Assembly: GCA_964187785.1 (NCBI GenBank) | Contig: OZ076409.1 | Coordinates: forward strand, 31,746,001-31,810,000 | Length of the DNA stretch: 64,000 nucleotides | Direction of reading: 5' to 3' | DNA from: Amphiscolops sp. MND2022 | Lineage: Eukaryota | Shown: positions 1 through 64,000 of the stretch, piece by piece | How the letters are laid out: each line of letters begins with the position of its first letter | Position numbering within the stretch: the stretch's first letter is position 1 | Notes under the pieces: generated by a model | The model's database searches: none | What the model was told of the DNA's origin: nothing | What the model saw: only the letters and a program-made list of their open reading frames with translations | Program-made: the position numbers and the translations under genes

Positions 1-314
1 ATGGATTTTTTTGGAAATTTTTGACCATTTGATGTCATTTTGGGGATTATCAAAAAGTCCAAAAATCTCGACAAATACATTCGCATGAAACTAAATTTAC
101 GGTAGTCGATTTCTGTGGGAGGACCTCCTCTAGCATTTCGGTATAATCTTCGAACAGGGGAAAAACGCGACTGAGTTAGTGATGTTTCTTTCCCTCATCA
201 AAATCCGAACGGAAAATAATTAAAAAAGCAAACTAGGTGCCAATAGATAGAAAATTGCTTTTTATAAGTGCCAATCAAATAATTTTTTCATCAGCCACAA
301 TTGTTATACTTTAG

Positions 315-487
315 GAAGTGGACGATGTTTCAACTGCAGATGAATCTACTGCATCTGATATACATGTGGGGTCAGAGCTGCAATGTTTGCATTCCAATAA
401 GTGGCTAGATGTGAAGGTGCTGGAAATCCATTCGCGCACCAAGAAAGTAAAAGTGCAATTCAAGCAGAAAAACAATGCCGATAAATG
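315..487 (+). CDS. Host gene exon: N-terminal part of chromo/Tudor-knot-like domain of a MORC2-like protein
   Basis: Acceptor tttag at 314/315 and donor gtaag at 488. Open frame EVDDVSTADESTASDIHVGSELQCLHSNKWLDVKVLEIHSRTKKVKVQFKQKNNADK+TG. The phase-2 end joins G at 23884 to give DKWVTQSELRE, resembling the MORC2 chromo-like segment (GLHVEV..EWY..V..KVKF..DRWVE). Confidence 0.75.
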
Positions 488-773
488 GTAAGATTTATTA
501 CAGAAAAACTATCGGTGTTTGCCGCTTTTAAAACCACTGAGAGCTTTTAAAATCAAATTCCAAATATTGATATGTGATTCACGAATCGCGCATCACGTAT
601 GTGTCTGTTATAAAAACTAAAACTAGCATTCATCCATCTCCAATAGCTTAGTGTTTATAATCGAGTCTAACGTTAAGGCCTAGAGGGAGTGTTTGGGGTT
701 CACTTCTAACCAACGTCCCACAGGCTTTGTTATAACTTACTATAACTTACAATCATTACTTAGTGATCGTAAG

Positions 774-1396
774 TGTAAAAAGTTGAATTGACAACTATAA
801 AACCAACATCGACTAACTGAAAATCAGGGACTCCGAAAAAATAATTTTTATGGAAATAATGGCCATAAATTATTTATTTTTCATCACGAAAATAAAAATT
901 ATTTATTTTCAGATAGAGTTTAGGGAAATAATTTATTTCACATACTTGAAATAATTTCAGAAAATTTTGGCGCCTACAGAAGTGGAAAGCAAACAAAACG
1001 CGTGATCAAAATTTCTCAATTGTCGAGCAAAAAAACACACTAAAGACACATTATCACTCCAATGCACCGTTTTTATCAATAATAAAAAATTCTGGGATGC
1101 CGAATGGATTTCCTGCATAATGCAATTTGAATTTTGCTATTCAAATTGTTTTAGGAAATTTACCATTATTTCCATTATTTATTTTTTTCAAAAAGTTAGG
1201 GAAATAATTTATTTTTTGCGAAGGATTAGGGAAATTATTGATGGCTTTACGTCCATAAAATGCCATTATTTTTACGGAGTCCCTGCTGAAAATATATCAA
1301 TAAACTAAATACCTTTCAAATTGGATATGATTGAAACTATTGCGGGGAGGGAATCAATCAGGCAATTGAATAACATGAAAAATACACATTTCAACA
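774..1396 (-). repeat. 3' LTR of the copia element, interrupted by a hAT MITE
   Basis: TGTTGA...TTACA on the minus strand directly after the PPT. The left end coincides with the point where the inverted-repeat homology stops. Confidence 0.6.
825..1285. mobile_element. hAT-type MITE
   Basis: TIRs CAGGGACTCCGAAAAAATAAT / ATTATTTTTACGGAGTCCCTG. Perfect 8-bp TSD CTGAAAAT at 817-824 and 1286-1293. Confidence 0.9.
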
Positions 1397-4082
1397 ATCT
1401 CCCCTTTGTTTCTTTCACTGCTTGAGATTAATGACAGCCTGTAAAGCAACGATCGCCGCAAATATGAAACTGTATAATTTTCTTTATTCGTTCATGAGGC
1501 GACAACGTGTGCCTAGTAATTTCACGAATATACACTTTCAATAGCGATGACATGATAGAGCATACTAACAAGCGGAATGCGAATCAAATGAATAAATTAA
1601 CAATGAATGTGTTATTCATTACACCAATCACAATGACTGATTGTAGACACATATCAATTTACGGATGTATTCCGTGAAATATCAAACGCGAGAATGCAAA
1701 CTGAGACTTTTCAGAAATGGGCCTTTATCAGTTCTCACGTTAGTGCGCATGGCTCGTTTGATACGCTCACTCGTTTCGGCTTTTATATACGATTCCCTGC
1801 ATTTATGTAGGCAATTTGTGTATGGCAACTACGTGACTGTCAACAATAGATTCAAGAACAGGTAGTTCTGAATTTTCCACCGTTGGGATGTTCGCGCTAC
1901 GGTTGAAAACAATCTGAAATGGTGTAAAACCATTTGAATTTACCAAAGAATTCTTTGCAAACACAGAATAAGCGAGTGCCTGATCTGGCGAACACTTCAG
2001 ATCATCTAGAACCTTTACAAACGTTTCCGTTAATATCGCATTATGCCTCTCTACTGTGCCATTAGACCATGGGCTTTCGGCCGCGGTTGTTATAAGCGTG
2101 ACATTGAACATTGCTGCGAACGCATGAAATTCCGAATTCGAGAACTCTCTTCCATTGTCTCTTAGTAGTTTCTGGGGCGGACCGAATATTCGAACCCATT
2201 CCACGAGAAAAGTGTTTAGAATTTCATCTCCTCGTTTGTTATATACAATTTTTGCCATCGAAAAGCGGGAGAATTGGTCAATGATGGTGCAGATACCACA
2301 CAGATTTACCGAGCTGGGTAAGTTGATGAAGATCGAGGCTTACACAACCATTGAATTCGATTGATTGCGGTAGACCAACAGAAGGCTTAGGCTGGGCTCT
2401 GCCATACTTGATGCAAATATCACATGACTGGATTATTTTCTCGGTTTTAGACATGATATCTTTCCCGACCGTTGTCTGAGATGCCTAATTTACCTGAGTC
2501 ACAGTGACCAAATTGTCTGTGAAGTTTTTGCAACGTTTTTTCGTTATGAAAATCGACTTGGTGAGCCAAAAACAGTTTTTCGTGCGTGGGATTAGTTAGA
2601 GATATGATGGTGTGTCTACTCGACGCCTCTTCTGTGACAACTGCTTTCCCAAGCATCGTATACGTATCAGTCGAAAGGTCGATGTTGGTTTTAAGCCGCT
2701 TCAAAGTCAGTTTACTTAAAAAAAGCGGGACTTCTGACTCGATAACTTCGATGCCAAGTTTCAGCCTTTGGTTGTGTATATATATGGGAACAGTGCAATA
2801 CATGAGGGACGGGAACTTTTTGCTCGATCCGAAGGAAATCACCTTTTTGCTTGTTGCTTCGGTGATCATATTTTTGTCATCATCTGTCAGTGTTTCTTTA
2901 TACAGGTTCAGCCAATTCGATCCACACACAGTTGAAGTACACCCGGTATCAATTATCCCGTAACCAACTGTTTCTAGAACTAAATTTGTATCAAAAACAG
3001 CAAATGTTTGCTCTAATTCGGTTTCTAGCTCATCTGTCGCTGTGGCGTTAACCCTTTCATGGTGCGGTTCAGGGCAATCTTTTGCGTTGTGAAAAATGGA
3101 CCCACTGAACATCTATTGAACATCTATTGCACCTAGAGACTTTGCCGTCCCTGCTAATAGGATTGTTACCTCTGGGTTTTCCGCGACCTCGGTAATTGCC
3201 TCTCGGAAAGTGGTTATTTTGATAGGAGCGTTTGTTTTCATACCTGGTCGCAAAAACTGGTTCTTGTTTAACTACGGCAACGGAATTGTTGGTACCCGCA
3301 GTCGGGATGCCTGTAGACCCAAAAACACGTCTCAATATATATTTTGTATTTATTTTGTACTTAAGGTAGTTTAAGAATTTGGAAATTCAATTCTTATTTT
3401 GTATTTCAGTTGTGCAGTAGTTTGAAAAAATGAAAGATCCGGATCATTTGAATTGTATGTTACCACTACTCAAGAAGGCTAGTGAAGTATTTCTGATTTG
3501 TACTTGTTGAGGGTTAGCAGGGTTAATTGTGAATAAATTTGAACTTCCTACAACAGGCTCTAAACTGAATTGACGTTTGTTTTTGTCATTGAGAAAGTTG
3601 AAAACTGTTTTAATGATAGAGGTGTCTACTTTGTTTGAATTAACAAGACCTACAATAATTTGATTATTGCGGGTGCCAGGTCATTTCATCATATTCTTGT
3701 ATTCCGTCTTTAATTGATTTTTGTAAATTTTGATTCAAAGCGTTACTGCTTTGGTATATTGCTCTAGTTTGATCTTGTATCGCTTGTGTTGTAGTTTGAG
3801 TAGAATCGCATAGCGCTTGTAGTTGCTGGTTTTGGTTTTGTTGGATTTGGTTTTGGCTTTGTTTCTGGTTTTCAGTAACTGGTTCAAAAACTCTTTCTCA
3901 ATCATAATGAATGTCTTGCTTCCAAGCTTCTCGTTTAATCTTTTAGCTGTTAATAAAGATTTTGTTTCTTGCAAATTTTTAGCTTTCCTTAATCATCACG
4001 ATTATGAATTGAACACATTTATTAATAGTTTTAATATAAAATAAATTTAACTTACAGTTTCAGAAATGGACATATTCACCAA

Positions 4083-4465
4083 TTCAATAATGAATTTTAC
4101 CTAAATATAAACCCTTTCCTTGATGCACAAATTTTATAACATGGGGAGCAGTTGCTGCAATAAGTTTTGGATTTTTACTAGTTGCTACTGCTCCTATATT
4201 AGCTGCGAGCTCTAATGCTCAACCAGGATTGTCGATTTTTGCAGCTTTGCCAAGATGTTTAAAGAAATCTTTCTACAACAAGAGTTTGATCAAATCCGAT
4301 AAGTGTTTTGTTTCTTTTACACATTACGCACTTTCCAGTTAATAGTTATACGGGTGCTCCTGTTTTTTACTTTGAGTAATATCTCCTTTGATGTTTGTTG
4401 TGACAGAATAGTGTTTGCCACCAACAATATATGAATTACTTTTGGATTTGTTGAAGCTCAATATT
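4083..4465 (-). pseudogene. Polinton-like zinc-ribbon/amphipathic virion protein remnant
   Basis: Minus strand reads YIVGGKHYSVTTNIKGDITQ..LLTGKCVMCKRK, then DFFKHLGKAAK..ALELAANIGAVATSKNPKLIAATAP..HQGKGLYLGK, with stops and frameshifts. Confidence 0.5.
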
Positions 4466-4499
4466 CCTAGTATAAATATATAAATGTAAAGCTGCTTTT

Positions 4500-4820
4500 T
4501 TAAAAACTATTAGGTGTGTGAGATATAAAACATATAAACAATACGCTGCACAATAACTATCATTTTTCTGAATTTGATATTTTGAATAGATACCTTCATT
4601 AATATGGTTTGTTATGTTTACTGGAGGAGGGCAGCCATATGAAATAAAAAGTACTCGTTGATAAACATAACTAAGATTTTCCTTTAGTTGGGTGTAAATT
4701 GACTACCTGAAGTAATGGTAAACTTATCAGCTCTCATGTATATTCCACACGGATCCATGATTATGTCTAAGATTTCTTTAATTTTTACATTAGAAGTTGC
4801 TGCGTGTTCTATTCCATATT
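4500..4820 (-). pseudogene. Adenain-like cysteine protease remnant (copy 1)
   Basis: VNLHPTKG..MFINEY..SYGCPPP..YQIQKNDSYCAAYCLY, homologous to the copies at 9845-10450. The 5' end is interrupted by a Helentron-type insertion at ~4821. Confidence 0.7.
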
Positions 4821-5367
4821 TTTTAGTCGGCGCTTTTCGAAGAAAAACGCAGACTATAGTAGTGACTTTTTTTTTAAGACCAACGAACTGACAGATTTTA
4901 TAAAGAGTTATAAATAGCTAAGCTGACTTCACTGCACTAACAGTAACTGCAACGCTAGCTATCACTGCTGGCACTTGGCATAGAGGTTAAATAAGCTTTT
5001 TAAGGTCTGCCGAGCAGAAGGACGTGGGTTCGAGTCCCGTCCTTGATCAATTTTTTTGTGCAGGTTTTTCGGCTTTGTGAGACTTTTTTTGCAAATTTTT
5101 TTAATGTCTCCAAAGGGTCCACCCTTCATTTTTTTCTATTTTGCATAAGAATGGATGTTCAAAACCTCCCAAAGGGCCCCTTCTACAATTTTTCGGCACT
5201 ATGCGACTTACCGGAGACCAAAAAATTTCGAAAAAAATTCAAAATTCGGATTTTTTTAAAATTTTTCCTCACGCGGGTACTGTAGAAGAGAATACTTGAC
5301 ACTTTGAAGTCCTTTTGCTATTTTTGAGCCTTAGATATGGCGCCGCTTGGGCCGTTCCCGGCTTGTT
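4821..5367 (+). mobile_element. Helentron-associated non-autonomous element (HINE/DINE-1-like, family B)
   Basis: Starts tttt-AGTCGGCGC with a 5' stem-loop. Ends with a GCGCCG(A)CT sub-TIR, GCCGTTCCCGGC hairpin and TTGTT. Inserted in a T-run without TSD (compare intact protease copy at 10405-10430). Confidence 0.75.
4970..5048 (+). other. tRNA-derived Pol III promoter-like segment inside the HINE
   Basis: A-box-like TGGCATAGAGG (4976), B-box GGTTCGAGTCC (5027) and a T-arm hairpin. No proper acceptor or anticodon stems. Confidence 0.55.
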
Positions 5368-5459
5368 AACAAATTCTGTTATCTTTTCCCATGTAATAAA
5401 ATGTTGAGATATAGTAACATCATGAATATGTCTATTTTGTTTCAAAAAATTTGAGCATT

Positions 5460-5640
5460 ACCAGTAACCTTATGACCACTGAGTAATGTTCTTTTGTTAA
5501 AAAAATTTCTTCGTCAGTAACCTCGCGATCACTAGGTAATGCTTATGATTACGTTTCATTACCAGTAACCTTGCGATCACTAAGTAAGATTTATTTTTTG
5601 AAGTTTCATCACCCGTAACCTCACGATCACTAAGTAATGT
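5460..5640. repeat. Four ~50-bp-spaced subterminal repeats (CCAGTAACCTyrCGATCACTrrGTAA)
   Basis: Copies at ~5461, 5515, 5561 and 5611, running into the right inverted repeat. Confidence 0.8.
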
Positions 5641-5849
5641 ATCTCCAATAGTAAATTATAACAAAACCCGGGACGTTGGTTAGAAGTGATCCCTAAACAC
5701 TCCGGCTAGATCTTAACTTTAGACTCGATTATAAACACTAAGCTATTGGAGATGGATGAATGCTAGTTTTAGTTGTTTTTATAACAGACACATACGTGAT
5801 GCGCGATTCGTGAATCATATATCAATATTTGCAAAATCATGAGAATCTC

Positions 5850-8200
5850 TGCATATTTTTTAGTGTCTGTATGATCCCTTTTCATAATTATGTTTGATGT
5901 TAGAGTTGAAGCAGTATTGCCGCTTCAGATCAAACGACCGCCAAAAATAAATGTCCACTTTCGATGTTTTACACTGAAAATATGCTTTCGATGTTTGTTT
6001 GTTGACCGGCAAAATGGCTATTTTTGATGGTTTTCGCTGAAAAAGTGTGATATTATGCTTGTGTTTGGCGGCTGTTTGATCTAAGGAGGCGTTTCTCCCG
6101 CTACTCAAACAAATTCGTTTGATATACGTTCTTTGTCGTATTTATTCACGCTAAAATGTTCATAATGATCCACAATGCCTTTAAAGCTAAACTTAGATTG
6201 TCTGTGAAGTATTTTTGTGTTTCTGTGTGGGATATGGGTTCTAAGTTCACACGGTCACGTATATTTTCCATAGTCTTGTTGTATGTTATCATCCGAGAAA
6301 GATAATCTTTCAAAATCTCCTGTTGGCAAATACTGCCTCATGGCCCATCCATATAAAATGTTAGCATCTATGTAAAGAATCTGTGTACCAACACTCGAAT
6401 ATATGTACCTGTCACCTAAAACTACTATTTCCGCCACGTATGTTGTTTTCTAGTAATAATGTGTTTATCTTTGATATGATCTGAAACAATTTTTGTTAAT
6501 CGTAATCCTACTTTCCAGGTATAGCCTGGCAGTAAATAGCTGTATAAAGGGGAAATTGTATGTTTTTCAGTACACGTTTTTACAAAGTTTTCAAACACGT
6601 CTGCTAGTAAGAGGACATCACACTTCAGATATAACAGTTAGCTGTTGCCCATTTGTCAGTTTATACTTCTTAATTGTTGAGTTAGTATGCTCTATATCTT
6701 TGTCACCAGCAAATGACTCAGTTAGTGTTGACCAACAGCTTTGTTTAGTTAGGTGTAATTCTTGATTCATGTTTTGTAAATTCAAGTATTCATATGGATA
6801 GGCTAGTTTTTGGTTTAGCAATTCATCACTAAATTCAGATGAATCCATAATCGGGAACTCATTTTGATTCTCAACTAATTTTTCCGGACTTGAACCTAAA
6901 AATCTGTACGAATCTAAAAACCGTAAACAACCCACTTGTACTGAAATATAGTTTTGCATACTTTTTGGAAGTATTTGATTTTTTAATCCCAATGCGTGTG
7001 CTTTTTGTTAAAAGGTGTGTGTGATTCAATTATCAATTAAAAGCATGTGATTCAAATATCAAGTGACGGTCATATCCACTAAAGTTGTGGAAAAACACTG
7101 GAACGAAACATGATTTACCTTGGGAAATATTTAAATTACATGTATTACAAGCTGCTTCTCTGTCTTTGCCAGTAAGTTGATCATGATCTCTTACTTTATG
7201 AAATGGTTTTTCACACAGCCAGCACTCACTACTTTGCTTGAATTGTTCTTATTCTTCAGGGAAATTTGTATTACTATACTTTGTTTAAAATACTCACCAC
7301 ATGTTTGTTGTAATTGTAACATTTGATCAACAAACCAGTTTCTGCAATTTGTTCCAAACTTATCCAGGTATTGGTTTCCTTTTGGTGATATTAAACTATA
7401 ACCAAGAGCAATTGGAATTTGTTTGAATAAAACATTATCACTATCAGTAATTTGGTTAATACATTCGATATCTGCATTCACTCTATATGGTAAAGGCACT
7501 TTCATGTGGTGGTCTTCAAACACAATCTTGTCTTTCCAACTAAACCCAATATTAACTGGTTTTTGTTGTATACATCTTTCTATATGATCGGATAAAACTT
7601 GTTCTGAACTGAATGCAATTATACATTATCATATGGGGGTCTATTAATTAACATGTGTAGTTTGGTTATTAGGCAATAGTGATTTTCATACAATAATAAG
7701 GCTTTGTGGCTCGGTATAGTTAGTAATAATATGAACAGGTGACAAAACGGACCCAATGAGTTCAAAGACAATTATTTTCAAATTGTTTAATCGTTCGAAT
7801 TTAGGAATATCCTTGATGCGCATAGGAAGTTCTAAGTTTTGTATATTCAACGCAGATATTTTGGTAGAATAACTTGTTGGGTTTTGTTTTGTGTTACTGG
7901 ATACTTTTGACCTCTGATGCACCATAAGAAACAAAAAGTTCTGTGTATTGTAAATTAAGAATTGATTTAGAGTTTTTATATTTCTTAGGCAATTCGATAT
8001 AACTACTTGCCGAGATGTCTCGTGTTCTATAAAATTCAGTTACGACTTCTGTATAATACAATCAAACACAAAACCAGATCCTTCTAGTTGTTCATCATCT
8101 ACACACTTTAACATCTGCTGGTGAATATCGTTATTTATTCCATAGTTATACATCCTATTTGATTTTATCCATCTATTCAATACTTTTCCGTTTTTAAAAC
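5850..8200 (-). pseudogene. Protein-primed family B DNA polymerase (Polinton/adintovirus-like), decayed
   Basis: QLEGSGFVFD, LPMRIKDIPKFERLNNL, ADIEC (ExoI), RDHDQLTGK..AACNTCNL (endonuclease VII-like), FFHNFSGYD (ExoII), LRFLDSYRFL, YPYEY and YIDANILYGWAM (motif A), in the correct order with many frameshifts. Confidence 0.85.
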
Positions 8201-8213
8201 TTAGCTAAATAAC

Positions 8214-8549
8214 TTACTTGGGATTTGAATATGGGTAATACTTTTGTGATAATATCTGGCTGAGTTGATGTTGTATGTTCTCACCTGGACAAAATTTGTA
8301 GTTGACGTATGTTGCTGCATTAACAACTAAACCCGTTGTAATTGAGTCTTTATTTCTTTCATTCGAAGGATTCGGATGCTCATGTTCATTCGAACTCAGA
8401 TGGCTAGTTTTATCTGATAATTTCATATATGAACGACATTTTTTGGAACAAAAAAACTGTCCCATTTTCTCTAGATGTCTCACTGACTTTAGATTATCAG
8501 ATTTAGATTTATATTCAGAATGACACACGGAACCAAATTCTTGATTCAT
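8214..8549 (-). pseudogene. Zinc-finger N-terminal region upstream of pPolB
   Basis: Degenerate C2H2-like motifs (FCSKKC...HLSSNEH) directly upstream of and co-oriented with the polymerase fragments. Confidence 0.45.
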
Positions 8550-8789
8550 TTATAAACGGAAACAGAATTCAATCATGAAGTAAGGAATTTTTTAAAATTA
8601 AAATGACAAATGATTAATCAAATTATGTATTAGCTCCAAAGCAAGAATATTTTGCCTCTAAGTATGTTTATTATTTTGGCGCATTTTGTATTATATTTTG
8701 TATTTGTTTTTGGATATATTGGTCATATGTAAGACCTAGACATAATAACAAATTGTAAAACAATATAAAAGAATTTAGTGGATTTGATA

Positions 8790-9270
8790 TTCTCATTTGA
8801 CTAATGAAGAACAACTTACACCTGCGATAAGTAATACAAATTGTCACTTGTTAGTTTATGGTACTACCGAAAGTGGGAAGTTTAGTTTTTTGAAACATTA
8901 TTTGAATCAAAGCAGAGACAGTAGTGAGTTCCATGAACAAAATTTTGTCGATTTACTATAATTAGAAAAAGTTGACATGGAGTAACTTGCTGATAAAACA
9001 ATAACATTAGATGATGCAGGTGCCTATAAACAAGTACGCACGTGTGTAAAGGACTTGTTCAGATTTGACAGACATCACAATGTAAAAGATATTTGTCTTG
9101 CGCACTACTGTTAAGATGTTTTGCCAGTAGTAAGGGAGAATTGCCTTAAGTTGCCTAAAAACACTTAACAACCCGGATACCTTCTTGAATAGTATATCAA
9201 ACACATACTCATTAGGAGATATCACAAAGTGGAAACAATACCGTGATCAGTTAGATTATGGTATAATAGT
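8790..9270 (+). pseudogene. A32/FtsK-like DNA packaging ATPase remnant
   Basis: Not in the ORF track. HLLVYGTTESGKFS (degenerate Walker A), KTITLDDAG (Walker B) and LFRFDRHHNVKDICLAH..VLPVVRENC (GRH and RxN motifs of A32-type ATPases). Confidence 0.75.
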
Positions 9271-9380
9271 ATTTATGTTTGTTACAATAACAATAGTAAT
9301 AATAGTAATTATATAGTGACGTAATTATGTTTGTTACAAGTTGTGTGTGTCAATTCCAAGTTTATCAATTTGTTCTTTTG

Positions 9381-9611
9381 TTAACAGAATTTTAATTTTT
9401 CATTGCTATTGGTGATTTTATAAACGGTATTGTATACTTCTAAACTTGTTACTCCCAAAATTGAAGTCATTTTGAATTCTAGGGTTTCTTGTGGTTTAGA
9501 ATGAGTATTTAGCAATATTTTTAGTTTAGAATGAGTATTTAGAATAGATTTAGCATTATTCAGCAAATGAGATCCATTTTTATCATAAGTTACAAAGTTT
9601 GATAGATCCAT
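9381..9611 (-). pseudogene. Possible minor capsid (penton-like) protein fragment
   Basis: KPQETLEFKMT..LGVTSLEVYNTVYKITNSN resembles N-termini of Polinton minor capsid proteins. Lies between ATPase and protease. Confidence 0.4.
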
Positions 9612-9844
9612 ATATTACACATGAAATTTAAATCTACTAGCAGCTATGTTGTTTATAAATTCTTGCCTATCTTTTGATAGTTTTCTTTCTTACCTTTCGG
9701 ATTTTGATTTGCCTACATATTTTCATGGTTCAGATGATTTTGATGTTCTGAGATGATTTTAAATTGAGCTGAATAAGTGTTAATTTTCTTCATTTATTGA
9801 TGATATTTTTTCATTGATGAATTTGATAATATAAATATAGTACT

Positions 9845-10450
9845 GCATTTTTAAAACCAATTATATTTGTAAGATTTAACACATACAAGCAATACGCTGC
9901 GCAATAACTATCATTTTTCTGAATTTGATATTCTGAATAGATCCTTTATTAATGTGATTCATTACACTCGGTGGTTTAGGACAGCCATATGAATCAAAGT
10001 AATACTCGTTGATAAACATACCCCAATGTGTTTCTTTAGCTGGGTGTAAATTGACCATACCTGATTTTGTATAGAATGTATCATCTCTCATATTTATTCC
10101 ACACGAAATTTGTAGGATTAGTAAAATTTCTTTAATTTTTACATTACTTGTGGCCGCGTTTTGATATTTTGAATAGATACCTTACCTTTATTAATGTGAT
10201 TCATCACACTCAGTGGATGAAGACAGCCGTATGAATCAAAGTAATACTCGTTAATAAACATAGCCCAATGTGTTCCTTTAACTGGGTGTAATTTGACCAT
10301 ACCTGACTTTGTATAGAATGTATCATCTCTTATATATATTCCACACGAAATTTGTAGGATTAGTAAGATTTCTTTAATTTTTACATTACTTGTGGCTGCG
10401 TTTTCTAGTCCATATTTTTGAACAAATTCATTGAATTAGCTGAACATATA
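9845..10450 (-). pseudogene. Adenain-like cysteine protease, partially tandem-duplicated (copies 2 and 3)
   Basis: VNLHP..THW.MFINEYYFDSYGCP..QIQKNDSYCAAYCL (H, D, Q, C catalytic pattern). Direct duplication with ~240-bp period. Confidence 0.8.
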
Positions 10451-11699
10451 TTTATTTAGAAAACCTCGTTCTTTTGCAAGTTTTGTGATAATTGATGTTT
10501 TTACCTAATAATGGTAAAAATAATTTTGTAGTTTTTGTTGTGTTTGCTTAAACTTGAGCGTTCATTCAGATAAATACTCCAACATTCATCTTTATAATGA
10601 AGAACTATTTTATTGCGATCAAACTTTTTGATTACTGGGGCGAAGATATCTTTAGCTATTCTTTAGGTTCGATATTCTTTATTTATTTGGAAATTATCTG
10701 TTTAAATTTTTACGCAAATCTTGAATGAAGTTTTGAAATGAAAAAAGAAGCCGGTTGTTTTTCATTTTCATAAAAAGGTGTTCCCGGTACCCAATAAAAT
10801 AATTGATGTCGACATACTCCTACCTTTTACTTTGATTGACAGTTAAACGTTGCTCATGTGATGGAGTTGAGCTGAACTAACTAGTCGATAAATAGCTTGT
10901 CCAAAAATGGAAAAAAATGTTTACGAGGAGGGAAATGCCCTTTCTCAAAGAGGGCTAGTTTACCGACCGAATAGCGGGAGGAACATGCGATAGAGATCTG
11001 CCCCAGGCATCGGTTTCAATACCCATCAACTACGCAGTAAAAATAAGAATATTCAAATAGTTCATTCAGTAACCTTTTTTTCTAAAAATTGAAAGTTCTT
11101 CTTTGACGGTGATCATTCACTGCGCATGAAAGTGAAGTCATTCCTATCTCACCGAAATTGAAATGAATCACATAGAGACTAGTTGATTTTCATATCAGCC
11201 CTTATAGATATTTGATGTATGACTCGGTCTTCCTCCTTCCGGTGCTCTTTGCGTCCTCCAGGTTGGCCTTCATAACCAACCGCTAATCAAGTACTGGCAT
11301 GTCGCTTCGCTTCACTCTCTTTAGGCACTAGGGGTATGAAAACAAAGCTAATTACATTATAGTAATTAGTTCAATGTTACGTTAGTTTCTCTGTGCAGCA
11401 CACAAATTTAACTGGATTCTTTTCTATTTCAAATTTCAGCCCATCAGAAATACTTGAAACCCTTTTTCGGCCCAGTAGTTTTTTTCACTGTCAAACAATT
11501 GAGGCGTTTTTAGTCGGCGCTTTTAGTGAAACAAAAAATGCCTGACTCTTACACGGACCTTTCTTATCCAGACCTTACACCGGAAAGCCCACTTTTTACT
11601 GAATTTCTCTTGGCCTTCCTACCTTACTAGAATGCAATTTCTGGTACTTCTAAAGGGTACGTCTTTCAATTCATTGCTCTCACGAAACACAACATTATT

Positions 11700-11722
11700 T
11701 GGTGCATTGCGACCAGGGAATT
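11700..11722 (+). promoter_or_regulatory. Primer-binding site, tRNA-Gly-like
   Basis: TGGTGCATTG follows the LTR end after a short spacer and is complementary to the 3' end of tRNA-Gly (..CAATGCACCA). Confidence 0.6.
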
Positions 11723-14700
11723 ATCAGATATTCACAGCAAAGATGACAAGCAGATACGAAAGCAGAAGTTTGGATCAACTCAAAAGATCACGTTCAGCAA
11801 TCAGTGGTTTGATCACCAAAAACAAAGCTCAAATCGAGACAATTTTGACACAAGAAATTGCCGATATCGACACAGCTAAAATTAGTTCCTTGAAAGGGCT
11901 ACGGGAAAAGCTCGAAGAACGGCTAGCAGATTCAGCTCATCTGAATGCAGCTATCTTAGAGAAAACACCAGATGGAGACGCCGCAGTGGAACAAGGATAC
12001 GTAAACGCAGAAGAATTTGAAGAGAGAATTCGAACACTAATCAAGACAATAGACAATTTCCATCAGCAATTGGAAACGCCAGACACAGCACTGGTCACCG
12101 CAATCGCAGCTACTACTTCCTCGACGGGTACTGCCTCGGGAACAGGACATTTGAAGATGCCGAAATTTGACGGGAATACACGAAATGGGTTCCTTTCTAT
12201 GAACAATCAATTTATCGCCTCTGTGGATAGCAACAGCTCCATTCCGGATATACAGAAGTTCAACTACTTGAAGTCAGCACTTTCAGGCGAAGCTCTGCAG
12301 TTAGTAGCGCATATACCTCTTTATACTTCGAACTATAAGGTTGCCTTGAAATCATTGCGAGAAAGATACAATATAAAACGGCTAATTATCAATTCTCACA
12401 TTGATAAAATCGTGCAATTGAAGCCAGTAGTCAATGAATCAGCCGTTGAATTGCGAAAATTGATGGTCGTCTTTGAAGAAAATTTGATGACATTGGACGC
12501 TTTGAACGTCAAAGGTGGAGATCCATTTTTGATTCGATTTCTTTGGTGAAAATTAGACGAAGAATATCGAAAAAAATGGGAATTACACTGTCCTGGTACT
12601 AATTTGGAAACGTTAGACGAGTTCAAGGATTTCATCAACAAGCGTGTTCGCGCCTTAGAGTCATACATCTACCCCTCAACTCAGAATAAGTTCCCAAAAA
12701 ATAACGTCATTCTCAAGAGAAATTCACCGCCAAAAACGCACTTTCCGGCTTCACAAAGTTCCAAGGCCGCAATTGAAACTTGCCCACGCTGTAATGAAGC
12801 TCACAAGCTCTCCATGTGCAAAAAATTCGAGTCATTGAATGTCAAGGATAGAAAAAATGTTGCTTACAACTCCAAGCTTTGTTTCAACTGTCTATCATCT
12901 CGACACGTTACAAGAGACTGTAAGTCCAAAAGTTCATGCAAAAAATGCCAAGCCAGGCACAATACGCTTCTACACATTGAACCCCGCTCCAAAAACGCGG
13001 AGACGTCCAACTCAGTTGTTTTGGGGCATCAGGGGACATTTTTTTCGGCAGGAGTTTTGCCAACCGCAATAGTCACAATTGAAGATCAGGCCTCTAACAT
13101 TCATACTTGTCGAGCCCTACTTGACACAGGCTCTCAAATAAATCTCATTAGCGAGGAAGCAGCTCAGTGAATGGGGCTGAAACGAGAAAAACTGTCTTTG
13201 ACAGTCAATGTAGTTGGAGACATCTCAAAAACTCACAATTCAGGACTTGTTCGGTTGCATCTCAAGTCCCAAAGTTATGGAAAATCGATTTCTACACAAG
13301 CTTTCGTCCGGCCCAAGCTAACGCAGAATGTTCCCAGCAGAACGTTCCTCATAGACGGTCTTTTACATACGAAGACAGTTGAACTCACCGATCCAACTTT
13401 CAACAAGACAGGCTCAATTGATTTGATCTTGGGATCCGAAATCATAGAGGATATTTATCTCGATGGAAAATTCGAGGAACCGAATGGTCTCAAATTTCGC
13501 AACACAATTTTCGGTTGGGTTGCCTCTGGCAAGCATCCGCAAGGTTACAGTCCATCCTTCAAAACTTTCCTTTGCATGATAAACATTTGATCTGAAGAAA
13601 TTCTTGGAGTTAGAAGAACTTCCACCCGCAGAGAAGTTCACACAAGAGGAAATAGATTGTGAAAAACATTTCAAGGATACTACCAAAATAGTGAACAAAA
13701 AGTTCACAGTTCAAATGCCATTCAAAGAAAATTCCCAAAAACTTGGAGATACATACGTTCAAGCAAAAAGACGATTGCTCAGTCTAGAAAGACCACTTCA
13801 TGCTAATGACAAACTGAAGCAAGATTATACAGGTTTTGGGAATGAATTTATAACTTTGCAGCATTTACAGAAAGTTCCTGAAGAGGAATACGAGATGCAG
13901 TCAGAAAAAGTCAATTTTCTACCGCATCATTGTGTCCACAAAGAAGATTCCACAACAACCAAAGTCAATAGTTTTTCATGGTTTCGCCAAACCCACTTCA
14001 GGTGTTCCACTAAATGACACTCTCATGGTTGAACCAATGATTCAACAGGGTCTGGTTTCAATTTTGATAACATTCAGACTTCATCAAGTCGCACTTTCGG
14101 CCGACATTGCAAAATTGTACAGACAGATCGCACTCAGTAAAGAAGCACAAGACTTCCATAGAATTCTTTGGAAAGAAGATCCCTCGAAGCTAATAGAACA
14201 ATTTCGCATGACACGTGTTACATACGGGATAGCCTCGTCCGCATTCCATTCAACCAGGTCATTAGTAGAAGTTGGAAATTTGTGCAATAACAAAGAAATT
14301 GGACACTCGATAAATTTTGACTTCTATGTCGATGACTATCTTTCTGGAGCGGAAACTCTGGAAGATGCAAGACAAAAGGTACACGATATTTGCACTCAAC
14401 TCAAGCAGTATGGTGTGGACCTCCAAAAATGGGCCTCCAGTCATAGTGACATCATTGTAGAATTGCCGCAACATCTCCGAGAAAGTTCAGATGAAAAAAT
14501 TCTTGGATCAGAATTACAATTACTCTAGGAATATCTTGGAAGTCAAATCTCGACAGTTTCATATTCCACTCTAAATTTTCAGACACTTCACAAATAACCA
14601 AACGCAAGCTCTTGTCTGAAACCGCGAAACCAGTTGGTTGGTTAGGACCAGTAGTCATTCAGTAATACTTCAAAAGCTTTGGACACAAGGTGTCGGTGGG

Positions 14701-14951
14701 ATGACATATTAACAGCCGCAACATAACAGTGGATTGAAATGAAATCTAACAAGACTTGTTAGCTCTACAAGACTTCAAACTTCCGCGTTGCATAGTACCT
14801 TCTTCAAACTTGTAGATGTACAATTTCATCTTTTCACGGGTGCATCAGAATCAGCATACTCAGCAGTTGATGTGAATGAGTTCATCAGCACGAATCTAGT
14901 AGCAGGAAAAACTCGCGTTGCTCATATTAAAGCATTCTCTCTTGTGGTGCA

Positions 14952-15932
14952 CATTACAGTGCACAGGCAAGCTTTTCGCTGATTTTCGTGGAATCCGGGA
15001 CACGAAAATTGAGAAAAGTCGTGGAATCCAGGACAAAATTTCTCTTTGATGTTAAGCGTTTCTTGGATTCCACGACAGTGCTTGTCCTGGATTCCACGCC
15101 AACACTGCTGCTATAATGACACTTTTGCCGCTGCTCTCTGATTGGTACGCTGATTTTGAATAATCTTTTTATTGGTACCAATAAATTATTTATTATGACT
15201 GGTACCAAAAATGAAGCAAGTCATCAAATAATGGCAGATTGTGATGATCTGGCAGTTTGTTCAAAACTGGTACTAAACTTGAAAATACGAATATTTGTGT
15301 AATATAATATTCTTTTTGCATGATCATTATTAGAAAGGCAGAAGAGCTTGAATTAAATCAGTTTATATCAAAGCAAATTGTTTTGATTGACACGAAAAAT
15401 CCAAGAAGTATGAATAGAGATACTCGTGACTGGTACCAAAAATGAAGCAAGTCATCAAATAATGGCAGATTGTGATGATCTTGCAGTTTTTTCAAAACTG
15501 GTAATAAACTGAAAAATACAAAAATTTTGTGTGATATTGGTGTGATTGTCTGAATCATTTTGAATTAATATACGAAAAGTAGTGCATAATATCATGTTTG
15601 TTTAGTCATCCACTTGAATTCAATTCAAACAAGAAATGCCGCGTATCGCGTCCAGCATAAAGTCGTGGAATCCAGGAAATTTACGATTTCTGCAATCTGA
15701 TTGGTTCATTTCGGAAAACTTACGTTTTTGTGGAATCCGGGACACCGCTGCATGCCGACAGTTCGTACAGCTAAGCATATGTTACTGGAATCCAGGACTA
15801 AATCCGTGGAATCCGGGACAAATGACGTAATTTGCCAATTTTGCACGGTTAAAGGTATGGTCTTGGAATCCACGATATTGAACGCACTATGCTGCGCTTT
15901 CAGCAAATAAGGCTTGCCTGTGCACTGTAATG
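14952..15932. mobile_element. Non-autonomous TIR DNA transposon (CACTA/CMC-like) inserted in BEL pol
   Basis: TIR CATTACAGTGCACAGGCAAGC / GCTTGCCTGTGCACTGTAATG. Removing it restores ..CGAHLGTKL of pol. Many subterminal GTGGAATCCRGGA motifs and an internal ~110-bp direct repeat. Confidence 0.75.
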
Positions 15933-17434
15933 CACATCTTGGAACAAAACTTTTGACAAAGGTTTTAGCAGTAATGAAGATATCTGAGTTTTAAAAGATC
16001 GAATTTTTTGGTTGGATAGACGCAACAATAGTTCTTCAATGGTTAGCACAGCTGCCACGTACATGGACAACGTTTGTAGCAAACCGGGTATCTGAGATAC
16101 AGCAAACTTTGCCAAGTTCACATTGGAATCATGTTCGATCAACTTTAAATCCAGCTGATCTTTCAAGAGGTTCAAGGTTCACAGACCTCAAGGTATCCGC
16201 GCTCTGGTGGAATGGGCCAGATTGGCTTGCCATGCCATCAGACACTTCGCAAAAGACACCTCTAGTTGTAGATTCATCAATTCGACACAAGATCACAGAA
16301 GAATGAAACAGAAAGCCACGCGAAGACAATCCACCAGAAACAGTAACAACAAATCTATCTACAACAGTAACACCAATTTTTGATGAGAATGTCTACTCAA
16401 CATTGCATAAGCTATTTCGAGTGATTGCTACAGTCAAAATAGCCATTTCCAGGTTCAAGAAAGACAAAATTCTTAGTCAAATCACATCACAACTACTACA
16501 ACAGGCAAAATTGCATTTTCTCATCTCTCACCAAACCACACATTTTCACGAGGAATACAGCCTTCTACAAGCACAAATGGAATTGCTCAAAACAAGCGAA
16601 TTAATCAATCTCTGTCCATTCTTCGACACAGAAACAGACACCATTAGAGTCAGAGGACGACTTTTGCAAGGTAATTTTCTTGAAGAGAAAAAGTTTCCAT
16701 TTCTAGTCGAAGCCAATTCAAACTTCGCAAACTTGATACTACAACATTTTCATGAAGCTACCCTTCATGGTGAGGGGCAGCTCACTTTGAATACCAGTCG
16801 CGAAGAATATTGGATTCCCAAAGGAAAAAGTCTTGTCACAAATATTGCGTCAAATGTAGCTGATTCTTAAGCAATGACGATGTAAACATAGTAGCAGAGC
16901 TGAAAACAGCCAATGGAAACCTCATCCGACCTTTTATCAAACTCAAGAGGCTGCCATTTACGTATGGTGAACCACAGAGCAATAGAGGACAACTTACAGA
17001 TTGATTTTACTTCGATTTTCATTTCAAATTTCATGTTCGCAAAAATTCCCAAAAATTGACTTCCGCAATTTTTGTCCCGTGTTGCCCCGTTTGATGTTAC
17101 ACGCATAAATTATGTACTGTTACCTCACTAGGTGTCTCATTCATATAGGTTACACAGCTCAAAAAGGTTATATCACTGATGTAATTGCATTTTCAACCAA
17201 AAATTTCAGGTTTTTTGAATAACTTTTCTTGAATTTTGGTTAAGTTTATTTAACTTCTCCCAATTTCTGGACAAATTTATGGGTACAGCAGTATTCTACA
17301 GCTACATGGGTTTCTTTCTACAGTTTATGACACTATCTGTTCTACAACTTATGACTTACTTGCATGGAGACAGTCTGCACACCAGTACTATCACATGCCT
17401 TTATTCGGCTTATCAAAGTATTTACCTGCAATAG

Positions 17435-18420
17435 TCAACTTTGCTGACTTCCACCTGGCTGCTGCCTTCGACAAGCAACCGCGGTGTACTTATTAGCGAG
17501 ATTGAGTTGCTGCTGCACCCTCTCCTCGTCCGCAGACATCTCCACAGAGAACATTGGACAAATGCGGCCCTCCTCCATGTCTGTCCAGACTGAGTGCAAC
17601 CAGCCATAGGGAAGGTAGAGAGACTGTCCAGGCTCCAGAAGGCCCCCGAACACCTGCTTGGCCATCGTCCTCTTCAGACTCTGCAAATAGCGAAGGGTTT
17701 TACTTGCCGCCTCTCTACGATCCCTTCTCAGGCGATCCAGCTCTCGCGCGACATTTGTCAGGTTGCACGTCATCCACAACTTCCTTCCTCTTAGCAATGT
17801 CAGAAATGCATCACCTTCCTCGTGAAGATCATGATAAAAGGCTCTGAAACTGGACTGTTCGACCAGAATCAGCAATCCTCGCCTTTCCTCCACCACACTC
17901 GGAAGGGGCTGCCGCAGTGCAACTGACAGCTCACAGCTTCATCCAGTCAGAACCTTGACGGCAACTCCAAGGCGCTCTGCACCTCTCTCCCTCTCCTCAC
18001 CGACACTGGGAGGTCCTCGAAGCTGCTAGCAGACAGCAGCGCCTCCTATAAGCATCAAGTACAACAGATATTTGCAATTTCATTCATCTTCAGTTCGAGT
18101 ACAGTTCTGGACACCTTTTGTTTATATGGTTCATTGTTTCAATAAGGAGGAATTCTAACCGAATCCGCTTCGGGCAGCTACCCGACGCTCGAGGTCAGCA
18201 AAGCAGGTTCCTCGCGACGCTCCAGAACCTCCTCCACCCCTCGAGCAGACACCCTTGAGAGATCGGAGCCCCTCAACCACAGAAGAAACTCGTCGAAGGT
18301 CGGCAAGGCTTCCTTCTTTTCATCTCTTCTGGGCCTTTTGAAAGACTCCTGAAACTCGGGCATCTTCGGCTGCCTCCCACTTCTCTTTCTTCTCTCCTCG
18401 GATCCCATGTATTCTGCCAT
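17435..18420 (-). pseudogene. JmjC-domain (2OG-Fe(II) oxygenase) gene, copy 1; exons 18420-18160 and 18045-17435
   Basis: F(Y/H)HD..FLTLLRGRKLW..LEPGQSLYLPYGWLHSV is the JmjC signature. Phase-0 114-bp GT-AG intron at 18159-18046. Minus-strand AATAAA at 17400-17405. Lesions: TAG in exon 1, a 1-bp deletion and TGA near 17940-17955, and HHD changed to YHD. Confidence 0.85.
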
Positions 18421-18475
18421 TACGAATCTGAAATTATTTGAATCGTCCCTGACGGATCCTTCAAGGTGGGCGGGA

Positions 18476-18532
18476 TGTTGAGGCTAGACTGTTTTCTCTC
18501 TATTCAATTCATTGCTCTCCCGAAACACAACA
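18476..18532 (+). repeat. BEL/Pao 3' LTR (57 bp)
   Basis: TGTTG...CAACA directly after the PPT. Its last 30 bp match 11665-11694, which precede the PBS. Confidence 0.8.
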
Positions 18533-18941
18533 ATTTTTTTCGAGTTCTCCTTCGATTTTTCAGCACTCTGCGACTTATCAAAGACATTTGGTGAAAACTT
18601 TTCCCCAGTGGTTTTCTGTTAATTAAAATATCGTTTTCATTATTTCCGAGATAGAAAACTAAGTTATGCAACTTTTTTCAGCCGAATTGTTTCAGCGATT
18701 CGATTGCTTACTAGAAAATTCAGATAATTTGTTTGGCAGTGAGTATAAGCGTAAGGTTCAAATTTGTCAAGCTGCCGACGACAGGTCGTTTCTCGTGCGA
18801 TGAAATAGGCTAGTGTTAATTATGCTTCCGTACGCAGAGTTATTGAGATGAAGCGAACGATTGATAATTATTCGTTCGCCGAGAGCTTCGTCTGCATTCA
18901 AGTTCCAATGCGAACTTCCGTCTACGGTTAGTAGTTACATA

Positions 18942-19815
18942 TTTTTAGGATTCGGAAAAAAATTTCGACTACTTATGCAATCGTGCTGTTTTTTTTTGTT
19001 TTTTTTCTCCCGACATTTTCATGAAAATTCAAATTTCTCAAAAACTGTCTATACGATTTTCATGAAATTTTGCACAGTCTTTCTACACCCACAGGGGCCC
19101 CTGCGTGTGCAAAGGCATCAAAATCGTATGACTGGGATGTGAGAAACATAGCCAAAGATAGCCCAAAAATGGCCAAAGAACAGCCATTTTTCGACTTTTT
19201 TCGTTTTTCTCAAAAACTGTGCATACGATTCGAACGAAATTTTCTACAGTTATTCTACACCATTTTAGAGTCCTATATGTGCAATGGCATCAAAATCGTA
19301 TGGCTGGGATGTGAGAAACATAGCCAAAATTAGCCCAAAAATGGCAAAAAACAGCCATTTTTCGACTTTTTTCGCTTTTCTCAAAAACTGTCCATACGAT
19401 TCGAACGAAGTTTTCTACAGTTGTTCTACACCATATTAGAGTCCTATATGTGCAATGGCATCAAAATCGTATGGCTGGGATGTGAGAAACATAGCCAAAA
19501 TTAGCCCAAAAATGGCCAAAAAACATTTATTTTTCGATTTTTTTTTCGATTTTCTCAAACTGTCCATACGATTCGAACGAAATTTTCTACAGTCATTCTA
19601 CACCATGTTATGGTCCTTTATGTGCACTTTCATTAATTTCGTATGGCTGGGATGTGAGAAACATAGCCAAATTTAGCCCAAAACTGGCCAAAAAAACAGT
19701 CATTTTTCGATTTTTTTTTCGATTTTCTCACAAACTGTTCATACGATTCGAACGAAAGCGAGTCAGAAGGAAAAAGACTTAAGCCGACTCCTTTACCGCA
19801 TATACGGCTCTGGTT
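18942..19815 (+). mobile_element. HINE/DINE-like element family A with internal ~171-bp tandem repeats
   Basis: 5' ttttt-GGA(g/t)TCGG head. 3' CCGACTCC sub-TIR, CCGCATATRYGG hairpin and CTCTGGTTTT. About 4-5 internal tandem units. Confidence 0.75.
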
Positions 19816-20293
19816 TTTAATCCAAGAAGAATTAAAGGCGGTGTAAACTGGTGCAGTGATTAATTGTGCCCTATATAATGGTTAAACATATATGGTTCTA
19901 TTATTGAACATGAAAGCCTAAAAGTAGAACTAATACTGTGCCCCGCATCGGCCTATTTCCAAATACCGTCTTAAGGTTGACATCTGCGATCTTTTGTTAG
20001 TCCTCTGGAATTAATGAGAGTTTTCTCAATATCTGAGGAAACGACCCGTTTTTTTCGGCACGATGGTACTTTTTTTGGGAAAAAAATGATTCGGTCAAAG
20101 GGTACCACTTTATTTTTGAAGAAGTTCTTGGCTTGGAAAAATTGGTTTGCCAGCTTAAAGCTCCTTTTTTGGCAATATGAGATTTTTCCGACGAAATTTG
20201 GGATTTCTGATGTTTCCAGTTAGGAAAAACATTTTCGAGTCTTATGCGTATTCCTCAGTAGTATCTTTTGGCTCAGTAATTGTGATATAATTT

Positions 20294-21268
20294 TGACTTC
20301 CACCTGGCTGCTGCCTTCGACAAGCAACCGCGGTGTACTTATTAGCGAGATTGAGTTGCTGCTGCACCTCCTTCTCGTCCGCAGACATCTCCACAGAGTA
20401 CATTGGACAAATGCGGCCCTGCTCCACGTCTGTCCAGACTGAGTGCAACCAGCCATAGGGAAGGTAGAGAGACTGTCCAGGCTCCAGAAGGCCCCCGAAC
20501 ACCTGCTTGGCCATCGTCCTCTTTAGACTGCGAATAGCGAAGGGTTTTACTTGCCGCCTCTCTACGATCCCTTCTCAGGCGATCCAGCTCTCGCGCGACA
20601 TTTGTCAGGTTGCACGTCATCCACAACTTCCTTCCTCTTAGCAATGTCAGAAATGCATCACCTTCCTCCTGAAGATCATGATGAAAGGCTCTGAAACTGG
20701 ACTGTTCGACCAGAATCAGCAATCCTCGCCTTTCCTCCACCACACTCGGAAGGGGCTGCCGCAGCGCAACTGACCGCTCACAGCTTCCTCCAGTCAGAAC
20801 CCTTGACGGCAACTCCAAGGCGTTCTGCAACTCTCTCCCTCTCCTCACCGGCGCTGGCAGGTCCTCGAAGCTGCTAGCAGACAGCAGCGCCTCCTATAAG
20901 CATCAAGTACAACAGATATTTGCAATTTTATTCATCTTCAGTTCGAGTACAGTTCAGGACACCTTTTGTTTATATGGTTCATTGTTTCAATAAGGAGGAA
21001 TTCTAACCGAATCCGCTTCGGGCAGCTACCCGACGCTCGAGGTCAGCAAAGCAGGTTCCTCGCGACGCTCCAGAACCTCCTCCGCCCCTCGAGCAGACAC
21101 CCTTGAGAGATCAGAGCCCCTCAACCACAAAAGAAACTCGTCGAAGGTCGGCAAGGCTTCCTTCTTTTCATCTCTTCTGGGCCTTTTGAAAGACTCCTGA
21201 AACTCGGGGATCTTCGGCTGCCTCCCACTTGTCTTTCTTCTCTCCTCGGATCCCATGTATTCTGCCAT
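20294..21268 (-). pseudogene. JmjC-domain gene, copy 2; exons 21268-21008 and 20893-~20294
   Basis: Intact HHD..K..H ligand set (RAFHHD, GRKLW, GWLHSV). Same 114-bp intron and same exon-1 TAG as copy 1, a 2-bp deletion near 20525, and last codons lost at the duplication junction. Confidence 0.85.
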
Positions 21269-21323
21269 TACGAATCTGAAATTATTTGAATTGTCTCTGA
21301 CGGATCCTTCAATGTGGGCGGGA

Positions 21324-21380
21324 TGTTGAGGCTAGACTGTTTTCTCTCTTTTCAATTCATTGCTCTCCCGAAACACAACA
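21324..21380 (+). repeat. Duplicated BEL/Pao 3' LTR
   Basis: Near-identical to 18476-18532, preceded by gtgggcggga. Confidence 0.8.
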
Positions 21381-21790
21381 ATTTTTTTTCAAGTTATCCT
21401 TCGATTTTTCAGCACTGTGCGACTTATCAAAGACATTTGGTGAAAACTTTTTCCCACTGGTTTTCTGTTAATTAAAATATCGTTTTCATTATTTCCGCGA
21501 TAGAAAACTAAGTTATGCAACTTTTTCTAGCCGATTTCTTTCAGCGATTCGATTGCTTACTAGAAAATTCAGATAATTTGTTTGGCAGTGAGTATAAGCG
21601 TAAGGTTCAAATTTGTCAAGCTGCCGACGACAGGTCGTTTCTCGTGCGATGAAATAGGCTAGTGTTAATTATGCTTCCGTACGCAGAGTTATTGAGATGA
21701 AGCGAACGATTGATAATTATTCGTTCGCCGAGAGCTTCGCCTGCATTCAAGTTCCAATGCGAAATTCCGTCTACGGTTAGTAGTTACATA

Positions 21791-22651
21791 TTTTTTGGAG
21801 TCGGAAAAAATTTTCGACTACTTATGCAATCGTGCTGTTTTTTTTTGTTTTTTTCTCCCGACATTTTCATGAAAATTTCAAATTTCTCAAAAACTGTCCA
21901 TACGATTTTCACGAAATTTTGCACAGTCATTCTGCACCCGAAGGGGCCCCTGCGTGTGCAAAGGCATCAAAATCGTATGGCTGGGATGTGAGAAACATAG
22001 CTAAACTTAGCCCAAAAATGACCAAAAAACAGCCATTTTTCGACTTCTTTCGATTTTCTCAAAAACTGTCCATACGATTCGAACGACACTTTTTACAGTT
22101 ATTCTACACAATTTTAGAGTCCTATATGTGCAATGGCATCAAAATCGTATGGCTGGGATGTGAGAAACATAGCCAAAATTAGCCCAAAAATCGCCAAAAA
22201 ACAGCCATTTTTCGACTTTTTTCGCTTTTCTCAAAAACTGCCCATACGATTCGAACGAAATTTTTTAGTTATTCTACACCATATTAGAGTCCTATATGTG
22301 CAATGGCATCAAAATCGTATGGCTGGGATGTGAGAAACATAGCCAAAATTAGCCCAAAAATGGCCAAAAAACAGCCGTTTTTCGACTTTTTTCGATTTTC
22401 TCAAAAACTGTCCATACGATTCGAACGAAATTTTCTACAGTTATTCTACATTATATTAAAGTCCTATATGTGCAATGGCATCAAAATCGTATGGCTGGGA
22501 TGTGAGAAACATAGCCAAAATTAGCCCAAAAATGGCCAAAAAACATTCATTTTTCGATTTTCTCACAAACTGTTCATACGATTCGAACGAAAGCGAGTCA
22601 GAAGGAACAAGACTTAAGCCGACTCCTTTACCGCATATGTGGCTCTGGTTT
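21791..22651 (+). mobile_element. HINE family A, duplicated copy
   Basis: GGAGTCGG...CCGACTCC sub-TIRs. Repeated ORF starts at 22133, 22303 and 22475 give a 170-172 bp unit. Confidence 0.75.
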
Positions 22652-23883
22652 TTAATCCAAGAAGAATTAAAGGCGGTGTAAACTGGTGCAGTGGTTAATT
22701 GTGCCCTATATAATGGTTAAACATATATGGTTCTATTATTGAACATGAAAGCCTAAAAGTAGAAATAATACTGTGCCCCGCATGGGTTTATTTCCAAATA
22801 CCGTCTTAAGGTTGACATCTTCGATCATTTGTTGGTCCTCTGGAATTAATGAGAGTTTTCTCAATATCTGAGGAAAAGACCCGTTTATTTCGGCACGATG
22901 GTACTTTTTTTCGGAAAAAATGATTCGGTCAAAGGGTACCACTTCATTTTTGAAGAAGTTCTTGGCTTGGAAAAATTGGTTTGCCAGCTTAAAGCTCCTT
23001 TTTTGGCAATATGAGATTTTTCCGACGAAAATTGGGTTTTCTCATGTTTCCAGTTAGGAAAAACATTTTCGAGTCTTATGCGTATTCCTCAGTAGTATTT
23101 TTTGGCTCAGTAAATGTGATATAATTTTGACAATAGTGTCCTTTTGCTTATTGAAAGCTGCTTTCGAACGAATTTGTCTGCTTATGGGTTTTTTGGCGCT
23201 GTGAGACTCTGGAAGAACAATTTTTTCAATATATCATATATTCGGTTGATGTGTTCAGTTCAGAAAAAGCTATTTTTGAGTCTCGAGGCTACCCCTTCGG
23301 GTAATTTTGGCCCCCGAATATCTAGCTTTTTTCGAACCTTGAGCGGTGTGCCGACATGGGCCGTTCCCGGCTTGTTTTTCTAAAGGTATATGTATGAAAT
23401 ATCGTAGTGTCATGGCGGCTGTTAGGTCAATATCTCATAAGCAGCTGGAGGAGATCCACTTGTTTTGATATAATTTGAACTTGCATAAAACGCAAAATTT
23501 GGGCGATGTATTTGTTCGTCCCTCTTAGAGTTGCTGGAACTTCGGCTTCAATGCTTGTCCTTCTCAATAGCATGCTCAATTTTGATGTAAACTCACTAGC
23601 TCTGGTTTGGTGTTGTCAAATTTTCATTGCTATTGCCAACATTTTTGTATGCTTGCAAAGGAAGAGGAAAGACCAAAGAGTCCCCCTTTGGAGTTTGTCG
23701 GCACTGTGCGACTTTCGAAAAAAATCGTTTCAAATTTTTGATTTTAGCAATGACGACGCGTTGTTATAGTGAGAAAAACAATTATTCCGTAGTTAGTTTG
23801 AAAGTTTGAAAGTTTGATTCCGTAGTTTGAAAAAAAAACGTAATTTGAAATTCCGTAGTTAACAATTCAAACGTTTTGTTCAG

Positions 23884-24168
23884 GGTCACTCAGAGTGAAC
23901 TTCGAGAAATTGCCACAGCTGCAAAGTCCACTCGCCTTTCTTCCACAGACACTGCACCGAAGACACCCATCACCAATGGAAAAGGCCCTCTTATTTCTTC
24001 TATCAAGTTATCAGAGAGCACTGAAAAAGTAGAGAAGGCTGCATCGCTTAAGAAAACTTGTAACTCTTTGTCAATGCCTCCTGAAACGTCTGCTGTCTCA
24101 GAAGACGCTTCCTTCTCTGAATCGGAGCACAAGTACAGCGATCTCACAAAAATTATGGACAATTTCAG
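23884..24168 (+). CDS. MORC2-like host gene exon (end of chromo-like domain plus Ser/Thr-rich linker)
   Basis: ttgttcag acceptor and ag|gtcagt donor. Same frame as ORF 23876..24310. Phase 2 at both ends, compatible with both neighbouring exons. Confidence 0.75.
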
Positions 24169-24248
24169 GTCAGTATTGCATTTTACCCTTAGTATTGTGA
24201 AGTGTTCAATTAACGCTGCTTTTACTGATCAAATTTATCGCGTTGCAG

Positions 24249-24504
24249 AAGCATGTTACGATACTTCAACCCCCCAGGTTGGACAGAAACAGAATCGGCC
24301 GACAATTTAAGCGTGAGTCAGCTGGCGTCATTTCCTCTGGCCAGTTTTTACAAGACATACGAACAAGGACTCCGTAAACTCATGTCACGTCAAGTTGAAA
24401 AGCAACAGCAGCAAAAAATGTTGGATCAGCAGAAGTTGTTGAATGCTGAAGTTCTGGAATTCAAACAAGCCACCATATCTGTCGTTAACCGCCTTTGCCC
24501 GCAA
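24249..24504 (+). CDS. MORC2: MORC2-like host gene exon (C-terminal conserved block and coiled coil)
   Basis: gttgcag acceptor and caa|gtcagt donor. Spliced peptide NFRSMLRYFNPPGW..SQLASFPLASFYKTYEQGLRKL matches my recollection of the MORC2 C-terminus ([34 protein letters not shown]), followed by a Q/K/E-rich coiled coil. Confidence 0.8.
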
Positions 24505-24754
24505 GTCAGTTGGCCTGTTGTTGTGATCTCGCTTTTTGATATATTTTGTATTTGCATATTTTAAAAAATGTTTAATCGATGTTGACATATTTTCAAATTT
24601 ACTTGTCTTTACTTCGAGACTGGTGAAAGTTGGACTTGTTGGTACATTTTTTGATCGTCGATAAATATAGCTTGTAATCTTGGCAACGGCATTATGAATG
24701 GTTTTTTGTTGAGGTCATTGAAGTGTGCAAAAAATTCACTAAGGGACTTTTTAG

Positions 24755-25039
24755 GGCGCACCCGTTGATTCTGCTGACTTGAACGCATGGACTTCATTCT
24801 TGCGAGGTGTTTACACAGCCTTTTCGAATGAAGAAATGGAAGACGACGACAGGAGTAACGTTACGACTTCGTCAGTGAATGGAGCAGTAGTGATCGCTGC
24901 AAACGAAGCCACTACCAATGGCGCTCAATCTTACAATGTCAATGGAGCCCAGACCATGACATCTGAAGCCACCACCGCCGCCGCACTAGTTAATGGAGGC
25001 AGCGATGATTCTGCTTTCGAAGAACCTGAAATGACATAA
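24755..25039 (+). CDS. Probable last coding exon of the MORC2-like gene
   Basis: cttttag acceptor, phase 0, in frame with ORF 24779..25039 (GAPVDSADLNAWTSFLRGV...FEEPEMT*), followed by AT-rich UTR-like sequence. Confidence 0.6.
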   Translation, partial: GAPVDSADLNAWTSFLRGVYTAFSNEEMEDDDRSNVTTSSVNGAVVIAANEATTNGAQSYNVNGAQTMTSEATTAAALVNGGSDDSAFEEPEMT

Positions 25040-26085
25040 CTAAGAACTACTTGAAGAGCCATCCTGAAAGCTATATGTCAACAAGCCATCTTCACACATG
25101 TGAATTAATCGAAACGGCTGATGAAAATCATAACAAATTGGTTTTTTATTTTATCCATTCATTCTTCCTCTTTATATTGATTTCTCAATTTTATTCATAA
25201 TGCTGAGACATTTCGATAGCAATTTTCATCTACATTCCGGTACCATCGTAGGATGGAATGTTGAATTGTTCAAAACAAAATTCATTCAAACACCGGTCTA
25301 AACAATTTGTATTGAATAGATTTCTTTGCACTCTGTTCACTTAAGCACCTTTGCATTTATCATTTCGTGGTTCCATTTGCTTGGACACGCGGTACTTGAA
25401 TGCAAATACCTATTTCTTTTCTTCTGTCCGGTTCCTTTGATCCATTTCCTTTTGTTTACCAAAGTAATTTGAGTTCGTTTGTTTTCTAGTAACGTAGAAT
25501 ATAATTCAATTGGAATTCAATGTTTTTCGGTCCGAGGATCAATGTACTTCCAGAGAATTCAGTGTCATTTCACCGCAAAACCATTTCATCCCAGAATCTT
25601 TCACCACACAACCCCCCCACCTTTTAATTATTCAAATACGTCTCAGGTTAATTACTAATCACTTAATTACATCAAAGTGCTAAAAGAACATCGCGTTCAA
25701 TTTGATAAACCAGTTAGATAAACAAATGATGACTGCTACGTGAATCACGAAAACGGAACAAAAATTTCACTCTGAAGTAATCGATCCGAGGATCAATGTA
25801 CTTCCAGAGAGTTCAGTATCATTGTAATACGGTTGATTCCGAATGACCTTTACCGAGTTTCGGTCTAGACTCTTTACTCAGACAGCCTAACAAGTTGTTT
25901 ACTAACAAACTTGAAATCATGAAATTACCATTTATATACATTTGATATATACTTTGGATAAAGATCAGTCGTTCAAAAATACAGTTTATATTTTATCGTT
26001 TTGTCCTATCTTAGTATAGATTAGTAATACAACATGGCGCAGTCAGCCAATTTTTAACAAAAAATTACAACGAACTCTTAACAAA

Positions 26086-27402
26086 ATGGCAGAACGAAAC
26101 ACAAGACCAAACCTAGAAGCAAAAGCCGCAGACGGAAACCCGGTTTTCACACCGAAACAATGGCTAGAGCGATTCCGGCAATTCTGCAAACGGGAACATA
26201 AAATAGATATCGCACCAATACTAAAAGGTGAAGAAATTACGGAAACCAATTGGACCGGAAAAGAACAAGCCATACAAGAAGATTTCATATGGGGTGTGGG
26301 ACCGGAAGCACTCTATCAGATAACACGGGCCGAATACAAAACGGAACCCGACAGTATAAAAATAAAAGACCTAATCCGGTTATTCACCGAGTTCTACATG
26401 CCGAAAAGAAACACTTACCACAACCGAGGAGACTTTTTCTGGGCGAAGCAGACCGAAGATGAAACACCCGAAGAATTCTGGAGACGGTTAATCGAAATCG
26501 AAAAGGAATGCAATATCACTACAATTTCGGCCGAAGAACTACTAATATCAAAATACATGACTGCAATCACCGATAAAAAGTTACGGGACAAAATAATGAA
26601 AGAAAAAACTCTGGAGATGAAGAAGATAATCGACCTAATCAAACAAAATACATACGAAAAGAAAAATAAAAAGAATACAATACCAGAAGCTTTAATATCG
26701 ACGAAAGAAAAACACATAATAAAAGAAGAGCCGATACAAAGAATGGAAAGATTCGGAACAAGACCGAAAAATAAAAACTTCGGTAACCGACCGTGCAGAT
26801 TTTGTAGTGCTCCAAATTGGACACCATTACACAAATGTCCAGCAACAGATGCGAACTGCAACAAGTGCGGTAAGAAAGGACACTACGCGAAAGCATGCAG
26901 ACAGAAATTCAACAACAACCGAACAGTGAAAAGACTAACCGAAGACGAAATGAACGAACCGAACGAATCATCATACGAGTCAGAAGAAAGCATACACCAC
27001 ATGAAAGAAATAAAGAAAATTGAAGAAACGAACAAACACTACACCGCGAACGTGGAAATCAACGGAATAATGAAAGAATTCATAATTGACACCGGATCTC
27101 CAATATCAATAATGCCTCCGGATAAACGAATAATGAACCCAACCGAACTACAGAAAGTATCTAACCGATACCAAGATGTTAACAAGAATGAAGTAAAATT
27201 TCGGGGAAAAATTCCGATAAACGTTGAATACGAAAATAACAAACAGAAAATGGAAGTTTTGATTACCGAAAGAACCGACATCACACCTTTGTTAGGTATG
27301 GACTGGATGAAAACGTTCAAATTAACTGTCGGGAAGATACAATTGGCCGAAAACAACCAATCAGAAAGAGAAAATATTCGGAAAATTTCAAGACCTATTT
27401 GA
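26086..27402 (+). CDS. Gypsy gag-protease (open up to a frameshift before RT)
   Basis: CRFC..H.C plus CNKCGKKGHYAKAC knuckles, and protease FIIDTGS. Confidence 0.85.
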   Translation: MAERNTRPNLEAKAADGNPVFTPKQWLERFRQFCKREHKIDIAPILKGEEITETNWTGKEQAIQEDFIWGVGPEALYQITRAEYKTEPDSIKIKDLIRLFTEFYMPKRNTYHNRGDFFWAKQTEDETPEEFWRRLIEIEKECNITTISAEELLISKYMTAITDKKLRDKIMKEKTLEMKKIIDLIKQNTYEKKNKKNTIPEALISTKEKHIIKEEPIQRMERFGTRPKNKNFGNRPCRFCSAPNWTPLHKCPATDANCNKCGKKGHYAKACRQKFNNNRTVKRLTEDEMNEPNESSYESEESIHHMKEIKKIEETNKHYTANVEINGIMKEFIIDTGSPISIMPPDKRIMNPTELQKVSNRYQDVNKNEVKFRGKIPINVEYENNKQKMEVLITERTDITPLLGMDWMKTFKLTVGKIQLAENNQSERENIRKISRPI

Positions 27403-30400
27403 AAACAACAAAACAATAAAAGATACCGAAATAAATATCCAGCTTAAACCGGGACACTTCCCGATCAAACAAAAAGCAAGACCGGTACCACTACATCTAC
27501 AAGAAGATGTCGAAAGAGAATTGAAGAAATTAATCCGAACCGGACATCTAGAAAAAATCAATGATGTAGATGAAGACTGTTTTGTATCACCGGTAGTGAT
27601 CACAGTGAAAAGTGATAAATCGGTAAAGATAGCACTCGATTCACGAAAACTAAATGACAGCTGCATAATAATGAGACCACACGTGCCGAATATGGAAGAA
27701 CTGTTGAACCAAATTTCGGTGGAAATTACGCGCGACCGGACAGTACAATTATTTATGTCAAAGATCGACTTGGAAAATGCATATGGACAAATGAAACTAT
27801 CAGAAGAAACAAGCAGACAATGCGTATTCGCACTAACCGGAGGAAATTTCAGCGGATATTACCGATTTAAAGAAAGGGTTTTACGGTCTTGCCGACATAC
27901 CCACAATTTTCCAGGAGAAAATTGACCGAACACTTGAATATTGTACACCGGCATGGTTGGACGACATAATCATAGTAACACGGGGAAGTAAACAAGACCA
28001 CGAGAAGAAATTGTTTGACGTCCTAGATAAATTAGAAAAAGCCGGATACCGGGCAAGCAAAAAGAAATCCGAATTCTTCTTGAAGGAAACAAAATGGCTC
28101 GGACATTAAATTAATGAAAACTGGATAAAACCGAACGATCAGAAAGTGGAAGCAATACTAAATTTAAAACCACCGGAGAACACAGAAGACCTGAAATCAT
28201 TTTTCGGTGCTATACAATATATGGCAAAATTCCTACCGAAACTTTCGGAACAAACAGATTGACTGAGAAAATTATTGAAAAAGAACGAACCATGGATATG
28301 GGGACCGGAAAAAGAGACGGATTTTAACCAAATAAAAAGATGTTAACCGAAGGTCCATGTTCAGCACACTATGCGAAAGACAAAGACAACATGGTGACAA
28401 TCGATGCCAGTAAAACCGGACTCGGAATAACACTATGGCAAAAACAGGACAACGGAAGCATAAAACCGATTGCATACGGAAGCAGATATTTAAATGATAC
28501 CAAAAAAACTTACTCAATCGGTGAATTGGAATTACTAGCAGTAGTTTGGGGATTAGAAAAGTTCCAATTTCATCTTTACGGAAAGAAAGTGTACCTATAC
28601 ACAGACCACCAAGCACTAGAACCACTAATAAAACGAAACCGATGCAACGAACAATACAGTGCAAGATTAACTCAGTGGCTAGACCGATTGGCACATTTTG
28701 ACATCGCAATACAACATATCGCGGGAAGCAATTTGAAATTCACGGACTACCTCAGTAGAAGTCTGGTAGGGGGAGCTACACCGGAAGATAATTACGATGA
28801 AGAATATGTAATTAACATATTATCCGAACAAGCGAAACTGAACGCAAGCGAAACTGAACGCAAAATACGGACAATTATTCGCCGACCAATCAGATAACAG
28901 CAAACGCGCGACCGAAACAAAGAGCGACAGATCGGAAAGCAAAATTGAACAACAAAACAACCAATCACAAACGATTAGAATATTCGAGAACAAAAACGGC
29001 GTGAACAAAATAAGCCGAAGCGAGAAGAATACATCCGGGCAGTCCGATATTAGCGCCTTAAAATCAAGTTACTCTTTGAAACATCGAAAGATTACTCAAA
29101 AGAAGAATTTAAATCCGGAAACTACCGAAATGGATAGAGAACTTTTATCATTGGGGCGCAACAAGGGAAATCATGGAAATAATTCGGAAGAGAAATAAAA
29201 GCCCGGAGACACGCAGACTTGTTGAGCTGAGAAACAACCTATCGAGGCCGGGAACGCTGGAAGGAGATACGATCCGCACACACAACGGACAATATTCGCA
29301 CCAACTCGTCCAAATAAACTTAGCCGAGAAGAAATCGCGGAAATAGACGCGGAGCTGCTACAAAGAACAAATCGACTCGGGGGAGGCTACCAACCACTAA
29401 CCGAAGAAACTGCAGAGCCCGAAAACGCAGAAGAAGGCGAAATTGAACCCGAACAGCCGGGGACAGAGGAAGACAGTTTAATCCTGAGAGGAGACAACTT
29501 GCCAATAGTGGACCTGAGCAAATTCAACACAGAAGGAAAAGAGGCCCCCTACATCCAAATAAATCATATTGTGGGAAAGTTATCCGGAAACAAAAAGATA
29601 ACCGAAGACACAATAAAGAAAGCTGAATTCGAGTTCATGATGGACCTAAAGACCCTGATAGCAAGAACAGCCATCGACCCCGAACTCACAAGAGTTAGAA
29701 TCAGTATGAGACGGGAAGACAGAGAGGCAACTCCCGAAGGATACAAGCCAGTATTCGGAAAACTCTCTATTCGATGGGGACTTATATTTATGGATGACCA
29801 GATCGTAGTTCCGGTAGACCTCCGAAGACGACTATTCGACATCCTACATTGCGGTCATGCCGGTTTGACGAAGATGACAGCCGAAGCCAAAATTTTTTGG
29901 AGGCCGAACATTACCCGGGATATCGAGAATAAGGCAAAAGACTGCCCTGCCTGCCTCGCCTCAAGTAAAAATTTAAAATATCAACTACCGAACAGTCACT
30001 ACGGAAAATTGAAAACATTAACCGAACCGGGCCAAGAAATACAAATCGATTTTACCGGAAAACTCCATAACAAAAAAATAAACGGAGACGTACAAATCTT
30101 AATAGCGATAGATCGTTTTAGCAAATGGCCTACGGTAAAAACTTGCAAAACCACCGAAACGAAAGAAGTTATAAATTTCTTAATAAATAACTTTAATTTA
30201 TAAGGGATACCGGAAAAAATCAAATCCGATAAAGGGGGGCCTTTATCTCAAAAGAGTATAGAGAATTTTGCAAAAGCCGAAATATAGAAATCGAATACTG
30301 TACACCCCGCTTACATACGGGAAATGGAGCCGTCGAACGGGCGATACAAACCTTGAAAAATTTAATGCTAACCAATCTGGAAGAAGGAATCGAATTGAAC

Positions 30401-31291
30401 GAAAGTATAAATCGGGCACTCCGAGTAATGCGTTTTACAATACATACCGGACTAAAAAGAACGCCATTCGAACTACATCACGGTAGGAAACCGAGAACCG
30501 AATTAACTAACATAAGACGGAAAAACGTATTTATCGGATTGGTCAGAAATATCTATTTCAGCACCAAATAAACCGAAGATTCCCATCTATGTGGGCCGGG
30601 ATGCCGATGGTGAAATCACAAATCACATAATTATGGCAAAGACCAAGGCAGAAGAAAAACAGGCAAACGAAGGCCCAAAATCACTGAAGAAGAAAAGTTC
30701 GGTTAGATATCCTTTTCAGTTTGTAGAAAAAATCATAACAAAAAATAACTTGAAGGGAGATTCCAAAAGAAAATACAAACCGCAATTGACGGAACCGAAA
30801 ATACCGTAAAAACAGATACGGGAAAAATAATACACCGAAAATTTGTTTCGGGACCATTGTTTCAGACCGAGAAGAAAAACCCGAAAGATACGGCATTGAC
30901 TGATGCCGAAAATACACCGAAGAACCGACACTGCCTGAGAGGGCTGGACGGAAAGTACGGCCGATGGTATGAGATACTGCCCGACATCCTGAACGGCAAA
31001 CTCAAGATCGTCCAGAACCGGAAAGTCAGTGTATCGTAAACAGAAGATGAATACGACGATGATGAAATGCCGGAAGAAACCGGTAACCGAACATATGACA
31101 CATCAGAACGAAATGGCCGGTATCAGCCGATACGAACCAACCCCGAGGAGGACGCAATCCAAATCCATACGGATGGCGACGAAATCCCACAGGGTGAGAA
31201 CACTGATAATAAAATACGGCGATCTAGCCGAAACATAAACAAACCGAACAGATACGGTAGCGTACCTTATACTGGAAATTTTTGGGAATAA
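27400..31291 (+). pseudogene. Gypsy RT-RNase H-integrase, frameshifted
   Basis: ALDSRKLN, SKIDLENAY, WLDDIII, DASKTGLG..YSIGELELLAV..YTDHQAL, H..GH..C..C, IQIDF and GNGAVERAI. Confidence 0.9.
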
Positions 31292-31744
31292 AAATAAAAA
31301 TGTTCATGTTGTTACAGGTTCAAACTGGATCATTCGAAAAGGAACACCAGCGCCACAGATGACACACAAACCGGCTGACTTCATGCCCGAGGACACAACC
31401 CCTCCAGGAACCCCAAAAACAAACGGAAGAAAGCTCAGAGAGAGAGGAGGAGGAAATGTAATACGGTTGATTCCGAATGACCTTTACCGAGTTTCGGTCT
31501 AGACTCTTTACTCCTTAGACAACCTAACAAGTTGTTTACTAACAAACTTGAAATCATGAAATTACCATTTATATACATTTGATATATACTTTGGATAAAG
31601 ATCAGTCGTTCAAAAATACAGTTTATATTTTATCGTTTTGTCCTATCTTAATATAGATTAGTAATACAACAATCATTTCACCGCAAAACCTATTCATCCC
31701 AGAATCTTTCACCACACAACCCCCCACCTTTTAATTATTAATAT

Positions 31745-32270
31745 TTCTGCTTTAGCAGGAATTTTATTGAAATCTGAAAACGCCTACTTATTTTTTTTCA
31801 GAACAATTTTTCGGACGATCTGAATAATTCAGATATTTTGTTCGACAGTGAGTGTAAGCGAGAGATTTAAATTCAATTCCAGTGCGATGGAACGAGCGAG
31901 TGGTAATTATCCATTCGTATGCTGACGTCATTGAGATGAAGCGAGCGAATGTTCGTAATTGTGCTTTCGTTGCCCCGAGTTATTGAGATGAAGCGAATGA
32001 GTGTTAATTATTCGTTCTTTGAGAGCTTCGCCTGCATTCAAATGCGAATGCGAAACTTCGTCTACGCTTAGTAGTTATATCTTCTTTAGTCCGAGAAAAA
32101 TTAGTGTAAACTTGTACAGTGATTACATGTAATTGTGCGCTAAATAATGAATAAACAAGAATGTATTGGTATTCCAGATATGATTCTTTTATTAAAAATT
32201 TTTTTGTTTAAAAAAAGATTAAAGCAGAAATAGTACTGAGCCCCGGAGGGGCCTATTTTTCAAATAAGTC
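31745..32270 (+). repeat. Dispersed repeat homologous to ~18640-19970 but lacking the family A HINE
   Basis: Shares TTGAGATGAAGCGAA..GAGAGCTTCGCCTGCATTCAA..CGTCTACG.TTAGTAGTTA and downstream GTGTAAACT.GT.CAGTGATTA..ACTG.GCCCCG. Confidence 0.7.
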
Positions 32271-32850
32271 TCAGGTTAATTACTAATCACTTAATTACAT
32301 CAAAGTGCTAAAAGAACATCGCGTTCAATTTGATTACCAGTTAGATAAACAAATGATGACTGCTACGTGAATCACGAAAACGGAACAAAAATTTCATTCT
32401 GAAGTAATTTTTGTAAGCAATGCTGCACTGGAAACTTTCTTTTTGTCACTTGCCAATTATTCAGAGCGACTTCAGTTTCGAGGACATCAGATATACAATT
32501 CAACGTAAAAGAAGTAAATAGTCATCCAAAGACAACAGTTTTTCATCCCTGGTAGTTTGCAAATTTGCGTTTCGAATTCAGTAAAGTATTCCGGCGTAAG
32601 CTGAATGTTATTTTTCCAGACTTTCATCATTCCATTCACAGCCTCTCTAAGTATTACCTACTTCAATTCTGGTAGCAGTGAGGCAGCGCTGTTCCAAGTT
32701 TTTAGCTAGCTTAATTGTAGCAGCGAGACGGCGCTGCTATTTGAGATAAAGCGAACAAGTAATTATTCGTATGCCGAGAGCTTTGCCTGTATTCAAACAC
32801 CAAATCAAAACAGCTTATGCGTAATGGGATACGCATATTAGTTGTTTATA

Positions 32851-33528
32851 GTTGAGTTGGAAAAAATTTTCGACTACTTATGCAATCGTGACGTTTTTAG
32901 TCGGCGCTTCATGAAGTGAAACGCGACTATTATTTCTTCTTCTCCCAACCTTTCAATGAAATTTTAATTTTCTCAGAAACTCCATACAATTTCCATGTCA
33001 TTTTACACCCAAAGGAGCCATTTTTAGACTTTTTTCGATCTCAAAATTTGTTCATACGATTCGAACGAAAATTCCCACAATCATTCTACACCATGCTAGA
33101 GTCCTATATGTGCAATGGCATCAAAATCGTATGGCTGGGATCTGAGAAACAGCCAGAATTAGCCCAAAAATGACAAACAACAGCCATTTTTGGACTTCTC
33201 AGTTTTCTCAATAACTCCATACGATTCGAACAAAATTTTTGCCAGTCATTCAGCATATTGGAGTCCTATAGGTGGTGCATTGGCATCAAAATCGTATGAC
33301 GGATCTGAGAAACGAGGCCAAAATTAGCCCAAAAATACCAAAAAATGGTCATGTTTGGACTTTTTTTCGATTTTCTCAAACACTTTAGGCTTTGAAAGAA
33401 TTTTATGTAGTCTTTTTACACTATGTAAGGGCTTATGTGCAATTTCATCAAAATGGTATGACTGGGATTCGATTGAATCAGAAGGAAAACACCTAAGCCG
33501 ACTCCTTTACCGCACATGCGGCTCTGGT
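32851..33528 (+). mobile_element. Diverged HINE family A copy containing a family B head
   Basis: Head aaaaaattttcgactacttatgcaatcgtg, then tttttAGTCGGCGC..CGCGACT at ~32894, degenerate 171-bp units, and the end AAGCCGACTCCTTTACCGCACATGCGGCTCTGG. Confidence 0.65.
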
Positions 33529-33756
33529 GTCTTTGTTCTAGTAGCAATGCTTAAAGTCCAAGGTTTGCGCAACATGTCTTTTCATGATTGTTCATTTGTT
33601 TTCAGATTGAAGAAAACTGATTGCTTGTTTTAATGTCAGTATTCGCAATCAAAGGCGAGTACTGGTAGGATTAAATATGCGCTATACGTAATAGAAGCAT
33701 GAGGCATTCTAGGCAGGGGATCGATTTAGTGAGTAACAACGTTTCGCCGCTATTTA

Positions 33757-34754
33757 CTAGGTGAATCAAAAAAAACGGAACGTACAAATTTTTTCGATCT
33801 CTCAAAGTTTCAAATATTTGTCAACAAAAGTTTCACAATATCTTTGAACGATGCACAATATCTTTGAACGATGCTGTCAATCATTCAAATTGGCAACTTT
33901 ACTTCGAAGTGAAAGAACTTTCACACTTTAAAAGTGAGAGCGAAACGATTGGTCAAGAAGTCTAGACTTTGTACGATGGTTCGAACCATCCTTATTGGGA
34001 GATGTGATTACGTAACAGTAGCTTCATTCTAAATGACTGACAGAAAATTTGAAAGATTCTCGGTCTCTTGTTTACAAAAATTACGATTTTAAGGACGCAA
34101 ATTTTTGTGCGTTCCGTTTTTAGTCGGCGCATTTTAGTAGAAAATGTGCCCGACTCTTACAGTGGGTAGTTTTTTTAGACACGAAAGTTCCACTTTTCTT
34201 TCTGTGTCTTTTCTTTTTGTTCTTTGTTCAGTTCATTTCTTCAACAACTTGGCGAACCTAAGAAGCGCGTCCAAAACGAAAAAGAAAACAAAACAAACAG
34301 AACCTCGACAACACACTAACGATCTCCCCTAAGCCTCCCCCCTCTTTTTTTCGGCACTATGCGACTTCTTTTTAAAGGTCCCCCCTTTATTTGTTCCGAT
34401 ATTTTAAAACACAATGGATGTCAGAAAATTCCAAAGGGTCCCCCCTTTTACATTTTTCGGCACTGTGACACTTCAAAAATCATTTAAATTTTTTTTGGGC
34501 AATTTGTTTCAGTCCTTAAAGGGTCCCCCCTTCAATTTTTTTTCGTATTTTGCAACCAGCTGGAGTTTCACAAAGCCCAAAGGGTCCCCCCTTTTACATT
34601 TTTCGACACTGTGACACTGTTCAATTCATTTTTTTTGATATTTTGCCACCAGCTGGAGTTTCACAAAACCCAAAGAGTCCCCCCTTTTACAATTTTGAGC
34701 CTTAGATATAGCGCCGACTTTGGCCGTTCTCGGCTTGTTTTTTGGTTCACCTAG
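33757..34754. mobile_element. Tc1/mariner-type MITE with a HINE inserted in its right TIR
   Basis: TA-CTAGGTGAATCAAAAAAAACGGAACGTACAAA ... TTTGTGCGTTCCGTTTT[insert]TTTGGTTCACCTAG-TA. Confidence 0.85.
34117..34738 (+). mobile_element. HINE family B copy
   Basis: AGTCGGCGC (34122) and GCGCCGACT (34711) sub-TIRs, GCCGTTCTCGGC hairpin, TTGTTT end. Internal aagggtcccccc repeats. Inserted in a T-run. Confidence 0.8.
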
Positions 34755-35386
34755 TACGACTTCAAAATTACGTATTACTTACGACACGAAGATGACGCAA
34801 CCGATCACAAAAACAGAGCTGACCAAAAACAACGTCATCAGCAATTAAAATCAATGGTTGAAGAAACAGCGACTAACAAGAGTGGAATGGTTTTTTCCAT
34901 TGAGACAACCGACAAGTGAGTTTGAAAGATAGTACTTTTCCGAGTCACAAGTAGTACTTTGCACAAATCCTGATTCTCTCGCCTTATTTCTTTCTTGTCC
35001 GATCTGCTGTTATACAGGTTTGAACCTCAGCCTATCCTAAATGTTAAGTAAGTATTTGTGTAAGGACTACTCTTTTGGCAAAGTGGAAAACAATGATGGT
35101 TCAACACAAGGGAATTTTCTCCACATGTGTTTTGGTGAATGTTCACTCGTGAACAATTCCTGCTTGAATTGAAAACAAGACAAATTGATATTGAAAATTT
35201 GAGCATCGGTTCCGGAAAACTTGCAACAGACATTGGTTATGATTCAATGATGGTGTCTGACGAAGAACGTGATGATGGCTTGAGGCATCTCAACTTTGAG
35301 GCTGTAAAACTGTTCGAACGCTTGTTGTCATGGCTGGACCAAGTTCAACAAATTGAATTTTTGCAAGCTATTGTTTCCAATCTTCA

Positions 35387-38300
35387 ATTTGCAGTGCCGC
35401 CAAAATGATTGGAGAACTCACACACTAATATTAGCAGTGCAAAAGAAGGCTTCAAGGATGTGAAAAATGATTGGGTTCTTTATTTTCATGGTTATCAATG
35501 CTACACATTGTTGTGAGAATTCTTTGCATGTTATTTCTTGAACTGTTTTGTGAATTCATGAAAAGTTTTCTAGATTCTTCAAACACTTCTGAGTTGTTGA
35601 AATTCGAATGTTTAGAGAATTGACAACAGTTGGATTTCGCACCTCCCAAAATGTGTTTTGAAGAAATCATAAAAATTGCGCCTTTCAAAGAATATTGCAG
35701 TGCCGCCAAAATGATTGGAGAACTCACACACTAATATTAGCAGTGCAAAAGAAGGTGTCAAGGATGTGAAAAATGATTTTTGGGTTCTTTATTTTCATGG
35801 TTATCAATGCTACACATTGGTGTGAGAATTCTTCGCATGTTGTTATTTCTTGAACTGTTTTGTGATTTCATGAAAAGTTTTCTAGATTCTTCAAACACTT
35901 CTGAGTTGTTGAAATTCGAATGTTTAGAGAATTGACAACAGTTGGATTTCGCACCTCCCAAAATGTGTTTTGAAGAGTTCATAAAAATTGCGCCTTTCAA
36001 AGAATATTGCAGTGCCGCCAAAATGATTGGAGAACTCACACACTAATATTAGCAGTGCAAAAGAAGGTGTCAAGGATGTGAAAAATGATTTTTGGGTTCT
36101 TTATTTTCATGGTTATCAATGCTACACATTGGTGTGAGAATTCTTCGCATGTTGTTATTTCTTGAACTGTTTTGTGAATTCATGAAAAGTTTTCTAGATT
36201 CTTCAAACACTTTTCTGAGTTGTTGAAATTCGAATGTTTAGAGAATTGACAACAGTTGGATTTCGCACCTACCAAAATGTGTTTTGAAGAAATCACAAAA
36301 ATTGCGCCTTTCAAAGAAATTTGCAGTGCCGCCAAAGTGATTGGAGAACTCACACTAATATTAGCAGTGCAAAAGAAGGTTTCAAAGATGTGAAAAATGA
36401 TTTGTGATTTCTTTGTTTTCATGGTTATCAATGCTACACATTGGTGTGAGAATTCTTCGCATGTTGTTATTTCTTGAACTGTTTTGTGAATTCATGAAAA
36501 TTTTTCTAGATTCTTCAAACACTTTTCTGAGTTGTTGAAATTTGAATGTTTAAAGAATTGACAACAGTTGGATTTCGCACCTACCAAAATGTGTTTTGAA
36601 GAAATCACAAAAATTGCGCCTTTCCAAGAAATTTGCAGTGCCGCCAAATTGATTGGACAACTCACACACTAATATTAGCAGTGCAAAAGAAGGTTTCAAG
36701 GCTGAGAAAAATGATTTTTGGGTTCTTTATTTTCATGGCTATCAAGGCTACACATGTAACAGCATTGCATTGGTGTGAGAATTCTTCGCATGTTGTTATT
36801 TCTTGAACTGTTTTGTGAATTCATGAAAATTTTTCCAGATTCTTCAAACACTTTTCTGAGTTGTTGAAATTCGAATGTTTAGAGAATTGACAACAGTTGG
36901 ATTGCGCACCTACCAAAATGTGTTTTGAAGAAATCACAAAAATTGCGCCTTTCAAAGAAATTTGCAGTGCCGCCAAAATGATTGGAGAACTCACACACTA
37001 ATATTAGCAGTGCAAAAGAAGGTTTCAAGGATGTGAAAAATGATTTGTGGGTTCTTTATTTTCATGGTTATCAATGCTACACATTGGTGTGAGAATTCTT
37101 CGCATGTTGTTATTTCTTGAACTGTTTTGTGAATTCATGAAAAGTTTTCTAGATTCTTCAAACACGTTTCTGAGTTGTTGAAATTCGAATGTTTAGAGAA
37201 TTGACAACAGTTGGATTTCGCACCTACCAAAATGTGTTTTGAAGAAATCACAAAAATTGCGCCTTTCAAAGAAATTTGCAGTGCCGCCAAAGTGATTGGA
37301 GAACTCACACTAATATTAGCAGTGCAAAAGAAGGTTTCAAAGATGTGAAAAATGATTTGTGATTTCTTTGTTTTCATGGTTATCAATGCTACACATTGGT
37401 GTGAGAATTCTTCGCATGTTGTTATTTCTTGAACTGTTTTGTGAATTCATGAAAATTTTTCTAGATTCTTCAAACACTTTTCTGAGTTGTTGAAATTTGA
37501 ATGTTTAAAGAATTGACAACAGTTGGATTTCGCACCTACCAAAATGTGTTTTGAAGAAATCACAAAAATTGCGCCTTTCCAAGAAATTTGCAGTGCCGCC
37601 AAAATGATTGGAGAACTCACACACTAATATTAGCAGTGCAAAAGAAGGTTTCAAGGCTGAGAAAAATGATTTTTGGGTTCTTTATTTTCATGGCTATCAA
37701 GGCTACACATGTAACAGCATTGCATTGGTGTGAGAATCCTTCGCATGTTGTTATTTCTTGAACTGTTTCGTGAATTCATGAAAATTTTTCCAGATTCTTC
37801 AAACACTTTTCTGAGTTGTTGAAATTCGAATGTTTAGAGAATTGACAACAGTTGGATTGCGCACCTACCAAAATGTGTTTTGAAGAAATCACAAAAATTG
37901 CGCCTTTCAAACAAATTTGCAGTGCCGCCAAAATGATTGGAGAACTCACACACTAATATTAGCAGTGCAAAAGAAGGTTTCAAGGATGTGAAAAATGCTT
38001 TGTGGGTTCTTTATTTTCATGGTTATCAATGCTACACATTGGTGTGAGAATTCTTCGCATGTTGTTATTTCTTGAACTGTTTTGTGAATTCATGAAAAGT
38101 TTTCTAGATTCTTCAAACACTTTTCTGAGTTGTTGAAATTCGAATGTTTAGAGAATTGACAACAGTTGGATTTCGCACCTACCAAAATGTGTTTTGAAGA
38201 AATCACAAAAATTGCGCCTTTCAAAGAAATTTGCAGTGCCGCCAAAGTGATTGGAGAACTCACACTAATATTAGCAGTGCAAAAGAAGGTTTCAAAGATG

Positions 38301-39444
38301 TGAAAAATGATTTGTGATTTCTTTGTTTTCATGGTTATCAATGCTACACATTGGTGTGAGAATTCTTCGCATGTTGTTATTTCTTGAACTGTTTTGTGAA
38401 TTCATGAAAATTTTTCTAGATTCTTCAAACACTTTTCTGAGTTGTTGAAATTTGAATGTTTAAAGAATTGACAACAGTTGGATTTCGCACCTACCAAAAT
38501 GTGTTTTGAAGAAATCACAAAAATTGCGCCTTTCCAAGAAATTTGCAGTGCCGCCAAAATGATTGGAGAACTCACACACTAATATTAGCAGTGCAAAAGA
38601 AAGTTTCAAGGCTGAGAAAAATGATTTTTGAGTTCTTTATTTTCATGGCTATCAAGGCTACACATGTAACAGCATTGCATTGGTGTGAGAATTCTTCGCA
38701 TGTTGTTATTTCTTGAACTGTTTCGTGAATTCATGAAAATTTTTCCAGATTCTTCAAACACTTTTCTGAGTTGTTGAAATTCGAATGTTTAGAGAATTGA
38801 CAACAGTTGGATTGCGCACCTACCAAAATGTGTTTTGAAGAAATCACAAAAATTGCGCCTTTCAAAGAAATTTGCAGTGCCGCCAAAATGATTGGAGAAC
38901 TCACACACTAATATTAGCAGTGCAAAAGAAGGTTTCAAGGCTGAGAAAAATGATTTTTGGGTTCTTTATTTTCATGGCTATCAAGGCTACACATGTAACA
39001 GCATTGCATTGGTGTGAGAATTCTTCGCATGTTGTTATTTCTTGAACTGTTTCGTGAATTCATGAAAATTTTTCCAGATTCTTCAAACACTTTTCTGAGT
39101 TGTTGAAATTCGAATGTTTAGAGAATTGACAACAGTTGGATTGCGCACCTACCAAAATGTGTTTTGAAGAAATCACAAAAATTGCGCCTTTCAAAGAAAT
39201 TTGCAGTGCCGCCAAAATGATTGGAGAACTCACACACTAATATTAGCAGTGCAAAAGAAGGTTTCAAGGATGTGAAAAATGATTTGTGGGTTCTTTATTT
39301 TCATGGTTATCAATGCTACACATTGGTGTGAGAATTCTTCGCATGTTGTTATTTCTTGAACTGTTTTGTGAATTCATGAAAAGTTTTCTAGATTCTTCAA
39401 ACACTTTTCTGAGTTGTTGAAATTCGAATGTTTAGAGAATTGAC
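35387..39444. repeat. Satellite array, left arm (~13 units of ~306-329 bp, 955-bp trimeric higher-order repeat)
   Basis: Recurrent TGCAGTGCCGCCAAA.TGATTGGAGAACTC. Near-identical ORF artefacts at 36180, 37135 and 38090 are exactly 955 bp apart. Confidence 0.95.
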
Positions 39445-40973
39445 TGTGATGCCATGATGCATGTCCTCAAAGATTCTACAAATCTGAAATACTCTGAACT
39501 CTTAACCAAAGTAATTAGTAAATGTAATCTCAATTGAAAGCTAAGTATTCTAGAAGAAACTTCACCTAATATATCCTGTAACAAGCTTTTTAGATTCATC
39601 CTGTTGCTGTCACATTGCTAATTGATGCAACCTACCCTGAATAATAGAATATATCTACTCGGAGAAATTGAGAATTCATCCTGACGATCGGTCTTCTCTC
39701 CAGCACTTCAAGAACTGAGATCTCAGAAATAGATTGTACGTAGAACTAGCTAGCTACAAGGTATAAGTAAGACGACTCTGCTGTTAAAATCCTAGACTTC
39801 TTATGTCCGTAATAAAACATCTAAAAGAAACAACCACCACAATTTTTAACAGCCCAATTGGTGCGACCAAGAAATATCTTCTTTCTCTCCCATTCATTTC
39901 ACAACTCTACAATTGTTGTACACCTTTTCTCGACTTTCTCATCCGATATCTTTTTGTTCGACGCACAGTTTCTCCACCTCTCAATATAGCCTACCGTTAT
40001 TAACTTCAACGTTGCAACCAATTTCCACTAGAAATTGATTCGTGTTGCTATGGTTCTGACTACGTCTCCTCACGCAATTCCTGTCAGTTACATTTCTTGG
40101 TTCTGACTGCGTTTCTCAACGTAAATCCTGTCAGTCATATTTCTTGGTTCTGACTACGTTTATTCGCGTAATTCCTGTCAGTAAAAATTTTTTCGTTCCA
40201 ACAACCTCTGAGTGAATTCGTGTTGGCTTTCTCTCTTTCTTCCGTTCCAACCGCAGACGTGCGATACGTGTTGGCCCTTCTACAGTGCTATCCAGCGATT
40301 CCTGCTAGTAAAAAAATTCTTTGGTTCTAGCCGCTAGGATCAACTTTAAAGTTGGCACACTTATATAACATATATTTTTTACATAACACCATTATAACAC
40401 TTTTCTTTCTCTCTCTTCTATAGTACAAACATCATACAAAACTCTTTCAAAACAAGTTTACGGATCCAAATACATAACAATTAAAATATATAACAAATTT
40501 ATTAAACTTCATTTTTCCTACATTTATATAATACATTTTTATACAACTTCTTTGACACACTCTTAACAGAACTTTATTGTACATGCCGTCATCAGTAGAC
40601 ATTGTAGTTAAGCTCATTGTCTGCTTTTGGTTCTTTATTGCTATTGTTGCCGGTCTTGCACTTTTTCTTGACAAATTCCTAATTTCGTTCATACCAAAAT
40701 TTTAAAGTACAACTTTTACCTTCTATGTTAACAAGTATAGTACTACCTCTTTTTGGACTGCTTAGTATTTACCATACTTTTTATACACTTATCCAATATA
40801 TACAAAACCCATTCCTTCTTTTCGTAAGTACAGCACTTACAATCTTCTTACAAGTTGTAATCATAGACCAAATCTTAGCATATAATTCACAATTCAATAC
40901 AAAATATCTTCTTTTCCAATACGTCTATCCTTTATGGCAATCTTATTATACTAACTAAATCTTACACTAAATA

Positions 40974-43900
40974 ATGCTTCCTACTCCATTTACATTAAAT
41001 ACAGGAAAAAGACAAAATCGATCTCTCATACAAGATGTAACACTTTTTCTGAAAAACATCATTTTTCAGTACACAAATCCACTTCCGTTCGAAACAGAAA
41101 ACCATACAGTGCATACTATTCCATTAGCACGAGAACATTGTGATTCTTATCTTTATTACATTCGATATAAAACACTTGAAATAACATCATCACAAACCCC
41201 TTTTCAAGTTATTTTTAACCCAGTTAAAGGAATAAGCTCTGGAACATTTTATAGAACCATTCACCCACAAAATGTTACACTTTCTATACAAGATGTTTTC
41301 CGCACATATATGCAAAAACTCATCGAATTCAATGAAAACCAAGACACACCACTCTATTGTCCTTCTCACCTACAAGAACTAAAACACAGATCTGAATATT
41401 TTGAGGTCACCGATCTTGACACAAAAGTTAAAAGACATGATAACCCTCATCATTGGCTACAACGAGATATTTTACAAATAAAACGTTTTCAATACAGATT
41501 CTTTAACAACATTATCCTTACGGATGACACTATACCTCAAGTCAAAATTTTCACCCAATTCCTATTAAAGTTTCTTAGATTTAATTATCAATTACTTTGC
41601 GAACAAAAAGATCAACAAGCTTACATTACCTTCCCCCAAACACTAACACATATAGAACTTTTACCATACATTATTAAAAATGAAAACAAACATTTACAAT
41701 ACAGAGATCTTACATCATTCAATGTTACACATTTTGAACAAATAAACTTAGATCACAACTTTTTGGTTGAACATTCTGAAACATCAGATAACAGACCTTT
41801 TATTACATCCGATGCTTCTCCTGAAACAACTCCTGAAGAACAAACCTCTAATGTTGAACCTTTATATACGAGACAACAATCAGAACAATCAGAACAAGAA
41901 GCCCTTGCTAACCTGTTTCAAAATTCTGATCCTCCTCAAGAACAACCACTATACCCACCACTATCACAAATCTCAGATATACAACAACCAAATCCTTTTG
42001 AAACAACTACAAATCACGATACATCAGAATTCTCTGAAGAAACAGTACAAAATACACGAAGTTTTACAATAACTGATGATTCAAATATTATAATAATTCC
42101 TACCCACAATATCACACAAAACGAATTTAACAACCAAAATCAAGACAACACTTTAACTACAAATCCAGACAATACCTCCGTTTTATCTACATCCAATACT
42201 AATATTACACAACCCTCTCAGACACAAATATCATCTCCTCGAAACTATAATCCACCTCCTGTTCCACCTCGATTCTCAACTCAGATAAACATCCATAATT
42301 CTTCCCAACAAAGCTCATCAAATACACACCATATTACACAGAACACTAAAACAGTACATTTTCAAACACCAACCCCACCATCACCTGCTGAAATACAAAC
42401 TTCAACTTATACTCCAGCTCAAACTAACCCAGTACCAACACAACCTACTTTAAATATTAACACCGTTCATTCCAACCTATCCTCCAATTATACCGCTGCC
42501 AGACATCTTTCTCGACCTCCATTACAAACTATATTAACTAATCCATTATCGTACAGTCTTACCAGTACTAATCCAAGTCATACACAACCATCTCAGATAA
42601 ATTACAACACACCCAATCCATTAAACACTCTTTCTTCTCAACGTAGGTCTAATACAATCACACCTACATCACAAACTTCCTAATACCAAATACAAAATCC
42701 TCCTTCAACAACAATTAGAACCAACCCTCACTTTCATAACACTTCTACTACTTCCTTAACTAATAGTTCAAATAATCCTACTTACAATACAACACCACCA
42801 TCTACCGTATCTTATAATACTATGTCACACCCAACATATATTAACTCTTCTACTTCTTTATCGGAACCCATTAAACCTTCTGATGGACTAGATCATAATT
42901 ATACACCTGAAGAATATTTACAACATATAGAGGCACGTGTTACATTTTCCTTAGCTCTATAACCTACATCAGAACATGAATATAAATTTTGGCACGCTCG
43001 TCGCATGGCTTTCATACAATGCTCTTTAACAGGTAGAGCACTTAGTTGGAACACTCGTTTAAACGACACCTATAAACATGATTGGCACGCTTTTGTACAA
43101 GCTTTCAAAAAACAATTTTCCTCACAAAAGAACGCTTATTATGCTCAAATTGAAGCCCTTAATTTAACCAAAAAAAATAATGAAACAGTACGTCATTTTG
43201 CACTCAAAGTTCAACAGCTGGTTGAAAAAGGCTGGTGCAATGAAAATGCATCCACTATTAACCTTAAATGTAATGAAATCTTTACAAAAGGACTTCCAAA
43301 AAATCTTAAAGACTTTGCAAACAAAAGACAAGTAAAACACACTTCCACTGTTTTAGAACCTTCAATTCCTTTTCATACATTACTAAAACTTGTTGACGCT
43401 GAAGATATTGCAAACAACAAAATCAGAACACATGACCTTGCTCTTGAAATTAATAATATTACAAAACATTTGAACACTCAAACTCTTGACCCTTCATCTC
43501 AAGAACAACTTATGTTTACACAACCCAAAGATCCAAATAACAAAAATAAACCTGCATATAAGAAATATTGCTCATACTGTCATAGAACAAATCACTCCAC
43601 TTCTGCTTGTTTCAAAAAACAACGAGATGATGAAGATAAACGAGAAGCATATGCTCGATCTAAATCTCCAGAAAAATCTTTTGTATAATACTTCCGTTCT
43701 CCTTCAAACGATAGAACAAAACACTATGATAATCGATACCGAAGTCGAAGTATCTCAAGAGACAACTCTTACAATAAAAACTATTCACAAAATCGATACC
43801 GTTCTACATCTAGAGATAGATTTAGTTACGATAAAAGTACTCCTCCTCCACACTACTCTAGATCACGATATGATACATATAAACGTGATTCCCGGTCCTA

Positions 43901-46900
43901 CCGTTCTCCTTACAGATCTTCATACAGATCCCCATATCGACACAACTCTCGTCCTAGATACAGATCACGCTCCTATTCCAGAGACAACAAATTCACAAAT
44001 TATACAAATTCATACAGACCAGCTTCAAGACCAAGAGACTCTAGATTTTCTAGATCTTGCTCACACTCCAATACCAGAAACAAAATTAATATGATACAAC
44101 AACAAGACCAATCTGACCCTATAAAATTTGAAGTACACATGTATCACCCAACAGCAATGGCAAATGCTGTCACACCTACAAGTTGGTTTTATACATTATA
44201 TGTACATACACCATCAAGTATAGTACAAAGAGACAACCCATCTAGATTGGAAATTGCATTCCTTCTAGATAGCGGTGCTTCTATTTCTGTATTAAATTAC
44301 CCAACATACATAATTCTTACAAAACCCTTAGATATCAGATCTAATCACACTTCCGATGTTGGACCAACTCGAAATTCCAAAACATTAACCGTTGCAAACC
44401 AAACTGAAGTTCCTATTTTACACTATGCAAATATAATTTTGAACACTACTATTGATGAAAACTCCCGTTACTTTTCAGTACCTTTTGCAGTAGCTGATAT
44501 CAAATACAACATTCTTGGCACACCCTTCTTTGAAGATAATATACAAAACATAAACATACAAGACTTTACACTCGAATTCAAATACCAATCGAAAACACAC
44601 CCAAATTATGCAAAGTTCACAACACTCTTATCTGAAGATTATCCATATTTCTCTTACATTTATAGAACTAATTCAAAGACTCAAATACGCCTGAAACCCA
44701 AGTCTTCAAAAATTGCACACTTTCCAATAAAAAACTATCATAACCTCCATTTTACAACTACACCACAAAACCACTTCTTCCCTTCAGTACCTCATACCTA
44801 TTTTGCTACTAAATTTCGTACAAATTTCAATTTTATTGAAGTATTAACTGATGACAAACCATATACTTGTGCAACTATCATCCAAATCACCTCAAAACAT
44901 GTTGCAACACTGCCTACAGGACATATTGGATACATTGAAGTTCCAATTACTAATGAAAAACCCAAATTCTTCCAAGTTAAGGATAGTAACACTTTAATAC
45001 ATAATGTTACTCATACCTACCATCCTGAAATCATTGAACCAGTTCCACAAACTAACCATATCGTACAATACGATGATCCTACAACCCCTCCTCCTCATTT
45101 CTCCTTACATCAAATTTATATGACAAATGATGACATTCCAAATCAAACTTCTCCTTCATATAACGTTTAGCCTACTTCTCATACTTCCGAAAAACGCATT
45201 TTTCCTTCTCTTCCATACACTTCTGAAAATCTGAAATTTATTAATAAATTTAACTTCCAATTTTCTGACCTTACAGACACCGAATACATTACTCTTTGCA
45301 ATATGTTACTCAAGTATAAAACATGTTATGCAACTCATAAAAACGATGTTGGAAAAATTTCAACACCCTTCCCTATTCGCCTTAAACCTAATGCTCAACT
45401 TATGACACAACGTCCTTCTAAAGTCCCTATTCACTACCGAGACAAACTTAATGTACTTCTCAAAGAACTCGAAAAATATAACTTTATCAAACAAATTGGT
45501 TCCTCTCCACAAGACAAACCCGTTTATGGCAAAACCTTATTTAAACCCTCTCATTAAAATCCCCAAGGGAGATACTATAAAATGTGTATTAGACGCTCGA
45601 CATCCTAACTCCAATACAGAACAATCTGATGAATCTTGGCCTATTGAACCTCTCGCTCCACAATTAGCACGCGCAAACAAAAAGTACAAATCTGTTATTG
45701 ATCTTATGTATGCCTATGCACATACAGCTCTTCATGAAGACACTTTTAGACTTACCAGTTTTTCCTCAGGAGATAAACTTTTCGCTTTCATCCGAGACTT
45801 TTATGGTCTCAAAGGACTCCCAAACTTCTTTACAAAACAAATGTCTACCTTCTTTAAAACTCTTATAGAACAAGGTTTTGCTCTTGTCTACATTGACGAT
45901 ATATTACTTTTATCTGACTCTAAAGAACACTTGTTCCAACTCATAGAACAATTACACATAATTAGTACAAAAAACAATCTTAAACTAGTCCCTGAAAAAT
46001 CCTTTTTCATGCTTCTTAAAGTCAAATTTCTTGGACATGAAATTGGTTACAATACAATTAAACCAATCCATTCGAAAATTGCAGCTATCCATAAAATCCC
46101 TTCTCCAACTGGCAAAGTTGCCCTATTGAGTTTCATTGGTGCACTCAATTTTTACCCCAAATTTATTGAAAAACTACATATTAACCTCAAACCATTTTAC
46201 GATCTTTTACATACACTCCTTGGAAATGGACAGACGAACACGAAAGTCTTTCCCAAAAACTTAAAATGTCTCTCACTTCTGAAACAGAACTTACAATACC
46301 AAATACAAAACATCCATTTTTCATTACAGTTGACGCTTCCCTTATTGGATTAGGCGCTGTCTTATTCCAATTAAATGAACAAAACAAAATGAAAGTTATA
46401 TCGTACAACTCTCGTATACTTAACCCACAAGAACAAAAACTCTCCACACTTGATAGAGAACTTCTTGGTATAGTACATGCCCTCCAAATTTATGAATTTC
46501 TTATCATTGGTTCTCCCCATCCAATACACATTTTTACTGATCACGAACCTTTATTACATTGTTTTACAAAGAAAGGTAACCTTAGTCCTCGTTTTTATAG
46601 AGCTCAAATGCAGTTTACAAAATTTTCAAAACTCAAAATAATTCACCTTCCTGGAAAAAATCTCTCTGTTGCCGATATGTTAAGTCGCTCTTTTACAAAA
46701 GCTGAATTACAACTCAACCAATTAAAACATAAACAACTTCCACCACAAATTGATTTTGCACTTCTACAAGATAACACTCTTAAACCTGTACATTACTTAA
46801 TTAAACATGAAGAAATCTTACATCATCAAAAACATGACTTTCACCCAATTCTCGCTGATTATGGTACAGACCAATTCTCTATTCGTATCAATGATAAAGG

Positions 46901-49109
46901 AAATGACATTGTTGTCAAATCGTTACAATCTTTCTCATTCAAATCTATAACTCCTTTTCAAACCAAGTTCAAAACACCTATAAAAAAGAACAATAAAACC
47001 CTTCATCAACAATCTCTCTTACTCAAAGATAATGACGTTACAAGCGATGACGAAGATCATATGTATACCAGAATTCCAAAATCTGACTCTTCTTTCCTAC
47101 ATGACACAACAATACAAACAAAAAACCATTCTACTCTTAACCAATTAACCCCAAATACCTGACAAAAATCTGTTTCTGCAATAAATGTACAACCAAATCT
47201 ACCATCTCTCACACATTGTCCACAGATTATACCTTTCTATGATACATCATTTTTTAGGTACAAAAACTATTTTCAAGGTTTTTTCCTCCCAGATGACTAT
47301 TCATTAGACATAACAACACTTCAACAACAACAATCCCAAGACCCGGTTCTTAGAACTGTTTATTCTTGGATCATGAAAAATGAAAAACCTGAAACTCTAA
47401 CACCACTTATCACTGGCACTCCTTTTCTACATGCTTATTACAAAAGATTTTCAGAACTTTTTATAGATGACTCCACAAATCGTATTAGCGTTTATACTAA
47501 ACACCCTACTACTCTAAACCAATCTTTTATTCCAGATTTTGTACGCGCTACTATTCGAATATGTCTTCCATTTCGACTCTTCAAAACTGTTTTTAACAAA
47601 CTTCATGAACATTCCCATACAGGCATCAAAATTACATATAACACATTCGCACAATATTACTACATTCCATTTGTTGAAAAATGGTTTTCCATTTTTTTAC
47701 ATGACTGTATTGAATGTCAACGCAATAAACAGTTCAACATGAAAATTCAAACTGCTCCTACACAAACTTTTTCAGATCACGCTCCATCCTTCAATTACCG
47801 CATTTCAATGGACACTAAAGGACCTATTAATCCTCCTTCCCACAACAAATCATATATACATGTAATAATTGACGCTTTTAGTCACTTAGTTGTTACAGTA
47901 CCCATCAAATCAAACAACGCAAAGACTGCTATCAAAACTCTTCTACACCATTGGATTATTAAGTTTGGACCACCCATATATCTTGTCACTGATCGTGGAT
48001 CAGAATATGTTAATAAAGAAATGGCACACCTTTGTACACTTATGGGAATTCGTCATTCTCCTAGAACAGCTTACTCTCCTTGGACAAATGGCCTTGTCGA
48101 AGCATATAACAGAAATCTTGGTACACACCTACGAATGTTCTTACATGACACACCTAAAGATTGGGCATTCCAAGTCCATATGTACGCTTATGCACATAAT
48201 TCACAACTACTTTCAGAACTCAGTATTTCTCCTCATGAAATTGTTTTTCACACCAGACCCAGAATCCCCCTTACGTTCGATTTAAATTTTAACAGAGACA
48301 CCTCTAAAACATGTATTTCACGCTATTGCTCTCAACTTCCAGAATACTCCCACTATGATAAATCAGATCTTAATCCATTTTTTTTATAAAACACTTTCAA
48401 AACCCATTCCCCATTGGTTTCTCGCCGTAGAAACTGCTACCCCTACGGTAAACCCCTTCCTATTGGCACCTTTGTTTTAAAACGAAATTTCACACACGTC
48501 CATTTTTCTGACAAACTAAAACCCCTTCGGATTGGACCATACAAAATTATTGATCGACTATCAGATGTTACATATGAACTACTTGCACAAGATGGTTCTA
48601 CAATACATGTTCATAGAAATCATTTAATTCCATATTATCCAAAAGAACCACTCTTATATCCACATTTGCGTAGCTTCATGCGCTTTTCAGACACAACTCA
48701 ATTCCAAATTCCACAACCTACCAAATATGCAAACAGTGATTCTTCCCCTTTTAACTCAGACTAATCCTTATCAGACGAAGATTCTCAAACATTCATGACA
48801 CCATCCACAACGGAAAATTCTTCTCAAACATTTGTGACACCATCATCATTTAGTACGTCCAACCAAAATACACCATCTACAACATCCAATGACAAGTCTT
48901 TAACTTCCTCAACCAATGACAACTACTTATATAAACATATAATTAACACCCCTCACACTAATATCTCTAGTGACAGATCAACACACCCTTCTATAAACCA
49001 AACAACTTCACTTCCTCCTCTAACTGACAGAACTACTAAAACTACTTATAAACTACGACAACAACTCAAATTAGATTATAGACTTTTTATTACACCCTCA
49101 AAACTGTAA
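40974..49109 (+). pseudogene. Single ancestral gag-pol polyprotein (~2700 codons) broken by stops and frameshifts
   Basis: ORF pieces at 40974, 43005, 44091, 45303, 46266, 47373, 48414 and 48795 share one frame. Capsid-like region, CSYCHRTNHSTSAC, FLLDSGAS, YIDD, VDAS..DRELLGI..FTDH, H..H..C..C, MDTKGP, TDRGSEY, NGLVE and GPY. Confidence 0.9.
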
Positions 49110-49228
49110 CCTCATCATTCTATCTGCTGGCTCACTCAAAACTAGTCACTACAGCTGAATGAAAGATAACCAATAACATGTTATCTTAAAGATAACCTGT
49201 TGAAAACATTTCAAGAATCCTGGATTCT

Positions 49229-52200
49229 TTGTCTGATATATCTCCATCAGCTCCAAGTATTCCTTCTACTCCTGAATCTTCAGTATCAAACACTACAAAC
49301 TCTAGTAATGTAACTCCTACTACTCCTTCTGAAAGACCAAGATCATACGTTTCTGAAACAACATCTTCATCACTCCTTCATAGACCACCTATAACTGAAA
49401 TACCTATAAACACTCGTACTCAACAAACTCCTATTAACACTCCTATAGTACACATACCAAACCCTGAAAGTGTTGAACAATACGTAAATTACAAACATCC
49501 TACAGCTATCAAAACTGTTAGACTACAACCTCAGCTTAGTCTTGTACAAATCCCTGATACTGAATATACAAAATTACCTTCACTGAAATTACCATCAGAA
49601 CTTAGTACTACTACTTCAAAACTTTCTCCACCATTAAAACCTCTTCGAAAACCTTCTACATCACTCTCAAATCTCTTAGACAATACATCAGAATACACTC
49701 CATCACAAGATACAACAGGCCCACTTTTTGTACCACACCATAGTTATAATCTTCGAGATCTTCCTTCACGAAGACTTAGTACAGACACTTCTACACTTAA
49801 CCTATCTGCTCTTTCTAGCAATTCTACTTTAAGACTTCTACGACAACACGCACAACCGTTGTCTTCTGAAACAATTTCTTCTGACTTTATACCTTCTCCA
49901 TATTTTACATCTGGTTTTGACACCGCTTCTCTACTTTCCTCAGACGCTCAGACTGCATTCCTTTCCGGAAATCTTTTCTCAGAAGTTATAATACCTACTC
50001 CTGTTCCCGCACATATTAGAATACCTGAATATTATACTGCAGATCAATCTAGACCTCCAACTCCAAATTTTGCTGACTACCCACTTAGAGTCGATGGTAT
50101 AACCATCTACGACCCACAGCAGGATCCTAGATTTCCTATCCTTGCATAACGTTTCATTACATCATTACAAACAACGACCTCTTATCTCACAAAAGAAAAC
50201 AAAAAGAACTAAAACGCCTTCAGACACCTAATCTAGAGCTCAAATTTGAAGTAAAAGTCAAATTTCAAGGTTTAAATCTACATCCAATATTTCACGTCTC
50301 AAAGATTGAACATAAAACTTCTCCTGCTCCTTTTGAAGTAGTACACATTGATTTTGAACGAGACCTCAATATACCTACTATCACATATGGCAAAATCATA
50401 TTCTGTAACCCGTACTCAGGTCTTAAATATACTACCTCTTTTTGAACTCCTGACCACTTCATTTATAACAATTCCAATACTTTATTCACACTTATTTAAC
50501 TTTACCTTTTCAATACCCATAACACCCTCTGACACAGAAAACTATCTTCCATCGGATGATCCGAACATTACAAATCTCATGGTTTCTCATTACGACTGTG
50601 CAAAACAACACAATTTGAGACAATTTAATTTACCTAATGTAAAACAATGCACTGAAGCTCCTTCTGACATTAAACATGCAAGTGTTAAAGCCCGTGTATT
50701 TGTCCGAGCAAAAACTAAACGCATCAAAGTTTTTAAATGTGTTGCTTATGCAAAGAAAGAAAGGAAAATATGCTTTCAAGGTTCCGTAAACTACCGTCGT
50801 GTTGATAGAACAGTATGGAATCATAAAACATTACCGCTTCCTGTTACTCTTGATTCATTAGAATGTAAAAACATTATAAGACATTCAAATGGTACAAATG
50901 ATAAAATTTTGAACAACCTCTGCTACAATAAAACTTCCATACTCTTAGAGGACCATTATTTTCAAGAACGATTAGAACAATATCAAACTCCTTTCACTGT
51001 ATACGAATTGAACAAAATGTACACAGGTACATTTACATTTATGCCCGCCGATAAAAACTGGGTATATGACCCTACACAAAACCCTTCTCATAACTGTCCT
51101 GCTCATCACCAATTCGAAGTCAACCTAGTCAGTTGGCGATTAGAAATTTCCGAAGTAGAACTTACTTATGATGACACATCTAATGACATGATAATAGATG
51201 GACATACATTACCCTGCTATTTTGCAGATGGTTTTTGTAAACCCACAACGAAAACCCCTTTTACTCTTGTTTGGTTCAATGATGACTATTGCCTAATTTT
51301 CACATTACAAGACTTCATTGGTCGTATGACTAAAATTGAAGATAGATATTGGATTGAAACAGACTCTTTTGTACATTCTCCACACTCAATAAAACCTAAA
51401 ACAACACAACATCCAAATAACCCAAGTCTTTCAAGATTTGAAGTTTTTCCTACAGCACAAACCTTTTGTGGTAAACCAGACCCTCTTTATTCTACACAAT
51501 ACTCAGACCTTTTTGTTACATACACTGATGGTTTCAATATGCATACAGGACAACCCAATCCTCATTCTATGATTGATGAATATACTTCTGGTAAAATAGT
51601 ATTGGACACTTCAAATAACAAAATAATATTTCCTGCACTAAATGTTTCAAACAATTTTGCTACCATTGACTATGACGCACATATAAACTCGAAAATAGAT
51701 TACACTATTAACCATGTTTTTAGATCAATGACAGTACAAGAACTAAATACTCTACATACCATATGCGAATTAGAACGAAATCAACTTCTTACAATACTCG
51801 CCATGTCAGTACAAAATCCTCAACTTGCTGGTTTTCTTTTAACCGGTAATCGAAGTAATTTCTTATACGTTGAAGGCCCCACCGCCTGGCTTTATGACTG
51901 TTCTCATTTTTTATCTCCTTTATATAAAGCTGATAGATGTGATAATAATCCACGTAACATTATTGAACTAGATCCTGATCCAGACGATCAAGATTTTTAC
52001 AGTCCTGGACCTGAACCTATTAAACGCAAACCTCCACTAATGTTTACACCTTCACAAATTGAAACTACAATACGTCCTAACACGTTTACAGCTCAAGATG
52101 CTGGTATATATACTAATGCAGAACTTGACCAATTTTGGAATCGTATTTTATTTTCCAAACATTCTGATTCTACACTTCAATTACCAGGCAAAGCTCTTAG

Positions 52201-52917
52201 CTATTCTTTCATTTCATCTAATACTCCTAATAATGATGCAGATTCTGGTAATCCCTATAATACATTACGTATAGGACTACATGATAAACTCTTGAATTTA
52301 ACTCCTCTTTTTACGCCTACATGGTTTGCAGATGCTTTTATTGCACTTTTTGGATACCCTTGTTACATTCTCACACAATGTGGTATATACTTTTACATTT
52401 CTTTTTGTACAAGCTACTCTCACACTCATTGTCAAACTTTACAAAACAATATCTATTAAATATAATCTCAAAAATAATATTACCTTATTTAGTTCTATAG
52501 CACATGGTTTTTTTAATGTTCTTACAGCACGAATGGTCAATGACCTCAATGAGACTTAAAACAAAAAACCCAAAAGTACACTTTTAAAATCCAAATCCTT
52601 AGATAATTTTATTGACACTTCAACTGATGTTACTTCCCCTCCACCTTTCTATACTAAACGTCCTAACAAAATTCAATTTCCCAAATTTACCTTGTTTCCG
52701 AAACGACACCACAATTCTCACCAAAACAGCTCCATTTTTATTCTCTCCTGTTCAACATCCTCCACTTCCTAGTTATACTCATAAAAACTTTCATCCGAAT
52801 GACAATCTAACTACTCAACATGACATTTTAATTAACAATTCTGTCACCTCTACTACGGATACACCAATTAAAATGTTTTCACGGATAAACTATCTTTTTC
52901 CTCCTCCATCTTCTTGA
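49229..52917 (+). pseudogene. Envelope glycoprotein (class III fusogen-like) with a long S/T/P-rich leader
   Basis: 49229 and 50348 are in one frame. Internal hydrophobic signal-like stretch, YDC, Cys-rich ectodomain with NxT/S sequons, CYFADGFC..LVW, ICELERNQL..NPQLAGFLL..EG..WLYDC, and a C-terminal TM segment in frameshifted 52326..52559. Confidence 0.75.
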
Positions 52918-53131
52918 ACACTCTCTCAGTTTTTTGTAAACTTTCTTCCAGCACACTTGCCTACTATTTCATCTTTTCACAATTGCTACTCCTCCACCGC
53001 TTGAAACTCTTGCAGAAGTTCATCTTCCTCAATCCAATAACACATCTCTAATCATAACAGTTTTCAAAAACTCTTCACCTAAAGTTGATAAATCCACTCG
53101 TTAGTGTCATTTAAAGTACTTTCACTTTAAA

Positions 53132-54520
53132 GTGATAAGGCCTCTTGGAATAGATAACACTGTGATTGTTGATGTTTTTCTTTCAATTACAATGACACAA
53201 GCACAAATTGATCTACAAACACAGCTTGAACAAGCAACCCCAACAGATCTTATAACTAGACCTCTTTCAAATGATTCTCCCGTTCTCTATATCGAGACTT
53301 CTGAACAAACACCTCCAACTTTTCTTGAACAAATGGAACACACAAAAGTTGAACACGAAAATTCAAAACCTACTCCTTCACAAGACGCTACTGATCATAC
53401 ACAAACAACACCACTCCCTCCAAAAAAGCGATATGAAATTATGAAAGATCCAATCTTTCTTCCTTCACCAATATACCCTCCTTCAATACCTTCAAAAATT
53501 TCACTTTGCAAGAATCGTGATGATCATTTGATCCCACTTCTTTCTAATGGCGATTTCGTCTTTAAAGCACAACTAACTTCTCTATATATGCATCCTACTG
53601 ATTATTCATTCCGCTTATATGACGAAAATCAAGACTTCTTCACTTCAATTGCCTCCAAAATAATGGGTCCATACCAATATTGGCTCGATAATGGAGTCAA
53701 AACTTTCTCTCTACAATTCAATTTTCTCCGTCCTTCTATATACGATCTCAAAACAGATGAATCTGATCCATCTTACCTTTCTATTTCACAAAAAGCTACT
53801 CATCATCAAACATATACTAAGTTTCTACAATACACCAAACCACAAAATAACATTTTCGTCAATTACAAATATACATCACCGTTCACAATGACAAATATGT
53901 ACACTCTTGACCACTCTTGTATAACAGGCTATCTTCGAAACTATGACCCTATAAAACAATACTTCTGTTTGCTTCCGTACAATAATACTTCACGTCCACT
54001 TATTGTACCTCAAGAATACCTCATACATTACGATGACTTTTTGTTGCCTTGCAACATTCCTACTCAAATTGTCAAACCTCTCACTGTCATTAAACACCTA
54101 GTATCTTCTCCACTTGACGATAAAGATAGAACTTACTATACAGCACTCTACAAGCAAAAATATTCCTACAATGAACTTCTCTTCATTTCTGCAAAGACTA
54201 TTTCTTTTATGGTACAAGCTGAACAAAAAAGTGAACATAAATCACACTCTTCACCTATAAAAAACGCTCCTGACAATCTTTCCTCTGTACTGAATAACCG
54301 AACACTTCGCGATATGACAAATTTACTTGAACCCTATAAACGAAACTCCTCTGAAACACCTATCACAACACTCACACATATACTACACGGCTATGACAGA
54401 ACACACAAACTTCTTCAAACACTCGATTTAGACTCTCAACGCATCACTCAATCATCCCAAGCAATTCAATCTGCTTTGGAAACTATAACTACTCTTTTTA
54501 ACTCAACTAATCTTCATTAA
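53132..54520 (+). CDS. Accessory ORF of unknown function inside the giant Gypsy element
   Basis: 462-codon open frame between env and the 3' LTR (first ATG ~53192), with the element's C/A-rich composition and a C-terminal coiled-coil-like stretch. Confidence 0.65.
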   Translation: MIRPLGIDNTVIVDVFLSITMTQAQIDLQTQLEQATPTDLITRPLSNDSPVLYIETSEQTPPTFLEQMEHTKVEHENSKPTPSQDATDHTQTTPLPPKKRYEIMKDPIFLPSPIYPPSIPSKISLCKNRDDHLIPLLSNGDFVFKAQLTSLYMHPTDYSFRLYDENQDFFTSIASKIMGPYQYWLDNGVKTFSLQFNFLRPSIYDLKTDESDPSYLSISQKATHHQTYTKFLQYTKPQNNIFVNYKYTSPFTMTNMYTLDHSCITGYLRNYDPIKQYFCLLPYNNTSRPLIVPQEYLIHYDDFLLPCNIPTQIVKPLTVIKHLVSSPLDDKDRTYYTALYKQKYSYNELLFISAKTISFMVQAEQKSEHKSHSSPIKNAPDNLSSVLNNRTLRDMTNLLEPYKRNSSETPITTLTHILHGYDRTHKLLQTLDLDSQRITQSSQAIQSALETITTLFNSTNLH

Positions 54521-54943
54521 ACTCTTCTACAGGTAATACAAATTTCCTAATTTTTCTTCTCTGGTACACTCTATGATACATCTTTGACACTATATCGAAG
54601 GTATTTAGATTTTTACCTACTTAATCAAAGTAATATCTTGCTTTCTGAATGAAATCTCAGGACTATCTTTAAAGTACATACTTATTTCCTATAGTACATG
54701 TCAAAAATTACTATTTATGTCTAAAGCTACACAAAAAACAATGATACAAGACATACAAGACAGTATAGCACAAAACTATATATGATACATTCTAGCACCT
54801 TTTATATATGGTACTTCTCTTTTATTGTCGTTGTTAGATTTCTTACACTCCGTGTGTTTTAGAAACATCCATTCTTCTTCCTCCTCTTTCCATTTTCTTT
54901 CAGAACATCTCCACTTCTTCTTCTTCTACAGCACACTCTCGTC

Positions 54944-55399
54944 ATGGCCCCCAACGCTGAAGTAGAAGATATAATAACTATGACTTCCAGTCAATCAAAA
55001 GTACACAGCCTCAAAGCCGCCATCTTTCATACAATGGCCTCTTGTAAACTCTCTCTTGAAATCAACAAGAATAAAATCACCCCCAAAACGATTATTGCTT
55101 TTCTCAAAGTTCTCTACAGTGTTGCCCAGATCAAGACGAAAAAAGTTACTTTCGAACAGTACTCTCGCATTCATTTGGCTGGCCCAAAAATCGCAATTTG
55201 CGAGACTGCATCCAATGCTGTTTTTGTTTTGAATTCTGCATTTACATCAAAAGACCAATATTTCCAAACTGCCATACAAGAAGCAATCCTAGCCTTTAAT
55301 AACGTTCTCAAAGATTTTGGGTACACCCAAACCCTTGAATACTACGACCCTAATGTGCATCAAGCACATCCTCCGCCGCAACATCCTCTGTTTCAATAA
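54944..55399 (+). CDS. Second accessory ORF of unknown function
   Basis: 151 aa, ATG in gtcATGg context, preceded by polypyrimidine tracts with cag acceptors at ~54903 and ~54931. Confidence 0.6.
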   Translation: MAPNAEVEDIITMTSSQSKVHSLKAAIFHTMASCKLSLEINKNKITPKTIIAFLKVLYSVAQIKTKKVTFEQYSRIHLAGPKIAICETASNAVFVLNSAFTSKDQYFQTAIQEAILAFNNVLKDFGYTQTLEYYDPNVHQAHPPPQHPLFQ

Positions 55400-57177
55400 T
55401 TGACAAAAACTTTCACTCACTTTTATTTACTCTTCAGCTACATCTCGTCTTCATTTCTTCATCCTTCTTCGATGATGTCCCGACATGTGGTTGCTGATCA
55501 CTCCTCCAAAGAACTACGCTGACACTTCTCACTGCTACATGCACACCCTCCAGATGGTCAACATCATCCATCGCCACTGGGTTCTTCCATATTGACAACC
55601 TGCTTCTGCAACTGTCAACTGGTCTTCACAATCGTCACTGCAATGCTGACTTCTTTCAACTTGACTGGTCTTCTCACTTTGCTCCACTGAACTGGACTCA
55701 ATTCACTTGTCACTAACTGAACTCGCCGCAATTCATTTGCCAATTTCAAACCATTTATTTGCTGTAAATGTCCCACTGTATCTTAATAATTTCAATGTAA
55801 CTTTAACGTATAATCTTATTTATTGTAAATTCATAATATAACTTTAATAACGCATAATCTTATATAATCTTAATTTTCTATATTCTTACTATAATTACCC
55901 CCTCTGTTGCTAAACCCTTACAAAATTTCATCTATAATTATCTTTGTAACCGCAAAATATATCTTCCCAAATTATATCCCCATTGTCATGTGCATAATAC
56001 ACCTGTTTAACAATTCTATAATCCCCATCTTTTACAGAACAAATGTCCTACTTACAGCACAAGAAATTTTCTAAGATTTTTGACAAAAATTTTTTCTTTC
56101 ACAAAACGTGTTCTACACCTTTGTTTTACTTCCCAAAAGCATTCCCCAAAAATTTTCAAAATTTTACTTTTGAACTTTTTAAAACTGTAACTTCTCGTTT
56201 TTCAATGGTTGAAACTTGTAATTGACAAAGTTTTTTTCTGCCTTGAACTTTTTGCTTCTGCTCTACTCTTCACTTTCATTGAGAATGAACTCTCACTCGA
56301 ACCTTGACTTTTCGAAACTTCTTCACTTTTGGTTCACATACCCGCCAATGTTGATTCACCACTCATTGACAACTTCACGCTTTAATTCTTCAACTTGAAA
56401 AGTTTTCAATGCTGACTAACTCATGTTGATGACAAATTTTTTCAAACAAGCCGATGGCTGATACGAAAAGAAACATGAAATACTAAATAGTTGTCAACAA
56501 TAACTTGATCGAAAACTGTCAGTTAAAGAAACTGAAAGAACTTGAACCTTTTTGCACCAATTGAATCGTCTATGACGTAAGAAGTTAAATCGTCTTAGAT
56601 TGTTCTCTCTCCTTAAGTATGGTACACTACAGAACGAAACTCATGCAACTCAAGTACAACACATATGAAACAAACCCATGCATATAACATCTAAAACAAA
56701 AACTTTTAGAACTCCTCAAACCCAAAGTGCATATATGTAATTTTAATTTTAAATTCCCGGTTAATTGTGATGCCAAGATGCATGTCTTCAAAGATTCTAC
56801 AAATCTGAAATACTCTGAACTTTTAACCAAAGTAATTAGTAAATGTAACCTCATTTGAAAGCTAATTATTCTAGAAGAAACTTCACTTAATATATCCTGT
56901 AACAAGCTTCTTAGATTCATCCTGTTGCTGTCACTTTGTTAATTGATGAAACCTACCCTGAATAATAGAATATATCTACTCGGAGAAATTGAGAATTCAT
57001 CCTGACGATCGGTCTTCTCTCCAGCACTTCAAGAACTGAGATCTCAAAAATAGATTGTACGTAGAACTAGCTAGCTACAAGGTATAAGTAAGACGACTCT
57101 GCTGTTAAAATCCTAGACTTCTTATGTCCGTAATAAAACATCTAAAAGAAACAACCACCACATTTTTTAACAGCTCA

Positions 57178-60100
57178 TGACAACAGTTGGATTTCGCACC
57201 TACCAAAATGTGTTTTGAAGAAATCATAAAAATTGCGCCTTTCAAAGAAATTTGCAGTGCCGCCAAAGTGATTGGAGAACTCGCACACTAACATTAGCAG
57301 TGCAAAAGAAGGTTTCAAGGATGTGAAAAATGATTTGTGGTTTCTTTATTTTCATGGTTATCAAAGCTACACATTGGTGTGAGAATTCTTTGCATGTTGT
57401 TATTTCTTGAACTGTTTTGTGACTTCATGAAAATTGTTCTAGATTTTTCAAACACTTTTCTGAGTTGTTGAAATTCGAATGTTCAAAGAATTGACAACAG
57501 TTGGATTTCGCACCTACCAAAATGTGTTTTGAAGAAATCACAAAAACTGCGCCTTTCCAAGAACTTTGCAGTGCCGCCAAAATGATTGGAGAACTCACAC
57601 ACTAATATTAGCAGTGCAAAAGAAGGTTTCAAGGATGAGAAAAATGATTTTTGGGTACTTTGTTTTCATGGCTATCAATGCTACACATGTAACAGCATTG
57701 CATTGGTGTGAGAATTCTTCGCATGTTGTTATTTCTTGAACTGTTTTGTGAATTCATGAAAATTTTTCCAGATTCTTCAAACACTTTTCTGACTTGTTGA
57801 AATTCGAATGTTTAGAGAATTGACAACAGTTGGATTGCGCACCCGCCAAAATGTGTTTTGAAGAAATCATAAAAATTGCGCCTTTCAAAGAAATTTGCAG
57901 TGCCGCCAAAGTGATTGGAGAACTCGCACACTAACATTAGCAGTGCAAAAGAAGGTTTCAAGGATGTGAAAAATGATTTGTGGTTTCTTTATTTTCATGG
58001 TTATCAAAACTACACATTCGTGTGAGAATTCTTTGCATGTTGTTATTTCTTGAACTGTTTTGTGACTTCATGAAAATTGTTCTAGATTTTTCAAACACTT
58101 TTCTGAGTTTTTGAACTTCGAATGTTCAAAGAATTGACAACAGTTGGATTTCGCACCTACCAAAATGTGTTTTGAAGAAATCACAAAAACTGCGCCTTTC
58201 CAAGAGCTTTGCAGTGCCGCCAAAATGATTGGAGAACTCACACACTAATATTAGCAGTGCAAAAGAAGGTTTCAAGGATGATAAAAAAGATTTTTGGGTT
58301 CTTTGTTTTCATGGCTATCAATGCTACACATGTAACAGCATTGCATTGGTGTGAGAATTCTTCGCATGTTGTTATTTCTTGAACTGTTTTGTGAATTCAT
58401 GAAAATTTTTCCAGATTCTTCAAACACTTTTCTGACTTGTTGAAATTCGAATGTTTAGAGAATTGACAACAGTTGGATTGCGCACCCGCCAAAATGTGTT
58501 TTGAAGAAATCACAAAAACTGCGCCTTCCCAAGAACTTTGCAGTGCCGCCAAAATGATTGGAGAACTCACACACTAATATTAGCAGTGCAAAAGAAGGTT
58601 TCAAGGATGAGAAAAATGATTTTTGGGTACTTTGTTTTCATGGCTATCAATGCTACACATGTAACAGCATTGCATTGGTGTGAGAATTCTTCGCATGTTG
58701 TTATTTCTTGAACTGTTTTGTGAATTCATGAAAATTTTTCCAGATTCTTCAAACACTTTTCTGACTTGTTGAAATTCGAATGTTTAGAGAATTGACAACA
58801 GTTGGATTGCGCACCCGCCAAAATGTGTTTTGAAGAAATCATAAAAATTGCGCCTTTCAAAGAAATTTGCAGTGCCGCCAAAGTGATTGGAGAACTCGCA
58901 CACTAACATTAGCAGTGCAAAAGAAGGTTTCAAGGATGTGAAAAATGATTTGTGGTTTCTTTATTTTCATGGTTATCAAAGCTACACATTGGTGTGAGAA
59001 TTCTTTGCATGTTGTTATTTCTTGAACTGTTTTGTGACCTCATGAAAATTGTTCTAGATTTTTCAAACACTTTTCTGAGTTGTTGAAATTCGAATGTTCA
59101 AAGAATTGACAACAGTTGGATTTCGCACCTACCAAAATGTGTTTTGAAGAAATCACAAAAACTGCGCCTTTCCAAGAACTTTGCAGTGCCGCCAAAATGA
59201 TTGGAGAACTCACACACTAATATTAGCAGTGCAAAAGAAGGTTTCAAGGATGAGAAAAATGATTTTTGGGTTCTTTGTTTTCATGGCTATCAATGCTACA
59301 CATGTAACAGCATTGCATTGGTGTGAGAATTCTTCGCATGTTGTTATTTCTTGAACTGTTTTGTGAATTCATGAAAATTTTTCCAGATTCTTCAAACACT
59401 TTTCTGACTTGTTGAAATTCGAATGTTTAGAGAATTGACAACAGTTGGATTGCGCACCCGCCAAAATGTGTTTTGAAGAAATCACAAAAACTGCGCCTTT
59501 CCAAGAACTTTGCAGTGCCGCCAAAATGATTGGAGAACTCACACACTAATATTAGCAGTGCAAAAGAAGGTTTCAAGGATGAGAAAAATGATTTTTGGGT
59601 ACTTTGTTTTCATGGCTATCAATGCTACACATGTAACAGCATTGCATTGGTGTGAGAATTCTTCGCATGTTGTTATTTCTTGAACTGTTTTGTGAATTCA
59701 TGAAAATATTTCCAGATTCTTCAAACACTTTTCTGACTTGTTGAAATTCGAATGTTTAGAGAATTGACAACAGTTGGATTGCGCACCCGCCAAAATGTGT
59801 TTTGAAGAAATCATAAAAATTGCGCCTTTCAAAGAAATTTGCAGTGCCGCCAAAGTGATTGGAGAACTCGCACACTAATATTAGCAGTGCAAAAGAAGGT
59901 TTCAAGGATGAGAAAAATGATTTTTGGGTTCTTTGTTTTCATGGCTATCAATGCTACACATGTAACAGCATTGCATTGGTGTGAGAATTCTTCGCATGTT
60001 GTTATTTCTTGAACTGTTTTGTGAATTCATGAAAATTTTTCCAGATTCTTCAAACACTTTTCTGACTTGTTGAAATTCGAATGTTTAGAGAATTGACAAC

Positions 60101-60375
60101 AGTTGGATTGCGCACCCGCCAAAATGTGTTTCGAAGAAATCACAAAAATTGCGCCTTTCAAAGAAATTTGCAGTGCCGCCAAAATGATTAGAGAACTCAC
60201 ACACTAATATTAGCAGTGCAAAAGAAGGTTTCAAGGATGAGAAAAATGATTTGTGATTTCTTTATTTTCATGGTTATCAATGCTACACATTGGTGTGAGA
60301 ATTCTTCGCATGTTGTTATTTCTTGAACTGCTTTGTGAATTCATGAAATTTTTCTATTTTCTTCAAACACGTTTC
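57178..60375. repeat. Satellite array, right arm (~10 units)
   Basis: Same monomer as the left arm, resuming in register after the TGAC TSD. Carries its own diagnostic variants. Confidence 0.95.
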
Positions 60376-63300
60376 TAGGTTGTTCCTGGATTCTTCACAC
60401 TCACACGTTTATGGCAATTGAATTGATGGGCGTGGATTTGTTTCACACTGGTAACGAATTGGTAAAATCAACACCGCTGAAACAAGTGGTACATAGAAGC
60501 ATTGGTACACAAACTGAAACTGATGAGTCGCCTAAACATTCAATAACTCAGAAATTTCCACCGGAGCGCGCAACCGGTTAGTCTTAAAAATCTCCATTTA
60601 CTTTTTGGAGGGACGTTTTGAGTCATGCAAAATGAAACAACGCCGATTTCGACGCTCCAAAAGACGTCATCGTTCGTTACTCCAGATCTGAATAACCAGA
60701 GTACTTAAAATCTCATTTAAAAATCTTCACAATTTTTTTCGCGAGAAACTTTAATTTCTAATGTTGCGGTTCCCCTCAAATCAGTCAAAGTGGAAGACTT
60801 GGTATCATTTTTCTTCTCGAATGTGAGTTTGAATAAATTGTGAGGGAAAATTTCAAATTCTCGTACAGTCATACCGTGCAGTCCAGAGATACCAGAGACC
60901 CTCATTTCGGTGTGTATGCTTGAAGCCACTGCTTGTTGATTATGCTGTGATCTGGTGTCATGTGCCAATTTTTCTCCCTGGCATGTTTACGGGAGAGACG
61001 AATTACTTGAGCTCAACATCGATTTGTTGGTGATGATTGTGAAAATACTGGTGTAAATGAGTTTTCTGTGAATTTTGTATTTATCGTGTTTGTTGAATCA
61101 AATGGAAACAAATGAACTCAAATTACTGTCGCCTCCTAAACTCCTCATGTTGGAAATTGACACTGCAATATTAAAATCGTTCTAACTAATTACTAGATTG
61201 CATTCAGGGGTATCAAAAATTGAATAGGTAGAAATTAAAATCTATTGCTGTAGGTAGCCTTTAAAATTGTGTGTGATTTCTGAAACCGACTACGTTCAAT
61301 TCCTTTTAGCACCTCTGGATTGTGATAAACTGGGTATACCGAGATGATTTCAAACAACACGGTGAATTGCGCAGTAGAATCGAAGGACTAAGTACTACAC
61401 TTGGTGTGAACACACTTTGATTGGATGATAAAACATGTGAGAATTTATTGTGAACGTTCATGATATTGTTTGTTTAATTTTGTGGATTTTTCACAAATTT
61501 AGGACTGCTCTGATACTAAGTTACATGAAACACTGGTACAAAAATTGGTTTTGAATTTTGATTATTGAAGTATAAGAAACTAACAAAAATAAAGTTTTTA
61601 AAAACAAAGTCTGTTTATCATTAGTTTGCACAATCGAAGTCATGTGCCGATGAAGCAATTGTTGTGACGTCTCCACAGTTCATGGAACCAGACTGCTACA
61701 AGGCTTGATTTTAACTTCTTTTCTGTAGGTCCCAATCTTGAACAGTGACATTCTGTTGTACCAAATCCGGGAGCGAGTGTCAACGTGAAGAAAATCATGA
61801 GCGGGTCACTTGAAGTTTCATCAGTGGAAACGACGTCGGGAGTGTTCTAACATACAAATTGAAGAAAGAAAGGCGTGTACTCAATCGATTTCAAATTGAA
61901 ATGCAGAACTAATTACTTCAGAAAACTGTTCACAAAACAACAAGTAGGGGTTGTAAGATGTGACAAACGTAAAGAGCAAATGAGACTGCGGTAACCTAAA
62001 TATAAAAAATAGGCCTATGATGTTCAAAAAAACGATGTGAATCTACTTTGCTAGCAAGATACTGGCATCTGCTAATGTTTTAGGCGACACACATAGAAAA
62101 CATAATTGAGAAGTTTGATGAAACTTTGTTGGGTGATTATTTTCAGGCCTATGCGAATTATGACAATTCGGCCTAGAGGTAGTAATGTCTATACCCTATA
62201 ATCTAAACGAACATAAATTTTAGAAACTTGACACGAAGTATGATGTTTTTTTCTTACAGGCTGCGAGAATATTTCTCACTCTTTACGACTTGAAGAGCTG
62301 CTGATCCTTTTTTTTGGCTCAACAAGCCAGAAAATTTTCTCACCAAGCAGTACCACGTGAAAAACTGACAAGCTCACAAAATCAAGGTGCCAAGGGATGA
62401 TACGTTTGTCAACAGGTAGTTCCAGGTGCTCTCCGTCAGGTTCCCGTTATTCCCAAAGGCTGTCAACTTTCGACTGCGACATTTTGTACTGCAGGTGGTT
62501 AAACATCTCAAACATAAAGAGGTGAAACCTTTCATCAATGTGTTAACTGAATTCTTTTGTTTTGAGGAGAACTTCTCGAAAAAGTATTTTCTTTTCATAA
62601 ACACTTACATGGCCCTACATTCAAGCAAACTGCAGAACAAAATTTGTAAGTTTCATCTTTGAATAAAGAGTATAATTCGTTTTCACTTTATTGGCAACTT
62701 AGTCCTATTTTCACCTAAAGATCTAACAACTGCATGGTGAATGGTGACATCTAGCATGTTCACGGGTCCTTCACGTGCTGCTTCTGGACCAGCCAGCTGT
62801 AACGGTAGATAATGCTCTTCGGTCAAATCTCGTATCTGTGAATTATTTTGTACGGTAGTTTAGGCGTTTTTAACAAACTTCTATTGGATGCGTAAACAGA
62901 CTAGATTTGAGTAAACGTTGTGGAGAGTATACCACTGTATAATTTACCAGTGGAAAACGAAATTAAAGGTAGAAGTCGATGGTTTCTAAACTATACATAT
63001 TATACAATGTTATCGATTCTTCACGAACAATGTGATTTCAACAACTTTGTTTTGGCTGCGAGAATTGGAACAATAACGAATAAAGACGTTATGAATAATT
63101 TAGTTACTGAAGAATCACATCATATTAAACCATTGGAGAAGTAATTTAAAGCTAATGGTCCATGAATTCGGAACGATAAAAAGATACAAGTTTGTTGTTT
63201 CTCCACAGCAATGAATATACACGTTTGTGTGCGTGCTCAGATCAGGGAGAGTTGTTCTGTATGACAACACCATTTTACGGTGTGAAAGCTCACCTCGTTT

Positions 63301-64000
63301 GTTTCTGCCGACTTTGCAGAGTTGGGGAGATCTGGACTCCCAAAATGATGCAACAGATGTTCTGCTAGAGACAGAAACTGAGTTGCCCTGTCCACGGGAA
63401 TATGTAAAATGACCTCTTTGTTTTTGTCTCCTCTCCACAGGATTGCAAAACCATGGGACAAATAATGAGACCTCTTCCGTCTGGTGTTTCACGTCCCAAT
63501 GTCAAACAACGCACTTTGGGATAGTACTCTGAGTTCTTCCCTAAATGCGCTCATAGTTCCTAAGAACAAAAAACAACTACATAAATTTATTAGTACTTTA
63601 AGGGGGCCTTTTTGTCTTGTCTAATGTAAATGAAAAAACTTGACTTTCAAACTGTTTCTTCGCATCAAAACCGTTTATATTTTGACATCTCCCAAATTGT
63701 TAACTTAATGATGACGTTAGAGCGTCCACATAGTTTAATTTGCTTCGTCTCTATCAGAGGTTTAGGACTGTTATAATGGTAAAACAACACTTTTTCTTGA
63801 TTCACCTTAATTGCTTTTAGGCCTTTTTATATCAACATAGTTTACCTAAAGATACTTGAAAAAGCTTTGTTAACTATATCATAGCTTTTAGTACGAATAT
63901 CCCCTACCTGTAAGTGCCAACGTTGACCGTCTTGCTGGGGAACTGCGACATCTTCTTGTCTTTGAATCATTGGTTCGGGTAACGCTACAGATGCCGCAGC

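Follow-up and report, generated by a model that had tools for sequence, protein, structure and literature searches.

Some BEL/Pao retrotransposons carry an env-like third ORF on the sense strand, and in HTLV-1 the bZIP factor HBZ is produced by an antisense gene that is read from the 3′ LTR. To our knowledge, no JmjC-only hydroxylase (JMJD5, FIH, JMJD6, JMJD7, TYW5) is encoded by a mobile element. Additional antisense ORFs are described in the plant element Retand and in other LTR retrotransposons (PMC7264820; PMC11963269), and orchid Ty3/Gypsy elements are reported to have acquired an ALKBH m6A RNA demethylase domain (PMC9289625). Further retrotransposon captures comprise DNMT, MBD (in arthropod Copia elements), chromodomain and PHD fusions, for which an evasion of host suppression was proposed; the main text of the respective preprint contains the term JmjC zero times (bioRxiv 10.1101/2021.11.30.470311). 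Full-text literature searches returned no description of a JmjC gene in BEL/Pao or other LTR retrotransposons, and none of an antisense gene in BEL/Pao elements.

Here we analyzed a window of 64,000 nt from Amphiscolops sp. MND2022 (assembly GCA_964187785.1, contig OZ076409.1, positions 31,746,001 to 31,810,000 of the forward strand), in which an earlier note had proposed a BEL/Pao element with an antisense, intron-containing JmjC gene as captured cargo.

Results

A dead BEL/Pao copy with an antisense JmjC-like gene

The window element is a BEL/Pao LTR retrotransposon copy, now dead and rearranged (Table 1). Its intact relatives in the genome are about 7.15 kb long with LTRs of 200 bp, and homology to these full elements begins in the window only at position 11664, the 5′ LTR lacking its initial 169 bp. 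The Pfam matches of the window copy are limited to DUF1759, RVT_1 and Integrase_H2C2, and only a trace of the aspartyl protease is left in its gag-pol region. A 987-bp foreign insertion interrupts pol, and an 837-bp deletion has removed the integrase core together with most of DUF5641. Both LTRs are remnants, and no target-site duplication is readable in this copy.

Between the pol tail and the 3′ LTR remnant lies a two-exon JmjC-like gene on the minus strand (17435-18420). The earlier note had described a GC-richer minus-strand gene at this place, in agreement with a GC content of 0.456 at 17001-18000 versus 0.40-0.41 in the pol region, and the ATG at 18420, the 114-bp phase-0 GT-AG interruption, the stop at 17435 and the AATAAA signal that it had called were all recovered. 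A polypurine tract and 3′ LTR had been assigned to 18463-18532; both are present, but the LTR is only a 57-bp remnant with an internal deletion of 141 bp, and the PPT-like run GGTGGGCGGGA adjoins it on the element-internal side. Exon 1 encodes a basic N-terminus (RRKRSGR, KRPRR). As to the predicted ligand set of HHD and GRKLW, the Lys of GRKLW and the distal His are present in exon 2, whereas HHD is replaced by YHD. This substitution is accompanied by an in-frame TAG, which both window copies share and which is TGG in other copies, and by a 1-bp deletion near 17954; the window gene is broken.

The earlier note had further reported two local copies. Both are there, but they represent one insertion and its segmental duplicate, and both are broken. 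The duplication is head-to-tail and spans 2.85 kb (17445-20297 versus 20294-23131, 95.2% identity), and because the duplicated unit takes in flanking DNA and a 172-bp satellite, the second copy cannot be counted as an independent insertion. It carries a 2-bp deletion, and its final codons and 3′ UTR are missing.

Table 1. Features of the BEL/Pao remnant and its antisense gene (window positions).
Feature	Position	Strand	Basis or remark
5′ LTR end, last ~31 bp	11664..11694	+	96.8% identity to positions 170-200 of the L032 LTR
Degraded BEL/Pao gag-pol	11695..16989	+	Pfam matches; map against the 7152-bp L032 element
gag DUF1759	ORF 11530-12549	+	Pfam
RVT_1	13854-14528	+	Pfam
Foreign insertion in pol, 987 bp	14944-15930
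Integrase_H2C2	16307-16870	+	Pfam
Deletion in pol, 837 bp	~16866
pol tail	16863 to ~16989	+
Spacer from pol stop to JmjC stop, likely JmjC 3′ UTR	16990..17434	-	AATAAA 17405-17400
JmjC exon 2, 611 nt (612 in open copies)	17435..18045	-	stop TGA 17437-17435; YHD 17836-17828 (HHD in other copies); 2OG-type Lys of GRKLW 17782-17780; distal His of LHSV 17596-17594
Pfam JmjC_2 match, 167-aa ORF	17438-17938	-	E 4.5e-5
GT..AG phase-0 interruption, 114 nt, putative spliceosomal intron	18046..18159	-	sequence comparison
JmjC exon 1, 87 codons	18160..18420	-	ATG 18420-18418; homologous to N-termini of intronless paralogues
In-frame TAG in exon 1	18180-18178	-
Leader from LTR edge to ATG, 55 nt	18421..18475	-	sequence; comparison with L032, L034, L035 and L036
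Polypurine tract, within leader	~18462-18475	+	element sense strand
3′ LTR remnant, 57 bp	18476..18532	+	first ~13 bp and last ~45 bp of the 200-bp LTR
Partial JmjC duplicate and LTR remnant	20294..21380	-	in tandem duplication 17445-20297 / 20294-23131

The encoded protein and its place among JmjC enzymes

The genes of this family encode proteins of 288-327 amino acids (about 290). Single-sequence scores against Pfam JmjC_2 were marginal, with 23.4 bits for the window ORF (cut-off 22) and 20.6 bits for L032; no Pfam JmjC match was obtained for L035 and L036 at an E-value of 0.01, and several of the 77 relatives scanned passed the gathering score (e.g., P0044 with 30.7 and P0080 with 31.1). 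No other Pfam domain, including PHD, CXXC and F-box, was found in these proteins. An AlphaFold2 model built with 81 sequences reached a pLDDT of 87.8 and a pTM of 0.82, the quality of the model depending on this alignment, as only 13 sequences gave a pLDDT of 35.8; disorder is predicted for residues 1-36. When the model was submitted to Foldseek, the best 50 matches were all JmjC-type enzymes (E ~1e-8 to 1e-7), and VIA-align gave Z-scores of 12.9-14.9 over 183-259 residues with JmjC oxygenases (PHF2 14.9, PHF8 14.6, KDM7A 14.5, KDM2A 14.3, FIH 13.7, JMJD5 13.7). In a comparison of the family profile with the PDB, PHF8 was retrieved at an E-value of 3.8e-4 with an alignment spanning HxD..K..H. 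The PDB profile, Foldseek and VIA-align all return JmjC, as the first reading of the sequence had anticipated.

The residues H161, D163 and K179 are each conserved in 90% or more of the 81 sequences, and the distal His (LHSV/AHSV/GHAV) is found in 13 of the 15 rows of a smaller alignment. In PHF8, the counterpart of K179 of GRKLW is the Lys of GEKIF; judged by this alignment, K179 is probably the Lys on the strand following HxD that binds the C5-carboxylate of 2-oxoglutarate (2OG). The fold, the conservation of the ligands and the pattern across codon positions described below exclude a chance antisense ORF. By its modeled fold, the protein is a predicted JmjC-type Fe(II)/2OG oxygenase, and its metal and 2OG ligands are kept.

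A homologous-protein search returned three proteins, and a metagenome pattern scan gave 292 matches, none of which was confirmed as a relative. Of the relatives P0005, P0022 and P0032, the first two reach identities of at most 66% and at most 42%, respectively, to sequences of the genome studied here, and the third gave no match. In a protein atlas, the nearest clusters of L019 were JmjC-flavored, which we regard as a lead only, and nothing was retrieved for the unknown ORF of L050.

The assignment to a subfamily leans towards KDM2/7 on the basis of the structural comparison and the PDB profile, while the first clearly cellular profile matches are JMJD6/7/5-like. The protein could instead be a JmjC-only hydroxylase of the JMJD5/JMJD6/JMJD7/FIH type that modifies a host factor or Gag or integrase and aids replication in a way unrelated to silencing. 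We consider this a serious contender, with a probability of roughly one in three in our estimation: a JmjC-only protein of ~290 amino acids without a reader domain is built like the members of the hydroxylase group, the scores of JMJD5 and FIH are within ~1 Z of the KDM2/7 matches, both enzymes stand at the top of the Foldseek list, and the first clearly cellular proteins in the family-profile search are JMJD6-like (P0074, P0086) and JMJD7/JMJD5-like (P0085). On the other hand, the family profile finds no PDB sequences other than PHF8 and KDM7 at E-values below 0.01, and the best 14 VIA-align matches are to PHF2, PHF8, KDM7A and KDM2A, neither point being decisive.

Selection on the JmjC gene

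The earlier note had proposed that dN/dS be computed across copies. The ratio was well below 1 (0.19-0.42) in six of the seven pairs with estimable dS and 0.81 in the remaining one, and saturation was seen in 10 of 17 pairs. When pooled, divergence amounted to 0.089, 0.073 and 0.168 at codon positions 1, 2 and 3, respectively; the six comparisons behind these values use a common reference and thus lack independence. The divergence of the interruption and the UTRs (0.09-0.10) is lower than that of third codon positions, which we count against our best explanation. Across subfamilies of only 22-61% identity, the catalytic residues are kept in 13 of 15 rows, and the place and the orientation of the gene are likewise maintained. 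The JmjC gene is under purifying selection.

These data bear on the view that the gene is a passenger, captured once, useless to the element and now decaying. The gene is indeed broken in 8 of 12 close loci as well as in both window copies, L041 is devoid of the catalytic H, K and H, and the single ratio of 0.81 would fit such decay. However, breakage after insertion is expected in any element copy, and the persistence of catalytic residues, place and orientation at such low identities, the ratios far under 1 in nearly all estimable pairs and the open genes in copies with 99-100% identical LTRs make a mere passenger improbable. L041 was also considered as a domesticated host copy; this was rejected, since its JmjC fragment is part of a tandem array of 4.08 kb that lacks pol, and its catalytic residues are lost.

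A non-enzymatic anti-silencing function has been reported for the fission-yeast JmjC protein Epe1 (PMC7192584; PMC6624913). By analogy, the element protein might act by binding chromatin factors, but the retention of the metal triad and the 2OG-binding Lys in at least 90% of the 81 sequences argues for retained catalysis, and we rate this possibility slightly below that of a passenger.

The putative intron

When the 114 nt between the two exons are removed, exon 1 and exon 2 abut exactly in alignments with intronless paralogues. All 14 copies keep the GT and 13 of 14 the AG, and the length is 114 nt in 11 of 14; it is this sequence evidence that supports the intron call of the earlier note. 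L037-L041 are interrupted at this same phase-0 position, and in L043 and L044 the interruption is found at a second position, with the boundaries GTAAG/GTAAT..YAG. The GT-AG interruption is thus regarded as a putative intron, which would persist in every new insertion because the intron of an antisense gene stays in the sense genomic RNA.

Carriage of the gene by BEL/Pao elements

Complete elements elsewhere in the genome hold the gene within their LTR pair in four of four cases, with LTR identities of 99.2-100%. All four have TG..CA ends, a PBS-like TGGTGC, a purine tract and perfect 5-bp target-site duplications (AATTG, GCATT, GGTAT and GTGAT), and the full Pfam set of Peptidase_A17, DUF1759, RVT_1, Integrase_H2C2, rve and DUF5641 was detected in L032, L035 and L036. 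The distance from the ATG to the LTR is 50-56 nt. A convergent BEL pol C-terminus is found beside the gene in 26 of the 27 best genomic matches, the exception being the truncated L008, and in 9 of 10 sampled distant paralogues, the exception being L041; at these loci the pol tail lies ~0.45 kb from the JmjC stop. The AATAAA signal is kept in 11 of 16 copies holding the region, and one more copy has ATTAAA. A fully open two-exon gene is present in 4 of the 12 close loci outside the window.

The gene occurs in several BEL/Pao subfamilies whose pol C-termini are only 43-70% identical, and the identities of JmjC and pol are correlated (Mantel r = 0.70, p = 1e-4, 10 loci). The JmjC gene is inside the transposing unit and co-diverges with pol. 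Among five BEL elements picked by DUF5641 score alone, one (L047) carries a still more diverged antisense JmjC gene (hhalign 96.8%; Pfam JmjC 24.0 bits, cut-off 24), while JmjC is absent within 1.9 kb of pol in the other four; the cargo is therefore clade-specific among the BEL elements of this genome.

The captured-cargo interpretation of the earlier note is borne out by these findings: other members of the family (L031-L034) do carry the gene, and the homologues are not confined to DNA outside LTR elements. A one-off juxtaposition, in which a host JmjC gene or a nested transposon came to lie beside a truncated BEL element, could draw on the truncation of the window element at both ends and on the segmental duplication that reaches from its JmjC part into flanking DNA, but is refuted by the LTRs and target-site duplications enclosing the gene in all complete elements, the tail-to-tail arrangement with pol in 35 of the 37 loci examined and the correlated identities of the two genes.

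Discussion

Our preferred explanation, to which we assign a probability of about 85%, is that the window contains a dead BEL/Pao copy whose relatives carry an antisense JmjC gene of ~290 codons that follows pol and precedes the 3′ LTR, with the following mechanism. The promoter for antisense transcription would lie within the 3′ LTR or on its internal border; we place it there because the ATG is so close to the LTR. In the window subfamily, one phase-0 intron of 114 nt would be spliced out of this transcript, and polyadenylation would take place at the AATAAA ~30 nt past the JmjC stop, ahead of pol. The sense genomic RNA would keep the intron, which would be copied into each new insertion. The protein may enter the nucleus by means of its disordered basic N-terminus and oxidize a protein substrate there. 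Our best guess is the removal of a repressive histone methyl mark from the chromatin of the element, i.e., counter-silencing, a close second being the hydroxylation of a different nuclear protein. Anti-silencing by histone demethylation is a plausible hypothesis.

A more specific version is doubtful, and we give it slightly less credit than the hydroxylase alternative. According to this version, a KDM2/7-like JmjC demethylase is expressed from the 3′ LTR as an HBZ-like antisense unit and erases methylation of the H3K9, H3K27 or H4K20 type to counter silencing, with introns gained or lost at two positions surviving only through the antisense orientation. A histone demethylase encoded by a retrotransposon would, if this version is true, be the first of its kind.

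Histone demethylases belong to the JmjC oxygenases; an oxygenase of this class carried by an element would place an "eraser" beside the captured chromatin readers and writers (chromodomain, PHD, DNMT, MBD) and would offer a testable case of an element that counters host silencing by means of an enzyme. With one gene, passed on through reverse transcription, that is either intronless or split at one of two positions, the family also provides a natural experiment on introns in retroelements. Its size, the copies with LTRs identical at 99-100% and the wide range of subfamily identities make the gene suitable for both evolutionary and biochemical work.

Comparison with known systems

The KDM2/KDM7 group provides the best structural matches (KDM2A/JHDM1A, PHF8, PHF2 and KDM7A; Z 14.3-14.9, 221-259 residues aligned) and the PDB profile matches (KDM7 at E 0.0085-0.012, in addition to PHF8), and its HxD, Lys and His ligands align with those of the element protein. 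In contrast, identity is only 9-15%, and the small element protein is without PHD, CXXC or F-box domains. PHF8 has a Thr three residues ahead of the first His, where the element family has a nearly invariant Arg (R158). The JmjC-only hydroxylases share the small single-domain architecture and score almost as high (Z 12.9-13.7), while their identity to the element protein is ~10%.

The carrier elements resemble other BEL/Pao elements in the full set of DUF1759 gag, Peptidase_A17, RT, H2C2-rve integrase and DUF5641, as well as in their short LTRs with TG..CA ends and 5-bp target-site duplications. Like the antisense genes of HBZ and Retand type, the JmjC gene occupies the minus strand of the stretch that separates pol from the 3′ LTR, its start adjoins the LTR, and an intron can persist in it because the gene is antisense to the element. 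It differs from them in that it encodes an enzyme of a known superfamily instead of a bZIP factor or the product of an uncharacterized ORF, and in residing in a BEL/Pao element of an animal host.

The DNMT, MBD, chromodomain and PHD captures are, as far as described in the main text of the preprint, sense-strand in-frame fusions (bioRxiv 10.1101/2021.11.30.470311). The orchid Ty3/Gypsy elements with ALKBH, as portrayed in their report (PMC9289625), likewise combine an LTR retrotransposon with an enzyme of the Fe(II)/2OG-dioxygenase superfamily that is thought to help the element's own cycle; there, however, an AlkB-type domain was acquired in a plant, whereas the elements described here carry a JmjC enzyme as a separate antisense gene with a putative intron.

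Element structure and integration

On the plus strand upstream of the JmjC gene in the window, Pfam identified the remains of a BEL/Pao gag-pol with DUF1759, RVT_1 and Integrase_H2C2. The block common to the window and the close copies has sharp ends at 16863 and 18488/18532, and 10-kb stretches around six copies show it to be the 3' portion of a complete element. Four complete elements of the same genome (L032, L034, L035 and L036) carry LTR pairs of 200-244 bp, with identities of 100, 99.5, 99.6 and 99.2%, and are flanked by perfect 5-bp target-site duplications (AATTG, GCATT, GGTAT and GTGAT). In all four the LTR ends are TG..CA, a primer-binding site of the TGGTGC type is present, and a purine tract adjoins the 3' LTR on its inner side; their long frames contain DUF1759, aspartyl protease, RVT_1, Peptidase_A17 (the Pao peptidase), Integrase_H2C2, rve and DUF5641. 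Given this domain set, the LTR pairs and the target-site duplications, the elements belong to BEL/Pao on every feature tested, and the JmjC gene integrated with them, enclosed by LTRs and target-site duplications in all four. The antisense gene takes up about 1 kb, or 14% of the element; in three subfamilies, 50-56 nt separate its ATG from the 3' LTR's inner edge.

Mapped onto the L032 element (7152 bp), the window copy lacks positions 1-169, 4492-5328 (the integrase core) and 6966-7106 (inside the 3' LTR). A 987-bp stretch within its pol is an insertion, since other copies of the element are without it.

The JmjC gene in the window

The ATG, exons, GT-AG stretch, TGA and AATAAA were all read where the earlier note had placed them. 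A 167-aa frame (17438-17938) matched Pfam JmjC_2 (E 4.5e-5, 23.4 bits versus a cut-off of 22), and the gene is indeed GC-richer, with 0.456 at 17001-18000 versus about 0.40-0.41 in the pol region; the coordinates were therefore right. Both of the local copies described in that note are present, but the second is a segmental duplicate and both are broken. They share a TAG at 18180-18178, a codon that reads TGG in other copies. Further damage in copy 1 is the loss of 1 bp near 17954 and a change of HHD to YHD; copy 2 lacks 2 bp and breaks off 10 nt short of the stop. The copies lie in a head-to-tail tandem duplication (unit about 2.85 kb, 95.2% identity over 2859 columns) spanning the JmjC coding region, the LTR remnant, flanking DNA and a 172-bp satellite. 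A second insertion as the origin of copy 2 is ruled out by the reach of the duplication into flanking DNA. The window copy is thus a non-functional wreck; its family includes other copies whose LTRs are nearly identical.

Features of the window (positions in nt)
Feature	Position	Strand	Remarks
rve fragment	1803-2339	minus	further retroelement remains
Insertion in pol	14944-15930		987 bp
Direct repeats in the insertion	15196-15305 and 15427-15537		91.9% identity
AATAAA signal	17405-17400	minus
JmjC exon 2	18045 to 17435	minus	ends with TGA 17437-17435
Putative intron	18159-18046	minus	114 nt, GT and AG borders
JmjC exon 1	18420-18160	minus	87 codons, opens with ATG at 18420
Tandem duplication	17445-20297 and 20294-23131
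172-bp satellite	19034-19757 and 21876-22561		within the tandem duplication
Retroelement pieces	26020-30203	plus	protease, RT_RNaseH, Integrase_H2C2; A-rich strand
Arrays of a 329-bp tandem unit	35386-39444 and 57372-60376		same unit on either side of the Ty3/Gypsy-like element
Ty3/Gypsy-like large element	40971-55399	plus	Retrotrans_gag, RVT_1, RT_RNaseH, rve; strong negative GC skew
ORF in the Ty3/Gypsy-like element	50342-52459		705 aa

Elsewhere in the window, the 705-aa ORF of the Ty3/Gypsy-like element is read as an env-like gene because it matches PF24664 Monjiviricetes_fusion (E 4.7e-10), a viral fusion glycoprotein.

Spread across the genome

When the 167-aa frame was searched against all six frames of the 1.07-Gb genome, there were 291 first-look candidates, 150 of them scored, and at least 151 matches genome-wide; about 96 of the 150 scored rows, counted by eye, are stop-free within the match. 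These genome counts are lower bounds, and 51 loci were sampled. Outside the window, 26 of the 27 loci with the best scores have a convergent BEL pol C-terminus about 0.4-0.5 kb from the JmjC stop, the single exception (L008) being truncated at the pol side. The same arrangement is found in nine of ten distant paralogues (23-44% identical to the intronless copy L019). In the tenth, L041 (G000:C8:31641200-31645400), a JmjC fragment without pol sits in a 4.08-kb tandem array; it is 88% identical to the JmjC of L040, with the catalytic H, K and H replaced. Other members of the BEL family thus carry the gene.

Over ten loci, pairwise identities range from 22 to 61% for JmjC and from 43 to 70% for the pol C-terminus. 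The two sets of identities are correlated (Mantel r 0.70, p 1e-4) and sort the loci alike, which fits a single old acquisition followed by co-divergence with pol.

BEL/Pao elements are very abundant in the genome and far outnumber the JmjC-bearing ones: a DUF5641 search returned 6215 first-look candidates, all 150 scored passed the cut-off, and several matches lie in open frames of 1650-1770 aa. In five further elements picked by DUF5641 score alone, we inspected 1.9 kb downstream of pol. One (L047) carries an antisense JmjC that has diverged further still (24.0 bits against Pfam JmjC; hhalign probability 96.8%), and because it is the only one of the five, the cargo is clade-specific rather than universal. 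Two showed nothing within the 1.9 kb. Downstream of pol in another, a 316-aa frame (L048:477-1424, plus strand) with weak Exo_endo_phos matches (E 1.1e-4) is a likely endonuclease frame, probably from a non-LTR retrotransposon that is nested there or lies next to the element. The last has a 349-aa antisense open frame just downstream of pol (L050:143-1189, minus strand), without a match in Pfam or the protein atlas or likeness to the JmjC profile, which could be another kind of cargo or have arisen by chance.

Putative introns

In L032, the 87 codons of exon 1 and the 203 codons of exon 2 join without gap or overlap when aligned with the intronless L019, L035 and L036, and read-through of the 114-nt stretch runs into a stop. 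The region is present in 14 copies; all of them retain GT, 13 retain AG and 11 have the 114-nt length. The same phase-0 split occurs in L037, L038, L039, L040 and L041, with GTAAA/GTAGG/GTGGG/GTAAG..YAG borders. Two further loci (L043:2558-3468 and L044:2580-3507), continuous at this position, are split just before the HxD strand with GTAAG/GTAAT..CAG borders, which reads as a second intron position in the retrotransposon-borne gene. L045 and L042 are also unsplit. The putative intron is present in copies that have identical LTRs and target-site duplications and therefore passes through retrotransposition, as the antisense placement predicts.

Protein fold and relatives

Single JmjC sequences score weakly against Pfam. 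A 15-row family profile matched PHF8 in the PDB (E 3.8e-4), aligning from before HxD via the GxK strand to the distal His. Run against 1.84 billion representatives, it matched 94 clusters at E<=0.001. In the 77 clusters scanned against Pfam, any match at E<=0.01 was to JmjC, JmjC_2 or Cupin_8, except in P0075, and several exceed the curated cut-off. AlphaFold2 gave a pLDDT of 35.8 with 13 sequences and of 87.8 (pTM 0.82) with 81. The top 50 Foldseek rows against the PDB were exclusively JmjC-type enzymes (E about 1e-8 to 1e-7), the outcome expected of a JmjC/cupin protein. H161, D163 and K179 (L019 numbering) are conserved in at least 90% of 81 rows, and the predicted fold and ligands together place the protein in the JmjC superfamily.

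VIA-align ranked PHF2 first (Z 14.9, rmsd 4.1, 224 aligned), then PHF8 (14.6), C. elegans KDM7A (14.5) and KDM2A (14.3), followed by FIH and JMJD5 (13.7 each). These Z values are only about 1 apart. The plainly cellular proteins that come first in the library search are JMJD6-like and JMJD7/JMJD5-like, and the element protein lacks a reader domain; the KDM2/7 demethylases and the JMJD5/6/7/FIH-type hydroxylases are both candidate subfamilies. A nearly invariant Arg (R158) stands three positions before the first metal-binding His in both family alignments (A2 and A3); the aligned PHF8 residue is a Thr that contacts 2OG, which hints at a different mode of holding the co-substrate. Relatives in other organisms are represented here by protein sequences alone; two, P0005 and P0022, reach at most 66 and 42% identity in this genome, and P0032 has no match in it.

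Selection and possible function

dS could be estimated in 7 of 17 pairs, the other ten being saturated. Six of the seven gave a dN/dS of 0.19-0.42, and one gave 0.81. Six sister-subfamily copies, pooled and all compared with the one reference L032, diverge by 0.089/0.073/0.168 at codon positions 1/2/3. Divergence of the intron (0.091) and 3' UTR (0.103) is below the third-position value, which may reflect constraint on the element RNA or on signals for splicing, or else hypermutability of third positions. The two-exon gene is fully open in 4 of 12 close loci outside the window, in line with the expectation of intact copies. By these substitution patterns, the gene is under selection.

Linkage to pol, LTR enclosure, the JmjC fold and conserved ligands support the view of a captured cargo gene. 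It would be transcribed antisense from or at the 3' LTR, against pol; the transcript would be spliced where the intron exists and would end at AATAAA, before pol. The basic N-terminus, predicted to be disordered (pLDDT <60 over most of residues 1-36), may serve nuclear entry, and the protein would then oxidise a protein substrate in the nucleus. That it removes repressive histone methylation, and so counters silencing, is a tentative reading with a probability of roughly 0.3. Hydroxylation of some other substrate is a slightly likelier outcome, itself short of even odds, and a non-catalytic or passenger role is only a little probable.

Comparison with known systems

In concept, the element-borne JmjC gene resembles HBZ of HTLV-1 and the TET/JBP genes that accompany KDZ transposons in fungi. 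Full-text searches turned up no description of JmjC genes carried by BEL/Pao or other LTR retrotransposons; Supplementary Table 6 of bioRxiv 10.1101/2021.11.30.470311, which lists transposon fusions by family, might hold JmjC cases, though an antisense gene would not appear there as a fusion. Likewise in concept, the gene can be likened to the AlkB-type m6A demethylase domain of orchid Ty3/Gypsy elements (PMC9289625), to the retrotransposon fusions with chromo, PHD, SET and SNF2 and the captures of DNMT and MBD that bioRxiv 10.1101/2021.11.30.470311 cites, and to the antisense extra ORFs of plant LTR elements (PMC7264820 and PMC11963269).

What the first reader, a model, noticed from the sequence alone, without database searches (positions are those of the whole stretch)
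39445..57177. 17.7-kb retrovirus-like Ty3/Gypsy element with a class III-like fusogen and multiple extra genes
Seen: paired 412-bp LTRs with a TGAC TSD, a ~1.1-kb leader, ~2700-codon gag-pol, env, two further ORFs and ~1.3 kb of 3' non-coding sequence, with a strongly G-poor sense strand. Known: typical Gypsy elements are much shorter, and insect errantivirus env is baculovirus F-like. Chuvirus-G/herpes-gB-like glycoproteins are mainly reported in BEL/Pao elements. Inference: the Cys pattern and the ICELER..P..AG..G..Y.C block look chuvirus-G/gB-like, suggesting an independent envelope capture by a complex Gypsy lineage.
Basis: partly seen in the sequence, partly recalled or inferred. Interest (0 to 1): 0.75.

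Follow-up and report, generated by a model that had tools for sequence, protein, structure and literature searches.

The report
Enveloped Gypsy element with extra genes
This is a broken 17.7-kb copy of an abundant virus-like jumping gene, likely from an animal genome, whose predicted chuvirus/herpes-type membrane-fusion protein is of a kind already known in such elements, but which also carries three extra protein genes of no known family that are likely read from spliced RNAs, as in complex retroviruses.

Summary
The element is real: 412-nt LTRs (14 mismatches), TGAC target duplication with the empty site seen in 21 flanking satellite units, broken gag-pol, env, G-poor strand. Pol is Ty3/gypsy; env scores above the cut-off of PF24664 (Monjiviricetes fusion glycoprotein). 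That pairing is published as widespread and ancient (PMC13524379), so 'independent capture' is unsupported and could not be tested. What is less ordinary: three accessory genes, not two (ORF-A between pol and env; ORF-B and ORF-C after env), plus a 50-codon ATG-less exon-like stretch. All four carry the element's codon signature; ORF-B and ORF-C lie in clusters of hundreds of relatives, ORF-B down to 36-39% identity, with no Pfam, PDB or fold match. Splice signals (best acceptor 13 nt before ORF-C's ATG) suggest subgenomic mRNAs, untested on RNA. Env tails keep a PPxY motif in 17 of 17 relatives. G is 2.4% at fourfold sites; no purine tract precedes the 3' LTR. Host, RT placement among named clades and accessory functions remain open. 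New variant of a known kind.

The parts
39441..39444 (.). Target-site duplication TGAC (left)
39445..39856 (+). 5' LTR, 412 nt, TG...CA; TATA-like 39762, single AATAAA 39811
39859..39870 (+). PBS-like site starting TGG, 2 nt after the LTR; primer tRNA not identified
39857..40973 (+). Leader: 47-nt repeat x2.8 (40051-40182), acceptor-like site 40423, 40-codon hydrophobic uORF 40583-40705, ATG 40725 opening 33 hydrophobic codons up to the only GTAAGT donor (40824)
40974..49109 (+). gag-pol, one ORF in relatives (2691 aa): N-terminal domain, P/T/Q-rich linker, capsid (PF03732), zinc knuckle, RS-rich region, protease motif, RT, RNase H, long bridge, integrase with SH3/p58 C-terminus; broken here by stops and frameshifts
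49196..50445 (+). ORF-A: accessory gene between pol and env, S/T/P-rich (41%) with a beta-rich C-terminal part; no ATG in its open stretches; frameshifted near 50150 here; overlaps the env start
50387..52917 (+). env, PF24664 class III-type fusion glycoprotein (901 aa in the intact relative P0002); broken here by in-frame deletions, two frameshifts and a stop; PPxY at 52641
52952..53104 (+). ORF-D: 50-codon ATG-less coding-like stretch behind an acceptor-like AG (phase 0); candidate exon
53192..54520 (+). ORF-B: open 442-aa accessory gene, conserved core, long C-terminal helix, no known family
54944..55399 (+). ORF-C: open 151-aa accessory gene, 13 nt behind one of the element's two strongest acceptor-like sites (54931)
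55400..56765 (+). 3' non-coding region; no purine tract before the 3' LTR
56766..57177 (+). 3' LTR, 412 nt
57178..57181 (.). Target-site duplication TGAC (right)

Best explanation
This is a dead, full-length copy of an abundant Ty3/gypsy family that carries a predicted class III (chuvirus-G/gB-type) envelope gene and three accessory genes, and that likely spreads as an enveloped endogenous virus whose downstream genes are likely read from spliced RNAs. Shown: integration by an LTR integrase (LTRs, 4-bp duplication, empty sites), one Gag-Pol frame in relatives, PF24664 env, coding signal and conservation of the accessory genes, near-identical relatives. Inferred: the 5' LTR makes a ~17-kb RNA that is both Gag-Pol message and genome; a leader donor is joined to acceptors in front of the downstream genes (about 0.6); Env fuses particles with target cells, plausibly germline, as argued for other env-bearing gypsy elements (about 0.7); the PPxY kept in all env tails binds a WW-domain ubiquitin ligase during sorting or budding (about 0.5; motif role recalled). 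My best guess for the extras, weakly held: ORF-B (basic cluster, beta-rich core, long C-terminal helix) is a Rev/CERV-like factor that lets unspliced RNA leave the nucleus (about 0.25); ORF-A (S/T/P-rich, PSAP or LYPxL motifs) assists budding (about 0.25); ORF-C is a small adaptor (Roadblock-like lead only, about 0.2).
For: LTR/TSD. Pol: best PDB match Ty3 Gag-Pol E 4e-48, ahead of caulimovirus-type 4.5e-27 and foamy 8e-18; domain order. Env; 16 Cys in the same order in four subfamilies 51-77% identical. Accessory genes: codon-position score trained on gag-pol+env gives z 6.9/7.5/3.5 (ORF-A), 8.5 (B), 4.0 (C), 4.4 (D; 12.2 bits against a maximum of 7.9 in 127 non-coding windows). 90% clusters: ORF-B 1036 and 502 members, ORF-C 590 and 312, env 1758, 1585, 603, 424, Gag-Pol 1183; 93 of 120 listed ORF-C hits are 148-152 aa; ORF-B keeps its core at 36-50% identity. 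Deletion chimeras in other copies join ORF-A/env (1), env/ORF-B (5), ORF-B/ORF-C (1) among 623 stored proteins. One ORF-C sequence sits on 69 contigs, one ORF-B on 11. Splicing: 2 of the 4 best of 189 acceptor-like sites lie within 50 nt before an ORF start, permutation p 0.002, both before ORF-C; ORF-A and ORF-D have no ATG. PPxY in 17 of 17 tails at one aligned place while tails of distant subfamilies are 22-25% identical.
Against: No RNA evidence for any splice. No strong YAG acceptor was found before ORF-A, env or ORF-B. The env model is poor (pLDDT 32, pTM 0.27), so the Foldseek ranks rest largely on sequence and TM-scores are about 0.1. Hydropathy finds signal and anchor peaks above 1.6 in P0002 only; P0003 and P0033 show only the N-terminal one, P0169 neither. 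No purine tract precedes the 3' LTR and the primer tRNA is unmatched. ORF-A was seen whole in only three relatives and in two fragments. Gene order in other copies rests on chimeras and on shared contig lengths (10-13 of about 142, no proper null). PSAP/LYPxL are not kept at one place between this copy and relatives. The two acceptors in the permutation test are neighbours, not independent.
Confidence: 0.65

Rival explanations
1. Same genes, other expression route: the downstream ORFs are read from internal promoters (as env in Oikopleura Tor3b/4b) or cut out of one long RNA by host trans-splicing, not by cis-splicing from the leader.
For: Tor precedent (PMC4402516 passages). Only ORF-C has a strong acceptor. 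An earlier unchecked note says this genome has a spliced leader.
Against: ORF-A and ORF-D lack an ATG, which an upstream coding exon would supply; a single GTAAGT donor lies in the leader in phase 0 with an open ATG frame, matching the phase of the ORF-D acceptor, though 53 of 773 leader positions have such a frame.
Confidence: 0.25
2. One reading: this lineage captured its envelope on its own from a chuvirus-like virus.
For: Top Foldseek rows are chu-like glycoproteins; the 120 listed of 169 env hits are all 49% or more identical and from the same source type, so no intermediate was seen.
Against: Identity to those viral proteins is 10-14%. gB-type env is reported in gypsy elements of many phyla and argued to be ancient; chuvirus-like baits recovered 114 gypsy elements.
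Confidence: 0.2
3. The extra ORFs are passengers: host or foreign genes picked up once and carried along without a role in the element's cycle.
For: No family, fold or function was found for them.
Against: They share the element's extreme codon bias (G3 3-11%), keep length and core motifs across subfamilies diverged as far as env or further, and no non-family homologue appears in the 150 listed of 591 ORF-B hits by length or identity pattern (no names given).
Confidence: 0.12
4. Env is kept for an intracellular or cell-cell role and no free enveloped particle is made.
For: Transmission is unknown for almost all non-Drosophila env-bearing gypsy elements (PMC13524379 discussion); anchor hydropathy is modest.
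Against: Full ectodomain with conserved cysteines, sequons and PPxY tail in four subfamilies.
Confidence: 0.15

Closest known systems
HSV/gB-type 'errantiviruses' (env-carrying Ty3/gypsy) of Chary and Hayashi, PMC13524379
   Same: Ty3/gypsy pol, gag-pol-env order, class III gB/chuvirus-type env, many near-identical copies.
   Different: 17.7 kb against 8.9-13.5 kb in the 31 rows with LTRs among the 60 of 221 ENV_HSV rows seen (their method drops LTRs over 14 kb apart); 1277 nt and a whole gene between pol and env (one prefilter allowed 1000 nt); two more genes after env; the main text has no hit for 'accessory', 'sORF' or 'fourth ORF'.
Anakin and related BEL/Pao elements with chuvirus glycoprotein (PMC7642597 listing only; PMC10084718 passages; PMC12440569 first part)
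   Same: Same fusogen class in an LTR element.
   Different: Pol here is gypsy, with no DUF1759; the BEL element in this window does hit DUF1759.
Cer1 of C. elegans with CERV (PMC10309623, passages)
   Same: Invertebrate LTR element whose extra, spliced gene is needed for export of unspliced RNA: the functional model for ORF-B.
   Different: CERV shares exons with the polyprotein; no sequence or fold link to ORF-B was tested or seen; here a separate env and several stand-alone ORFs exist.
Burro/GYPSM1 giant gypsy of planarians; foamy-like fish ERVs up to 17 kb (PMC6431247, passages)
   Same: Large size, env homology, accessory coding capacity.
   Different: Burro exceeds 30 kb, packs domains and an F-like env into one polyprotein; fish elements are retroviruses.
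Tor elements of Oikopleura (PMC4402516, passages); bdelloid LTR elements with ORF3 (PMC5408684, abstract); MDG1-group sORFs (10.1101/2025.03.14.642691, abstract)
   Same: Gypsy-type elements with env or one to two extra ORFs, spliced or from internal promoters.
   Different: None of the passages seen describes a class III env together with three separate accessory genes.

Membership tests
Ty3/gypsy (Metaviridae) LTR retrotransposon | Direct LTRs with TG...CA ends and a 4-6 bp target duplication | tested here: met
Ty3/gypsy (Metaviridae) LTR retrotransposon | Pol order protease-RT-RNase H-integrase after gag | tested here: met
   on P0339; protease by motif and a weak Asp_protease_2 hit (E 0.14)
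Ty3/gypsy (Metaviridae) LTR retrotransposon | RT/RNase H closest to Ty3/gypsy | tested here: met
   best PDB match Ty3 E 4e-48; RT_RNaseH/RT_RNaseH_2, SH3_Tf2-1; best-hit only, no tree
Ty3/gypsy (Metaviridae) LTR retrotransposon | tRNA primer-binding site | tested here: inconclusive
   TGG-led site 2 nt after the LTR; shares only its first 7 nt with the Gly ends listed in the eLife table; host tRNAs not available
Ty3/gypsy (Metaviridae) LTR retrotransposon | Polypurine tract before the 3' LTR | tested here: inconclusive
   absent in this decayed copy (7 purines in the last 15 nt); DNA of other copies could not be fetched
HSV/gB-type errantivirus (operational group, PMC13524379) | Ty3/gypsy pol with a separate env ORF inside the LTRs | tested here: met
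HSV/gB-type errantivirus (operational group, PMC13524379) | Env homologous to class III gB/chuvirus glycoproteins (profile level) | tested here: met
   PF24664 83-96 bits, cut-off 27, E 1e-23 to 2e-27
HSV/gB-type errantivirus (operational group, PMC13524379) | Five-domain gB fold, fusion loops, cysteine-bridge type | tested here: inconclusive
   model pLDDT 32; VIA search returned only helical-region matches, best Z 5.6
HSV/gB-type errantivirus (operational group, PMC13524379) | Signal peptide and membrane anchor flanking the ectodomain | tested here: inconclusive
   both peaks in 1 of 4 relatives at the 1.6 threshold
HSV/gB-type errantivirus (operational group, PMC13524379) | Place in the published POL tree; RNase H plus 'mini' domain bridge | not testable with these tools
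   no named reference sequences could be obtained; bridge piece had no Pfam hit
F-type (baculovirus F/paramyxovirus-like) errantivirus | Class I F-type env with furin site | tested here: not met
   no F-type Pfam family at E<=1 in three intact relatives; no R-x-[RK]-R in four
BEL/Pao (Anakin-type) | BEL-type gag/pol families (DUF1759 and kin) | tested here: not met
   none on P0339; positive control in the same window hits DUF1759 E 2e-24
Complex-retrovirus-like organisation | Several accessory genes under selection | tested here: met
   protein-level conservation and codon signature; dN/dS not computed
Complex-retrovirus-like organisation | Accessory genes made from multiply spliced RNAs and acting as regulators | not testable with these tools
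   only splice-like signals; no reads available

The most novel reading that the evidence does not exclude
A 'complex' Metaviridae lineage: an enveloped gypsy virus with a class III fusogen and its own set of spliced regulatory and budding genes (a Rev-like exporter among them) in new protein families, evolved in parallel with complex retroviruses, missed by published screens because of size and gap filters, and possibly priming its plus strand without a purine tract.
Probability: 0.3. Interest if true: 0.75.

Novelty: new variant of a known kind. Interest (0 to 1): 0.5.

Why it matters
Gypsy elements with a gB-type envelope are now known, but their entry route is open and they are described as three-gene elements. 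A family with thousands of database entries, four envelope subfamilies and three conserved accessory genes would show that genome complexity of the HIV/HTLV/foamy kind also arose in Metaviridae, supply new protein families to test for RNA export and budding, and show that current screens miss the larger members.

Tried and rejected
No host genome is held. No sequencing run was listed, so expression was not examined. No relative in JGI metagenomes or IMG/VR for env or RT, so no DNA of other copies, no dN/dS and no PPT/PBS comparison. Env fold: low confidence; VIA-align gave no gB or other class III chain among its 50 rows, which is inconclusive; env profile against PDB sequences gave one chance hit. 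ORF-B: Pfam, NCBIfam, PDB profile, Atlas, Foldseek viral and PDB, VIA all without a usable match; model pLDDT 46; an SH3/Tudor-like barrel at about 53900-54010 is my reading of the strand pattern, from recall, not confirmed. ORF-C: Atlas hits 0.85-0.87 include Roadblock/LAMTOR clusters, below the 0.9 mark; Pfam and PDB blank; homodimer job gave no answer. ORF-A: no Pfam or PDB hit. A dUTPase-like domain between protease and RT (recalled resemblance) found no hit. Leader repeat does not fold better than shuffles (z 0.27); no Rfam hit; no tRNA gene in the window. The 40-codon hydrophobic uORF as a sORF2/FAST-like protein: coding signal weak (z 1.5), not claimed. APOBEC3-type editing as the cause of G loss: no GG or GA depletion and no neighbour preference. 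The bacterial promoter scan was irrelevant. An acoel host was a guess from recall; nothing in my calls establishes it, and the eLife supplements hold no acoel or Xenacoelomorpha term. Searches for a printed description of this layout found none; the library lacks most subscription papers and Repbase.
Full report
Observation. The element spans 39445-57177 (17,733 nt). Its LTRs are 412 nt, begin TG and end CA, and differ at 14 sites. TGAC flanks both ends, and the uninterrupted target with a single TGAC occurs in 21 units of the surrounding 312/329-bp satellite, so ends and duplication are exact. No further LTR or internal copy lies in the window. The internal region is 10.2% G against 19% in the flanks.

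Gag-pol. The window's pieces tile a natural relative, P0339, one ORF of 2691 aa. It has capsid (PF03732), RT, RNase H, integrase zinc finger and core, and SH3/p58 C-terminus in gypsy order; the best solved relative is Ty3 Gag-Pol, E 4e-48. No BEL family hits it, while a BEL element in the same window hits DUF1759. This copy is dead: seven in-frame stops and at least two frameshifts. A tree with named gypsy clades was not possible, as no named reference could be brought in.

Env. It runs 50387-52917 and matches the natural 901-aa P0002, with in-frame deletions, two frameshifts and a stop here. Four subfamilies, 51-77% identical, form 90% clusters of 1758, 603, 1585 and 424 entries, fragments included. 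Three intact relatives score 83-96 bits on PF24664, Monjiviricetes fusion glycoprotein, cut-off 27. The AlphaFold model from 22 sequences is poor (pLDDT 32). Foldseek nevertheless ranks invertebrate RNA-virus glycoproteins, mostly chu-like, in all ten named of the top 12 rows, at 10-14% identity and TM about 0.1; VIA-align found only helical matches. So class III is shown by profile, not by fold. Sixteen cysteines are kept in order; no furin motif; signal and anchor peaks both pass the hydropathy threshold in 1 of 4 relatives. A PPxY motif sits at one aligned place in 17 of 17 tails, though distant tails are 22-25% identical (per-sequence shuffle p 0.01-0.21). Its role as a WW-domain ligand is recalled, not tested.

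Accessory genes. ORF-B (53192-54520) and ORF-C (54944-55399) are open here. ORF-B: 264 hits (120 listed), clusters of 1036 and 502, and full or partial relatives at 36-50% identity that keep the core motifs. ORF-C: 564 hits; 93 of the 120 listed are 148-152 aa; clusters of 590 and 312; one sequence lies on 69 contigs. ORF-D (52952-53104) is a 50-codon stretch without ATG, also seen in two chimeric relatives. A codon-position score trained on gag-pol and env supports all four (z 3.5-8.5); the leader uORF does not pass (z 1.5). Linkage in other copies is indirect: deletion chimeras ORF-A/env 1, env/ORF-B 5, ORF-B/ORF-C 1 among 623 proteins, and 10-13 shared contig lengths per gene pair of about 142, without a null. 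None of the proteins has a family or fold match; the ORF-B model (pLDDT 46) shows a beta-rich middle and long C-terminal helices.

Expression. Four genes behind pol cannot be read from the genomic RNA by scanning. The only GTAAGT donor lies in the leader at 40824; two of the four best of 189 acceptor-like sites lie just before ORF-C (p 0.002, but they are neighbours); the ORF-D acceptor and the leader donor are both phase 0. No strong acceptor precedes ORF-A, env or ORF-B. Splicing is therefore inferred at about 0.6; internal promoters, as in Tor3b/4b, or trans-splicing are the rivals.

Oddities. G is 2.4% at 1567 fourfold sites (GAA:GAG 144:4) with no neighbour preference, against G3 18-21% in two neighbouring LTR elements; the cause is unexplained. 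No purine tract precedes the 3' LTR (7 purines in the last 15 nt). Eleven of 14 LTR differences fall in the first 184 nt (p 0.011).

What is known. PMC13524379 (seen: abstract, sections 5 part 1, 6, 7, 9 part 1, 14, 15, term searches; supplement 2 part 1 and 60 of 221 ENV_HSV rows; supplement 7 part 1; figures not seen) reports gB-type env in Ty3/gypsy of cnidarians, ctenophores, tunicates, nematodes, flatworms, bryozoans and arthropods, recovered 114 gypsy elements with chuvirus-like baits and argues for an ancient origin. The 31 of 60 rows with LTR coordinates span 8.9-13.5 kb, but the study dropped LTRs over 14 kb apart and, for part of its screen, pol-env gaps over 1000 nt; this element (gap 1277 nt) would fall outside, so the size contrast is partly a filter effect. 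Burro elements exceed 30 kb with env homology and accessory ORFs (PMC6431247, passages). Cer1 makes a spliced export factor, CERV (PMC10309623, passages). Also seen: PMC4402516 and PMC10084718 passages, PMC12440569 first of five parts, abstracts of PMC5408684 and 10.1101/2025.03.14.642691 (bioRxiv supplements closed). Searches listed no paper on a class III-env gypsy with three separate accessory genes; Repbase and most subscription papers were not searchable.

Verdict. A dead copy of a large, recently copied family of gB/chuvirus-env gypsy elements: known kind, new variant by its conserved accessory gene set, extreme G avoidance and apparent lack of a purine tract. Interest 0.5; 0.75 if the accessory genes prove to be spliced regulators (probability 0.3).

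Noticed in passing
window 17435-17938 and 20342-20893, minus strand: Two similar frames; the first hits JmjC_2 (E 4.5e-5, just above cut-off), the second does not at E 0.01; 172-bp tandem arrays lie at 19034-19757 and 21876-22561.
   Followed up: partly
window 26020-31100: A second, decayed A-rich gypsy element (protease, RNase H, integrase hits), about 30% identical to this family in RT.
   Followed up: partly
window 11530-16870 (+) and 1803-3112 (-): Decayed BEL/Pao element (DUF1759, RT) and a fragment with an integrase core.
   Followed up: partly
window 35386-39444 and 57178-60376: 312/329-bp satellite array into which the element inserted; 21 empty target sites.
   Followed up: yes
window 56746-56765: No polypurine tract before the 3' LTR; the two bases outside each inner LTR end are AT, making symmetric ends.
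   Followed up: partly
window 39857-56765: G at fourfold sites 2.4%, with no dinucleotide preference; cause unexplained.
   Followed up: partly
window 39445-39628 against 56766-56949: 11 of 14 LTR differences lie in the first 184 nt (p 0.011), hinting at recombination or partial conversion.
   Followed up: no
window 40583-40705 and 40725-40823: A 40-codon hydrophobic uORF and a 33-codon hydrophobic frame ending at the leader donor; coding signal weak.
   Followed up: partly
window 49244 (ORF-A), 41949 (gag), relatives P0328/P0334/P0340: PSAP and LYPPL motifs resembling budding late domains (recalled); not kept at one place between copies.
   Followed up: partly
window 43689-44090 and 44598-44987: Long RS-rich region after the zinc knuckle, and a conserved beta-rich segment between protease and RT without a family hit.
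   Followed up: partly
P0167: A relative with a tandemly duplicated env in one 1323-aa frame.
   Followed up: no
window 6618-7625, minus strand: Two short frames that read like pieces of a Polinton-type DNA polymerase gene (recalled resemblance); no Pfam hit at E 0.01.
   Followed up: no
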